From assembly GCF_964204645.1 (NCBI RefSeq), contig NC_134033.1:15880655-15944654 (forward strand): a stretch of DNA of 64,000 nucleotides, in the 5' to 3' direction. Under the pieces are notes generated by a model. That model saw nothing but the letters and a program-made list of their open reading frames with translations. It ran no database searches and was not told where the DNA came from. This DNA comes from Tubulanus polymorphus. Its lineage: Eukaryota; Animalia; Nemertea. This document shows, one piece after another, positions 1 to 64,000 of the stretch; position 1 is the first letter of the stretch, and each line of letters begins with the position of its first letter. The position numbers and the translations under genes were made by a program.

Positions 1-532
1 GGAAGAACTCTTTGCATGTTGTTTCTGGGTGTTCTTAGATACGTTTTAAATGGGAATCAATGTAATGATAGCTTGTTTTTTTAAATGCCACTCTTTACTC
101 CTTTTGATTTCATGGTGTAGGATTTTATTTTTTTCAACTCGAATATTTCACGGTGTTGCTACATGTATTTTTGCTCTGCCATTATTTTATAGTCCATTTG
201 TAGTTTGGTTCTTTACCAATGCGTCCAAAGTGGATTTTTACTGAACTCGGTTTAAAGTAGTACATATCTGATTTGGGTTTTAACATGACCAGCACAAAAA
301 GGACTTTGTCATAATCCTTCAATACGGTATAGTTGTTCAGATGCCCATCTGTGCTGGTCATTTCATCACTTATATCAGGTATGCATTACCAAAACTGGCC
401 GAATTAAAAGCATTGCATCCAATGTTCGTTGAAACAAGTTAAAATAGACGTTAACCTATCTAACGCATTCATATCTTACATCGCCTGGTATCCGAACCAC
501 TTCTTATTTTATTCAACTTTTTATTCTTTCAG

Positions 533-719
533 TCGTCCGAAAACGTCGTTCTTCAGCTTCCTGAATCCGTGGAATGTGTTCAAACATCTGATCTGGGGAC
601 CGTACAAGTGGTTGATAATCAAAATATTGTGTTTACTGATTCTAATCGCATTCCTCGTTCTGATTCTGTACAACATGCCGGGACAGATGACCCGTAAACT
701 AGCTGATCTATTCGGCTAG
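533..719 (+). CDS. Ferlin family (myoferlin/dysferlin/otoferlin-like) terminal coding exon with C-terminal transmembrane anchor; upstream exons lie outside the window
   Basis: Pyrimidine tract + AG at 531-532. Translation RPKTSFFSFLNPWNVFKHLIWGPYKWLIIKILCLLILIAFLVLILYNMPG matches the Ferlin_C pattern RPxTSFxWFxNP...W..KW.+TM+YxxP. TAG at 717-719; AATAAA at 966-971. Confidence 0.85.
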
Positions 720-3700
720 ATAATAACAACAGATGGTAGCTTCTTGGCAAATGGGTGATCGCTCCACAGCAGATGGTTGGCAGAGACTGATGGTGGCATT
801 AGTACGAATGGATCCCATGAACTAGTTTTCCTCTGGACCCTTTGCTATCTCCTCAGACACTTCGTTACTAAGGCAAACCCAAGGGCTCCGTAGTTCCTAG
901 AGTGGATCCGTTCAGTTGGTTCTAAAGCTGGTGCTGCCTCATATTGTATTGTATGCAATGATTCAAATAAATATCCCACCTATAAGAACAATAATGGCTA
1001 ACGAATAACTTTCATTCGTAAATACGTACTTAATGTGATAATAATGACTTGTAAATATTATATTCTACACAAGTTCTATGCAAAATATTTACAACTTTGT
1101 AACATCTAAAGGTTTATTTAGTTTTTACTATATCGAACATCATTGGTCGACCATGTTTTGCTATTATGCTGTATATGTCTTATCACTGCATGTCTAGTCA
1201 CGAAATTTTCCAACTTCAAACGACTTTGTAACATCTAAAATCGAAGCTATTATGTCCAACTGTGATATCTGTAATTGATTAGTTTATATCTCTTATCGTT
1301 TTAACTTCATCAAAGGTTTTGGGAAATTTCATACATTTATTTTGTATTCTATGTGAAATCTTACATGTATAAGATATATATTTGTTCTCTTAAGTTCAAT
1401 TTGGATGATTGATTAATTTTGACTTTTGACTTTGATTAAATGTACTTAAATTGTAAAATCCAAATGGCAATGAATTACGAAAGGTTAAACAACATTCTAA
1501 TGTCTTTAGTAACTGCAATCAAAGTTTGAAATATGTCATAAAAAAGCATGGACTCTAAAACGGTTAATCCATTCGTTTTGGAGTCCATGTCATAAACCAA
1601 CATTCTGTGATGTTCCTTTGTGCGAGTTTTAATCAAAATTACTGTTAATCAAAATACATATCACTGGGTACCTCTGATACTAATATCATTGTCTGGCTCC
1701 TCTTGCTTCGTTTTTCTTTGGATGATTTCTGTTGATGTCGGGATGATTTATGAAGATGGCTGACCCAGGAGAGATATAAGCCAGGTCAGAGTGATGTTGA
1801 TGGCTAACCCAGGACAGAGCTATGAGGATAGTTGGCCCAGGACAGAGATATGAGGATGACGGACCCAGGGCTAAGCCATATACCATAGGTGTCTAGTCAG
1901 TTGCAACAGAGAAACACTGAAGGTGCTCAGAAGTGGTCCTGATGCATCCATGATCAATAGGAATGGTCTTGATCAAAACCCGTTATTATGTCCCAGAACC
2001 AATATTAGAATAGTGTATAGGATATAATATAAGCATATCTCCATTAGCATTTAATTAGTTTACAGAAGCAACACGAGAGGGCGCATGCATCGTAAACCAA
2101 CGACTGTTCAATGAATACGATCGATTCACATTTATTTGAATAACAAAATACGGTCGTTTCTAAATAAGTTCAATAACGTTAGGCAACTAATTACGTCGCC
2201 AAAACAAAAGGTTTATTCGTAATTTGAAAAGGTTTTGAAATCATAGATGTTTCAAAAGAGCTATCTACTTTAATTTCGGGGGGTTCTGGTCATTTTTACA
2301 GTTTTCTAAAGGGTATTTTGATGCCATACCCCCTCTGGTGGATTTTCAGTGAACTAAAATCACAAAAGATCTATTGTGAAAATTTCATATAGATTTGTAC
2401 GTCGATGTTAGACACTTAATAGTTCGATGATTATCTTTTAGTTCCAAGTTCTCACCTTTTGAAATATCTCATTGATAGAAAACCCTCCCGAAACAACGAT
2501 ACTGAAACCAGTTCGATAGCAACTGATTTTAAACGGGTTAATTAGACAACGTAAAAATTCGGACAATGGAAAGCAGTAACGACTGCATGACTTCTCATTA
2601 AAGACACTTCAATGACATTTCATTTATTTTTGTGACAAATAAACAACATTCTTTTGTTTCCTTTGTTTTTGTGATATTTGCCCCCTACGATGATGTTGCC
2701 GTCCTTCTGTCCTGGGTCATACCCCTGGGCTCATGCATATATAGAGCACTGTCCTAGGTCAGACATCCTCATATCTATTTATATGAAATATAGCAAGGAA
2801 CCCAGTTGCCAAAGATGCCCAGCCAGATGCCAAAGGTGCAGCCCAGTCAGTTACAAACGGTACCCAGTCAATTGCACGAGGTGACCCAGTGAGACACGTT
2901 AAAGGGGCCCAGTGGCGCCAACGGTGTCCATTCAATCATCAAAGGTAGGTGCCCAATGCCACAGGAGGTCAACAGTAAGATACCAAAGGAATCCTGTTAT
3001 TTTCCAAAGATGCCCAGCAATTTTCAGAGTTTTCATCTGGACTATTCCGTTAACTGTGACAAATCGCTTTCATTAAGGGTTTTATAACATCGCAATCTAG
3101 ATCCTAGGATGCAGGTGGACAGATGAACAAGTGAAGTATCCACAGTTTGAATGACACCAGTAATCAATCATACTGATCCTGAGTGGTCCTGATGCTGTAT
3201 CCAAGATGAACAGGGATGGTCTGTATCCAAACCCGTTATTAATGCCCCAATGAAAGCGGTTCAACCAATATTTGAAAGATATCTAATTAGCATATTACAT
3301 TTCATAAGCATTTAATTAGTTTACAGAAGCAACACGAGAGGGCGCATGCATCGTTAACCAACGACTGTTCAATGAATACGATCGATTCACATTTATATGA
3401 ATAACAAAATACAATCGTTTCTAGATAAGTTCAATAACGTTAGGCAACTAATTACGTCGCCAAAACAAAAGGTTTACTGGTAATATGAAAAGGTTTTGAA
3501 ATCATAGATGTTTTAAAAAGGCTATCCACTTTAATTTCGGGGGGTTTTGCTCATTTTTACAGTTTTCCAAAGGGTACTTTGATGCCTTACCCCCTCTGGT
3601 GGATTTTCAGTGAACTAAAAACACAAAAGATCTATTGTGAAAATTTCTTGCCCTGGATCAAAGATCCTCATATACTTGTAATCCAAACACCATGTCACTC

Positions 3701-4023
3701 CAGCAATCAAAAACAATAAAATGTCAAGTGACGAACTTATATCTTTATTTCCGCATTTATAAAACTGATGATAAGAAAAATACATGTACCAATACATGTA
3801 CCATTCAATATCAACATACTAGGGTTTATCCCAGGTTTGAGCCCAGTAGTTACCGACTCGTTGTGCGAGTGAACAAGACGCCGAATGTAGTCCTGAAGCT
3901 GAATAAAGGATGAACTCGATGGAGGTGCTGATGAATAGAGAATTAGAAGGGTGTTTCTTGTGTTTTGTCATTGTTTTATTGATTCGAAAATCAAAAGTGA
4001 AAAGCAAAGAAGTAGGCCTACCA

Positions 4024-4081
4024 GCCCCACAGTCGAACCCAAGCCAACCGTGATGAAGTCAACGAGTTTACCTCTGGGCTA
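4024..4081 (-). mobile_element. Degenerate tRNA-derived SINE head (related heads at ~14966-15035 + and ~57380-57445 +)
   Basis: Minus strand reads TAGCCCAGAGGT (A-box-like) ... GGTTCGACT (B-box-like); no intact cloverleaf. Confidence 0.4.
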
Positions 4082-5105
4082 TTGCATTAAGTATCTGTGA
4101 CAAATCGTTATCATTGAGGGTTTTACCATCGACATCTATGAACCGTGACGCTCACTGGGAGATATAGTAAGGCGGATGGGGCAACAGTGGGAATGGTTGC
4201 AATCAACTGCTGATTAGGGAGTCTAGGTATCGCAACGGCAGGCTGCTTTAGGTGTCTGATAAGGCGCCTTGAAGGTTGCCTTATTTGCCCCTATGCACGG
4301 TGCTTAGTTGCCAAAGATGCCCAGTCAGACGCCAACGGTGCCCAGTCAATTCCCCGATGTACCCAGTGAGATGCAAAAGGGGCCAGCGGTACCTACGGTG
4401 TCCATTCAGATGTCAAAGGAGCCCAAGATGCCAAAGGAGGTCACCAGTAATTAGATGCCAAAGGTGTTCATCCAATTATCAAAGGTGCCCGGTTAAGATA
4501 CCAAAGGAATCCTGTTATTTCCAAAGATGCCCAGGAATTTCCAAAGAGTTTACAACCAGGCTATTCCGTAAATTATCTGTGATAAATTGCTACCAATGAA
4601 GGTTTTATACCATCGCAATCTAGGTCCTAGGATGCAGGTGAACAGATGAACAAGTGAAGTATCCACAGTTTGAATGACACCAGAAATAGACGATACTGAT
4701 CCTGAGTGGTGCTGATGCTGTATCCAAGATGAACAGGGACGGTCTGTATCCAAACCCGTTATTAATGCCCCGATGCCTATGAAAGCGGTTTGAATGTGTA
4801 GTGTATTTTACATCTAATTAGCATATTACATTTTATTAGCATTTAATTAGTTTACAGAAGCAACACGAGAGGGCGCAGGCATCGTCAACGGACGACTGTT
4901 CAATGAATACGATCGATTCACCTTTATTTGAATGACAAAATACAATCGTTTCTAAATAAGTTCAATAACGTTAGGCAACTAATTACGTTGCCAAAACAAA
5001 AGGTTTACTAATGATTTGAAAAAGTTTTAAAATCATAGATGTTTTAAAAAGGCTATCCACTTTAATTTCGGGGGGTTTTGGTCATTTTTACAGTTTCCCA
5101 AAGGG

Positions 5106-5648
5106 AATACGAATACGAATACGAATACGAATATTTATTACACTCCAACCATTTCCATGGTATATGGAGGAAAAGAAACAGTATTTACAATTATTTACAA
5201 AAACAGTAGATAAAAGCACTTTGAAACATAACAAACGTTATATACAACATACTATTTACACACACTACCGGAGGGATCTATATACATCCAGACCTAATTT
5301 GATAAATTTAGCAAGTTTAAAAGTTGGATTTTTTAAAACATCAAGATTCCGAAAGGTATTTGAATTTAGGTTGCTTTCACGGAATACGGTAAGTAATTTA
5401 CAGTCAAAAATGAAATGTAGTTCGTCGCCTAAAACGTTACAGGTGGGGCATAATCTATCGGTTCTCGGTAGATGGAGATTTGACAATTTATTTACAGGTA
5501 GGAGATAAGACCCAATCCTGAACTGGAATAAGCTGGTCACTAAGTCGTCATCAAGCCGATTTATATAGTTTTCAAATTTGATATCTTTCTTATATTGTCT
5601 AAAATTAATGTATAACGGGTTATTATTTAGCCTAAATTCTGTCTCTTG
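5106..5648 (-). mobile_element. 5'-truncated non-LTR retrotransposon (3' end, CCHC zinc finger; RTEX/Proto2-like)
   Basis: Open frame from the truncation point: YINFRQYKKDIKFENYINRL...LFQFRIGSYLLPV...RLCPTCNVLGDELHFIFDC. 3' AATAAA followed by (ATTCGT)n tail. Flanked by AAGGG duplication (5101-5105, 5649-5653); the empty site is visible in the sister repeat copies. Confidence 0.85.
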
Positions 5649-6169
5649 AAGGGTACTTTGATGCCGTACCCCCTCTGGTGGATTTTGAGTGAACTAAAAA
5701 CACAAAAGATCTATTGTGAAAATTTCACTTAGATTTGTACGTCGATGTTAGATACTGGATGATTATCTTTTAGTTCCAAGTTTTCACACTAGGGTTACAG
5801 ATTGCCAGTTCTTACCTTTTGAAATATCTCATTGATATAAAAACCTCCCGAAATGTTATGAAACGATACTTTAACCGGTTCGATCGCATCTAGTTATAGT
5901 GAAATTGATTTGAAACGGGTTAATTAGACAACGTAAATATTAGGACAATAGAAAGCAGTAACGACTGCGTGACTTCTTCTTATTCAAAGCACTTCAAGGC
6001 ATATGATTCAGATAGATTTTATTTGACAAATAAACAACTCTTTTTACTCCTTTGTTTTTTTTAAATATTTGATTCACTACGACGATGTTGTCCTCCAGTT
6101 CAACCCACTATCCCTCCAACCGCAACTTAAACATCTCGTCCTGGGTCATAAATCCCTTGGTACATTATA

Positions 6170-6890
6170 TATAGTCTTGTCCTGGGTCAGACATCCTCAT
6201 ATCTCTATACGAAAAAGCCCTGTCCTGGGTAAGACATCCTCATATCTATATGAAATAGCCCTGTCCTGGGTCAAACATCCTCATATCTATATGAAATAGC
6301 CCTGTCCTGGGTCAAACATCCTCATATCTATATGAAATAGCCCTGTCCTGGGTCAAACATCCTCATATCTATATGAAATAGCCCTGTCCTGGGTCAAACA
6401 TCCTCATATCTATATGAAATAGCCTTGTCCTGGGTCAGACATCCTCATGGAAATAGCCCTGTCCTAGGTTATAGACATCCTCATATCTATATGAAATAGC
6501 CCTGTCCTGGGTCAGACGTATTCAGCATCGGGACCACTCTGAACCAGTATCAGTAATTACTTGGTTCGAACCCGGGACACCCCTGTACATCCTCTATTCA
6601 GCATCGGGACCACTCTGAATCAGTTATCAGTAATTATTTTTAAGATATCTACATTTCACCGTACGGTGCTGCCTCTATGCTCGTCGGTAGCGGGATTTTC
6701 ATACACTAACGTTAGTGAACTCTGGCAAGCAAGGGTTACGGAGTATAACTGGACAGCACGACGATTGCCAGAGTTGACTTTAGTTAGTGTATGGAAATCC
6801 CGCTAACGATGAGCATAGCGGCAGCACCGTACGGTCGACAGACATCCTCATATCTATATGAAATAGCCTTGTCCTGGGTCAAACATCTTC
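6170..6890. repeat. 41-bp tandem repeat (ctgtcctgggtcaaacatcctcatatctatatgaaatagcc), ~8 copies plus 1-2 more after an insertion
   Basis: Period of 41 seen directly (6261, 6302, 6343, 6384); interrupted at 6518-6838. Confidence 0.92.
6658..6835. mobile_element. MITE/foldback with ~53-bp terminal inverted repeats
   Basis: accgtacggtgctgcctctatgctcgtcggtagcggga... is the reverse complement of ...tcccgctaacgatgagcatagcggcagcaccgtacggt with 4 mismatches. Confidence 0.8.
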
Positions 6891-7539
6891 ACATACTTGT
6901 AATCAAAACACCATGTCACTCCAGCAATCAAAAACAATAAAATGTCAAGTGACGAACTTATATCTTTATATCCGTATTTATAAAACTGATGATACAATGT
7001 TATCTATATTAGTTGAGTTGAACATATGGATAATTTTGAATAAAAAAAATATATGTACCATTCTTGATAAGAGGATCGAATGATAAACATTAACATACTA
7101 ACAAACAAACTACTTCAAAATGGAATCGATTCTCTCCATGACTAACAAAGACAGGTTTGGTTAAAATTTGACTCATCGGTTAAAACATTTGAAACGAACT
7201 AATCGTAACGGCTTAGTCAAATTTAACTGGTAATTATGCAACTATGTCTGTTGGTCTGTCGATAAAAATCAAATCAAATCTTCTTATAAACCTTGGAAGT
7301 GTTGTGCTAGATGTGAACAAATAAATCACCCCTCTTCATGTCCCCTCCTTCGAAATATGCCTTTAAGGGAATAGTATTCATTAAGTAAAAGTGACTCTGA
7401 CCTTCAAATGAAGGTCGAATTAGTGAAGGTCGAATTGATTAATCCACCAATCAGCACCGAAAGAAATGCATGATTACAACAATACATCTAGATTATTAGA
7501 ATTGCACCAAGAATTATTATAAACATCACAAGCATCCAA

Positions 7540-7820
7540 CACATACCCAGCACCGACATACCCCCGGACTGACATACCCTAGACTGACACACCTAGCACC
7601 GACATACTCCCAGACTGACATACCCAGCACCGACATACCCCCGGACTGACATACCCTAGACTGACACACCCAGCACCGACATACCCTAGACTGACACACC
7701 CAGCACCGACATACCCCCGGACTGACATACCCTAGACTGACACACCCAGCAACGACATACTCCCAGACTGACATACCCCTGGACTGACATACCCCAGGAC
7801 TGGCACACCCCGAGTGACAG
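7540..7820. repeat. Minisatellite of 15-17-bp variants (ctgacatacccc / cagcaccgacatacc)
   Basis: Direct tandem repetition. Confidence 0.9.
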
Positions 7821-8402
7821 TCAAAATACTTTCACACATACATATAAAATTTAGCCTAGAGATCATTCATTATTTTTCAAAGACTTCAAGAATACGATTT
7901 AAGTAAATAGAATATTTCAAAAACATGATCACGATCACAACCTAAACGTACGAACACTCCTTTCGTCGCGAGAGCCAGCAGCACCACCGGTGGCAACGTA
8001 GTTAACTAATTCAACCAGAAAACTGGTTTGACAAAATAGCGCGTCCATAGAAGGAATCTTCCAGTTGCAGTTTCAGAAAAATAAACTTCAATTTAAAACC
8101 GGAAATGCACAATTGAACGCACAAAATTTTGCCACAGACTTCCAGATAATCAACCATTAATTAAAGCATCGATTATCAGAATGATGAATTATGTACCGAA
8201 AAGGAAATTCCTTCCTTCAACAATTGGCAATGATACTGGAGAATACAAACCGAATAGCGACTCATTTGAAGCCATTTTCTCATCATCAACAATCAGTCAC
8301 AAATCAGATACTTTTATATTTCTACTGGTCCCCGAAGTTCTGGTTGGACACATGCATATTCACTTACAACGTATATAATCTTGTAAAATTAAAGTACACT
8401 TG

Positions 8403-8533
<131 letters not shown>

Positions 8534-8706
8534 CACTTACGCTACATAAATAGTTAATACAATACAAATTACAATGTAGAAATTAAGAATAAAGTAATGA
8601 AACAGCTCAGATTATCTATTTGAGTTCTGCACGCGTATTCATCTGGCCCAACGTTTTTCCTTTATACATGTATAGGTTATCGCTTGTCTTATTACAGTAG
8701 ATTCTA

Positions 8707-8953
8707 GCCGCGATCACACCAAATTGGCACGGGTCAGGCTCGGGCCATATTTGACCCGTGCCTAATTAGAGAGCGCGTTCGCACGTGAACCATTCACTCG
8801 ATACTAAACAATGCTCAAACAAAGCGAAGTGGATCATTTCCGGTGCCAGTTGCAATTCAAACGCTATCATTTGTCTGGTGCTCGGGCCTGGTCCGACGTT
8901 TTTGGCCCGTACCAAATTTGGCCCGGGTCAAAAATGCTCGTGTGATCACGGCT
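8707..8953. mobile_element. PIF/Harbinger-like MITE (TIR gcgatcacac), family A copy 1
   Basis: gccgcgatcacac...gtgtgatcacggc; internal sequence shared with 49909-50227 in inverted orientation. Confidence 0.75.
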
Positions 8954-9914
8954 TTAGTTTACCCCGGAATGGACAGCTTCAGGTAATCGCATGAAAATAT
9001 TACAAATTTTCACACTCATGATTTATCGTCAAAACATCGCGGCTCCGTCTGCCTCAAAATTTGCGTACCACGTAATTCGTTGGTCCCGTCGGATCCGCGA
9101 GCAAAGCAAAGTCTACCGCGTGTAGGTACCGTTTTACTGGTACTGACCCACCGCGATAACTAGAATGAGTCCAGATATACCGGTACAGCCGATAAATACA
9201 GATATAGCCACAATCAATTATTGATTTTATGATATCCCTGATTTCATAAAATGAACACAATAAATCAACATGCAAATAAAGTCCAATGACGTAGTACAAT
9301 AGATCAGAGTCCTACATACGAAATGTAGATAATCAAATTTCTATTAAAGTCTATTAAAATGTCACAACTAAAAAGGCGAATTAAGTCTAGAAATCTCTTT
9401 AAAAACACCGCATATAAACCCTATATTTGGTCGCATTATCAATTACTAATAATCGTGAAAAAACACATGGTTGAATCACAGGATTGCACAATTTTCTGGA
9501 TTAATATTTGACGCTTAAGGTCAAAACACTTAAAATGAATTGAACGAGCGCCGAACTCAACCACCAACTATGAAACAAGATCCAGTACCTTCAGTTAAGC
9601 CTTAAGTACATTTCAATCGTAATCTTCATTGTACGAATAATATATACAAACAACAAGAAATGATAATATTAATAATACACTGAATGTGGGAAAGAAAATA
9701 TTCAGACATCTATTAAAACACTCGTATATCTTTCGACACATAAAGCAATATTCATTCATTTCTAAAATTCCTAATATAGGAATAACTTCTCATAAGGCAA
9801 TATCCAACATGACGAATCATAAAGAACGTTACTGATCGGACATATTCATTCCTCTTGGGCTTATTCTGGCATCGAGACCTTTAAGTTGTCCAACAACATT
9901 GAGAAAACAAAGAG

Positions 9915-10280
9915 TTTGCAGTTCTGACCTTAGTCTAAAAGTGGTCTTAAATCACAACACTGGTCTTTCGTTAATAGATTATTGGTTATCAGAGAACCAA
10001 AATGAAGCTCAGACTGGTCTTAAGTTTACTCCTTAGATTGACTATAGAACTAAAATGAGCTTAGACTGGTCTTAAGTTGTTAGATTGGTTATAGAACGTA
10101 GCATGTAGCATGATTTTGCAATTCATTGCTCCTGGTGCTGGTGTTGCGGTTGGGACTTGAGTCCAAAAATCTTTAGACTGGTCTCGAGTTGTTAGATTGG
10201 CTGTAGAGCAAAAACGAGCTTAGACTGGTTCGACTATAATTGAACCAATTGTTAGACTAGTCTTAAATCTGAGCTTTGAC
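9915..10280. repeat. 47-bp satellite array derived from the internal segment of a MITE
   Basis: Unit gactggtcttaagttgttagattggttatagaactaaaatgagctta, ~5-6 degenerate copies. Confidence 0.8.
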
Positions 10281-10726
10281 TTTAAAACTGAAGACAATCT
10301 TGCCTGAGGAACTCATGCCCTGAGAATATACAACACACAAACTCTCTTCTGCCGGTCAGAGTTTTCAGTCTAAACACGCGAATTAATGTGCACCCCAAGA
10401 GTTTTCTTCCTCCAATTCGGGGAATTGATTCCTGACCGAGCGTACGGTCCGTTAAACCTCGACTCATCATACCTTCATAATCACCGAACAATGAAAAACA
10501 TATGTAGCGATATAATTCAACAGCGCGCGACGCTGCGGGAGGGCTCCGCGATATCTCCTGAGCGCGGGGGACTGCGGGAAGCTCGAAAGTTTCAAAACCT
10601 CCATCTTTCATCGCTAACAACAACCGTTCAGTATTAAACGCTAAATAAGAAAAATATCTCAAGTTTTTTTTTCAGTCGGGCTGTTACTGGACTCAGATGG
10701 ATGGATTAAACGAAGGCACTGATGTT

Positions 10727-13700
10727 TTAGGAGGTCGCGATCTCGATCTCTTCGGGCGTGTTGCAGGGCGTCGTTAAACCGTTATCGGCGAGTTTGTCCG
10801 ATTTATCGGCGCCTCGCTCGCAGTCCGCGGATTCGCCGTCCGCCGCCGGGATGATCGTGTTCTTGATGCACGGCGCGAAATACACGAACAACATGGCGCC
10901 GCTGATCGCGATCATAAATCCGATGATATAGAACGAAAAATCGTAACTTCCGGTTCCGTCGTACAACCAACCTGCAAAATATAAAATCATTAAGCTATGA
11001 TCATAAGGCGTGTAAAGATAATGAGGGCAGTTACAACTTATAGGATTAAGCATTTCCCCTTGCCAAAAGCCATTTTGAGTTTCCTCCTTAGTCCAGCACG
11101 ACTAGTTGCACAGTCTTGGCTAAGATTGAGGACTGGTCTCTATAATCAGTCTTAGAACTTAACACCAGGATCTAACCTATTACTGTAGGTCCAGGGGCCA
11201 GTTGCATAGTCATGGCTTAGACTTAAGACCAGGGCCCAGTTGCACAGTCATGACTTAAGTCTAAAAGTGGTCTTAAATCTTAAGGCTGGTCTTAATTTGT
11301 TAAGAGTCTAAGTTGGACTTAGACTGGTCTTAAGTCTAAGCCACGACTATGCAACTGGCCCCAGGTTACGACCAACTTAGTTCTATAGCCACACTAACAA
11401 CTTAAGACCAGTCTTAAGATTTAAGACCACTTTTGGTCTCGTCACGGTTGTGTTACTGGGCCCCGACTACAATTAGATTTCACACAAAAATGAGAGAAAA
11501 TTGACGCAGAAGAAATGCACTAGAAATTATTTTGATTTTGAGAGTACTTTTTAAGATATTTTTTTTTAGAATATTTGAGCCCATAAACAGATTAGAAACT
11601 ACTCTCAAATAGTAGTCATTATCAGGTCTAACCTAGTAGCGGCAAGAGATGGCAGCACCAATTCTCTATACCGCAGTTGACCTTAAGAGGTCTAATGATA
11701 TACCGGTACAAGGGGACTGTATCATATCATCTAGAGTGAATGGAACGTTATGAAATATCCTTAAAATTTTTCATATCTTATGCCAGACATTTCTGGTACA
11801 TATTCGTGGACTTTTAAGGACAAATTTATAAGAGCTCTTTATCATACAGTGAATATTGGTCGCCTCATTACCGCAACGGTCGACAGCCATATAGAAACTA
11901 CTTCAACAAACTACTTCAATCTCACATAAAATCACTTACGACACACTTAGATAATGGTAGCAATGAAGGAGGCTAAGAGTCGAGTAAGAGCTCTTTTAGA
12001 TGTTTGTCCTCAAACGTACGGAACTTTTTCTGATTTTTGAAGAGGTTACGCAATCATATGATCCGAGTGGGTTCTACGTGAACACCCTTACCGCAGTAAC
12101 CATAGACTGGACTGAAGATTTAGATTACATACCGGCAATAGGAGGACCGATAAATGTGGCAATTCCTTGGAACAGCAGTAAAAGTCCGAACGAACTCGTT
12201 AAACGATCCAAACCGATTAAATCCACTAAAACTACAGCAGTTAATGTAACGTACGTGCCTGGAATATAAAACACAAATTCATCATAGACAGATTCGAACT
12301 AATGCATACATTTCGGTTTTTTGGACCCTGCACACCGTCACATGTGTTCAAAATTCTAATCGTGACTTTCTTGAATTGAAAATGAACTAAAAACGCCAGA
12401 CATTCTATGAACAAACTTTCTAAAAATGGTTGTCACAACGTTGCATGCGTTCAGAACTTCACACGGGACATTTTCAATTGAAAATAAACTGCAAACACCA
12501 GACATTACACATTTTATTTGCGCACTTTCAAAAACTGATTGTCCACACTTCACACGTGTTCAGGACTTCACAGGAGACATTTTCAATTGAAAAATTAACT
12601 ACAAACATCAGACATTAGATATCAGCGCAATTTCAAAAACTCTTCACACTAAAATGGTTGATGTCTGAAGAGGTGCAGGGTCCGGGCTGATATCCGTAGA
12701 AACATTCCAGTTTTGAGTTTAAATACGAACAAACCAAACTCACCGACTAAAATCCCGTAGCTGGCCGCGTACGCTACGAGCAGACTATAGTTCGTCGACC
12801 ACGGACTCAGACAGGTGGCGACGCCGCACAGCGTCAACGCGGCCGAGTAGATCGTCAGCCGGCCGAGTTTCCCCGACTGCCACGCGCGAACCTTCGGAAT
12901 ATCGGAGATATATCCGAAGAATACGCGACCGAAAGTGTTACCGATTCCGATCACCGAAATCAAAAACGAAGCCTTCTCCTTCTCGATGCCTTTGATGCGC
13001 GCCATGTCGGGCAGGTAGATATATGGCGCGTTGAAACCGATACTCGTGCAGAAGTTCGAAACTGCGAACAACATAAAAACGACGTTGCTCAACAACGCGA
13101 AATCGGTAAGCTGATTGAACGCTTCCGACAGCGCCCCCTTGCAGCCTTGTTTGTCTTTATTCTCGTCGGCGCCGGGAATGTTCGTCAACGACACGAAATG
13201 CAGCATGTGATTCGACTTGTACGTGTTGAATATCTCCTGTTTGAGTTCCTGTTGACTGCGCGAGAAGTCGGCGCCACTCGCGATCGGACCCGACGAGAAC
13301 ACGTTTCGCGTGGCCGATCGTCGACGGATCTGATTCACCTCCGGACACGACGTGATCATTTTATCGTTGATTCTGACGTCGTCGTTTTGTCGTTGTTTCG
13401 ATTGCGCGGCGGCGCGGCGTAGTTTCTCGAACAGAACCTCGTTGTCGACGGCGCGAGAACCGAGTAGTTGTCGTTTCTCCGAGTTGTCGCCGTTCTCCGC
13501 GGTCGCCGTCGTCGTCGGTTTCGCGGCGGACGGAATCTGAATCGGACGGAACAACGCGCCGAAACACATACAATTCAACGCGAGTCCAGCCATGATCAGC
13601 GTCGCGCCCTTCCAACTGTATTCGTCGACGAGTTTTTGGATTAACGGCGCGAACGCGAACGTACCGACGCCCGAACCGCAGACGGCGAGACCGGTCGCGA

Positions 13701-15861
13701 ACGAACGCTTCTTCTCGAAGTACTGCCCGACGCTGACGATAGCCGGCAAATAAATCAATCCCAGTCCGAGACCTGAAGATAAAATCATGAATTTAGTAAC
13801 CAGTACCTGAGGTCCTCGATTAACAGGGTTCTTACAAATTAGGGAAACCTTAATTCCCTGATTTTCCTGACCCTTGACCATAAATTCCCCGATTGAATTA
13901 TAAGATTAGATGGAGGCTGTTGATTATCAAATTGATTTGATAATTAAGTCAAGTTCCTAAAGTCTTAGTTCCTTGTGCCACTCATCACCAGCAAGAACAA
14001 CATTGAAGAGACCAAAAATTCAAATTCCCTGATTAATTTAATTGTAAGATCCCTCACTGAGGGCTGTTTCTTATCAAGAGGTTCCTTGTGCCACTCATCA
14101 CTAGCAAGAACAACAAGATATCAAAAGCTCACAAATTCCCTGAATTTCAAGAAATGAGCAAGAATTCCCTGGGGCCGGTTCCATAGTCGAGACTTACAAC
14201 ATAAAGCAGTCTTAAATCTTAAGTCTGTGCGTAAGTTGTTAGATTGCCAATAGAACCAAGATGGTCTTACACTGGTCATTAGTCTAAGCCCTGTCTATGG
14301 AACCGGCCCCTGATTTTCCCGGCAGGGAGTAAATAAATGTGGAATACCCTTAATTTCCCAGATTTCAGACCCTGCCGAATCATAAAACGGATTACATGTA
14401 ATTTACATCAATCCGAACAAATCTGGAATAAGTGGGTCTGACGTCAAACCTTTGACAGTTTGAACCAACAAGATAAGATTTAAAAGTTCAAAGATTTCAA
14501 ATTTGAAGTTTTAGAACTAGGGTTGCCTGACATTTCAAGGTTGTTTGATTAAACGTACGATGATTATCAGATGAAGACAGGGGCTTACCTCCGAGAATTC
14601 CGAACGAGAAATACAGGAAATACAAGTTAGGAGCGAAAATACTGAGTATGAATCCGATCGACGTTACGATGGCGCCGATTATTGTCGTTACCCGGCAACC
14701 GTAAACGTTCGTGAACGTACTGGCGATTGGTCCTGAAATAAAATTGAAATCAAATATCATTACGGTAAATTTTAAAATGTGTAAACCTACTCATTATATC
14801 TGTGGACATTGAATTTGACTTTGTAAAACTATTACCAAGCTCCAAAACAATAGATTATTATTTCTCAAAAAAATTGGATAAAAAATCTAAAATTTTGTTC
14901 GAAACCTATCTGGTCTCAATTCTAAAGATCTGATTAGAGATTTGTCTGTTGTTTCTTTATCACCACAGCTCGATGGTCTAGTGGATGGACTGGACTGACA
15001 AGTCAGAGGCCCAGGCTCAAATCCCGGCAGGGGCTGGTATTTTTTTATCTTAGAATAGGGATTGGCCCTGTTATTTATTTGATTGGTAGATTTCGTTTTG
15101 ATTTTTTGTGATTTGGTCAAACCCACCACACCTGCCGGGAGCGAAACAAGGGGTTTGATTTTGAAAGTCGTCTGTGGAACTAGATCCAGTAACTGTGGAA
15201 CTTGGCCCTGAATTGTTGAACTGGAATCACGTACTGTGTAACTGAACAAAGAACTGTGGTACTGGATCTAGAACTGTGGAACTGGGTCCAAAGCTGTGGA
15301 ACAGGGTTCAGAACTGCGGGACTGGATCCAGAACTGCGGGACTGGATCTAGAACTGTGGAATGGAACTGAGTTCAGAACTGTGGAACTGAGTTCAGAACT
15401 GTGGAACTGGATCCAGAACTGTGGAACTGAGTTCAGAACCGCGGAACCGAACACCCCTCGGTCACTCACTACTCACCTGAAGCGAACGTAATTCCGATCA
15501 TCAATGAAGCGACCCACGACGTTTCACCTTTCCCTGTTCCGAAGTATCGTGTTAACTCGAGTATAATAATACCGAACGCGTACGCGATTCCGTCTGCTAT
15601 AACGTGTATCATAAACGAGCCGAACACGACGACCCAACCCCATCCGCCGTCGATATCGGGATCGTTCTCGCGAGCTATCAGCCAATCGGGTTTCGCGTCT
15701 TTCTTCTTCGCCGGTTCGTCGCGATCGCCCGCGGCGACCAGATCGCCGTTCGTTTTTGCGTCCCCATTCGGAATCGGTTCCGCAAGTTGCGGATCGGAAT
15801 CTTTCGGGGAGAATATGTCCAATTCGACCGGTTCCATTTCTGCGTTCGATTCTTTAGTCAT
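10727..15861 (-). CDS. Monocarboxylate transporter (SLC16/MCT12-14-like, MFS), ~642 aa; coding exons 15861-15477, 14732-14589, 13772-12744, 12258-12133, 10971-10727
   Basis: MCT motifs DGGWGWVVV, YFEKKRSFATGLAVCGSGVG, GPPIAGWLYD. All introns GT-AG and phase 1; total 1929 nt stays in frame. Confidence 0.93.
11193..11463. mobile_element. Nested/overlapping CWG-TSD MITEs (TIR ggccagttgca) in the last MCT intron
   Basis: ccagg-ggccagttgcatagtcatggcttagacttaagaccag ... ctggtcttaagtctaagccacgactatgcaactggcc-ccagg, with a second copy interleaved. Confidence 0.7.
14172..14309. mobile_element. Harbinger-like MITE with 15-bp perfect TIR and CTG TSD
   Basis: ctg|gggccggttccatag ... ctatggaaccggccc|ctg. 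Confidence 0.85.
15175..15450. repeat. ~20-bp tandem repeat agaactgtggaactggatcc (MITE-TIR-derived)
   Basis: Tandem copies; the same motif forms the TIR of MITEs at 33998-34105 and 60712-60801. Confidence 0.8.
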
Positions 15862-15978
15862 TTCGTAAGTTTTTTTTAAAACTGTTGTTCTATATATTAA
15901 AAGGCACGGTCATCACTGACGTCTGAAATTATAATGAGAACATCAGATAATTTTCAAAGCAATTAAAATAATTCTTAA

Positions 15979-16240
15979 CCCTTTCAGTGTCGACTAATTA
16001 ATACCCTATAGTGCTGCAGATAATTTGAAAATTTTTAAAAATTCCACCCTAGTGTGTTGAATAACGGGAATACCACTGTAGTGCGTCTACACTGCGGTGC
16101 GGTGTATCGTTAGTTACTAGTATTTCACTGTTTGACAGGTGCTGCCATCTTCCGATAGATAACAAAAAATCAACACCGCACCGCAACAAAACCCATCATC
16201 GATTTATACACCGCACTGCGGTGTAGACGTACTGAAAGGG
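15979..16240. mobile_element. piggyBac-like MITE (TTAA|CCC...GGG)
   Basis: ttaa|ccctttcagt ... actgaaaggg|tcaa; an inverted second copy at 52376-52646. Confidence 0.75.
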
Positions 16241-17298
16241 TCAAAGTCCGAAATGCTTCCATTAGCTAACGGTTTATTTGACTTTTCTGTTCGATTTTGC
16301 GCGAGATCTATAGCAACCTCAAATGTCACCCGACTTTTACCTGATTTGCAGGTAAGTGGCGCCACCTGTATAACCGCGCACGATTTTTCATTCAGAGCTA
16401 ATGATATATAAAGCAAGACATCGTTTTTCCTCCCGCTAAATCTGCGGTAGTAAGTACAGTCAAAATCTTAATCCGGACTTCAGTCTAATCCCAATGATAT
16501 TTACAGTCCATTTGTTCATTAATAAACAAGAAAATGACTTTTAATCCGAATTTCTCGTAAACCGGAATTTAGTTGGAAACAAATAATCCGAATTAAGCGC
16601 ATTCTATACCATAAATAGAATACTATGAACCAGTAAAGCGCGATGGTATCGGATCAGTGGCAGTCGTAGCTAACGCCTGGGAAAGACTAACAACTCCGCG
16701 AAAAATGTATCAGCATAAAAAAATAATTTATCACTAAAGCGTTTCATCCACTCGTCGTCAGTTACAGAATAGAAACCTGTTATTTTTTATGAATGAACGA
16801 GGGATAATGCGACGTCCGGACACGCTCGTTGTCAAGCAACTACCCGTCCGTCGTCGACGCCACCGCGATCTGATTGTCATTCATTATTAATCATTCATAT
16901 TCTGATCATAGTCGGCTTATACTGGGGAAAAAAACAGGCTTTACAGACTGAGAGATCCTGGGGACATTTATTACATGATTACATCCATACATATATCTAC
17001 AGTCGGGTTTGTAGCTGCCAGCACACTTTAACGCTTTTTAAAATAGAAATTCGACACTATTTCCCAAGAATCCAAAAACCAGGAGCCAGCTCCGGATTCC
17101 TGACTGAAGAAATTGTCTTAAATCTTAAGGCTGTGCCCTAAGTTGTCAGTCTTATAAGTCTTGTCAAGCCTTGTCTAAGGAACCGGGCCCTAGGGTCCTA
17201 ACAAATCGGTCATTCATGGATATAAGTTTCCAGGGGTTTTAAAGGAGAAAATTTTGAAATTTCTAGGAAGCGTCTGCATCACTTTCATATCCCAATTA

Positions 17299-17485
17299 CA
17301 GTCGACTCCTCCTAAATCGGTAATTCTCATCTCAATAAACTCTATTCATTCTGTGGTTTTGTAAGCAAAATTTCAACTAACTCTCAATGATTTTTACACT
17401 ACCTTAACTCAGCTTCTAAATTGGTACCTGCCTAAATGGGCAAAAAATATCCTGTTCGAAACTGTACCGATTTAGGTGTAGTCTG
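17299..17485. mobile_element. Tc1/mariner-pogo-like MITE (TA|CAGT...); sister copy ~61462-61630
   Basis: ta|cagtcgactcctcctaaatcgg ... ccgatttaggtgtagtctg; shared internal sequence with 61.5 kb. Confidence 0.6.
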
Positions 17486-18960
17486 ATAAAAATGTCTCAT
17501 AGCTTATTTCTCAAAATTGAACTCGAGTTTAAAAGGAATTTCAGGAATCTGAAAAATTGGGACTTGTTTGCCAATTAACAGTTGTCTAAACTAGCTCATC
17601 TCATAAGATATAAATATTCACAGAATGAAACCGTAAACAGTTACGAAATTGCAGGGTCCATGTTTGTAATAGGCAACTTTTCCAAACCAAGAATAAAAGC
17701 TGATCTCAATCTGGAAAGACGTCGTATTGGTTTTTGGATTTAATTCCCGACTAGTTCCCCGAATAGCGTTGTTATAAACCCCTATATAGCGACTCGCAAA
17801 GCCACGTCTAAAAAACAAGTTACATAGAAGTTGAATCGAAATAGTTCCAATACGCGACTCTTGACACGGATTAGAAATCTTTGACATCGTTTCGGCTTTT
17901 CGATATCGTAAAAAACACTCGAGAAATTCCTGGAAACGATCGTGATTTCGATTCGTTTCTAACTCTACACGCCTAAACGCGCTTTAAATGGATAATTTTT
18001 TCGACGGCTGTTTTGCAACATTTGCAGATGACACTGCCAGCCTTCAGACATCGACACACAGCGAATACAATACAATACCGATTACTCATCAAATACAATA
18101 CCCTGAACAATAACGATAAACAATGATAAACCCTAGTAATTTAATCAATCTTATCACGCGACCTCTCTCCGAATAATAGTATTATGCGCTCATATGTATA
18201 ATATACTAAAGGTTGAAGATTGACAGATGGATAGAACGCGATTGAATTCGTGTTTGAATTTTGCTCATAAACAATGCCATTCAATTCACCACGGTGTCCA
18301 AAGAATAACGCGAAAACGACGGCATTTCAAAGTTTCCAGCTGCGACATTTTTAACGAGATTTATCCAAATGTCGTCGTTACGGAACAAGTGATGAACGAT
18401 AAATTCCGTCTCCGTCCAAATAATTATTGTTATCTCATTAAAAATAAACATTAAATCAAGACTCGTCCTTCGGAAGATGCGATTTAGATCGATCTAAAAT
18501 TTGAAATCGTCAGAAAAATAATATCATCTTCGTCGGATCAGTTGAAATCCATCATTTGTCATGATTTGAAAATAGGAATTTTAAAAACATCTAATCTTCT
18601 AGCGTCTAATTTTCAAAATAGACATTCTTTCAAAAGTTTAACATCTCTTCATTTCATTTCACTAAACAGCGCTTCCACAAAACAATTCATAAAAAACAAA
18701 CACCACATGATGATTCCCTCATGACTGATGATCTAATTCCGGATACGTTTTTTTTAGACCGATTCTGAATTGTTCGAAAAACAAAAAAATTCCACCAAAC
18801 AAACCTAACAGACATAACTATCAACGATAGGGGCCTGCTACACACCGGATGACATCTAAAAACAAAACCACAGTCTAATAAATGCTCCTTTGTGACATTT
18901 CAATTATTACTCATCTTTTTTTAAAAACAATGGATGAATCATTTTTTATAAGAACTTTAC

Positions 18961-19118
18961 CTCTCTCGATAAAACGGTTTAATCCTAATCGCGATGATTT
19001 AGCCGGCGTCAGTTGCCGGCGTCGAGGTCGTGGCTGGTGGTTGGTATCGACGACTAACGTACGTGAATCACATGTCTCCTGATGACTTCATATGAATACA
19101 ATGAGCTCTCATTTATAC
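18961..19118 (-). promoter_or_regulatory. Probable TATA box and non-coding first exon of the MCT gene
   Basis: Minus-strand GTATAAAT at 19118-19111; donor GAG|GTAAAG at 18961/18960; matching acceptor at 15924-15923. Confidence 0.5.
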
Positions 19119-19369
19119 TGGAAATCGCTACGCACTGTCGTGACCTAATCACAGAACTTTGATCCTGCAAACAAACGTAGCGCGCTGTGTGTCATCGGTC
19201 TGATAATGTATTATATTCAGATCACTCTCGGCAGAGAGCATTCGCACACTGCCAACTCGGTCCCCGGGATTCAAAATGGTCCTTAATCATAAGACTTGTC
19301 TTAAATTATTAAATTGATTAGCCTGGACATATAGACCCGAAATAACATATAGATCATTGGTAATAAGGA

Positions 19370-19730
19370 ATAGAACTAAAATGAGCTTAAGACTGGTCTT
19401 AAGTTGTTTGATTGGTTATAGAACCTCCAGAATGAACTTAGACTGGTCTTAAGTTGCTAGATTGGTTATAGAACCAAAACGAGCTTAGACTGGTCTTAGG
19501 TTGTTAGATTGGCTATAGAACTAGAATGAACTTAAGACTGGTCTTAAGTTGTTAGATTGGTTATAGAACTAAAATGAGTTGAGACTGGTCTTAAGTTGTT
19601 AGATTGGCTATAGAACTAGAATGAACTTAGACTGGTCTTAAGTTGTTAGATTGGCTTTAGAACTAGAATGAACTTAGACTGGTCTTTAGTTGTTAGATTG
19701 GTTATAGAACCAAAATGAGCTTAGACCGGT
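19370..19730. repeat. 47-bp satellite array (~8 copies)
   Basis: Same unit as at 9.9-10.3 kb and 54.0-54.4 kb. Confidence 0.9.
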
Positions 19731-22683
19731 CCAGAGAAAGTTCATTTTGATTCTAAAGCCACGCAATCTATCAACTTACAACCGGTCGTCTTTAAGATCT
19801 AAACAAAGACCATATTTTTGGACAGGTACACTAACGACTATGTTTAGTTAGCTAACAAAACTTCGACGCAAAATTGAATTGCACCAATACTAACTAATGC
19901 CAAGGTGGTAATGATCAGAAACAGGTTCTGTGTCTATTTTTGGGGTGAGCCCTATAAGGCAGCGTGCATACTAACAAAAGGGGTACGGTAATTTAAAAGT
20001 AGAAATGATATTTAGTATGAAATGGTCGATGACCTTGAGTTTATAGAAGACTTATATAGGCCTATGCACTTGAATGACTTCGTGAACTCAAGTTATTTAC
20101 GGCATGTTTTTGTTTGGCCCATTTCTTTACCGGGTGCGTACATTTATAAATACGAATTCTCACTAACGAGGTTATATTCCATTGTGATACTTATTGTAGC
20201 ACGTAGGCAGCGGACCATCTTTACTAGTCCTATACCTCGTAAATTTAGTGTGGACTAGTTGCGTGGACAACTTGTCCCTGCTGTTCTCCTTACCTAGGCT
20301 ACTTCATTTTATGAAAAACTGATTTTACCTATTCAACATTGAATTAAGGATTTACTATTCCTGTTTGATATCAGAGTAAAAATATGAATATTCCCTTTGT
20401 GACGTCAGCCTACAGGCCAACAAATAGAACATATACAGGCCAGGATTCATAGGGGGTTTCAGGGGCCCCGTGACCCCCCCTGCTCAGCTACCAAAACATT
20501 TTTCTATCGTTTTCTTGAAGGAATGTACTCAAGATAAAGCAGGCGGACAGTAGCAGATAATCGGTACCATATCATCTTATGTTAACATTAACATTCTTTA
20601 TGAACCCCCCCTAGAAAAAATCCTAGATCCGCACCTGGGTAGACTAAAAAGATCCGAAATCATTTTATCGGGGTTTTAAGCATCGCATTAGGCTAGAAAG
20701 AGTTAAAAGGCGGCACTAGTATACTACAAAAAAAATTTGACTTTTAGACCGGACCTGCCAGCAAAGAAGAAAGGAAAGAAAGAAAACGAGTGGTTGGCTC
20801 TTTTGGAAGTTTACTATACAGGCAGGCGATGTGGCATCGTTTTAACTGAGGTGAATGATGTTAGTTCAAAACCTGTGAATTTACAACTCAGAACAGCGTA
20901 AAAATGACAAAAACAACTTACATCAGCAGCAGCAGCAGCAGCAGCAGCAAGCAACAGTAGCACTCATCAATCAGCTGATTATTACCGAGTCAAAATAAAT
21001 AAAAACAAACGCACGCAGCCGAAACGACGTCAAGCAATATACCGTTAGTTGAATTGTATTTACTATTCACATGCCATAGTCGACTATTCACTTGCCACGG
21101 TAACTTTATACACGCGGTAAATAGTTTTATTGAATTGCATTTATTCTTCGCATGCCGTAGATAACTCCTCACCTGCCATACTTGTTCAATTAAACTTTAT
21201 TGAGCAACGATAGCACGCGGCGATCTGGGCACCAACCGCGGTGCAGAATTTATCATATCCATATCATTTGTCAGTCTCCGTCTCATAGCTAGCAGACGGC
21301 AGCGGCAGGTCTTCCCATTGGCTATTTCTCATCGAACACGACTCGCAGCGGATGTAAGAGCAGGTGCTTTTTAAATCCATTATCTAAGTAATTTCCCCCG
21401 AGTGCCGGGAGGCTGATAGATCCAGCCGCACTTTTAGGGAGCAGTGTGACGTATACTGAGCGGAACGTGCGCAGGCCAGACCTTGATGACGGGAAATTAT
21501 AGGAAATCAACCCGGGATAGCGTCTCTTTAAAAAATTGCGAGAAATCTGTATCAGTGCCACGATATAAACTACATCAAGCTTCCATGCTACGTCGCAGTT
21601 ATAAGTGTTTTGCTAGAAGGTGTGAATAGCAGCCTAACTCAAGGTTTAACTTCTCAGTCTTCCCGCACGTATTCATGCTCATTTATGAACCCAATCCATC
21701 AACTAGCGTTAATACGATTAGTTTATTTTCATATACAGTCAAATCTTAGTTAACCCGGTCCTGGACAAGAAATCATGAAGCCACCAAGTCAATGTTAAAT
21801 CTGGTTATAGATTTATATTTAGAATTATTCCACAAAAAGCATTTAAACAAAATACGTCATTTATTACGATGGTTTACTTATATTCACAAAGGGCGGATTC
21901 AAGATTTTATTTTTGATTCGTAGATTTGAAAATTAAGCGATTGATTCAAGCCGCCTGACAATTCTTCCAATTTTTTTCAATTCTTCCACAATTTACAAAA
22001 CAATCCATACAAAAAAAATATAAAACATGATTTAATTTCAAGATCGTTTCAAAGATTTATGATATATTTTACATTTCCCGGTAACCGCGAGCACTAATGG
22101 CGAAAAGGCGCCGAGTCCGAGTTGTTAAGATAATTGGAAATGCCACGATATGTGAAATAGAGTCACGAATGTTTCATCTGAGCTAACATCAATTATTCGA
22201 CGTTTTGAATATATCCTAATATTCGACTTCAGGAACTTTTGAGGTTAATGCACCATCCAACAGTGTTAGTCTTGGGAAACCAAGATCTGGGACGTCGTAA
22301 AGCAAAACAAACCAAAAACAAAACTAGTATTCCCGAAGATGGCTTAGATATTAGACTAAAATGATAACTTTTTCATCTCTGCTGAGTTTAAAAGATGACC
22401 CGACCGGCCACTATCTACCCTTAAAAAAACAACATGATCAAGCTAATTACAGACCCGGCAGCTTTAGAAATGAGCTGATTATAAATGTCATTGCGGTTTA
22501 CACACGATGACCCAACCGCTGCGGAGAAACAAGGTTTCATTTCATCTTAGCCTTAGTATACAGTCGAAACCTGCAATAAACATAAGACCAAGGAAACATT
22601 TCAGGACTCTTTTCATTCTGAGTGTACAGGGATTTTCTATATCGTGATCTAAATCGATCGTGGTATTGTTTTTACTGTTTGAT

Positions 22684-25600
22684 TCAGCCAGCATATATTG
22701 TAGAAAGGTCTGCGGAAGTAGATACCACCTCAGCCGTCGCTGGTCGCGGCGGGGCTGGATTAGCGCTACCCCTTGCCGTGTGCGGGTTCGACGAACCGGA
22801 GCCCGTGGGTCCGACTGATACGAGCGGACCCGGGTAGCCGCTAGGCGGCGCCGTTTGTGGCTGTATGGAGCTGTCGGGTCGGTTGAATTTCACTTTCTGG
22901 TTCGCCGTTTCTACGTACAACACCGCGTATATCTTCGGCAAGAAGAGAAACACTAATGTGACCGTTCCGTTGAATATCAGAGCCAGAGATAAGAGTATTA
23001 TCTGATAATAAGCCTTAGTAGTGGTGAAATAAGTAGATATGAACGCCAGCCAGATTACTAGCGTCGTATACACGCAAAGAGCTATGAATCGCGACTCGTT
23101 GAAATTGTCGGGTACCTTTCGAGTTTTGAACGCGTAGAACGAACACATCGTGACCAGTATCAAGTTGTATAACAGAAACGCGCAGAGACCTTCAAACGGG
23201 ATCGCGCACGACATCTCGACGTAGTTTATTACCGATACGGGCATGCGCAGTATCACATCCGGTGGCGTAATGGCCGTACTGATTACGCTGATGATAATCT
23301 GAAAAAATGGAAAAAGGAAATTGTCAAAATTTTGCTTATGAAATCGACGATATCAAAATCAGATTCAAGAAATGCCTATTCACAATTCCTCCTATGACAT
23401 CATCAGAGACTGCAGTCTGCTATAGCATAATATTCATATTCGAAACTGACCATCAGTGAAGTCATATAATATGCTAATAGAGACATTTTTGTTCAAATGG
23501 TTTAAAATTGTCGCTTTTCAAGACATAATCTTATGTAAAGAGTTTTGACAATGTGTTTACGTCAAGCGCTTCTCGGGAACAAATAGAGCTTTAGTAGTAA
23601 TTTACGATTGGTCTTGCGGCAAATTATCTTGGTGTGATATCATGGAGGGGGTATTCATCGTGATGGGGGTATTCATTGGGCGACACGAAGATGCTAGAAG
23701 TGAAAAAAAGGAACGATCTTTGATTTGAAGTTTTGAGTATTACCTGAATAGTAATAATGAAACTGGCGATGAAAACCTGAAATTTCTGCCCGACTAAAGG
23801 TGGCGCTTTCATCGCCTTTTTACTGTACTCGAATATGATATAAATGCGGCTGGTTTTCGTCAGCAGCGGCGCGTAGACCCAGGTAAACCCGAGACTAAAC
23901 CCGAAATAAGCGGCTCTACACGATATAACTGTCGGTTTTACGACCAATAGAAATACAGTTACGTATCCGATGAAAACCCCGATCAACATCAAATGGCTGA
24001 GTTCCCGACTCGAAGCCATGATCAGTTTCTCTTTGCGTTTCAGTATGTACACGATCGTGGTTACCAGGGTCAGAATGATTCCTACAACCGCCGACATTGC
24101 CAACGTGTAGAAAGCTGCATCGTCGGTTTCCATGAAATATGGCTCGATCGGTTGGCATTCTAGGAAACTGGTTTGATTGGGCCAATGCAATTTCGCGCAC
24201 GGTTCGCATGTACTTTCGTTGACTACGATTTCGTTAACGGCGCATGCGCGACACTCCCAACAACAGGACAGTTCGCGGGGCAGGTAGAAATGGCCCGGTT
24301 CGCACGGCTTCGAACAAACAGATTCCGGAATAAGGACGTCGTTTTCATCACCGCCAGGGGGAGTTATTGGTCGGAATGGCTTCCATTTGACCTCGGAACC
24401 GTTCCAGTACATGGTATTCTCACGCGCGTACCACAGCGCTACTTTCTGTTTATGATATAGTGCACCGGCGCGTAGTGATTCGCCGCGGACGAACTGTTCG
24501 ATCGCGTATGTACCCATTAAATCGGATTCTTCGTTGAATAATATGTCACCGGTCAAACCACGAAATGTCGTATTCTTTAGATATTCCAACAAACTAGGAC
24601 CGTCGATACACGCTACTAACGCCGCCCTATCGGTGGTATTCGCGCAGCGGTCCCGGATTAACGAATCTAACGCGCGGGCGAATGTTTCCACCGAGTCGAT
24701 AACAGGTGCTATTGACGTCATCGGTCGCACGTGACCCGGCAGTAGTGGTCCCGTCTCGTTACACGGGGGTCGCTCTCCGCCGCCCACTATCCACGAGCAC
24801 CCGAACTGCATCTCCCAGAATTCTCGGAACCACGGGTTCGACATCCTGTTCGTCGGATTTAACGTCAGAAAATAACGATTGAAATCCGGTACGTTTACGG
24901 ATATGGGTAAGACGTGTAAAGCGCCGTGGATGGCTTCTTCTAGGCCGGACATCTGATTTACCCGAGCTGACCACGCGTCGCTGCCAATCCATATAAAATG
25001 CCCCGTAACGTTTTTCCTCAACACGGCCGCGAACAGACCTTTGGCGTTCGTCGGTCCAGCGAACACGATCACAGCTCGCGCCGCTTTCACCTCCAGTAAC
25101 CTATCGACGATCGTATCGTATTGTTTAACGGTCGTATCTTCGTAAACCCGCGCCGAATAAGCGATACAGCTGCCCCTTAAGTCGGTCAGGTCTGATAGAG
25201 ATTTAAACGCATTTTCGCCGTACGTTCCGGCCGTGTAGACCACCGATACGTAGGTCCAATTAAACCGCGTTAATATATCCATCATGGCGCGTACCTGGAA
25301 TTTATCGGGAGGAACTAATCGAAGAAAATACGGATATTCATCTTTACGGCTCAGTTCGTCCGCCGTGCTCGAATAGCTAATTTGAGGCACGTGAAATTGG
25401 CCGAGAAGTTTCGCTACCAGGGAACTGCTGCTACTCTTCATAGCGCCTACGACTCCTTTGACCGGGAAGTAATGTCGCGTTCCGTCCGACTGACCGGTAG
25501 TAGTTGCATTAGCGCCATCTCGCGGTACGAAATGTAACGCCTGACCCATAGCGGTCATATCTTTGATACAACTATCCAAAATGATGAATCCCAGCGTTAC

Positions 25601-25861
25601 GTTGGGCAGAATATCAGTTCTGTTATTCATTAGCTCTACGGCGTAAACCATCGCTTCAATGTACTGCATGATAGCTGTGTTTCTCAACGCATCCCCGCAC
25701 GGTTTACTAGAACTGTAGCCTTGGATCGGGAATATTCCGCCCAAGTTTATATCGCCCAGTCTAGCGTACTGTTTATCCGGTAGTCCCGGCACCCGTATCG
25801 ACCAGACCACACCGAGCATCGCCATAGATACGAACGCAACAATCGACCGTAGTGACGTCAT
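22684..25861 (-). CDS. Class C GPCR, metabotropic glutamate receptor-like (VFT + cysteine-rich + 7TM), ~910 aa; exons 25861-23744 and 23298-22684
   Basis: Signal peptide; GDINLGGIFP; ILPNVTLG...DSC; PQISYSST; NPWFREFW; PESVCSKPC; CCWEC; KTRKVPDNFNESRFI. One phase-0 GT-AG intron. Confidence 0.93.
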
Positions 25862-28800
25862 AGCGGGCAAAATTAAACGTACAACAGACTTGACGGTAGA
25901 CTAAATGTCGTTCTTCTCCAAAGAATTCCGCAATTTATTTTCTAACGGTTTTGGTATTCTGCCTTGTTGCCACTTTGTGATAATGGAGTTTAGAACGTAA
26001 AGTTTTCCTCAATTTGGGATTTTTGATTATCTATATCGCGTCCTTGACCTTTATATGAAACTAAAACTCGATCCGACATCAGCTCCAGCGAACGAACGTC
26101 GACAGTTTTCCATTAAGTTGCTTCCAGATAGAAACTTATTTAAAAGTGCCTGCAGATCGCATTACGACCGATATGATGTAAATTGTAATGATTCAATTAT
26201 TTTTGAACGCCTGGTTTTAATGCACCGTCCTTCGCGTGTGTTCGTTTTCCGTCGCCGTTCGCTTGGCGTCGAGTTCTTTTTTTTTGACGAAATGTATTCC
26301 CTTCTCGCGGAGGTTTCGTGTGATCGCGACGAATCTTAATTAAAATCTGAAACGATGTGGAAAGATAACATTTCAGAAAGGATTGGCTGACAAAAAGGGA
26401 TATCCGTAAATACATTTTTATATAGACCTGATTATCCCGAGGGTGAGACCTGTCTAATCGGAAATTACCATTCCGTTTTCGACGCGAGATGTATAATTAC
26501 GGATATTTTTGCGTGGTATTAAAATTGACATATTGTCATTATTCATTTCATAACGTATTCGTTTGCTGTAACAAATTTCAGGTTGCTAGGAACACACACG
26601 AGTGGAGCTAATTGAGTTGTTTTTGGTGATATTTTTGATACAATTACCATCGGGCATTTATCGTTTCACTTGAAAATGGCTGTCAGAAAACTTTTCAAAT
26701 AATCCTTATTTTCAGTTAATCCGTATGGATTTTACCAGGTCCCGCAATCTCTTTTGTGAAAATGGATTCTGTTATCAATTTAAATCTACACTCACCTTTG
26801 TTTGTGACAAGCAGTTTCGCAAGCAATTTTGCTATCTTCCTCCAAAAACTTTTTTTCGGATTTTATCTCTGTTTTTTAATAGTACCTTTTTCTATCTTGC
26901 CCGTAAAACTTTCGAATCTCGCGGCTGCGCAAGCCGATCAGCTACTGTCGAATCGAGCACTCCACGTATCCAGACCGGGTACATCCGAGTAATCAACCTC
27001 CCTCCCTCCCTCGTCAAAACAAATCTTAACATCCATCATCTGGTTACCATGGAGACCAGAAATGAGAACTGCGGTTATGGTTTTTATCTGTATATAATTG
27101 GAGAAGTTAAAAATCCCGTTTATATATCATCGCACGATTGCGCTTTTAAGAAGGTTTGCAAAACCCGGCGCAGCACCCGACCCCCGCTGTGAGCGCGTTA
27201 GCGCGTCATTTACAGGCAGCCGCTAATGACCCGGTAATCGGCGAATGAAACTACTCAGAAATAACACCTATCCTTACGAGATGACATCTCCATTTATTCG
27301 GTTATAAGTCGAGAACGCAACCGCGGCGTCGTCTCCTTTCACGGTCACGGCCGTGAGGCAACTGTATATACAGATTCAAAAGTTTAAAACCAAGAATTCA
27401 TTCAACCAAAAGTTGAAATCACACGACATTTCGAACTGTCCCGTCACCGATGATGATTCCTCTAGTGAGATGTCAAAATGCCGTATGCCATTCAAATTTT
27501 TGGTTGAATGAATTCTATATTTCAACCACACTTATTTCGATAATGGTTGTTAGTTGGAAAACACATTCGCTGTTTCGGATCTTTCAGCTTTTTCCCCATT
27601 TCTGGTTTGATGACACTCTAGTGTGTGCTAATTAAACCAGTAAAAACACGTCTGTTTTAAATCGATACTTGCGTTTTGCTGTTGAGAGGTCGTTCAGATA
27701 TTCGAGTTGAGAGGAGTTCGAAAGTACTTTTATTACAAAAAATAGTTCGAGCTGAACGCGATTATTCGAGTGAATTTAAAAAAGCATGGTTTAAAACATT
27801 AGGAGACGGATAACAGATTTCAACATATGCCGAGTTGAGAAGATTTTTGACTTGATCGGATCCGAGTTGAGAGGAGTCTTCTGTATTCATTATGTACATG
27901 TACATGTATGTTAAATGTGTGTTTGTATATCTGTATGCATGTGTAATGGGTGTATGTCAGCATGTATATCAAATAAATCAAATAATTTATAACAACTTTG
28001 ACGTGGATATTCCTGCTGAGGTTCTTCAGGGAAAATGGGAGGTAGGGGGTTTTTGGTTAGTGGATTCCCGCGAGTAATTCACAACACAAACAGAAACGAC
28101 AGCAACGACACAAGCACCAGCAGCAGCAGCAGCTGCTCAGCACCAGCGGATCAAAAAGCGTGGAAGTTAAGATCAACAAACGATGATTTTCCTTTTATTC
28201 AAGCATCACATTCAGTTTCTTACAAAGCAGTTCGATAAACGATGAGAGAAGACAGGCGCACCGGGTTTTGTTACCTGAAACAAATAGAACAGAAATCAGA
28301 AATGTATTCAGATCCACCTTTTTGTCTCAATTCAATTCAATACTTAATTTCACGGATAAGCGGAACAATAAGAACAGAGGAGATTTAAAGAAAAGAAAAA
28401 AAAACAAATTTACAAATATTGTCTCGCTAGGTGGCGCTATGTGAAGTCAGTCTCGCGCCACGAATGTAATCACGCGGGAAAGCAGTCCGCTTGGTGTTAT
28501 TAGAATGTGGCCGATTCTGAATTTTTGTTTGACTTTATTATGTGTTTTCGTAGTTGACTGACTTACGAACGAGCATGATAGACTTGAAGTTACACCATCT
28601 AGCGGAATAGTGCAGTTCATCGATTGCCCTATATCTATGAATGTCTACTCTACGAAAATTCTACGTGACTTCAAACTTCCTGACGTTTTCGTAATGGATA
28701 GTTGATTATGGGGAAAAACGATCACCGGAATTTAGTAAGCGATTAGCGTCACCGAATACACCATCAATTACTTAGTTTTTTGTAAACTTTCTAATTTTGA

Positions 28801-28891
28801 TTGTAAGATTTCGTACGTCAGTAAACTGTACTTTAGACGCTATAAATGACAAATAATCTTGATGTGACAAATGAATTGATTAACTTACATT

Positions 28892-31800
28892 TTAATGAAA
28901 GTCTTCGTGAACTTCGTGTTTATCTTCGTGCGTATCTGTATGTAAATCTTCGTATATTTCATTCAATCCGTCGCCGTGTACGACTTCACCGACATCTTCG
29001 TGTACCTCGTGCGCATCCTCGTGAACTTCGGGAATGTTCGGTTTGACCGGGTGCACCTCTTCGTGAACCTCCTGATGATCCTCGTGCGAGTCTGAATGCA
29101 CGTCGTTGTGTATCTCATCGAGTCCGTCGCCGTGCACAATTTCGTGCTTGTCCTCGAATACCTCGTCTACATCCTGATGTACCTCTGGATGCTCCTTCGA
29201 GGGTTCTATCACGACCTCGACTCCTTCCCCAGTGTGCGGTGGTTCTTCTATCACAACAACGACTCCTTCCTCCGTGTGCGGTGGTTCTTCTATCACAACC
29301 ACGACTCCTTCCTCAGTGTGCGGTGGTTCTTCTATCACAACCACAACTCCTTCCTCCGTGTGCGTTGGTTCATCAACAATGATGTAATCTTCAGTAATGA
29401 CGTCACTGCGCCCGATTGCCGGCATATATTCGTCGATGATATGATCATCTCCTTCATCCATCAAAACGGGACCGTGTTTACAACCTTTATGTCCAACAGG
29501 ACCATATCCTCCTCCAGCACCTCCAACCCCATAAACTGCTCCTCCTGTTATATAACTTTTTCCATATGCACCTTCAGAACCTGCATACGCTCCACCTCCG
29601 GCACCTCCTCCATACGCACCTGCTTCTCCGGCACCTCCTCCGTATGCACCACCTCCTCCAGCGCCTAATCCGTACGCACCACCTCCAGCACTTCCTCCAT
29701 ACCCACTTGCAGCACCTGAGCCGTAATTATCTGCTGGACCTCTTCCAGTTCCATATCCACTTATTCTATCTCCTTTGTAACTACTACCCCCGCCAGAACC
29801 TGCACCATAATCTCCAACACCTCCATACGCACCACCTCCTCCAGCATTACCTCCATAGGTAGCACCTCCTGTAGCACCTCCTCCATATGCACCTCCTCCA
29901 GCATTACCTCCATACGCACCACCTCCTCCAACATTTCCTCCATAGGCAGCACCTCCTCCTGCACCTTCTCCATAGGCACCACGTCCAGAATTTCCTCCAT
30001 ACAAAACACCTCCTCCAGCATTTCCATACGCACCATCTCCTCCAGCACCTCCTTTATAGGCACCGCCTCCTCCATAAGCAGCACCTCCTCCAGCACCTCC
30101 TCCATAGGCACCACCTCCTCCAACATTTCCTCCATAGGCACCACCTCCTCCATAAGCACCTCCTCCAGCACCTCCTCCATAGGCACCACCTCCAGAATTA
30201 CCTCCATACGTACCAGCTCCTCCAGCATTACCTTCATACACTCCTCCTCCTCCAGCACCTCCTTTATAGGCACCACCTCCTCCATACAAACCACCTCCAG
30301 CACCTCCTCCGTAAGCACCACCTCCTCTTGCGCCATATCCACCTCCCGAATTACCTCCGTGGCCACCTCCAAATCCGCCTCCATGACCACCTCCAACTCC
30401 GCCTCCGTGGCCACCTCCAACTCCGCCTCCGTGGCCACCTCCAAATCCGCCTCCATGACCACCTCCAACTCCACCTCCATGGCCTCCTCCAAATCCGCCT
30501 CCAACTCCGCCTCCGTGGCCACCTCCATGACCACCTCCAACTCCACCTCCGTGGCCACCTCCAAATCCGCCTCCATGACCACCTCCAACTCCACCTCCAT
30601 GGCCTCCTCCAAATCCGCCTCCAACTCCGCCTCCGTGGCCTCCTCCATGACCACCTCCAAATCCGCCTCCATGGCCACCTCCAAATCCGCCTCCATGGCC
30701 ACCTCCAACTCCGCCTCCATGACCACCTCTTACTCCGCCTCCATGCCCACCTCCAACTCCGCCTCCATGACCACCTCCAACTCCACCTCCGTGGCCACCT
30801 CCAAATCCGCCTCCATGCCCACCTCCGTGGCCTCCTCCAAATCCGCTTCCATGGCCACCTCCAAATCCGCCTCCATGGCCACCTCCAAATCCGCCTCCAT
30901 GGCCACCTCCAACTCCGCCTCCATGCCCACCTCCAAATCCGCCTACATGGCCACCTCCAAATCCGCCTCCATGGCCACCTCCAACTCCGCCTCCATGCCC
31001 ACCTCCAAATCCGCCTCCATGGCCACCTCCAACTCCGCCTCCATGACCACCTCCGTAGCCTCCTCCAAATCCGCCTCCATGGCCACCTCCAAATCCGCCT
31101 CCATGACCACCTCCGTGGCCTCCTCCAAATCCGCTTCCATGGCCACCTCCAAATCCGCCTCCATGGCCACCTCCAACTCCGCCTCCGTGGCCACCTCCAA
31201 ATCCGCCTCCATGCCCACCTCCAAATCCGCCTCCATGACCACCTCCAACTCCACCTCCGTGGCCACCTCCAAATCCGCCTCCATGCCCACCTCCAAATCC
31301 GCCTCCATGACCACCTCCAAATCCGCCTCCATGCCCACCTCCGTGGCCTCCTCCAAATCCGCCTCCATGCCCACCTCCAGATCCACCTCCATGACCACCT
31401 CCAACTCCACCTCCATGGCCACCTCCAAATCCGCCTCCATGACCACCTCCAAATCCGCCTCCATGCCCACCTCCGTGGCCTCCTCCAAATCCGCCTCCAT
31501 GCCCACCTCCAGATCCACCTCCATGACCACCTCCAACTCCACCTCCATGGCCACCTCCAAATCCGCCTCCATGACCACCTCCAAATCCGCCTCCATGCCC
31601 ACCTCCGTGGCCTCCTCCAAATCCGCCTCCATGGCCACCTCCGTGGCCTCCTCCAAATCCGCCTCCATGCCCACCTCCAGATCCACCTCCATGGCCACCT
31701 CCAAATCCGCCTCCATGGCCACCTCCAAATCCGCCTCCATGGCCACCTACATGGTCACCTCCAAATTCGCCTCCATGACCACCTCCGACATCGTCCAATC

Positions 31801-33358
31801 CTCCGATATGATCTGGTCCTCCCATGTGATCTGGTCCTCCCATGTGGTCGAGTCCTCCCATGTGATCTGGTCCTCCCATGTGATCTGGTCCTCCCATATG
31901 ATCTGGTCCTCCCATGTGATCTGGTCCTCCCATGTGGTCGAGTCCTCCCATATGATCTGGTCCTCCCATGTGGTCTGGTCCTCCCATATGAGCTGTTCCT
32001 CCCATATGATCTGGTCCTCCCATGTGGTCGAATCCTCCCATATGATCTGGTCCTCCCATATGATCTGGTCCACCCATGTGGTCGAGTCCTCCCATATGAT
32101 CTGGTCCTCCCATGTGGTCGAGTCCTCCCATATGATCTGGTCCTCCCATGTGGTCGAGTCCTCTCATATGATCTGGTCCTCCCATGTGGTCGAGTCCTCC
32201 CATATGATCTGGTCCTCCCATATGATCTGGTCCTCCCATATGATCTGGTCCTCCTATATGACCTGGTCCTCCCATGTGGTCGAGTCCTCCCATATGATCT
32301 GGTCCTCCCATATGGTCTGGTCCTCTCATATGATCTGGTCCTCCCATATGATCTGGTCCTCCCATATGATCTGGTCCTCCCATGTGGTCGAGTCCTCTCA
32401 TATGATCTGGTCCTCCCATATGATCTGGTCCTCCCATGTGGTCGAGTCCTCTCATATGATCTGGTCCTCCCATATGATCTGGTCCTCCCATATGATCTGG
32501 TCCTCCCATGTGGTCTGGTCCTCCCATATGAGCTGGTCCTCCCATATGATCTGGTCCTCCCATGTGGTCGAATCCTCCCATATGATCTGGTCCTCCCATA
32601 TGATCTGGTCCACCCATGTGGTCGAGTCCTCCCATATGATCTGGTCCTCCCATATGATCTGGTCCTCCCATGTGGTCGAGTCCTCTCATATGATCTGGTC
32701 CTCCCATGTGGTCGAGTCCTCCCATATGATCTGGTCCTCCCATATGATCTGGTCCTCCTATATGACCTGGTCCTCCAATGGGGTCTAGTCCCCCGATATG
32801 CGGTCCACCGTGACCGTGAAGTCCTCCATGATCAAGTGGCCCACCAGGGCCGTGTGGTCCAGCAGGTCCGTGAGGTCCCTCAGGGCCATCAAAACCTCCT
32901 AGAGGTCCTCCTGGACCGTGTGGTCCTTCAGGACCGCGTGGTCTTCGAGGGCCTTTACGATCCCGTCGACCGAGAGGTCCTCCTGGACCGTGTGGTCTGC
33001 GAGGGCCTTTTGGTCCCCTGGGACCGAGAGATGCTCCAGGGCCGCGTGGTCTACCAAAAGGTCCTAAATAGAAAACAATATTTCAAGTCATTTTAGTGAA
33101 ATACATGTTGAATGATGTTCATTGAATACTCTTTGACAGTAATGTAATATGTTTATTTCTACAGCACGTTCCATAGGAAGGTGGCTGCATCCATTCTTGA
33201 TTCCCCCTATGACGTTGTCATTATAATCGTCATAAGGGGTTTAACGGATGGTGCCGTCTTTTTTGGATAGCTCTACCTACACGTATACTAACACCTATAT
33301 ACATACCCCCTGAACAAGCTACGAATCCTACAAACACCAGTAACACGAATATCTTCAT
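28892..33358 (-). CDS. Secreted Gly/His/Met/Tyr-rich repetitive structural protein A, ~1407 aa; coding exons 33358-33307 and 33063-28892
   Basis: Signal exon [17 protein letters not shown] with G|GTATGT donor; acceptor TTTAG at 33065-33064 joins in frame to the 1283-aa ORF. Non-coding exon 1 donor at 33616 and TATTTATA upstream. 3'UTR intron 28888-28275 and AATAAA at 28199-28194. Confidence 0.85.
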
Positions 33359-33688
33359 GATCTGATGAAATATTGAACATTGAATTTAGTTTTTTTTTTC
33401 ATGCGATATTGAGAGAACAATTCTGATAATTTGTAATTCCAGCCTCCATAAAACCCCAAATACATCAGTAATTACCGAACTGCATGAGACATCTGATAAA
33501 ATGAACTATTCACAGATGCTTTAGCTAAATGCAATGAACGCAGTACGGTTATTCGATGATGTCATTGGAGGATTTATGGAGGACGTCATCATTTTAGAGA
33601 GTTGATGAAACTTACCGGAGTTCTGTGAATGGTGCGCACTATTCGACGTAACTCCAATGAATTAAGGAAATTTTCTGTCAAACTGAAC

Positions 33689-33899
33689 TATAAATAGCGG
33701 AACTTATATGCTCACGTGTGTCAGACAAAAGTGGCTAAAAATCCATTCATTCTAGTCGGTAACATTTGTCGAGACGCCGGCGGCCCCCTCACCTGAGGTT
33801 CTGCTGTCCGACGGCTTATTTACTTTTGTCATAGATCGGTTTTGTTTTACAGTTTTGTTTTATCGTTTTTGCGCCTCTGCAATTCGGTAACGATAGAAA
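33689..33899 (-). promoter_or_regulatory. TATA-like box and conserved upstream block of gene A (paralogous block 41388-41465 upstream of gene B)
   Basis: TATTTATA at 33696-33689; a ~78-bp block (33822-33899) is nearly identical between the paralogs. Confidence 0.55.
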
Positions 33900-33997
33900 C
33901 TATTGACACGGGATTCCGTAACAGATGTCAGCAGACTATACACAACACGTCGCCTGCTTTCAGTTTAACACAGTTCCCGGTTTAGTTTAAAACTCTG

Positions 33998-34105
33998 GGT
34001 CCAGTTCCACAGTTCCGAGTTGAGATTTGACTTTGAGTTAAATCATTGAAAATGATCGAACTTTAACTCAGAGTTACCGCTAACTCACAACAGTGGAACC
34101 GGGTC
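33998..34105. mobile_element. CWG-TSD MITE (TIR ggtccagttccacag); further copies at ~54961-55068, 55329-55402, 59975-60088, 60712-60801
   Basis: ctg|ggtccagttccacagtt ... aacagtggaaccgggtc|ctg. Confidence 0.75.
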
Positions 34106-37100
34106 CTGAAGAGTTAAAACCAAGTAGTTTCCAATATTTTCTTTAAATATATAGTCAGATTTCAACCGAGAATCTTGGATTCCCCACGACCATCGACCGA
34201 AGAAAAATGTGATTAGGTGGATCGAGAGATTTAGCTATAGGGATCACATCTTCATTTGGCTTTTTTGGCACTTTGATGTGTATCTATTGGTTTATGATTA
34301 TAGGCAGTGTTTTAAAGTTCACGAAAAATACTTGATGACTAATAGAACTTAATAAAATAGTCTACCTTATAAACAGTACATGTACGGTACTCTCATAATG
34401 GCGTACAGTGCTACTGTGGTAATCGAGGATTCCACGTGTGGCAGGCGAGGATCCGCCAGGTTCGCTAGTGGTCATCCGCGTTCGATATCTTCAATATTTC
34501 AATTAAATCTAAATGAACGTTTCTCTTAAATGAATCAATTATCTATGAAAACTATACCGATATCCGAGTAGAAAAATGAAAGTATTGTACATTTTGGGTG
34601 CTGTGATAGATGCGGGAGTCTGAAAATCTTTGGTAATGAACTGATTTTGACGACAGACGACCTATCACTCGTCACACCATCTGGTAATTTTGCGGGTTCC
34701 CCATTGCGTAAACTATGTATAAGTGGGTAGCTAAACTTAAACAACGAGTTATTGAATTTTTTTTCCATGTACGTCAATCCCGGATTTTTACGCAGGTATT
34801 TTTAGGGATCGGGTTCATTGGCAACTCCCCTGGATCCACCCCTGATGGTGTAAATCATGGGGCGGGGAGGGGGGTTGGTCAGATAGACTAAGAAATATAT
34901 CACAGGACAATATTTGATAATAATGACATATTTCACACTAGCACACCTGGTGGATCCCCGATTGCCAGTGTTAGTTCTCTTTTGCCTCAGCAGTTGACGT
35001 CTCCTCACAGAGCAACTCGAAGGAAAGGAAAATATGCCCAAAGAAGCCGAAAAGGAAAGCACCGAAAGCAAACCAGGGGCAGGGGAATAAGGTGACGAAA
35101 CTGGTGCCTCACTTGCCATTAATGTCGACTTGTTATCTCTTGCTCCACCCATTGTTCAAACACCCCTCCGCAAAAAGTCACAAGATTCTAAAATAACCAA
35201 TGAAATGCAAAATGATATATACATTTTAGATCTTACCTGTTAACAATCATACTTACATGAATACCGAGTACGTACATTCCTTAGCTTGAACTAATATCTT
35301 CCGAAATTGTACCCTCGAGTACAGCAAGGTCGATAACGCGCATTTTTAAATACGGCACTTGTTGTGTTGGATGCTTGGGTGTTTTTAAAATATGAATACC
35401 AGATGTAAGAATCAATAGGGAAGCAGTGTCTCGAGACACAGCTGTTCTATTGTGACAGTCATGTCAAGTCGCTACAAGGCCCACCACGCAAACAACTGAT
35501 AGATCAGTTATCGGCTGGTGGTTTTTTCAATTTTTCATTTCATAATTTCATTGAAACACTTTTATAGATAGAACCTGAAGGGACCATGGAACCACTGACT
35601 TCCTATGAGAAATGGGTCTATTTTTATACTAGCACAACTGGTGGATCCCCGCTCGCCAGTGGTTAATTCTCATTTGCCAGATCATGCAGTTGCTGTTCAT
35701 TTCCATGTTGTTGTTTTCTTTCTATTTTGACCATGGAACCACTGACTTCCAATGAGAAACGCATCTATTTTGACCATGGAACCACTGACTTTCAATAAAT
35801 CACGGGTTATATTGCCATTTCGACCATGGAGCTACATGCAGTTGTAGGTTAGATTCAAAATCTGCGTGCATCAAGCTGACATATTATCAGTGTTGTCTAA
35901 TCTATGAATGATAATCCCCAGTTCAGTGCCTAGCCTAACGAACCGCTTAAATACGTTTTCATGCAGTTTTGTCTTTACCGGTTCGAGGGGTATCTATCAG
36001 CTGTCTGCACTCTCTGTCTGGACGCTGCAGCCCCTCAGTCTGTTTACCCCGCGCCCACTCAATGTAGACCCGTCGTACTCTCAATCTGGACGAACCCTCT
36101 CACAGTACGTCATACTTTCAACGTCAAAATATCAAATCGGAAATGTCTCAATCTCCTGAACTATCAAAGAACTGTTGCATATCCCATTACTCTCCTCAAG
36201 ACTGTGGTTAGATTTAGTACATTTCAAAAATCCTAATAATCAGATGGTTTATTGGAATAGATCAGAATCCTCTTCAAAGTGATCGCAAAAATCAACAACC
36301 CAAAAACTCCAAAGTCGAATTGCAAAAAAAGTTGCATTAGCTTTATTTCTAACATGGTAACAATATTGAATACCTGAAAACATTGTAAACATTGGATTAT
36401 TAATAGTTATACAATTATATAATGAAAAAGCCGACGCAGATTTGGAAACCAGAGGCTTTTTTTCTTCCAAGCCATCATACTCAGCCATCCATGGAGCAAA
36501 TTCAACAAACAATAGCTCATTTGAAATAAAAACGTTGTACTTTCAACCTGGAATAAGATTAAGTCTATAAGAGATTTATCATCAATGAAACCAGGGACAA
36601 CTTAAGTTGGTAAATACTTTTTTTCTGGTACGGGCTGCGTGAACCATGTATATATGCGTCTCGCATAATTAATTCGAATTGTCAGCTAAGTCGAGTTAAA
36701 AGTTAACCCCCGTTCGTGAAACCGGGCCCTGGCACTCTAACATTCGCATCCGATTCAGATACATAGACTGGTGGCCGCTAAGCGACAACCAAACTGTCCG
36801 CCCAAGAAATCTTTGGAAATGTTAAGACGGCAATGTTTGTGTTGACTTTGGCGGGTAGTAAGCAAACCCAGGCCACGCATTTGTTAGCAAACAGTTTAGG
36901 TAAAAGTGTAGATCCGCACCTCTCGTGGTTGACGCAATCTGCTGAATGCCAGAATCCTGGCTAAAATCTTTCTACTCTCTAGTGAAGATATCTTAAAATT
37001 AGCCAATGCCCAATGGCAATGTACTGAATTGCTGATGACATTTTGAATCTGAAACAATGATATTTCATGTAATTGATTGAACTGTTTATGCGGAGAGGTG

Positions 37101-37621
37101 CGGATCTGCACTTTTACCAACAGTTTATAATATTGTGTCCCAAAACGAGCCGTAGTTAAAGCGAAAAGTCGTATTGAGTCCGCAGCTACCGGTGGAAAAG
37201 TGCTCCGCCATATTGGAAAAGTCGGTTTGATGTCGTAAACCGTTCGCCGAACGGTTTACCGTAAACAAAGACGCCGGTTTATCAAAACCGGGTTGTAAAC
37301 CGGTATGAACAAAGACGATTTTCCTACAAACCGAAACGATGCAAACCGATTCTTCGAAAATGCGCCTTTGGATTCAGTGATGGGTAGGGTGAGGATTGCT
37401 CCGCAGCTGCCGGAGTTACTCCTCGCATCTATCAACATAAGTTCTTTGAAACGACAACGGAATTTAGGCAAAATATATTTGATATACATAGCGCACGTGT
37501 AGTTATATTTTGGTTGCGCTTATATTTGTCAAATTAGTTCGTTGTGACTCCACGCGTTAAAATGTCGTTGATGTCGCCATCATTCCGGGTTTATCCTAGG
37601 AGGCGCTGTATACGCGGCCTC

Positions 37622-37928
37622 CTACATTTCATTTTTGACTGTAAATTACTTACCGAATTCCGTGAAAGCTACCTAAATTCAAATACCTTTCGGAATCTCG
37701 ATGTTTTTAAAAATCCAACTTTTAAACTTGCTAAATTTATCAAATTTGGTCTAGATGTATATAGATCCCTCCGGTAGTGTGTGTAAATAGTATGTTGTAT
37801 ATAACGTTTGTTATGTTTCAAAGTGCTTTTATCTACTATTTTTGTAAATAATTGTAAATACTGTTTTTTCCTCCATATACCATGGAAATGGTTGGAGTGT
37901 AATAAATATTCGTATTCCTATTCGCATT
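37622..37928 (+). mobile_element. Second, more truncated copy of the LINE at 5106-5648
   Basis: LHFIFDCKLLTEFRESYLNSNTFRNLDVFKNPTFKLAKFIKFGLDVYRSLR*, same 3'UTR and a decayed (ATTCGT)n tail. Confidence 0.85.
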
Positions 37929-38628
37929 CCAGTGTTTCGAAGGCTTTGTTTTACCTATTTGAGCGTCCATGAAGAAGCGATAGAAGATAATCATTGTAGT
38001 AATCAGCGACAATAAATTACCAAAACAAATCGTCTTTTCCAAATTTATTGCCGTCGTCATTTTTTTTATCTCCGTGTGTTTGATCCGTTTTGTGAAAGCA
38101 CGTGTACAGGCTGATTAACTTGGGCAGGACCCACAGGCCGCACCCTGCACATCATCGTATTAACAATCTATTGCCAATGACAAATAGCTGTGTCTTCGAT
38201 ATTGACAAATCTGTATTAGCGAATGACGTTAAAACAATTCTACCAGCGAAATTCATGTTAACTGAATATTTTGTTTTATTCTTAGCAAATATACAATTTC
38301 TATTGGGCGATTATAAATACTTTCGTTTTTTTATCATTGTGAAAACCGTGTAAAATACATGTATTTCTTTTTCAACTCAAAAAAAATATTTAAAAATCTT
38401 ATTCGATATATCATCATATGGGATATATAATTCAATATGTTATTTATGAAAATGACTAACAACCCGAACACAATTTCGTATAAACTCATAAAGATATGGG
38501 ATTCGAACTTATTACGACAAAATCCGAACCACGACGATATCCTTGTAATTAACAGACTGCGCCTGAATCGAACATACGGTGCATTGAACCGAATCGCTTC
38601 AGAGTGAACACACACGAGTGTTCTAGAT

Positions 38629-40962
38629 CTAGTACCCACCTCCTCCAGCATTTCCTCCGTATGCACCACCTCCTCCAGCATTTCCTCCGTATGCACCACC
38701 TCCTCCAGCATTTCCTCCATACGCACCACCTCCTCCAGTATTTCCTCCATACGCACCACCTCCTCCAGTATTTCCTCCATACGCACCACCTCCTCCAGCA
38801 TTTCCTCCGTATGCACCACCTCCTCCAGCATTTCCTCCATACGCACCACCTCCTCCAGTATTTCCTCCATACGCACCACCTCCTCCAGTATTTCCTCCAT
38901 ACGCACCACCTCCTCCAGTATTTCCTCCATACGCACCACCTCCTCCAGCATTTCCTCCGTATGCACCACCTCCTCCAGCATTTCCTCCATACGCACCACC
39001 TCCTCCAGTATTTCCTCCATACGCACCACCTCCTCCAGCATTTCCTCCGTATGCACCACCTCCTCCAGCATTTCCTCCGTATGCACCACCACCTCCAGCA
39101 TTTCCTCCGTACATACCACCTCCAGCACCTCCTCCATACATACCACCTCCAGCACCTCCTCCATACGCACCACCTCCTCCAGCATTTCCTCCGTACATAC
39201 CACCTCCTCCAGCATTTCCTCCGTACATACCACCTCCAGCACCTCCTCCATACATACCACCTCCTCCAGCACCTCCTCCATACGCACCGCCTCCTCCAGC
39301 ACCTCCTCCATACGCACCGCCTCCTCCAGCACCTCCTCCATACGCACCACCTCCTCCAGCACCTCCTCCATACGCACCTCCTCCAGCATTTCCTCCGTAC
39401 ATACCACCTCCAGCACCTCCTCCATACGCACCACCTCCTCCAGTATTTCCTCCATACGCACCACCTCCTCCAGCATTTCCTCCGTATGCACCACCTCCTC
39501 CAGCATTTCCTCCGTATGCACCACCACCTCCAGCATTTCCTCCGTACATACCACCTCCAGCACCTCCTCCATACATACCACCTCCAGCACCTCCTCCATA
39601 CGCACCACCTCCTCCAGCATTTCCTCCGTACATACCACCTCCTCCAGCATTTCCTCCGTACATACCACCTCCAGCACCTCCTCCATACATACCACCTCCT
39701 CCAGCACCTCCTCCATACGCACCACCTCCTCCAGCACCTCCTCCATACGCACCTCCTCCAGCACCTCCTCCATATGCACCACCTCCTCCATCACCTCCTC
39801 CATACGCATCACCTCCTCCAGCACCTCCTCCATACGCACCTCCTCCAGCACCTCCTCCATAACCACTTTCAGCATCTGGTCCATATTTATCTCCTGGACC
39901 TCTTCCAGTTCCATATCCACTTATTCTATCTCCATTATAACTGCTTCCCCCGCCAGAACCTGCACCATATCCATTACCTCCTCCAGCACCTCCATAGGCA
40001 CCACCTCCTCCAGCACCTCCATAGGCACCACCTCCTCCAGCACCTCCATAGGCACCACCTCCTCCAGCATTCCTTCCATATGCACCACCTCCTGCAGCCC
40101 CTCCTCCATACCCACCACCTCCTGTTACTCCATATCCACCCCCTGCATTTCCTCCATAGCCACCTCCAAATCTTCCTCCTCCATGGCCTCCTCCAAATCC
40201 ACCTGCATAATTACCTCTTTGACCGAATCCACCTCCGAAACCACGTCCAAATCCAGCCCCAATGCCTTTTCCAAATCTGCCTCCAGGGCCTCCTCCAAGT
40301 CCACCTGCATAACTACCTCTTTGACCTCCGAATCTTCCATACCCACCACCTCCTCTTACTCCGTATCCACCCCCTGCATTTCCTCCATAGCCACCTCCAA
40401 ATCTTCCTCCTCCATGGGCTCCTCCAAATCCACCTGCATAATTACCTCTTTGACCGAATCCACCTCCAAAACCACGTCCAAATCCAGCCCCAAGGCCTTT
40501 TCCTAATCCAGCCCCATAACCGCCTTTAAATCCGCCTCCCATGTGACCTGGCCCTCCTATATAACCTGGTCCTCCCATATGACCTGGTCCTCCCATGTGG
40601 CCTGGTCCTCCCATGTGGCCTGGTCCTCCCATATGGCCTGGTCCTCCGAGCGGTCCACCAATAGGTCCTATAAGGAAAACAACATTATAATTGAATTATT
40701 TCAGTGAAGTACATGTTGATGTTCAACTCTGTGATAGTAATATATTAATAACGTTATCTTTACAGCGTGTTCCTTAGGAAGAACGTTACATCCGTTCAAC
40801 GCTCTATGATGCTATCATTTCGATCGTCATAAGGGGTTTAACGGATGGTGCCGTCTTTTCTGGATGGCTCTACGTACACGTATACTAACACCTATACATA
40901 CCACGAAGGAAACCTGAGCCAGCTACGAATCCTACGAATGCCAGCAACACGAGTGTCTTCAT
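38629..40962 (-). CDS. Secreted Gly/Tyr-rich repetitive structural protein B, ~699 aa, paralog of A; coding exons 40962-40902 and 40667-38629
   Basis: Signal exon MKTLVLLAFVGFVAGSGFLR, G|GTATGT donor, acceptor TATAG at 40669-40668, in frame with the 667-aa ORF. Same exon layout as A (non-coding exon 1 donor at 41173). Confidence 0.85.
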
Positions 40963-41779
40963 GATCTGATGAAATAATGAACATTGAATTTAGTTTTCTG
41001 GTCATTCGATTTTGAGGTTGCTATTTCAACGAGATCTTAATCATTTGTAACTGCAGCCCCCATTTTATCCAAAATACATCAATAATCAGTAACTATGTAA
41101 TGAATGCAGTACGGTTATTCATTGCAGAATTCATGGAGGAAGTCATCATTTTAGAGAGTCGATGAAACTTACCGGAGTTCTGTGAATGCTGCGCACTTTT
41201 CGATGTTACTCCAAAAGAAATGTTCTGTCAAAATGAGCTATAGATAGCGGAACTTATATATATGCACAGGTGTGCCAGACACAGATGTGCCAGACAAAAA
41301 TGTCAAATATCATTCGTTTCAATCGGTAACATTTGCTGCAACGCCTGCGGTTCCCTCAACTGAACATCTGTTCTTCTACGGCTAATGTACTTTTGTCATA
41401 GATCGGTTTTGTTTATAGTTTTGTTTTATCGTTTTTGCGCCTCTGCAATTCGGTAACGATAGAAAATACTAACATAAGTTTCGTAACAGGTGGCTTCAAA
41501 CTACAAAACGTCACCACTTAAACACAGTTGTCGGTTTTTGTTTGACTCATTACTCCATTTCTAATATTTAATGACTCTAGAACTGTTGAACCGGGTTCCA
41601 CCATCGAGTTATCAACGAACCACCAAAAATGCGATTAAATTGTGTAAATCCTAGGAATCTAGATAAACTGATATCGTTGGAAATTATTTGATATAATATA
41701 CTTCACTCTAGCAGGCCTGGTGGATCCTCGCTTGCCATTGGTGAATCCCTTTTACCACAGCAGTTTTCTTCACGGCGAA

Positions 41780-42480
41780 ATTAAAAGAAAATGAAAATGA
41801 ACTCAAAGAAGCTATAAAGGAAAGTGCCGTAGGAAGGTCAGGGGCTATGGAAAAAGTTGACGAAGCTAAAAAGAGATCAGCAAGGACAAGAAAGAATTCG
41901 AAAAATGATTATTTGAGAAAAAAGTCGTATTTCACACTAGCACATCTGGTGGATCCTCGCTTGCCACTGGTGAATTCTCTTTTGCCACAGCAGTTGATGT
42001 TTTCTTCACAGAGACTTGAAAAACTCAAAAGAAGCTGAAAAGGAAAGCACCAAGGGAAAAAAGTTGACGAAGCTAAAAAAAAGAATTCAGCGAGGACAAG
42101 AAAAATAGTCAAAGAGGCCGTCTAAGATGAAAAGACGGAAGGAAAGAAAGTGGACGAAGCCAAAAAGAAAGTAGAAACCGGCGCCCCAGCTCCAGCCAGA
42201 GAGGGAGCCGCATAAGAAGTCATAAGAGAGGAAAAAGGAAGATACAGAAAAAGCCAAGAAAAAAGTAGAAGAGAAAACTAAGAAACTCAAAGAAAAGGAA
42301 AATAAACTCAAAGAAGCTGAAAAGGAAAGCGTCGAAGGAAAGCAGAGGGCTAAGGAAAAAGTTGAACCTGGTTGTGCTCCGGCCTCACTTGCCATTCTTG
42401 TAGACGTGTTATCTTGCTCCACCCATTGTTCAACTAACACCCCTCCGCAAAAAGTCACAAGACCAGTAAAATACAAAATA
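41780..42480 (+). pseudogene. Degenerate Lys/Glu-rich coding-like exon(s); paralogous remnant at ~35010-35190
   Basis: After acceptor-like ttttcttcacag (42011): ...KKVDEAKKKVETGAPAPA...EDTEKAKKKVEEKTKKLKEKENKLKEAEKES..., with stops and frameshifts. Confidence 0.35.
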
Positions 42481-43067
42481 GTGTATTTTAGACCTTATGC
42501 TTTACTTACACCAATAGTCAGTCCTTTTACTTGAGGTTGAATTTGTATCTACGATGCTTTACCCTTCCACTGCCTTTGACCATGGATTCTAAAACGATTC
42601 GTTTTAGAGTCCATGCTTTGACTTTCAAAGCAGGGCCAAGAATGCGCATTCTTGATGAACACCGCACTATTAATGACGTAATATTTAATTCTTCGGTGCT
42701 TTTAAATACCCAAAGCAGAGTTATCATTTACCAGATGAAGGGAATCAATAGGATATGTCTCAGACAGCTGTTGTGACTGTCCCCGCCTGCATAAGTCGCT
42801 ACACGACCACAGATAGATCAGTAACCAGCTAGTTTTGTTAATTCTTCATTTCACAATTTTATTGAACACTTTATTAGATCGAAGAGAAACTATTTGACCA
42901 TGGAACCTCCCAATAAATAACGGGTTTCGTGGCTGTTTCGGCCATGGAGCCACTTCAGTAGCAAAATTTCAAAATGGCGTCAAGCTGTAAAATTGTAATC
43001 CACAATAAACAGAAGTGTGTCCTCCACAAACCCATTTTGGTCGTTCCAGATCTCGTTTTGTTGTACA

Positions 43068-43463
43068 TTATTGCCATTGTGCTTTTTGTTCTGCGGCATC
43101 TCTGACCCGGTTCAAATGAGACAGAGTTTTCGCATCCTCCATCTTTCTTTTGTCGACGCCTCTTTCGTCGCGCTGAAAAGAACTATCGCTGCTGCCTCTA
43201 ATCTGTTGCGACGACCGTTTTAAGCGAAGCGACCTTTTACGACGACTAACGCTCCTATCGAAATCCTCATCGTGTATTTCTATATCCGCGAATTCAGGCT
43301 TGTCCGGCACCGCTGGTAACGGGTCGGCGTATCTGCGGTCAAGCGCTACTTCTTCCAGCACATCACCGCCAACTTCGTCTCTAGCTCTGAGTTCGAATCG
43401 GTCATATCCCATAACTAATCCTGACATCGGTACCAACAACAAGCAAAAAATCACGCCTTTCAT
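43068..43463 (-). CDS. Secreted prepropeptide, 131 aa, with multiple basic cleavage sites
   Basis: Signal peptide MKGVIFCLLLVPMSGLVMG, acidic pro-region, RR/RRKR/KR/KRK sites. Acceptor at 43474-43473 just upstream of AAAATG; upstream donor at 43620; AATAAA at ~42875 and ~42863. Confidence 0.7.
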   Translation of the reverse strand: MKGVIFCLLLVPMSGLVMGYDRFELRARDEVGGDVLEEVALDRRYADPLPAVPDKPEFADIEIHDEDFDRSVSRRKRSLRLKRSSQQIRGSSDSSFQRDERGVDKRKMEDAKTLSHLNRVRDAAEQKAQWQ

Positions 43464-45487
43464 TTTTGAAACCTACAACATGAAATGTTTCATCAGAAAA
43501 TCAACCAATCTAGATGACAATGTTACCACACAGCTGAAGAACTGGATCCAGATCTATGAATCTTTTACGTAGAAGGATAGGGTCCCAGCTATAACGCTTC
43601 AGTTAGCTAGCTCTCTTACCTGCGACACAAGAAGATAATAGCATGAAGAAAACGAGACTACAGGTGAAGAAAACATTCTATTATTTGCTCTTTGCGCAGA
43701 AATAGAGAGGCTTACGTGGGAAATACGTTAATACTGACGTCTTTGTGATAAACGAATAAAAATTTTTTTAAAAAGTTACACACATCGGCAATGATGAATT
43801 ACATAATTGTTATGATGTAAGAGTACGAAAAATACATAGGAAGCAATGCTTGCAATCATCACACTTACATGTTACTAAACAAAGAAAAAGAATGAAAATG
43901 AAAAGAATGAAATAGTAGACTTGCAACAATCCATCATGAAATTATGGCACCTATTGCTCTTCCTCTGAGTAGAGAATTGCACTTTGCACGCAGATCACAA
44001 CGATTTTCTTGACCGAGGAAATTTGATCGCAATTATTAAAGTACGGATAGAAATTTCAGCTCTGAACGCTGACGATTGAAACATCTTCGAGCTTAGCTTT
44101 TGAATCCCGTTTGGGTCCTCGCTGTATTTTATATTACAGATGTTTTGTCTGGTCATATTCCCGATGATTCCGTGGGCTTTGTTTCTTCGCAAACAATCGT
44201 CTCGTATATGGTATCATGCTCAAGACAAGATCATTTATTTCAATAGAAACGTGACCTAATACAGAACATATGGAAATGATTTGCAAAGAATTATTCTGAA
44301 CTAGACACACAGCCTTAGACTTTGTATTCTCACAAATAGCAACAATGTAAGAGAGGTTGCACGTATGAATGTGAAAGATAATCACCGGGAGTCCAGTTTC
44401 GCAAAAAAAGTTAAAAACAAATTTCTGATCTAGTTACTACTGGTTGCTTCATGTTTTCAACGAGGATTAGAACTGAAAACTTAACCGTTTTACACTTAAA
44501 ACGTTTTCGTGAATCCGGGCCCAGGAAAAATCTGATTTCCTCGATCCTTGAAGTACGGGTCACTACTACCGTCCTTCTGGGTTCCTTCAAGATTTACAGT
44601 ATCAATCGGCTGTCTGAACCCAAGGAAGCCTCTCAATCTAGATCCTGCACCTCCCAGTCCCGACCCTGCACCAGTTATTCGATAGGTCAAGATAACACAC
44701 ATCGAAAATTTAGTAATCTATTAAATTCCGAGCCAAATTGTGTAACTGTCTCAATCTCCTAATAGAACTGTCGCATATTCCATTCCTCTCGATTTAGATT
44801 CGCATCATCGAACTATTTGACAAATTCTCTGCAGCAGTGAACAGATGTTCATTTGAATAGGTCAGAATCTTCTTCAGAGTGGTCATAAAAATCAATAACC
44901 AATACAACAGAATCGAATGAGTCGCATTAGCTTTATTTTTGAACATTTTTGTTACATAGTAACAAATTAAATAACAAACATACTTGAAAACGTTAAAAAA
45001 AGCTGTATTGTAGATTCATAATAAATCATCGTTTTCATTACTTGAAACATTTATGAGCCGTATGCGGTTGAAATCACAGAATAATTGAAGCAATTGATTT
45101 TTTCTTTCGATAACTTTGATAAAGTTCAAAATGCATTTTGCTTTGACACACACAAGAACTAGAACAGACAGCGCTTGGCAATATGGTAACACTGGCTATT
45201 CCGCTAAATGGCGTACACTCAAATCTTAATTAGTTCATTATTATCAACTTTGAACTGAACTTTTAGGCTCGTTGTCCATGCACTATCACAGGAACAGTCG
45301 TCGTACACAAAAACAGTCGTACATAGTTTTTACAGGTCTCAGTTGAGCTGACTACTATCGAACCAGACAGCATAGTAGCGAAGCCATCACCTCAGTCCAA
45401 TTAAAGTGGCGCTAAATCTGAATACTGGTATTAAGTTTGTTAGCTTGGCTATGAAACTAATCCACTGTGGTGAATCTGCCCTCCCGC

Positions 45488-46675
45488 TTATTCCTGATTC
45501 ACTGACGACGAAATAGAACAGATTTGTAATAACGATTGACAGTTATCCGGTACGTAGCTCTCGGCGCGATGACCCTTTTTATCTTTGACCAGTTTCAGTT
45601 GAGGCGACTGTTCGACCAGTATTCGAGCGACGTCAACGCGACCTCGTTCTACAGCCTGAAATTATATCAACACTTCAGAATGAACCGCGGTCGAACTTAT
45701 CATCGTAGCTAGTGGTTGATTACATCGATGACTTATCCAACCCCTCCCCCGTCCTTGTCCACAAGTCCAAAAAATCTAAAACACCCCTCTACAGCGTGGA
45801 TGTCTTTTATGGACGGCCCCTTATGACATTTGAGTGAATATTTGATTCTCAATGAAAACATTTTGAAAATATACCGATTTTGATTCGAAAGTCAGAGATA
45901 TGGAACTGGGTGCTGAGTTCCGTGAAGCAGACCTTACTAAACTCACTTTATGTAAAGCCGTTTTACCATCATTGTCTTGTAGCAATGGATTTGATTTGTA
46001 AGCGATCAGTAAGCGAATGATATCTACATGTCCGCAGTAAGCCGCACGTTGTAGAGACGTGACGCCTCCGGACCGAGTCCGCGCGTCGACTTCAGCACCG
46101 TTCATTAGTAACACTTTACATACTTCAATCATTCCATGACGACTGGCGTAGTGCTGAAATACAATACAATATCCAATACAATACAATACGCAATACAATA
46201 TCCAATACAATACAATACGCAATACAATATCCAATACAATACAATTGAGGGGGGACTTATGAGACAGGAAAGTAGCCTACCCCTCTCATGGTAAAAGTGC
46301 CTTTTTTCTTGAAAAAGAACAGCCCTTACCATAACCTTATATTCATACCATAACCCGTAACCTTACCCATACCCCTGGACCCTAAGTCCTGATTTTCTGC
46401 GTTTGAAAAAGCCGCCATTTTCGTTCAAGATGGAGACCCTCACTTACCAGTGCGGTATAACCCGACGTATCTTCGCTATCGACGTGAATTCCTTTACGAA
46501 TGAATTTCTCAACTCTAGTCACATCACCGTCAATCGCCGCGTTCCAGATTCCGCGTTCGAATTGCATCTCGTCGATAGTCTGAACCAGTGATGGGTACGG
46601 CGACGGTAAACTGCATCCTCCGGCACCATGTCCACAGCCGCCGGCGCCACCGCAGTTTCTCTGCTCTTTGGACAT
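45488..46675 (-). CDS. ANKRD39: Ankyrin repeat domain protein 39, ~200 aa; exons 46675-46448, 46153-45947, 45655-45488
   Basis: [31 protein letters not shown]-like, [14 protein letters not shown] and TALHKAVERG match ANKRD39; two phase-0 introns. Confidence 0.9.
46160..46245. repeat. (CAATA)n-type microsatellite directly upstream of the ANKRD39 exon 2 acceptor
   Basis: acaatacaatatccaatacaatacaatacgc repeated. Confidence 0.85.
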
Positions 46676-47160
46676 TTCAGTTCAGTCGTGAAAAACGATA
46701 TTTACGCGAAAGATTATTTCATTTTGCCTCCAGTTTAAACTACGACATTTTACACGAAGAATTCGTCAATAAATCCCCATAAATCACGTAAAACAGAAAC
46801 TACACGTCGAACAGCCGCCATTTTGATTAGTAACAATAATTGACGGCTGACGGACTTTAACACTAAATTACGGAACTGGACTTTTGTTTAATACTAATAC
46901 AATTCAATTAATACTTTATTTATATACTTTATAATCACGCTCGGTATTCCTATTTTTTGTCGTAAATCGTGAAAGTAAGTGATAGAAAAATAAATGACAA
47001 TAGGCGACCTTTTGAGGAATTCCATAAAATAGCTTATATTTACCGATAGAATTTATCTATAAGCTAATCGGACGGGTTTTGAACAAAATCTACTTTTCAT
47101 TGACATTGTTCTTTCTAATGTTCTTTTTTTAAATCAACAATAAATGTTTTTTTTTAGATA
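46676..47160. promoter_or_regulatory. Bidirectional promoter region ANKRD39 / ZDHHC with YY1 motif
   Basis: Start codons 486 bp apart and divergent; GCCGCCATTTTG at 46815-46826; + strand donor AAA|GTAAGT near 46974 and acceptor T-tract AG just before the ZDHHC ATG. Confidence 0.55.
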
Positions 47161-48015
47161 ATGGATTTATTGAAAAGACGGCCTCTGAACGCTTGTTGTT
47201 TCCCTCGGACTCCGCGAGATCGGATTACATTCCTCATTTTCCTCGGCGGCGGCCCGTTTCTCATCTGGTACGAACTATTTCACGTACGGCCTCGAATCGA
47301 CCACGACCCTGATTTATTGTGGCACCACCTGGTGGCCACTGCCTTCATATTCGTAGGGGTCTACACGAACTTATACAAGATGGTTTCTACAGACATTTCA
47401 ACCGGATTTTTGTCGAAGCGGGATGTCGGTGATAAATCCAAACCGGGCGATCGATACTGCGATATTTGTAAACGCCGGACTCCAGTCCGGACTCATCACT
47501 GTAAACTATGCAACGTGTGTATTTTAAAACGTGACCACCATTGTTGGTTCGCCGGATACTGCGTTGGTTACGGTAACCAACGATATTACGTCATGGCGAT
47601 CGCGTATTGTTGGATCGCGGGATTTTACGCACAAGCTTACTACATCGAATTCGTCAAGGCAGTGTTAGGGTCATCGCTATGGCAACTCGGTAGTTTACTG
47701 GCCCCGCACGTCCCGTTCATGTTAGGATATTATACGGCGTACGAATTCGTTATAGCTGCTTTAACATCCATCGGTATATTCCTGCAAATAGTGTTAACCT
47801 GGCTGCTGCAGATACAGTTGGTGCAGATCGTCGGCGGTCAAACGCGCCACGAGCGCGCCAAAAATATCACCAAATACAACCTGGGTTTGGTAGCGAACGT
47901 GCGAGAAGTTTTCGGCGATCGTTGGTATCTAGTCTGGTTGAGCGCGTTCATACCGTCACGGTTGCCCGGCGACGGCGTCCATTTTGTCGAAGCGGAGAAA
48001 ACGAAAATTAAATGA
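47161..48015 (+). CDS. ZDHHC24: DHHC palmitoyltransferase, ZDHHC24-like, single coding exon, 284 aa
   Basis: YCDICKRRTPVRTHHCKLCNVCILKRDHHCWFAGYCVG, GQTRHE, YNLGLVANVREVFG, PSRLPGDG; C-terminal KxKxx. Confidence 0.85.
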   Translation: MDLLKRRPLNACCFPRTPRDRITFLIFLGGGPFLIWYELFHVRPRIDHDPDLLWHHLVATAFIFVGVYTNLYKMVSTDISTGFLSKRDVGDKSKPGDRYCDICKRRTPVRTHHCKLCNVCILKRDHHCWFAGYCVGYGNQRYYVMAIAYCWIAGFYAQAYYIEFVKAVLGSSLWQLGSLLAPHVPFMLGYYTAYEFVIAALTSIGIFLQIVLTWLLQIQLVQIVGGQTRHERAKNITKYNLGLVANVREVFGDRWYLVWLSAFIPSRLPGDGVHFVEAEKTKIK

Positions 48016-48777
48016 TTTCTTTCAACCGTAATTTACGAGACTTTTTTCTATTTTTGTCCATTCTAGAAAACTTTGTATTATTATCTATTTTATATCCAAG
48101 GGTTCTTTTCAATATCCCATAAATAAATCTTATAAATAAATCTAACAGTTTTAAGTGATTCTTTTTCTCATTTATGAAAATCCATTTTTGAAGAGTTATG
48201 GACTAAAAAGTGGCTATTTTTGACGAGTGATGGAAGAAAGGATAACATTTATAGCCAGTGAACAGACGGAAAAGGCAGGGACGCTGGAGGTTCAGATTGT
48301 GATTCTAGACTGTTTCACTGAAGAATGGGAATATCAATTCATTTCAAGAGTTTGAACCTTGAACTCAAATCATGTCATGTATTAAGCCAATCAGAGTCGG
48401 CAGATTCACTATCAGTACATACAATGCATCTGGATTGGCAAGGCTAGAAATATAGACTAGTGGCCGCAGAGCGACAACCATGGTGTGTTGGTGTGAGCTC
48501 CTTCTATTGTATGAAACAGGAACTCCTTCTATTGTATGAAACAGCTATTCAGGGTCTGTCAGCCCGTCCATGAAGTACGCGCTGATTTCAACCCACAACC
48601 TGTAATTACTTCACGTGAAACTGTTGAATATTTGAAAAAAAAAAACAAACATTTCATATTATATATAATTCATACTCAATTTATTATTGTTATTCTGCAT
48701 CATAATAATCTCTTAAAAACAAATTACATCATCATTATCATCATCATTATAGTAAATAACATGAATATACTTATCAT

Positions 48778-48813
<36 letters not shown>

Positions 48814-49908
48814 GTATAATACATTTAGTTTCTATAATTTATAATATCGTTCGTTTAACTACAAGAGTATTTGTGGGACCCAATTTACACAAGATCGGAC
48901 CCTAGCCTATCGAGTTAAACCTCGGTTTTAAGTCATTCGTCTATAAAACTGGGTCCTCATTTTTTACTCTGTCGACCAAAATAAACGACAATTTACACTG
49001 TTTAAAATAGGTGAGGAATCCGGTGATAATCCGTACAGTTGGTAAATCATTTATAGTGCTGTAAAGGTAAGCCAGATCAACGAAGGGCTAGTTGCACCAG
49101 ACTACACTTAGATTTAAGCTCAGTCCACGTTCGCACCGGTTAGAAAGAACAATTGCGTGGTGGATCTAGGGAAATTGGAAGGCCGGGATCCAGAAGAAAA
49201 GGTAAAGGCATTTCAGACATGTCAATGAACTTAAGTGGGGTCCCTTCATCTATAGGGTTAGATAGATTTTTGAAGAAATCGACCGTAAAAGATGCAATTT
49301 CCCGAGAGGATGAGTTTCGAATTTACAGGTTTCAACATCTCCGTCTTTGCAAAGAAGGCAATCTCGATGAGAAGGCAGAAGTCCGGACCCCCGAGACCAC
49401 CCCCTCGATCCACCCCTGCAACTAAGACCAGTTTTAAGTCCATTCATGACTGCTAAAAATGGGCCTTGGATCCAGTTCCACGGCTTTGTCGACATTGAAA
49501 TTTTTTTCAATTCATCGCTCAATATTACTAGATTACCAGTTCTAATCAGGGGTTACTGGCACAATGGCGTCTTCAGTCGAAATGTAGTTTTTAACTGATC
49601 GGACTGGTGCGAAGTTGTTAGATTCACTAACAGACTGGTCTCAAATCTAAGCCATGACACGGCGCTGATCTGCCCAGATCCAAATAATAGCTATATAAAT
49701 ACAGGCTGTGTGTAAGGAGACTGACACTAACATTCTAGTCATAATAAGGCATTGTAAAGTTGATGGTTTACGACAGTAGAGATAATGAGGGGAGTGAGTG
49801 ACCTGAGATTTAAAACTTAAAGCATTTCATTGAGCAAAATAAACGATAGATAGATACAGTTAGTAGTAGTACAGACGTCATCATTATCACGCTCAAATTC
49901 TCTCTATA

Positions 49909-50227
49909 GTCGCGATCACACGAGCGTTTTTGGCCTGTGCCAAATTTGGCCCGGGACAACTGTTCACACGGGTGCCAAATGGGCCCGAGCCTGTTTAGCA
50001 CGGGCCAAATTTGGCCAGACCAAAAACGTCGGATCAGGCCCGAGCCAAATTTTAGCACGGGACAAAAGATTGCGTTTGAATTGCCACTGGAACTGGCCCA
50101 CTTCGCTTTGTTTGAGCATTGTTTAGTATCGAGTGAGTGGATCTCTAATTAGGCATGGGCCAAATTCGGATCGAGTCTGATCCGTGCAACTTTGGCCCGG
50201 GCCAAATCGTCTCCGTGTGATCGCGAC
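49909..50227. mobile_element. PIF/Harbinger-like MITE family A copy 2 (copy 3 at ~53054-53388, with a nested CWG MITE)
   Basis: ata|gtcgcgatcacac ... gtgtgatcgcgac|tta. Confidence 0.8.
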
Positions 50228-50873
50228 TTATCTCTCCTTTTTTGCAATTTCAAATAAACCATTTATGACTCCGCGTTATAAAAGAAGATCAGATGCCACG
50301 CGTTCGAAAGTTCGTTCGAATCCGCGCTAGATACCGGTATATCCAAATCCGTCATTACAAAGTAGATTTGATTGTCATTACGTCGACCGCCGGTCGTCAA
50401 AACTCTTTATCGCCGACGCGCCCTCGCTTGAACCAACTTTCGAGCGTATATGGTTCCCGATCTAGATTTAAGAAAGTTACTTCGGTGAAGCTAACTTTAA
50501 AATCGGATCTTCTTAGAACATAGTGGAAAACCGGGAGCGGATCCAGGTGTGACGACAGACTACAGCACCGATACTAAAAGGGGATTCGTTCTCGCTAACC
50601 CCGAACCTCCCCCTCGGCACAGACCTGAAACTGACTTTGTTATCGAGTTATGGCGTCGGACACCCACGCATACGAAGTTGAAATAGACATTACACTTTTA
50701 AAAAAAGTTAGCAAACACCGTCTATCTAGAGATGAATCGTAACTGGTCTCACACCGAACACATTCGAAACTTACAGCTTTTTAGTTTTATGTTTATTATT
50801 TCAGTAAGTTACGCTTCGTATTTTTCACTTTTAAATAATAATCACCTATAATTCACTGTATAGCGCACAGGGA

Positions 50874-50915
<42 letters not shown>

Positions 50916-51682
50916 ATATATATAAATATATATAAATACATATATACACACATGTATATATATATATAATATTTACAATAATAATAATAATTATTATTAA
51001 TATTAATATTATTAACACATTCATTATGAAACTCCATCTCGTTCGATAATAATCATTATTTTATTTTTTGTTTGTTTTTTCTATAATGAAACATGCATGA
51101 TGAGAATAAGATCATTGTTCTCTATATATACAAACACGCGCGCGAACTCACGTGATAACAAATTGCATCCATGATAAAGGCATCGTTCATTCTCGAAATG
51201 TGAAATATCAGAAATTCTCATCGAAATATCATAAATAAATTACACGCGCAACAGAATTTTTAACATTCATTCGATATATATATATATATATTCTACTAGA
51301 AAGATAAACCCATTTTTTCTAAGCGTAGCTTGCATTTTCGGCGTTAAATTCTAACAAATACAATATTGAACTGTATCCTGGGTCCAGATTACAACTCAAT
51401 TGCGGGGTTTCATTGGTATATTTGCAACTTTCTGTTCGCAATTTCGGCACCAATTCAACCTTAACCGTTTTATGCTTCAAGAAACAAACAGATTATGGTG
51501 AATGGATAAATCGAATTGAAATTGAACCCCGGCGTATAAACGCCATAGTGACAATAGAAATTGCATTGTGACCACGTTATTTGTCAAATGGTTAACGCGC
51601 TACCCAGTCCCGTGCGCGCACTCATCAATCATCTATATAAACATTTACAAAACGCTCGTTTTATGAAAACGAAAATAATAAT

Positions 51683-51724
<42 letters not shown>

Positions 51725-52375
51725 TTCTTGCTAATCGTCAATACGTTGTATGCATTTTCCAGACAATGAACGAAGCACCATATTTATTTATTTCTTGTGT
51801 ATGAAAAAAAAAGAAAAAACTCGGATAAAATACCTCCGCGCGATTCGTGCGATTTTTTTTAACACTATAAATATTTACGTTATTTTTTTTCTCCTAATAT
51901 TAGGCGCAGCTCGGCGGATTCTAACTGTGGCAGGTGAGGCGACGTTCTGAAGCTAGCTGAATATAAACACACTGACTAATAACACACGTGACTGACACAC
52001 TTGATATTTACACAAAAATACCCGGAAGCACCCCCCCCCCCGCCGATAGAAAGCCCTTTTATACACTCTCAAATCTCTGCTGACAGTTGAACTGCCATTT
52101 TTCGAAATTTCAAAATTTTACCCCACAAAAATGCGAGGGGACGTTTTTTTCGAATTATGTTTTATATACCGAAGGGTATGAGTAAAATGAGGTCTCGATC
52201 GAGATTTAAATTTTCAGTTTTAAACTTTCAATTTTACAATTTCTTGATGTTCTGATTTACAAGTGACTCAACTACCAACAAACTACAGACCCTGACTGAA
52301 GAGTGCTGTCAATATTATACACCGTCACAATGGTAACGCTACAGACCCTCCTCAGTGCTACAGCAACGAGTTTAA

Positions 52376-52646
52376 CCCTTTCAGTGCGGTGTATATAAAT
52401 CAGTGAAGGACTTCGTTAGTACACCGCATCGCAGTGTATTGATGAAATTGGTAATTTGTTTCTATCTCTAATGAAAGATGGCAGCACCTGTAGAACAGTT
52501 GAATATTTGTAACTAACGATACATTGCACTGTGGCGTAGCACTAAAGCGGTACGTGTGTTATTCAACACACTGAGCCTTGGAATTTTTTCAGATTTTCAA
52601 ATTATCACCAGCATTTTCGGGTATAAACTAGTCAGCGCTGAAAGGG
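52376..52646. mobile_element. piggyBac-like MITE, copy 2
   Basis: ttaa|ccctttcag ... ctgaaaggg; reverse-complement homolog of 15979-16240. Confidence 0.75.
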
Positions 52647-53776
52647 TTTTAATTTAACACAACACACTGGATTCTTTCTACAAGAAACGAAATGAAAAGA
52701 TCCATTTACAATAATGACGCGATGATAATCAATCAGACAGATGGACAGCGATGGACAGCGAATCTTTAACCGCCATTGAAATGACACGAAATAAGCACCG
52801 AAATGCGAAGCCGAAGAATTAAAAGTTAATTCTTCATTCACGGTCGCTGCTAGGTTTCCCGATTAATCTCATTCAATATTTCATTATTACATCAATGATG
52901 CGAATCTATTACACGGAAACAAACAAACAGCAGTCTGTATTAAATAAGTGTGTGAGTGTGATGTATTAAACAAAGCCGCCTGGTCCCACTAAATACTGAA
53001 TACAATACGTGCGTACCCCTCCGCTGGAGTCAGTAACACGTCTCAGTTGTGTCTCCGCGATCACACGCGCGTTTTTGCCCCCCCCCCCCCGACCGAAATT
53101 TCAGCACAGGTCAAATTATTACGTGTGAATGCTAACTGGTTCTGGAAATGACTTAAGTCATTTGCGACAGATGTAAGTTTATCGAGTGAGTTATTTACAA
53201 TGCGAATGTGCACTCAAATGAAGCATGGGCCAAATTTCTATTCAGGTCTGGGGCCAGTCGCTCAAAACGTGGTTAAAGATAACCGTCAGATGAATACCAT
53301 AAAGTAACAACAAACTTTTAATGTCAACTATCCACTGGTTAAATCTTAACAATTTTCAAGCAACTGGGCCCCGGGTGTGATCGCGGAGCTTCGGGAATCA
53401 ACTTATTCGAAACTAACTCATTCACTGCCAAATTGGGTCAAGGTGGAACTAAGCGCGATGTTAAATTGAACCCAAATTAAGTCTGGAATCGAATTTAACC
53501 CATACAACCGCAGAACTGGTTCCTGAGGGGTGACACGTGACCTATTACGGCCGGGTTTCGAAAACTAACATAACATTAAATGATTATAAAAAAAAATTGT
53601 TTCCTTTTTTTTTACCGCATAGCGCGTTCTCTGAGAGACCGAGACTGAACACCGTGCAAAAATACCATCGACAACGATAAAATATTCCCGTCGCATTGTC
53701 GTCATCGTCGCTATCGGCAACCAACACATCGACGATCGGGCGTTGAATATCTGATAACTACGTTCAGCAGCGTGTA

Positions 53777-56700
53777 TCACCAATTCTGTAGTCCCGGTTT
53801 GTTTAAAGTCATGAAATAAATCTGGCAAGACGAGCCCGAGCGTATAGACGAGAAAAACACCTGAAAATAACGCGGAAAATACAGACGTTTAACTACGAGC
53901 ACGAACACAGAATTTCAAAACTAACGATTACTTTAGAAGCGAGTTTGATTTCAGTTACTTGGAAGCACTGTTTAAGAGCGCAGATGCATTGAATCTAAAT
54001 TACATCTTGAATTAAATCTAAAACTAGACTTAGATCTTAAGACTACCAGTAGTCATAAGTTGTCAGATTGGTTATAGAGCCAAAATGAGCTTAGACTGGT
54101 CTCAAGTTGTTAGATCAGCTATAGAACTAAGATTGTTTAGACTGGTCTTAAGTTGTTAGATTGGTTATAGAACCAAAATGAGCTGAGACTGGTCTTAGTT
54201 AGATTGGTTATAGAACTAAAATGAGCTTAGACTGGTCTTAAGTTGTTAGATTGGTTATAGAACTAAAATGAGTTTAGATTGGTCTTAAGTTGTTAGATCA
54301 GCTATAGAACTAAGATTGTTTAGACTGGTCTTAAGTTGTTAGATTGGTTATAGAACTAAAATGAGCTGAGACCGGTCTCAAGTCGCTATAGATGTAAGAC
54401 TGATATCAAATCTAAGTCGCGACTGTACAACCGCAGCTCGCCAGGGGTTCCTAATTTCAAAACGTACCTTATCATTGCGTTCGCAGAGAAACTTCAATTT
54501 CTGCGCTTTTTTATGCATGAAAACGCCGTCGAGGTGACCGGTCTCCGCAGCTCGGATCTCGATCGCCTTGTTTCCCCAACCCATGATCTGGCCGGTGCCG
54601 ATGAACGCGACCGACGTCGGCATTTCCCCCCACTGGAGCACGACGTTTTTCGTAATTTTGCCCATCGTGTCGACGTAAACTCCTTCATCTACAACGACAG
54701 ACGTTAAACGACAATCAATCAAACACGACGACGAAACACGACAGGTTTTTCAAAATTTAAATTCAATTGTTTGGTCGTAACTTACTGTCGTAACAGAGTA
54801 GAAGATGCATTCCGTTACTGCTCGGTAAAATAACAATCGTATGAGGACAAATTGTTTGATTCGTCTGAAAATAAATAAACAAATATACTCATTATATATA
54901 CTCATTATATATACTCATTATATAGGTACTCATTTAGGTACTCGGTGAGTAGAAGCAGCGGGAACCAGTTCCACAGCTGAGAGTTATGATTTGACTCGGA
55001 ATTAACTCGTTAAAATTAACTAATTCTAAGTCAGAGTTTATTTCTAACACATAACTGTGGAACTGGATCCAGTTCATTGTATCTCCGGTTCTCGTAAAGA
55101 GACGATTCGAATGAATCGAATCAGGTTCAGTTCCACAGTTGTGAGTTAAGGGTTAACTTTGAGTCAAAACTGAACTCACAATTGTGCGTTATTGGTTAGG
55201 CCTACTCATTGAGTAGTCGAGCCGCAGTCTAATGTATCTCGTTCCAGAGCTTGAATGCAGACAAAGTGAATGAAATGTTTCCTAGTTCACAGTTAGAAAT
55301 CTGACCGTAGAACAATGGAACCATCAAGTCCAGTTCCACAGTTGTGTGAGTTAAAATTAACTCCGAGTCAAATCTGAACTCAGTAAAACTGTAAAACTGG
55401 ATCCTGGTCCCGTATCACAGTCGTGAAGTCAAATTACTTAGAACTGAACTAATCGACAATTCGAACCTAGAATTGCGCAACTAATCTAAAGTCTACACGA
55501 CGAATCTATAGAATGAAATTCAGATTTAAAATGCGCCGATTTATCTACAGAACGAGAGAGAGAGACCGATGTTGAATAATTCTGGCGATTCGAAATTAAA
55601 GAAACGCAAGTTATTTTTAGTAGAAAGAAGCAAAATTTTCGCATAACTTCAAGAAAGTATATAATAATACGATTTCTTATTAATTTACGTAAAAATTCAA
55701 CACAAATTTTTACCGGCGGGATAAAATAGGACCATGCTATGAGAATCTGGGCTTTGGGAAAATTCGACTTCAATTTCGACGATCGGCGAGTCGTTTTTCA
55801 GCCGGTTAGTTATCGCTTAGTTTCGGGGTGAACCGGAATTCAGCAGCGGGGTTCGAGTAAACCGTGATGAGTAGAAACGAAGGGTGACGATGACGATGAT
55901 GATAATAAGAATGATGATAGAAGTGGTGGCGATGAGGCAGGCTAAATAGGAAACGTTTAACCTATACCTGATCACGGTACTGACGTAGGTAAAATAGAGA
56001 GGAAAGAGAGAAATATCACCATCAAAACTTCACTAACATTCAACAGTATTTTTACGAACAACCTTTTAAAAACTAATCTTTTGAAATTCTGCTTTTCATT
56101 AAATGAGACGCCTGCATTGTTACTGCGGCAAGCGAGGAATGCGTGAGGATCCACCTGGTGTCAATAGTGGGTGCTCAGTTAGCGCGCTTCAGTTTCTTCT
56201 ACAGGGTGGCGCCACTTTCCGGCCATTTACAAATCCCCTCAGTTTTCCCCGATTTTGCCACAAAACTCCCTCTGGGTGGATATGAGAAATTTCTAGGTTT
56301 AAGATGTTTAAATTCATTCATTTTTCATAGAATCACGAACTGATAAAGAAACACGTGGTCAATAGCTTTATCAATCTTCAAATAATTCAGTCCCCCCAGA
56401 CCCTGAGCAAGATCAAGCCCCGGATCCTGAGTAAGATAATAATTGTATAACTTACATGAGAAGGAATGTAAAGGTCGAACACTGTGTTTGTATCTAAATC
56501 AATCGCGTGGAAACCATTCTGAGATCCATAGACGACCTTCAAACGCTGACCTTCTTCAACCGTCAGATCGCACTGTAGAGGCTTGTGATGCAGATCTGTG
56601 AATGACTGTTTACGAGAAATACAGACAAAACATTAATCAGTCGATGACCAGTAGATTTAAACTACTCAGTATATTATTACTTTTGTAGGTGCTTCTTTGA

Positions 56701-59700
56701 GGTAAAAGCTAATTACTAATAACATCAATACACCGCGATGCCGTGTACTAGCAAAATAACTGGGGCCAGTTGCTCAAAAGTTGGTTAAAGATAACAGGCG
56801 GATAAATACCATAGTAACAATGAACTTATAATTGTCACTATGTCAACTATCCACTGGTTAACTATTACCAACTTTCGAGCAACTGCAGCCCCAGATCTAT
56901 ACACCGCACTGCGGCGTAGATACGCTCGCACGACAATTCGTAGTTAATTCCGATGAAATACGACGTACCTTAAATGCCATGAATTTATGGTAAGGTTTCG
57001 GAGCCCAGGCATAGATTTCGACGCTATCCTTCAACGCTATCACAAGAAACTTGATTCGTTCAAATTTCACTGAAATAACAAACAAACGCGTCGTATCATA
57101 GCAACAGCGACGACTACCGTATAACCGACGCAAACATAGCTTTCGATACGTACCAATTTTAAAGTGCACGCAACCTTCTAAATCTCCTACGTTGATCCAA
57201 CCGTGGCGTTTATCATTCTAAAATATAACAGTAACATTAATTCTCACAACTTGAGATTTATGAGATTCTTTGTGAAATTGTTCTAATTCGAGCTGAAATA
57301 CATAGTTAGCAGGACCCAGTTCAACGGTTGTCTGTACAACACTAGGCCTAGTTCATTTTCAATGTCTCTCGATCAGCAGAGCTCGGTGATCTAGAGGTAG
57401 ATTTGAATACCAGGGGCTCACGTTCAAATCCCGGTGGAGGCTGGCATCAGGGTTATGGGCAACCTAGGGTTACAGTTAAATGGCATCAGCAGACATGAAA
57501 ATATTGATCAAACAAATTCAAGGGTTGGATTTTTCAACACCCAGATCCAAATTGTTTATTCTAAGTTTGACTCCATAAAATTTCCAATGTTTCAACAATT
57601 GACATCAGTGGAAGTGGATGCTGAGCTGTTTAAGTGGATCCCAGACTGCGGACATGGATCCCGAACTGTGGGAGTGGATCCTGAACTGTGGAAACTGCTT
57701 ACCGCCTCGGTTTTGAGAATCTTTTGTTTTAACCAGGATAAATAGTAAACTCGTAGTTTATTCTTCTTTCCTGAGATCGTCACTAGAATATTCTGCCCTT
57801 CTAGAACTTCCATCTGCGAAAACTTGCGTCTTGAGATTAACTGATAAACTGCACAGAAAAAAAAAACAAAAATATTATTGAGAAAACATCGAAATACGAA
57901 TCAGCTTCGTGGGGGTAGATTAAAACCCCTTAAATGTTTCAAATGTTTCCATTTTCCCGGGGTTTCACGCTGTCTATTGTAGTTACGATGATCTATTCAT
58001 TACCTTTTCCTTGACCACTTCGATCCAATAAAACTAAACCGCTGTCCGTACCGATCAACAGATTAACACCTGCCAACAAAACATTTAAAAAAAAAAGTTT
58101 TTTACAATATGGAAAATAGAGACAAAATTGACTGCGATTAAATTCGAATACAGGGTGCAGCAACTTTCCACCCATTTACGAATCCCCTGATATTTCCCTG
58201 GTTTTTCCATGTTCTTAGGCCTTGATCTAACAGTAACTAGTTCTGTATTTGTTTTCATTGGCTGTAAATCTATGTCAACTAATTGAATGGAGTTCAGACC
58301 AGACAGACAGCCAGACAGCTGACAGACAGACAGACAGCTGTAAACATGTACACTCCTCTCAACAGTGTCATGTGAAAGATGAGATCTGTTTACATGTCAC
58401 ATGTGGTCAAGAGCTTGTCTGTGATTGGCTGGCTAGTGCCTGTCACATGTGACCTAGGGTTAGGGTTATTGGTTGGCTGGCAGGGGATGTGATGTCACTG
58501 CTGGTCATGTGACCTAGGGTTAGGGTTAGTGGTTGGCTAGCAGGGGATGTGATGTCACAGATGGTCATGTGACCTAGGGTTAGGGTTAGTGGTTGACTGG
58601 CAGGGGATGTGATGTCACAGATGGTCATGTGACCTAGGGTTAGGGTTAGTGGTTGGCTAGCAGGGGATGTGATGTCACTGCTGGTCATGTGACCTAGGGT
58701 TAGGGTTAGTGGTTGGCTGGCAGAGGATATGATGTCACTGCTGGTCATGTGACTTAGGGTTAGGGTTAGTGGTTGGCTAGCAGGGGATGTGATGTCACAG
58801 ATGGTCATGTGACCTAGGGTTAGGGTTAGTGGTTGACTGGCTGGGGATGTGATGTCACAGATGGTCATGTAATGCTGGCTAGTGTCACATGCGCATGTCA
58901 CATGTGGTCTCGAGCTGCTGTACACAGTGATCTGTTGCAAGTGGGTGTGGTATATATCGACCAGAAAGGTGTTTTAGTATCCAGTAAAATGATAGACTGT
59001 AATACAGTAATTCAGATAAAATGTTATACTCTGAGTGAATCAGAGAAATTTCTATGTAGGTTTAAAATGAGCGCGGGTCAGGAGCATTAATCAAAATTCT
59101 TAGGAGTTTTCCCTTATTTTACCATGGTGTAACACAACACGAATTTCTTGATTTTAAAATGCAACAATTTATTCATCTTTTTTATTCAATCACGCATTGA
59201 TAAAAAAACATGAGGTCATATCAGAATTCCCTGGTTTTTCAGGACTTTTTTTGCAAAATTTGTCAAATTCCTTAAATTTCCCCCAAATTTTTTGTAGATT
59301 TTTCCGATTCCCCGAGTTTTCCGGGTCAGTGGCGCCACCTGGGAATAAAACTTACCCCACAACGCGGCGCACAGGATATCCGAGTTGAAACGCTTTTTGT
59401 ATTTACGAATCTCGGGCGTTTCGCTCATCGGGTCGATGATAGACGGCGCCACGTTGACGTTGACGTTCGATCCTCGTCGCTGACTGGACAGACTCGTGCT
59501 GCTCGCTGAGTTGGCGCCGAATCCGAACGCCGAGAACGACCGCGTCGACGATCGCAGTCCGCCGGACGTCTGCTGCTGTTTACTGATCGCCTGACGATAC
59601 TAAACAATCGATAATAATAATCGTATATTAATATTTATCTTAATAATAATCATAAGCGAAGTCAGCGCCACAAACCGAGGTTAAACTCAAGAAGAGAAAA

Positions 59701-62700
59701 ACAACGAAATTAAAACCAGTTTCAAACGAGTTTAAAATTAAAGATAAATTTTTTTTCAAAATCATGATTTAGTTTCATAATTACAGAGTTAAGATAAGCT
59801 CAGAGTTGACTCTTAACTCACAACTGCAAAACTGTGAGCGCCGAAAGGGTGTTTTCTACACCCAGTTTTACAGTTGTAAATTAAGATTTGAATAGACCCA
59901 TTGTAGATAAACTTATTCTAACTCAGAGTTAACTCATAATCGTGGAACTGAACCAATATTTTTTTCTAAATCAGGGTCCAGTTCTACAGTTCCAAGTTAG
60001 GATTTGAGGCAAGAGTTAACTCATTGAAAATGAACTGATTTTAACTCAAGAGTTAACTGTATGTAACTCACAACTGTGGAACTGGCTCCTGGATTTAATT
60101 CCACATTCACAGTTAAGATTTGACGCTAGAATTATAATCATTCTCGCCCTAGAGTCAAACGAAGAACTCATTCTAACAACTGTGAAACTGAATCCTGAAG
60201 CTATTTTCGAACGAAATTTTCCAAAATGATTAAAATTAAGCAGAATTTGCGTTTATTTTACGCGTTCAAAAGCTGCAATGAAAATAGAACGGACAAAAAA
60301 ACAACCAATAGGAGCGCGGCATCAATTCAGCCTCAACCTAACCACCTCCACTCCTCCCCCGGGCGGCTGTACACATCACTATTGATAACATGCAGGTGTT
60401 TATTAAGTATATCTGCTACCAGGTGGAGCTGTTTGAAATACAAAGACGGATATCTAGTGTTCTATCAATGGTATATCTCAAGGAACAAATTTTTTAATTA
60501 CGAATTCCCCAGAATATTGTCTGTTGTGATAACTGAAGGATATTGGATTCAATTTTATGATTTCAAAATATAATATGCGTTCTACTTATATCTATAGGAC
60601 GAATGGTCGGGTTGGTGAGAGGAGGATATCGATGGAAGGGTGGACATATTCTAGGAGACTGGATCTCGCTTACACAGCTCCTCATGCACAGGTGTTCAGC
60701 GCGTAGCTCAGGACCCAGTTCCACAGTACTGAGTTAGAGTTAACTCTGAGTCAAAGTTAGTTCATTTTCAATGAGTTAACTCGGAACTGTGGAACTGGAC
60801 GCAGGAGCTGCAGTTGCTCAAATGATGGTTAGAGTTAACCAGTGGATATTCGACATAGCGGTAAAGTTCAGTTTATCCGCCAAATAATCTTTAACCAATC
60901 TTTAAGCAACCGGCCCCCGATACCGGTTCAAACAATGTGACCCTAGACCCGGTTTCATAGACTGATATTACGTATCTAAAATCTGGGGAACTGTTAGAAA
61001 TTTTAGAATGTTTTTCCGCATGCACACCGCGGAATTTTGGATGAAATAAAGTTTCGAACAGTTAAGTATTCGGTCACGTATTCCCGTCTATTTGAAACCG
61101 GCTCCCCGATGCCCTCTGCTGGGGTTTAAGCGAACTACTGACCTGAAAGTTAAGCTGCTGATGAACATAGTTACTAATCTGAAAGGATAAATATCACCAT
61201 AGCAACAAAGGGTGACCGCAGCAACGTAACATGACGAGAAACAGAAATATGAAAAGGATAGCGCGGTGAGGCGCGGTGAACAGAGTGTACAGTTAAAATT
61301 ACACGCAAATATAGCAACCTTACACAAAAAAATGGCAGCCTCCATTATATCGCCCTATGACATCATCAGATCCCTACAGATCAGTCGTTCCTGGATATAA
61401 GGAGTTATCAAGGAGAAAATTTCATATTCAGAAAGCGTCTGCCTCACTTTCAATCTCAATTACAGTAAACTCCTCCTAAATCTGTGCTATTTATCTCAGT
61501 GATTTAATTGAAGTTTATTTAGACACAAAACTGTTAATTCAGCGGTTTTGTAAGCAAATTCTTATCCTTTCTAATTCGGCAACCGCCTAATAAATCCGGT
61601 TCCTAACTGTGCTGATTTAGGCGTAGTCACTTTACAGCTTCTAAAATTTCTTATAGCCTATTTGGTGATGTCATAGGGGAATTTAACGCAGCAGCCATCT
61701 TTTGCGGGAAAGGTCTTAAAGATAAGATAGGCAAATAAAACGTTTGAAATGGTTTGTTAGATATTTATCTGTATAGGAACGAAGGTGTATGTAGTGAAGT
61801 ATAGATAGAGGTGAAATCCTTGACCAATTAGTGATGGTTGAATCACCTTGAAAATAATCCAATCGAAATTTGTTGAAATCGCTTAGAAAAATATTTGAAC
61901 ATCTTCTGCGAAGGTCAATTTGATAATAGGACAGACACGATAGATTGAGACCATAGAAATAGCATTCAAAATGCTTCACGATACTATAATATTGATATCT
62001 CATCGAGAATGAGCGAGAATATCGTCTAACACCGCGGTAATGCAACAACGGGGAACTGCCAACACTGATGCGGCAAGCGAGGATGCACTTATGGCGAGTG
62101 AGGATCCGCGCTCAATAAGCCTTTCTCTTAAATATAATCAATTATTAACGTAATCTTAACCAATCACTAAGGAAATGAATCTGAAGTATATTTGGTTGGT
62201 CCCGCGATAATGTTCGCATTCGGAAGCCTAAAATCTCAGATCAAAGTTTGCTAATTATGAACTAATTAAGACCGAGCGCTCGTAACGCCATCTGGCGGGA
62301 TTAGCTGGCGTCGCAGTTCCCCGTTTCTGTTATAGACGCGGAATTGAAACGAACTCTCAGAGCTCGTAGCGCCATCTGGCGGGATTAGCTCTCAGAGCTC
62401 GTACGGCGGTGATCTTTCAACCGACACCAATCGCAAGAATTGAAAACTCGTGAACGTACATCATCTACCTCTTCGGAACTGGTCTTGTCAAGGCGTCCTC
62501 CGCCGGGTTGTGGCGCTTGTTGACTAGATTGTTGCGGTAACAGATCGGGTAGAACGCCGCTGCTGTTACTGTGTTCACGTGAATACTGTAAACCTTTATT
62601 GAAAAAAAAAAATAACAATTTATCTATAATTTTCTTTACTATATATTGCCTCACACTTAACTAAGCTATTATAATGCATAGCTTTACCTTAACTCAGAGT

Positions 62701-63187
62701 AAACTAATTGAAAATGAACTTATTTTAACTCGAGAGTTACCCCTAACTCACACAGTGGAACTGGGTCCCGGACCCTCTTAACCTAATACCCTAACCCTCT
62801 GGACCCTCTACATACAGAAAATATGATTCAAAAAGCCGCCGTTTTGTATCGACGATCTAGACCGGGTTTACTAATAATAATAATAACCTTCAACGAATAT
62901 TGAGAAATACGATAGAACTCCCCCTCTCCTCCCCACTCCCCTCTCTGTACAAACCCCCTCTCCTCCCCTCTCCTCTCAGTACATACCCCTCTCTCCTCCC
63001 CCTCCTCTTAGTACATACCCCCTCCCCTCTCCTCCCCTCTCAGTACATACCCCCTCTCTCCTCTCCCCTCTCAGTACATACCTCCACGATTGAGATTAGT
63101 CACGTGCAGCGGTTGATCCGATTCGTTACTCTTATTACTGCTACCGGTACTACCACTAGTTCCACTTCCCGATTCGTGACGATTCTT
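53777..63187 (-). CDS. msn: Misshapen/TNIK/MINK1/MAP4K4-type STE20 kinase, 3' part (linker + CNH domain); exons 63187-63082, 62593-62469, 59599-59356, 58069-58004, 57848-57703, 57217-57154, 57069-56969, 56605-56456, 54864-54786, 54688-54468, 53860-53777; kinase domain lies beyond the window
   Basis: LPDLL; NVNVNV; [22 protein letters not shown]; [11 protein letters not shown]; [15 protein letters not shown]; [10 protein letters not shown]; [29 protein letters not shown]...QNW*. Splice phases are consistent across all exons. Confidence 0.93.
54040..54380. repeat. 47-bp satellite array (~7 copies) inside a MITE in the last kinase intron
   Basis: Same unit as at 19370-19730. Confidence 0.9.
56763..56891. 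mobile_element. CWG-TSD MITE (TIR ggccagttgctc), inserted into a piggyBac-MITE fragment; sisters at ~53250-53371 and 60805-60917
   Basis: ctg|gggccagttgctcaaaagttggt ... accaactttcgagcaactgcagccc|cag. Confidence 0.7.
58440..58870. repeat. 60-bp intronic minisatellite containing telomeric TTAGGG motifs, 7 copies
   Basis: catgtgacctagggttagggttagtggttggctggcaggggatgtgatgtcactgctggt at exact 60-bp period. Confidence 0.95.
62920..63081. repeat. CT-rich tandem repeat carrying reiterated 5' splice-site sequence
   Basis: cagtacatac preceded by cccctctcct runs, 4-5 copies, abutting the exon donor at 63081. Confidence 0.8.
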
Positions 63188-63376
63188 CTGTAAATTACAG
63201 AAACGAAACCTTAATCAACATCAATTCAACCAGTTACCAAAATGAGCTCTTATCTATTACAGTGCCGGATCCATGGACTAATTTTGAAGGTCTTTCAACC
63301 CATTGAGGGTATTTTGAAAAGGCACATTTTGTAGGTCTTGTATAAGGCCTAAAAGACTCCTGGATCCGTGCCTGTT

Positions 63377-63644
63377 CAGGGTGGCCACTTTCATTCGACT
63401 TGCTTTTCCCCCCGAATATTCCCCGGCATTTATGTTGTTATCCCTGACAAGATCAGCTAAGAACCCGATCGCTTAACAAAGTCAAATATGTAAAACATAG
63501 ACGGAAGGGAAACTATCTGATTTTACACGCGATCAAACAATCTCAACAAATATCCATGACTTTTCCCTGATTTTTAGCTTCTTGTACAAAATTCCCTGAC
63601 TATTCCCCGAATTCCCTGAATTCCAGGTAATAGTGGCCACCCTG
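63377..63644. mobile_element. hAT-like MITE (TIR cagggtggccact) with internal ttccctga repeats
   Basis: 13-bp perfect TIR; related fragments at ~13850-14360 and 59220-59341; no clear 8-bp TSD. Confidence 0.6.
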
Positions 63645-64000
63645 CCACGTTCATCACTGTTGCCTACACTTATAAATACTCATCAAACAATTTGTTAGCC
63701 ACTCGTTAAAAACTCAAAGGGTAAACGACAAATTAATTCAGCTAATTAAATAATTAATTACTATTTCAACAGAAACTCAAAGGTTTTTCTAAAGTTTCAA
63801 TTCTAGGCAGGTTGTTACTTCATTCCATCCACCGAAACTTCTCGAAAACCATTCGCAACGAAAAAAGAAATTCCCGATCTACCGGTGTAAAATTAAACCG
63901 TCACACACCACGGGTTTGAGAGAGGAACGTGGCGGAGCGTTGTGATGTCATCAGGATCGAATCCTGCCGAGAGAGGGCACTTCAAGCGAAGCCATGCAAC

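Follow-up and report, generated by a model that had tools for sequence, protein, structure and literature searches.

A Tandem Pair of Predicted Secreted Glycine-Rich Repeat Proteins as Candidate Silk-Like Structural Proteins in Tubulanus polymorphus

Introduction

To our knowledge, no structural protein of any nemertean secretion, be it tube, mucus sheath, adhesive proboscis secretion or pseudocnidae, has been characterised. In particular, the structural compounds of nemertean pseudocnidae are uncharacterised (PMC7897414). What, then, do two adjoining genes with giant glycine-rich repeat exons, here termed A and B, make in the palaeonemertean Tubulanus polymorphus? The window analysed is a stretch of 64,000 nucleotides to which all positions refer. 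It was assigned to this species by a 100% match of the neighbouring mGluR frame, whereas a DHHC search pointed no further than to lophotrochozoans; the assembly contains no mitochondrial COX1. For structural proteins of nemertean secretions, this locus yields specific candidates whose gene models are exact. We give about an even chance to the reading that A and B are a lineage-restricted tandem pair of secreted, intrinsically disordered Gly-rich block copolymers, i.e., silk-like structural proteins cross-linked through His-metal bonds and laccase-oxidised Tyr.

Gene Models and the Shared 5′ Module

A and B are three-exon genes on the minus strand with GT-AG splice sites; for both, the positions of exon 1, of the start of transcription and of the splice junctions are predictions from sequence. 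The common plan of the original prediction (TATA element, non-coding exon, signal-peptide exon, one giant repeat exon) was recovered, and the predicted lengths of 1407 and 699 aa proved exact.

33811..33899, minus strand: gene A upstream block, candidate shared cis-regulatory element, near-identical in B
33688..33710, minus strand: gene A TATA-like promoter element (CATATAAG...TATTTATAG), conserved in B, putative function
33616..33680, minus strand: gene A putative non-coding exon 1, donor CTCCG/GTAAGT after 33616
33307..33361, minus strand: gene A exon 2, coding start (ATG) at 33358 with a signal peptide of 17 residues, phase 1 at the exon end
33358-33307 + 33063-28892, minus strand: gene A coding sequence, 1407 aa, one terminal stop on joining the frames
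28534..28891, minus strand: gene A putative 3′ UTR, ending with the first AATAAA, which lies 352 nt past the stop
41378..41465, minus strand: gene B upstream block, near-identical to that of A
41238..41260, minus strand: gene B TATA-like promoter element, conserved between A and B
41173..41230, minus strand: gene B putative non-coding exon 1, aligned with A
40902..40965, minus strand: gene B exon 2, coding start (ATG) at 40962 with the signal peptide, phase 1 at the exon end
40962-40902 + 40667-38629, minus strand: gene B coding sequence, 699 aa, one terminal stop on joining the frames
38275..38628, minus strand: gene B putative 3′ UTR, ending with the first AATAAA, which lies 348 nt past the stop
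33616/33361 and 33307/33063 (A), 41173/40965 and 40902/40667 (B), minus strand: predicted junctions

When A and B are aligned, promoter, exon 1, signal-peptide exon and introns show about 85% column identity, positions 2-90 of the aligned A sequence, which form its upstream block, are almost all invariant and the exon-1 donor is conserved. A genome search found this 5′ module in two copies only, at A and at B. The two genes are recently duplicated tandem paralogues, and their co-expression is likely because the 5′ regulatory and signal modules of the paralogues are near-identical.

Repeat Blocks of Proteins A and B

Protein A is a five-block polymer, all of it within exon 3:

32777..33063, minus strand: block 1, basic and Gly-Pro-rich, residues 18-113, pI 11.8
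31805..32776, minus strand: block 2, 54 GGPDHM-type hexads with 54 His, 51 Met and 50 acidic residues
30353..31804, minus strand: block 3, GGGX tetrads, 73% Gly, 63 His, 34 Phe
29492..30352, minus strand: block 4, GGGAY-type units with 33 Tyr, plus a linker that is non-repetitive and common to B
28892..29491, minus strand: block 5, tail with Cys 1212, acidic and His/Glu/Val-rich, pI 4.4, and the stop codon

The repeat blocks described earlier for A and B were all present. The in-register hexads of A are exactly GGPDHM in 34 of 54 cases, and its 117 GGGX tetrads include 60 with His, 30 with Phe and 20 with Val. HGGG occurs in 57 units, 46 of them HGGG(F/V), in an octad rhythm. Overall A has a mass of 125 kDa with 47% Gly, 10.9% His (13% in the His block) and 3.8% Met (53 residues); its His total about 150, including 26 in the acidic tail, and 49 Asp-His-Met units are found. 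This composition bears out the view of A as an acidic protein with a great abundance of possible metal ligands. The tail holds four units starting with (V)4, and its AlphaFold2 model has a pLDDT of 48 with weak strands only, at the VVVVIEE units. In A, a single chain combines three modules that differ in their chemistry, namely Asp-His-Met hexads, HGGG units like those of the prion protein and Tyr decads, and then continues into an acidic tail.

Exon 3 of gene B divides into four blocks:

40537..40667, minus strand: block 1, five GGPGH(M/I)-type hexads
40129..40536, minus strand: block 2, Arg/Lys/Phe/Tyr-Gly, pI 11, internally duplicated, includes GGGHGGG
39853..40128, minus strand: block 3, GGGAY units and a linker homologous to that of A
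38629..39852, minus strand: block 4, about 40 deca- and nonapeptide GG(N/G)(A/T)GGG(G)(A/M)Y units, ending in GGY and the stop

The last block comprises 29 decads and 10 nonads; G(A/M)Y totals 44 copies and GGNAG 20. With 59% Gly, 9% Tyr and 1% His, B is an almost pure elastomer-like polymer of Gly, Ala, Tyr and Asn. It had been expected to be basic and Tyr-rich, and it is indeed Tyr-rich but only weakly basic, with 18 Lys and Arg vs. 6 Asp and Glu in 683 residues. The GGGAY-type blocks carry 37 Tyr in A and 62 in B.

The blocks of both proteins had been thought to have expanded independently. They did expand differently, but they are collinear and partly homologous (GGPxHM; GGGAY block and linker), and the linker and GGGAY segment of B is 83% identical in DNA to positions 29957-29580 of A. 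One ancestral plan was expanded differentially in A and B, and the blocks are not wholly independent inventions.

A third gene of this kind, C, lies 5 Mb away. All three have a non-coding exon 1 (deduced in C from an acceptor ahead of the ATG), a phase-1 signal exon and one repeat exon starting with Gly-Pro or Phe-Gly-Pro. The product of C has repeats of His/Met-Gly, poly-Gly-Tyr, one Cys only and a tail of the (I/V)3IEEP type; a basic-Cys-basic knuckle followed by the acidic (I/V)3IEEP tail occurs in both A and C (BLASTP E 2e-4). Genome-wide, this tail motif is found in A, C and one chance site only, an (M/I/V)3IEEP match on contig C10 that we rejected. B has neither knuckle nor acidic tail, and no remnant of them was found downstream of it.

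Secretion Features and Silk-Like Class

Both N-termini consist of MK, 12-13 hydrophobic residues and small residues at -3/-1, i.e., a putative signal peptide, and in each protein this segment (residues 3-21 in A) is the top hydropathy window. The maximum 19-residue Kyte-Doolittle mean of the mature proteins is 1.11 in A and 0.38 in B, which indicates no transmembrane domain. Counted in windows of 80 residues, Gly reaches 75% in A and 68% in B, and is at least 25% in 88% (A) and 100% (B) of windows. Secreted Gly-rich low-complexity proteins, as originally predicted, are thus plausible products of both genes.

The SLSP class is defined by a signal peptide, no transmembrane segment and at least 25% Gly per 80 residues, and its members, of many independent evolutionary origins, form tough extracellular materials (McDougall et al. 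2016, PMC4944945). By sequence A and B fall within this class, which is operational and not a homologous family; both are candidate components of an extracellular material. Nemerteans were absent from the SLSP survey (PMC4944945).

Motif Specificity and the Laccase Tail

Across the 268-Mb genome, the repeat motifs of A and B recur outside the two genes at a single place, in the C-terminal tail of a laccase. GGPDHM-type hexads are confined to A and B and HGGGFGGGH to A, while GGNAGGGG is found in A, B and this multicopper oxidase tail only. The laccase lies 10 Mb from A and B on the same chromosome and has an intact HCHIEPH site. Its tail exon, spliced in phase, carries GGNAGGGG, an A/B-related GPHMGG and a terminal GGY. 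A second laccase, 7 kb from the first, has a like ending. Such a tail fits oxidative curing of the Tyr blocks. Against a laccase link count the shortness of the motif shared with A and B, 8 residues in a Gly-rich context, and the distance of 10 Mb without a shared cis element: the A/B promoters share none with either the laccase loci or gene C.

A further idea, which we regard as speculative and rather unlikely, is that the laccase is addressed to its substrate by mimicry: its A/B-like tail would partition the enzyme into an A/B condensate, in which it would oxidise the Tyr blocks, and Cu bound by the HGGG and Asp-His-Met units could supply or buffer the metal of the oxidase. The shared motif suggests a testable rule of how curing enzymes find their substrate.

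Database, Literature and Sequencing-Run Searches

Database searches were made exon by exon, and the joined proteins were used for local length and composition counts only. No Pfam family matched A, B, C, the tail of A or its N-terminal block. A word-indexed homology search with exon 3 of B returned 8000 candidates with none at E≤0.001, a result that composition correction makes uninformative. Exhaustive phmmer comparison of the A tail with 1.84 billion representatives gave 11 weak matches and no self-match; all seven inspected of these 11 were unrelated repeat proteins. An ESM Atlas feature search with A and B gave no usable match, and six motif strings found no paper in a full-text literature search. 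The impression that these repeats belong to no described protein accordingly stood, as neither homologue, Pfam family nor published motif was found in these searches.

Three sequencing runs containing the locus look like DNA, with the intergenic part covered and no splice joints in region 32801-38635. One possible RNA run of T. polymorphus contained none of the A/B locus. This speaks slightly against very strong expression throughout the body, unless it is a sample effect. In the proteome tables of Cephalothrix mucus and proboscis, Gly-rich strings matched nuclear RNA-binding proteins only, and a literature search on tube building in Tubulanus gave nothing usable.

A Possible Cross-Linked Material

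We know of no jaws, cuticle or cement in nemerteans. That leaves egg coats, proboscis secretions or extrusomes and a tube or sheath of mucus as candidate materials; the last of these or a proboscis secretion is the most likely product. Under the silk-like reading, the same gland cells would make A and B from their near-identical promoters and store them as a concentrated fluid, and on release the Gly/aromatic blocks would condense. The His of A (in HGGG, Asp-His-Met and the tail) would form reversible transition-metal cross-links, while Tyr of the common GGGAY blocks would be cured covalently by secreted laccases, one of which may be recruited into the material by its A/B-type C-terminal tail. 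In A, the lone Cys together with the acidic tail, a plan common to C, may serve for dimerisation and as a solubility or assembly switch.

Alternative Explanations

In line with the two-component system originally proposed, A and B could instead be obligate partners, acidic and basic, that phase-separate jointly by charge into one material as a two-component complex coacervate. The common promoter modules suggest co-expression, the net charges are opposite (about -95 in A, about +12 in B) and the common GGGAY blocks could mix. Charge-driven pairing is weak, however, because the net charge of B is so small; its few basic residues all fall within positions 65-200, its big C-terminal block is uncharged, and paralogues may equally serve different cells or times. 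We consider such a coacervate unlikely. It is very improbable that the repeats are non-functional or weakly expressed, their frames open merely since simple repeats lack stops. It is true that the arrays are also open, for up to 1069 codons, in other frames and on the opposite strand, and we found neither RNA support nor a self-match in the representative protein library. Yet the proposed frame alone crosses the non-repetitive N-terminal, linker and tail segments, and in two paralogues canonical splice sites connect it, in phase, with a signal-peptide exon, a plan that recurs in C. Arrays of three different periods keep one frame across 4.2 kb, and variation among the hexads is piled at third codon positions (0.173, vs. 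0.025 and 0.056 for the others), the pattern expected for coding DNA in this frame.

Gly/His-rich secreted proteins can also be antimicrobial, and the His and Met of A could chelate Cu, Zn or Ni. The mucus of nemerteans is known to serve defence, and many of its secreted proteins lack annotation (PMC12846013). That A and B are antimicrobial or metal-sequestering mucus polymers, similar in composition to insect and plant antifungal peptides that are rich in Gly and His, is nevertheless improbable: A is large and has no dibasic processing sites within its repeat blocks, B is nearly without His, and the Tyr-rich blocks with the matching laccase tail point to cross-linking. An origin as egg-coat or chorion proteins from ovary or accessory cells, tanned by phenol oxidase, we judge quite improbable. 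Flatworm and insect eggshell proteins are Gly/Tyr-rich and phenol oxidase-tanned, the Gly/Tyr/His composition and the laccase link would agree, and absence from one possible whole-animal RNA set would suit sex- or season-limited expression; on the other hand, nothing found here points to gonad expression. Were A and B silent or purely defensive, they would be merely another lineage-specific low-complexity gene pair.

Comparison with Known Systems

If A and B are cross-linked silk-like structural proteins, several known systems invite comparison. In the prion protein PrP, HGGGW is the fundamental Cu(II) unit, the metal being bound by His and by the amides of the two Gly that follow (PMC6721516). 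The HGGG units of A carry this His and Gly-Gly ligand part of the octarepeat PHGGGWGQ, but they lack Trp, Pro and Gln (no HGGGW, no PHGGG) and number 60 vs. 4-5. No PrP domain or Pfam match was found in A, and the likeness is one of a short motif only and very probably convergent. The first 96 residues of mature A resemble fibrillar collagen or minicollagen in being rich in Gly-Pro-X; we rejected this stretch as collagen, given that its longest run is seven Gly-X-Y triplets without Cys-rich flanks and that Pfam Collagen (PF01391) gave no match to residues 19-124 even at E≤1.

The His-rich proteins of squid beak, with GHGxY repeats, are reported to be linked to liquid-liquid phase separation before curing (PMC6884462). 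A and B are similar in being predicted secreted proteins with Gly/His/aromatic low-complexity repeats. Unlike them, neither contains a single GHGxY, and His and Tyr of A lie in different blocks. Bivalve abductin and the mussel thread-matrix protein are decapeptide elastomers rich in Gly/Met/Phe or Gly/Tyr/Asn, and B likewise has Gly-rich decapeptides with GGNAG, an aromatic residue and some Met; the abductin decapeptide FGGMGGGNAG is, however, absent from B, which has Tyr in place of Phe and comes from a different phylum.

The Glycera jaw protein is, beside Nvjp-1, a comparable system. Gly/His-rich Nvjp-1 (38 kDa, >25 mol% His, about 35 mol% Gly) hardens Nereis jaws via Zn-His bonds, with Tyr cross-linking possible (PMC9465683). 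A resembles it as a predicted secreted, disordered protein with much Gly, His and Tyr and many acidic residues, but neither A nor B reaches its His content: A is far larger, with its His in separate blocks and accompanied by Met, and B has hardly any. If the silk-like reading is true, A and B would represent an independent origin of hardening by His-metal bonds and Tyr oxidation beyond annelids, molluscs and arthropods, and would provide short regular peptide modules for biomimetic materials. Should the material be the wall or core of pseudocnidae, they would also parallel, by convergence, the short collagens and Gly/His-rich proteins found in the cnidarian nematocyst.

Gene Models of A and B

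Genes A and B, the tandem minus-strand paralogues for secreted Gly-rich proteins, each contain a very long Gly-rich open frame (28892-32743 in A, 38629-40632 in B, both minus strand), and these frames lie in the sole two G+C-rich, strongly C-skewed patches in the window. Upstream of each lies an AG acceptor and, ~240 nt further up, a short ATG exon that codes a classical signal sequence (MKTLVLLAFVGFVAGSG in B) and ends in phase 1 at GTATGT; still further upstream both genes carry a conserved donor CTCCG/GTAAGT and a TATA-like element. When the two coding exons are joined at the located junctions, the products are 1407 aa (A) and 699 aa (B) with a single terminal stop each, exactly the lengths of the original prediction. 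The predicted junctions are 33616/33361 and 33307/33063 in A, and 41173/40965 and 40902/40667 in B. The joined proteins were used for local counting only, and database searches were done exon by exon. An AATAAA follows ~350 nt past the stop codon in both genes. In A, a GTAAGT resembling a consensus donor is also seen at 28886-28891, three bases past the stop, and a 3′ UTR intron is possible.

Between A 33927-33048 and B 41492-40652, 85% of the alignment columns are identical over the promoter, exon 1, the signal exon and both introns, and a genome-wide search (268 Mb) found no third copy of this 5′ module. One block in this alignment is nearly invariant:

33811-33899, minus strand: ~89-bp block of A
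41378-41465, minus strand: ~89-bp block of B

Placed ~100-200 bp ahead of the TATA elements, it is more conserved than the signal-peptide exon and has no further copy in the genome; it may be an enhancer common to both genes or reflect a recent gene conversion.

The 54 hexads of A keep a perfect register, and their variation is concentrated at the third codon position (0.173 vs. 0.025 and 0.056 at the other two), and the consensus codons are changed synonymously in 39 cases and non-synonymously in 27. Other arrays of the pair also show a third-position excess, weaker than in the hexads. Alternative frames across the arrays are open as well; only the proposed frame passes through the repeat-free segments (N-terminal, linker and tail) and is in phase with the signal exon. 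These features of the sequence argue that A and B are genes and not mere repeats.

A run search gave three runs that contain the locus, which come from a single study, and a further run of T. polymorphus that may be RNA. Over 32801-38635 the first three also span intergenic sequence and have no splice joints where the introns lie, so they are DNA; the possible RNA run contains none of the A/B locus. Transcription of A and B, exon 1 and the splice junctions are thus predictions from sequence.

Surroundings of the Pair

33971-34165, 34361-34555, 36896-37285, 37481-38065: high-copy dispersed repeats between A and B, recognized by word depth
22684-25870, minus strand: class-C GPCR (ANF_receptor, NCD3G, 7tm_3), largely one 748-codon frame
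43068-43463, minus strand: 131-codon frame with signal-like N-terminus and several dibasic sites, 2 kb upstream of B
47161-48015, plus strand: single-exon DHHC palmitoyltransferase, ZDHHC24-like
58443-58940, minus strand: tandem repeat of ~20-residue units in an open 165-codon frame

The intergenic repeats reach a contig word depth of 10^3-10^4 in the DNA runs vs. ~36 in unique sequence, and related pieces also occur upstream of B at about 41685-42462. A ~50-nt stretch in intron 1 of A (~33537-33604) matches short elements at other places in the genome, one of them a tandem array at C8:778568-779350. The single-exon frame 23624-25870 of the receptor is 100% identical to the NCBI entry [quoted passage not shown] The best named relatives of the palmitoyltransferase are from gastropods at only 41-45% identity, and the 131-codon frame matches no Pfam family.

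Block Architecture of the Two Proteins

Mature A has ~125 kDa and a pI of 5.8 (Gly 47%, His 10.9%, Asp 6%, Pro 5.6%, Met 3.8%), and mature B ~55 kDa and a pI of 9.3 (Gly 59%, Ala 12.5%, Tyr 9.1%, Asn 4.7%). Neither protein contains a second hydrophobic segment, an N-glycosylation sequon or Trp. Their blocks are as follows:

A, residues 18-113 (block 1): basic, Gly-Pro-rich, pI 11.8
A, residues 114-437 (block 2): 54 hexads, 34 of them exactly GGPDHM; 54 His, 51 Met and 50 acidic residues
A, residues 438-921 (block 3): GGGX tetrads, 73% Gly
A, residues 922-1208 (block 4): GGGAY-type units, 33 Tyr, non-repetitive linker
A, residues 1209-1407 (block 5): sole Cys of mature A in HKGCKHG, then acidic tail
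B: five GGPGHM hexads
B: Arg/Lys/Phe/Tyr-Gly block, internally duplicated
B: GGGAY-linker-GGGAY segment, common to A with 83% DNA identity
B: ~40 deca/nonapeptides of GG(N/G)(A/T)GGG(G)(A/M)Y, ending in GGY-stop

Over exon 3 of A the GGGX tetrads number 117 (60 with H, 30 with F and 20 with V), and protein A holds 57 HGGG units. Its acidic tail starts with four repeat units and contains 61 Asp+Glu and 26 His at a pI of 4.4; no trace of it is seen in B. The order of blocks is identical in A and B; the two thus go back to a single ancestor with several blocks, and what separates them is which block expanded. The repeat blocks had been predicted to have expanded independently, which holds insofar as different blocks grew in the two genes, while the common order traces them to one ancestor.

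Relatives Inside and Outside the Genome

A Pfam search found no family for A or B, a word-indexed homology search with B found no homologue, the ESM Atlas gave no usable match, and a full-text literature search for six motif strings found no paper containing any of them. Pfam, homology searches and literature thus agree with the earlier statement that these repeats are not recognised from any described protein. An exhaustive phmmer search with the A tail returned spurious repeat matches only. Within the genome, the degenerate-codon patterns GP(D/G)HMGG, HGGGFGGGH and GNAGGGGAY match only A and/or B; the first of these patterns was derived from the hexads.

One further gene of like plan lies outside the window on the same chromosome (C9):

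C9:~10705950-10707400 (10.706 Mb), minus strand: gene C, with the exon plan of A/B and a signal exon in phase 1

Its order parallels A: GGHGGPMMHGDM repeats are followed by a poly-Gly-Tyr-Ser-Met stretch and a basic block rich in Pro, the only Cys sits in KGRCRGY, and the acidic tail carries units of the IVIVIEEPG type. The tails of A and C align with E 2e-4, and gene C seems to be a remote paralogue of A. A genome-wide search for the (I/V)3IEEP pattern found it in A and C, and otherwise at a single site, a chance match.

A Laccase and a Candidate Laccase with Gly-Rich Tails

C9:5700479-5702887: tailed laccase, with GPHMGG and GGNAGGGG in its tail
C9:~5709700-5709899, 7 kb downstream of the first: neighbouring candidate laccase, terminal exon read only

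The laccase examined, within C9:5.69-5.72 Mb, carries all three Cu-oxidase domains of Pfam. Its HCHIEPH...M site is intact, and the final exon follows in phase across canonical GT-AG sites. The tail runs from GPHMGG through poly-Gly with GGGNAGGGG to AGGY-stop. Across the genome the GGNAGGGG pattern is found once in A, 17 times in B and in the laccase tail, and at no other site; GPHMGGG is found in the laccase tail only, and reversed-pattern controls gave zero matches. The candidate laccase 7 kb downstream also has a Gly-rich tail, ending in NAGGRGGAGGY-stop, and the terminal GGY-stop is common to B and both tails, the two tails sharing the longer ending GGAGGY-stop. The tailed laccase lies 10 Mb from A/B, and no cis element common to them was found. 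Through a short motif only, this tail would be the one link of A/B to a specific chemistry, oxidative Tyr cross-linking.

Possible Mechanism and Destination

By the published operational criteria (PMC4944945), which ask for a signal peptide, the lack of a transmembrane segment and a Gly content of 25% or more over 80 residues, A and B both count as silk-like structural proteins; all three points were tested. From the near-identical promoters we infer that they are co-expressed; they may be stored as a fluid, after which the Gly/aromatic blocks would condense. Their His could then be cross-linked by metal, and from coordination chemistry in general the Asp-His-Met triads could plausibly bind Cu or Zn. 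The HGGG unit offers every ligand that makes up the Cu(II) site of the prion protein (PMC6721516), and the Gly/His-rich Nvjp-1 hardens the jaws of Nereis through Zn (PMC9465683). Tyr would be cured covalently by the tailed laccases. By analogy with silk terminal domains, the Cys-plus-acidic tail may mediate dimerisation or pH- or metal-triggered assembly; the AlphaFold model of the A tail has low confidence.

Candidate destinations are a tube or mucus sheath, a proboscis secretion or pseudocnidae, and an egg coat. T. polymorphus is a palaeonemertean ribbon worm; tubulanids make mucous or parchment-like tubes, are not known to have a stylet, and their proboscis bears pseudocnidae. On tubulanid tubes a literature search gave nothing usable, and according to PMC7897414 the structural compounds that make up pseudocnidae have yet to be characterised. 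The mucus and proboscis proteome of Cephalothrix includes many unannotated secreted proteins (PMC12846013), with no Gly/His-rich secreted protein in its supplementary tables. Tryptic proteomics would be nearly blind to sequences of the A/B type, since Lys and Arg are almost absent from blocks 2-4 of A and from block 4 of B.

Comparison with Known Structural Proteins

The original prediction described a two-component Gly-rich biomaterial pair at 28892-40962; as an observation the pair is confirmed, and the interpretation is borne out in part only. Its interest lies in clean gene models and unusual block chemistry, and the laccase tail offers a specific testable idea. Gly-rich secreted structural proteins arise repeatedly in animals; to our knowledge, nothing is known of nemertean secreted materials. 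A and B would work in the manner of the structural proteins rich in His, Tyr and Gly that are known from annelid jaws, squid beaks and byssus, and B is also similar to elastomers made of Gly-rich decapeptides. A and B have no collagen domain, Nvjp-1 has a His level far above theirs, and GHGxY, HGGGW and the abductin-type decapeptide are each absent from them. On the features tested, A and B would therefore stand outside the annelid-jaw, squid-beak, byssus and decapeptide-elastomer families, and this together with the lack of detectable homology argues that they are a lineage-restricted, previously undescribed form of a known kind of protein.

Follow-up and report, generated by a model that had tools for sequence, protein, structure and literature searches.

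The window, a 64,000-nucleotide stretch of Tubulanus polymorphus DNA, contains two related genes with putative signal peptides and glycine-rich repeats, which we call gene A and paralog B; a third gene of similar layout, gene C, lies elsewhere in the same genome. Gene A has two exons on the minus strand, running from its ATG (33358) to its stop codon (28892), with a hexapeptide array inside exon 2. Its predicted product, of ~1,400 residues and ~125 kDa, has five blocks after the putative signal peptide (Table 1).

Table 1 Features of gene A and paralog B, with positions counted from the first nucleotide of the window
Feature	Position	Strand	Basis
Gene A exon 1 (52 nt): start codon 33358-33356, putative signal peptide (by eye) and first base of the next codon	33307..33358	-	Translation; donor G/GTATGT at 33306; homologous signal exons in paralog B and gene C
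Gene A phase-1 intron, 243 nt, GTATGT...TTTAG	33064..33306	-	Aligns with paralog B intron
Gene A exon 2, single open frame of ~1,390 codons, TAA at 28894-28892	28892..33063	-	Open reading frame, 4.17 kb
Basic Gly/Pro/Arg block, 94 aa, pI 11.8, collagen-like in appearance	32777..33063	-	Translation, composition
GGPDHM array, 55 units, 330 aa	31787..32776	-	In-frame unit reading
Array units 1-15, first copy of higher-order block	32507..32776	-	Unit-type string abbcbdbbcebfbgh
Array units 29-45, second copy of higher-order block	31967..32272	-	Unit-type string abbbcbdbcbcebfbjh; two extra units, one substitution
GGGH-GGG(F/V) block, 476 aa, Gly 74%, His 13%; HGGGF x22, HGGGV x16, HGGGH x8	30359..31786	-	Composition, repeat count
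GGAY / GGNAGGG silk- or shematrin-like block, 266 aa, Gly 53%, Ala 17%, Tyr 11%	29561..30358	-	Includes linker kept with paralog B
Acidic His/Glu/Val tail, 222 aa, pI 4.4, sole Cys of gene A, HE(D/E)xH runs	28895..29560	-	Translation
Four 14-aa repeats in acidic tail	29204-29371	-	Repeat analysis
First AATAAA past the gene A stop, candidate poly(A) signal (~355 nt 3' UTR)	28534..28539	-	Sequence pattern only
5' UTR and upstream region of gene A, with stretches conserved between A and B	33359..33600	-	A-B comparison
Paralog B exon 1, 61 nt, putative signal peptide MKTLVLLAFVGFVAGSGFLR	40902..40962	-	Homology to gene A signal exon
Paralog B exon 2, 677 codons: 6 GGPGHM-type units, Gly/Phe/Arg block, GGNAGGGG(A/M)Y repeats, no acidic tail	38629..40667	-	Translation
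Paralog B hexapeptide units without Asp: 5 GGPGHM and 1 GGPGYI	40540..40647	-	Unit search

The exon 2 product is dominated by Gly (47%) and His (10.9%), followed by Asp (6%), Pro (5.5%) and Met (3.8%), with one Cys; its 151 His residues are spread over four of the five blocks. A genome search with the acidic tail gave no second match at E ≤ 0.001, and AlphaFold assigned the tail a pLDDT of 47. We considered the N-terminal Gly/Pro block as a possible collagen and rejected this, as its G-X-Y register is repeatedly broken and it has no Pfam collagen match.

In the minus-strand reading of the long open frame, the array stays in register throughout, its 18-bp units free of indels, with the consensus GGPDHM and a composition of 32% Gly, 16% His, 16% Asp, 15% Met and 12% Pro; Arg occurs five times and Lys not at all. 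A first-pass annotation had placed about 54 such hexapeptides at 31783-32779, and the tandem coding array is confirmed in the assembled sequence with one unit more. The consensus 18-mer gave 46 matches with up to three mismatches, against 0.10 expected from shuffles, the TRF score was ~1400, and a 36-mer from the array was found at a single locus in a genome search. The commonest unit is GGPDHM (34), followed by GGLDHM (8), RGLDHM (4), GGPGHI (2) and GGFDHM (2), while GGLDDV and the other variants occur once each. AlphaFold gave 20 units a pLDDT of 54 and no secondary structure, and the array is accordingly predicted to be disordered.

The His-Met pair had been described as almost invariant, with variation mostly limited to Pro/Leu/Phe and Gly/Arg. 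Residue counts along the unit (G50/R5; G55; P39/L13/F2/T1; D51/G2/A2; H54/D1; M51/I3/V1) bear out that description, but Gly2 and Asp are conserved just as strongly as this pair. Recent amplification accounts for much of the sameness: 26 of the 55 units share a single DNA sequence, and units 29–45 repeat units 1–15, differing by two inserted units and a single substitution. The array is young, so invariance within it proves little. In a count of substitutions by position, which the first-pass annotation had put forward as a check, two or more of the ~9 non-synonymous events fell on Met (ATA, ATC) and none on His; with so few events, a zero at one position has an estimated chance probability of ~0.2. 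The near-invariance of His-Met is a weak sign of selection. The two main unit types differ in their His and Asp codons by synonymous changes only (CAT/CAC 34/20 and GAT/GAC 33/18), and the most variable nucleotide columns of the array are positions 12 and 15, the synonymous third positions of Asp and His.

Paralog B shares with gene A a 5' module that is 76% identical, and the linker common to both has a dN/dS of ~0.43 over 74 codons. The first-pass annotation had noted about five Asp-less GGPGHM-type units in paralog B, of which we count six, and had proposed that the Asp-containing array arose or expanded in the A lineage. This origin is plausible: each half of the array opens with a GGPGHI unit that has the GGT codon seen in paralog B, and a single transition turns GGT into GAT; however, the change is unpolarised without an outgroup, and Asp is also carried by the corresponding block of gene C.

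Gene C (G000:C9:10705951-10707099, minus strand) lies 5.2 Mb from gene A and encodes ~400 residues. It has a 52-nt signal exon like that of gene A, a phase-1 intron and one large exon, in which a block of Gly, Pro, Met, His and Asp (40, 20, 19, 14 and 6%, respectively) with the repeats GGHGGPMMHGDM and HGPGGPGPMDHGPGPMM precedes poly-Gly/Tyr sequence, a basic block rich in Pro, the sole Cys and an acidic tail containing EEGIVIVIEEP. Its repeat units, of 12 and 17 residues with Met-Met-His and Met-Asp-His, differ from the hexapeptides of gene A, as do its lower Asp content and its block order. Because this block holds the same five residues in other repeats, genes A and C appear to keep a common G, P, H, M and D alphabet while the repeat unit differs. 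The synonymous-only variation of His and Asp codons in the array and the existence of this block in gene C are independent support for selection on these residues, and the gene C block is better evidence than the near-invariance of His-Met.

Outside the repeats, only an acidic (I/V)V(I/V)VIEEP motif matches between the tails of genes A and C, whose similarity in pairwise BLASTP is weak (E 2e-4) and was missed by the genome search at E ≤ 0.001. In all three genes the signal exon (52, 61 and 52 nt in A, B and C) ends in phase 1 and is followed by one large low-complexity exon. Genes A, B and C are best read as a small, lineage-restricted family of secreted block copolymers of T. polymorphus, in which the A–C similarity is weak. 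Other secreted Gly/Met/Tyr/His genes are present in the genome; a genome search for further His/Met-block genes returned two weak extra matches, both satellites.

Outside this genome, a word-indexed protein search with the N-terminal 440 residues of gene A returned only RRM proteins with GGGPDRM tracts. The best match (P0001, E 8.5e-57) belongs to the RBM12-like RRM proteins, which we rejected as kin on account of their RRM domains, their want of a signal peptide and the absence of the tract from the T. polymorphus orthologue. The near-identical short repeat GGPD(R/H)M is shared with the array, but these are intracellular RNA-binding proteins, and the resemblance is convergent low complexity rather than kinship. 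Pfam assigned no family to genes A, B or C (E ≤ 0.1) and found no RRM domain in gene A. An exhaustive HMMER search with the N-terminal 424 residues returned collagens, which are compositional hits, and assorted low-complexity proteins, with no (GGPDHM)n and no self-match. The 222-aa tail had no match in a protein search, the best score in an ESM Atlas feature search (0.85) reflected generic low complexity, and a literature search for the motif gave no true match in published papers. For gene A, two large protein searches found no relative and no orthologue. Among the matches inspected from a search over 1.84 billion representatives of clusters that cover about 15 billion proteins, there was no counterpart to a six-residue unit with His, Met and Asp once each. 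A metagenome protein of 194 aa (P0097) has GG(L/F)DH(A/T) hexapeptides after a signal-like N-terminus, on an 837-bp scaffold that provides no context. Gene A itself is missing from both protein libraries, although they do contain a gene neighbouring it, which is 100% identical to an NCBI protein of T. polymorphus, so gene A is apparently unannotated.

We propose, at a little better than an even chance, that the gene A product is a pH-switchable, probably metal-binding building block of an extracellular material, in which the array would act as a flexible, disordered cross-linking module. With its putative signal peptide, the protein would be secreted into a tube, mucus thread or adhesive. Each array unit, bracketed by Pro, offers the imidazole of His, the carboxylate of the adjoining Asp and the thioether of Met, and these three residues are a chemically sensible set of extracellular Cu/Zn ligands. 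Using standard pKa values, the computed charge of the array block falls from +9 at pH 5 to −46 in seawater, and that of the whole exon 2 product from +65 to −92. By this calculation, the array would be near neutral at a granule-like pH 5 and strongly anionic in seawater, and on the charge flip the 151 His residues may be freed to coordinate Zn or Cu. Our analysis shows the sequence, the gene structure, the family, the absence of relatives elsewhere and the predicted disorder; we infer secretion, a material role and the calculated pH switch for the gene A product, and suggest metal binding and the choice of metal by analogy. The same logic of pH and His–metal curing is used by mussel byssus and by the jaw proteins of Nereis and Glycera; we know of no metal-bearing structure in palaeonemerteans, the group to which T. 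polymorphus belongs. That this is a nemertean metal-cured material cross-linked through Met thioether together with His and Asp, as a 55-site polymer neutral in the gland and polyanionic in seawater, is a more specific proposal that we consider unlikely. To our knowledge, this Cu(I)/Cu(II)-competent Met/His/Asp set is known from copper trafficking proteins and not from structural biomaterials.

The array might instead be a purely mechanical spacer, a disordered or beta-turn-rich entropic spring like abductin, cnidoin or flagelliform silk, in which His, Met and Asp tune hydration, charge or covalent curing without chelation. This we hold to be rather unlikely. The array's Gly and Pro content, its Pro-Asp turns and its lack of predicted secondary structure would suit such a spring, Met-rich and Gly-rich elastomers without a metal role exist (abductin, PMC9999432; cnidoin, PMC4321713), and other Gly/Met/Tyr secreted proteins of this genome are without His (L018). 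It leaves unexplained, however, why His and Asp stand beside Met in both genes A and C, and why His recurs in most blocks of gene A.

The first-pass annotation had seen in the array a very high-capacity copper store, which is unsupported and sits badly with the signal peptide and with blocks of silk-like and other structural type. That idea is best defended in another form, in which the protein would be dissolved in epidermal mucus as a metal sponge or defence factor and would buffer or sequester Cu, Zn or Ag for detoxification or to starve microbes. Such a sponge could draw on up to ~54 potential sites in the array, its ligand set matches those of the disordered extracellular Cu(I)/Ag(I) binders SilE and PcoE (PMC5008109), and copious mucus secretion by nemerteans is described in PMC6410017. 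We nevertheless judge it very unlikely, as the array is fused to ~1,000 residues of silk-like, structural-type sequence and is without the HxxM/MxxH helix spacing of the SilE type.

We regard it as highly improbable that gene A is non-functional, a coding-looking satellite or decaying duplicate that stays open because its repeat unit has no stop codons. Two opposite-strand frames are likewise open across the repeats, neither protein library contains the gene, and the public sequencing runs containing the locus yielded short DNA-like contigs only, none of them spanning the array, with no RNA run and no splice evidence among them. The loose ends of these contigs carry adaptor-like sequence beside GATC sites. 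Against decay, the signal exon and canonical phase-1 intron are in frame with 4.17 kb that encode five different blocks, one of them a non-repetitive tail, the same architecture recurs in three genes, the Asp and His codons of the array vary only synonymously, and dN/dS in the A–B linker is below 1. A copper-dependent, catechol-oxidising scaffold, the other function suggested at first pass, is unsupported and, to us, extremely unlikely: the analogy is to the Glycera multi-tasking protein (MTP), which is rich in Gly and His and belongs to a jaw material that contains copper and melanin (PMC9999432), and Tyr-rich blocks of gene A could be substrates, but array His is 16% against 40% in MTP, the array has no GGH-type motif, no predicted fold (pLDDT 54, no secondary structure) and no homology, and no melanised or Cu-bearing structure is known in T. 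polymorphus.

If gene A does encode an extracellular material, it bears on structures for which we know of no structural proteins, namely the tubes, mucus threads and pseudocnidae of ribbon worms, and genes A, B and C are concrete candidates for ribbon-worm secreted-material proteins. Should the array bind Cu or Zn via Met, His and Asp, this would be a new coordination motif among metal-cured protein materials, and a simple, synthesisable hexapeptide would be at hand for bio-inspired polymers. Should it bind no metal, gene A would still illustrate clearly how orphan structural genes can be built from young tandem arrays.

Among known systems, abductin and cnidoin resemble the array in their short Gly-rich repeats with regularly placed Met and, as is predicted for the gene A product, are secreted and disordered; they too are of invertebrate origin. 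Abductin, with a GGFGGMGGGX decapeptide, ~1% Pro and ~136 aa (PMC9999432), has no regular His or Asp, whereas the array has both in a Pro-rich unit within a protein some ten times as long. Cnidoin contains 17% Met (PMC4321713) and differs in being Gln/Cys-rich with minicollagen-type Cys domains. Neither has homology to gene A. Insoluble shell and ligament proteins can also be Met-rich (PMC7591529).

SilE and PcoE are disordered metal sponges with the His/Met motifs HxxM/MxxH (PMC5008109). Like the array, which is predicted to be disordered, they are extracytoplasmic and offer many His and Met ligands for Cu(I)/Ag(I). In SilE/PcoE, these motifs (i,i+3/4) lie on metal-induced helices and bind ~6-9 ions over ~140 residues. 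In the array, His and Met are adjacent, the next His comes five residues past Met across Gly-Gly-Pro, no helix is predicted and the Pro/Gly context cannot form helices, and the 55 units are fused to structural blocks. Homology is not indicated, with no Pfam family at E ≤ 0.1 and no such relative prominent in the protein searches.

His makes up ~27 mol% of Nvjp-1. Across Nvjp-1 and MTP the range is 27–40 mol%, and both the array and exon 2 of gene A (10.9%) fall short of it. Nvjp-1 and MTP are Gly/His-rich jaw proteins with Zn/Cu (PMC9999432). They typify metal-cured structural proteins, which are grouped by function and not by homology. Together with the His-rich domains of mussel preCol they come from phyla other than Nemertea, are without the per-unit Met and Asp of the array, show no detected sequence relationship to gene A, and belong to hard or metal-bearing tissue, of which none is known for gene A. 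The N-terminal secretion signal of Nvjp-1 and MTP is matched by gene A exon 1, as judged by eye, and the gene A product, predicted to be secreted, shares with all three a disordered, Gly/His-dominated block-copolymer layout. In those proteins, His deprotonation at release leads to the Zn/Cu coordination that cures the material, and it is by analogy to this that the gene A product may be cured in the same way.

Gene A, a predicted two-exon gene on the minus strand, carries a tandem hexapeptide array that the first-pass annotation had described, accurately, as GGPDHM repeats. Read in the frame of the long open reading frame 28892..32743, extended upstream as far as the stop at 33083-33085, the minus strand encodes 55 units back to back: GGPDHM (34), GGLDHM (8), RGLDHM (4), GGPGHI (2), GGFDHM (2) and five singletons. 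Residues at the six positions are G50/R5, G55, P39/L13/F2/T1, D51/G2/A2, H54/D1 and M51/I3/V1. The array is in perfect register, with TRF periods of 36, 54 and 90, all multiples of 18 (31799-32800, scores near 1400). With up to three mismatches allowed, the consensus 18-mer has 46 matches in the window, where shuffles predict 0.10, and the double unit (2 x 18 bp) had no copy outside this locus in the 268-Mb genome (77 contigs, the window lying on one of 16.5 Mb).

The phase-1 junction between the two exons restores a Gly codon, and the frame stays open throughout the basic Gly/Pro/Arg stretch between array and acceptor. The exon-2 product is ~125 kDa, 47% Gly and 10.9% His (151 His), and AATAAA follows ~355 nt downstream of the stop. 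The product is probably a secreted material protein. A consensus splice donor, AAT/GTAAGT, lies directly after the stop (28885-28894, minus), making an alternative 3′ exon possible.

Features of gene A, its relatives and its neighbours (window positions unless marked G000, the T. polymorphus genome, or L027, a locus extracted from it)
Feature	Position	Strand	Size	Character
Gene A exon 1	ATG at 33358	minus	52 nt	encodes putative signal peptide (judged by eye); ends at donor G/GTATGT
Gene A intron	between exon 1 and acceptor TTTAG at 33064	minus	~240 nt	
Gene A exon 2	33063..28892	minus		five blocks
Block 1, basic		minus	94 aa	pI 11.8
Block 2, hexapeptide array	32776..31787	minus	330 aa	consensus GGPDHM
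Block 3, HGGG(F/V/H)		minus	476 aa	Gly 74%, His 13%
Block 4, GGAY / GGNAGGG		minus	266 aa	Gly, Ala, Tyr
Block 5, acidic tail		minus	222 aa	sole Cys; four 14-aa repeats; HE(D/E)xH runs
Paralog B exon 2	38629..40667	minus		
Gene C	G000:C9:10705951-10707099 = L027:2949-4154; exon 1 L027:4395-4344	minus	~400 aa	predicted secreted
Receptor gene	22684-25870	minus		
Receptor ORF	23624-25870	minus	748 codons	
Small ORF	43068-43463	minus	131 aa	
47-bp satellite	19370-19731; 54052-54383			two arrays, same orientation

Tubulanus polymorphus is a palaeonemertean ribbon worm, and the receptor ORF neighbouring gene A is 100% identical to the NCBI entry ‘metabotropic glutamate receptor 4-like [Tubulanus polymorphus]’, with the ligand-binding and Cys-rich parts and the transmembrane start within this one exon. 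The small ORF starts with a signal-like N-terminus, contains several dibasic sites (RRKR, KR) and may encode a small secreted precursor. The two satellite arrays flank the region with genes A and B.

Three public runs, all from one study and none recorded as RNA, contain the locus. Their contigs on gene A are short and match its unique flanks without differences; none in the three runs spans the array, and one crosses the gene A intron and is therefore DNA. Contig ends in runs X2 and X3 (at 28719, 29077-29080, 32296 and 33358) share a foreign 11-12-mer (GGTTCGTCCATC or its complement), at least two of them beside GATC sites; this resembles the adaptor of a restriction-based library, indicating that these two runs are not RNA. 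At 33358-33393, an X2 contig joins the gene A version of the 5′ UTR to a further 255 nt; the opening 30 letters of these, the part compared, match upstream of paralog B. The contig could represent an allele, an A/B hybrid formed by gene conversion, or an artefact of the assembly graph at the poly-A run.

The near-invariance of the His-Met pair had been offered in support of metal binding. The array holds 13 distinct DNA versions of the unit, with 26 units identical in DNA; written as unit types it reads abbcbdbbcebfbgh-bbbdbbdbbbibc-abbbcbdbcbcebfbjh-bckbkkcklm, units 29-45 repeating units 1-15 apart from the insertion of two units and a single substitution. This recurrence, together with the identical units, points to recent growth by unequal exchange, and the invariance within the array is mostly a product of recent amplification. 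An event-based count, as opposed to a unit-based one, gives ~9 non-synonymous changes. Position 3 took ~3 of them, Asp two, Met two (ATA, ATC) and Gly1 one or two, while His and Gly2 took none. The refuting condition set at first pass was that His/Met codons vary as freely as other positions; measured against it, Met varies about as freely as the rest and His does not, at low power since the chance of seeing zero events at a given position is ~0.2 with ~9 events. Between the two main types of unit, GGA GGA CCA GAT CAT ATG and GGA GGA CTC GAC CAC ATG, the Asp and His codons differ only synonymously, and no columns of the array are more polymorphic than the third positions of these codons (37/17 and 34/20 among 54 regular units; GAT/GAC 33/18 by codon). 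This pattern speaks for the reading frame used here and for Asp and His having been retained.

Within the genome, the signal-exon-plus-intron module exists in two copies, in gene A and paralog B, 7.6 kb apart and 76% identical; the A-B linker (74 aligned codons) gives dN 0.17 and dS 0.38. Paralog B has six GGPGHM-type units, a Gly/Phe/Arg block and a GGNAGGGG(A/M)Y block, and lacks the acidic tail; six of the 46 18-mer matches fall within it, bearing out the first-pass description of Asp-free units there (five or six by the present reading). Gene C, 5.2 Mb away, shares the layout of gene A: a signal exon, likewise of 52 nt (MKLLALLAVVIGIAHSS), an intron in phase 1 and a single large exon. Its first block (G40 P20 M19 H14 D6 %) contains GGHGGPMMHGDM five times and HGPGGPGPMDHGPGPMM four times. 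Next come a poly-Gly/Tyr stretch, a basic block of Gly/Pro/Arg/Met, the only Cys and finally an acidic tail; this tail contains EEGIVIVIEEP and can be aligned to the gene A tail (BLASTP E 2e-4). Kinship of genes A and C is only moderately supported. The two keep to one alphabet of five residues (G, P, H, M, D) although their repeat units are unalignable, which we regard as the strongest evidence at hand that the His/Met/Asp chemistry, beyond mere repeat, matters; gene C somewhat strengthens the plausible metal-binding potential of the array. Two more low-complexity genes, predicted to be secreted, with related signal peptides (MMKFAVIFLGLIATCMA / MTKFAVIFLGLIASCMA), lie at G000:C9:568584-572384 (L018, L020), one with abductin-like GGGMAGGY repeats, the other with GHGVGHGAGMGY repeats and then silk-like GAGYGVGTGAG repeats.

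Outside the genome, neither a word-indexed protein search nor an exhaustive HMMER search (1.84 billion representatives), both with exon-2 sequences as unjoined references, found relatives of gene A; between them they turned up RRM proteins carrying GGGPDRM tracts, along with collagens and various other low-complexity sequences. The acidic tail as query had no protein match, and genes A, B and C had none in Pfam. The GGGPDRM proteins, including P0001 (ENA; ~40 GGGPDRM/GGSDRM repeats, an annelid homologue with scattered GGPDHM), were rejected as kin: they belong with the RBM12-like proteins, and the tract is missing from the T. polymorphus orthologue (C3:8401531-8404608), so the resemblance is convergent. 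Among the matches inspected, only P0097 (ENA metagenome scaffold L014, 837 bp; 194 aa, hydrophobic N-terminus), with GG(L/F)DH(A/T) hexapeptide repeats, shares the GGxDH core. Gene A's own product was absent from the matches of both searches, although the same-species receptor is in the library, so gene A appears to be unannotated. On these searches the family is lineage-restricted, and its repeat chemistry, in which His, Met and Asp each occur once per six residues, is without counterpart among the matches inspected from the libraries searched.

The array is predicted to be disordered (AlphaFold pLDDT 54, pTM 0.11, no secondary structure). Pro bounds each unit, isolating the His-Met pair, and Asp immediately precedes it. 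With textbook pKa values, calculated charge goes from +9 at pH 5 to -46 at pH 8.1 for the array, from +60 to about 0 for the HGGG(F/V) block and from +65 to -92 for the whole exon-2 product. Charge would reverse from an acidic secretory granule to seawater, and deprotonated His would become available to Zn/Cu. Mussel byssus and worm jaws are described as curing by such a pH shift and His deprotonation (PMC9999432, PMC6477608, PMC9465683).

Met and His are the ligand set of extracytoplasmic Cu(I)/Ag(I) binders including SilE, PcoE, CusF and Ctr1 (PMC5008109), so the His/Met metal chemistry proposed at first pass seems reasonable. Set against a metal reading of regular Met are the Gly/Met/Tyr proteins without His, predicted to be secreted, in the same genome; abductin (PMC9999432), cnidoin (PMC4321713) and Pinctada Met-rich proteins (PMC7591529) likewise have regularly spaced Met, as elastomers or insoluble matrices without a demonstrated metal role. 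We put a metal-binding role for the array at a little short of even, and copper as the specific metal is unlikely. The copper store and the catalytic scaffold suggested earlier are unsupported, each being very improbable.

Tubulanids bear pseudocnidae in the proboscis (PMC7897414); in the literature open to search we found no description of the proteins of these structures. Gene A shows none of the sequence-level features that define the annelid and mollusc structural proteins that are rich in His and cured by pH and metal, or bacterial His/Met sponges. To the former its product bears a functional resemblance, whereas the sponges resemble the array in ligand chemistry only. We file the product, provisionally, with low-complexity metal- and pH-responsive structural proteins, in a family from a phylum without described structural secretory proteins.
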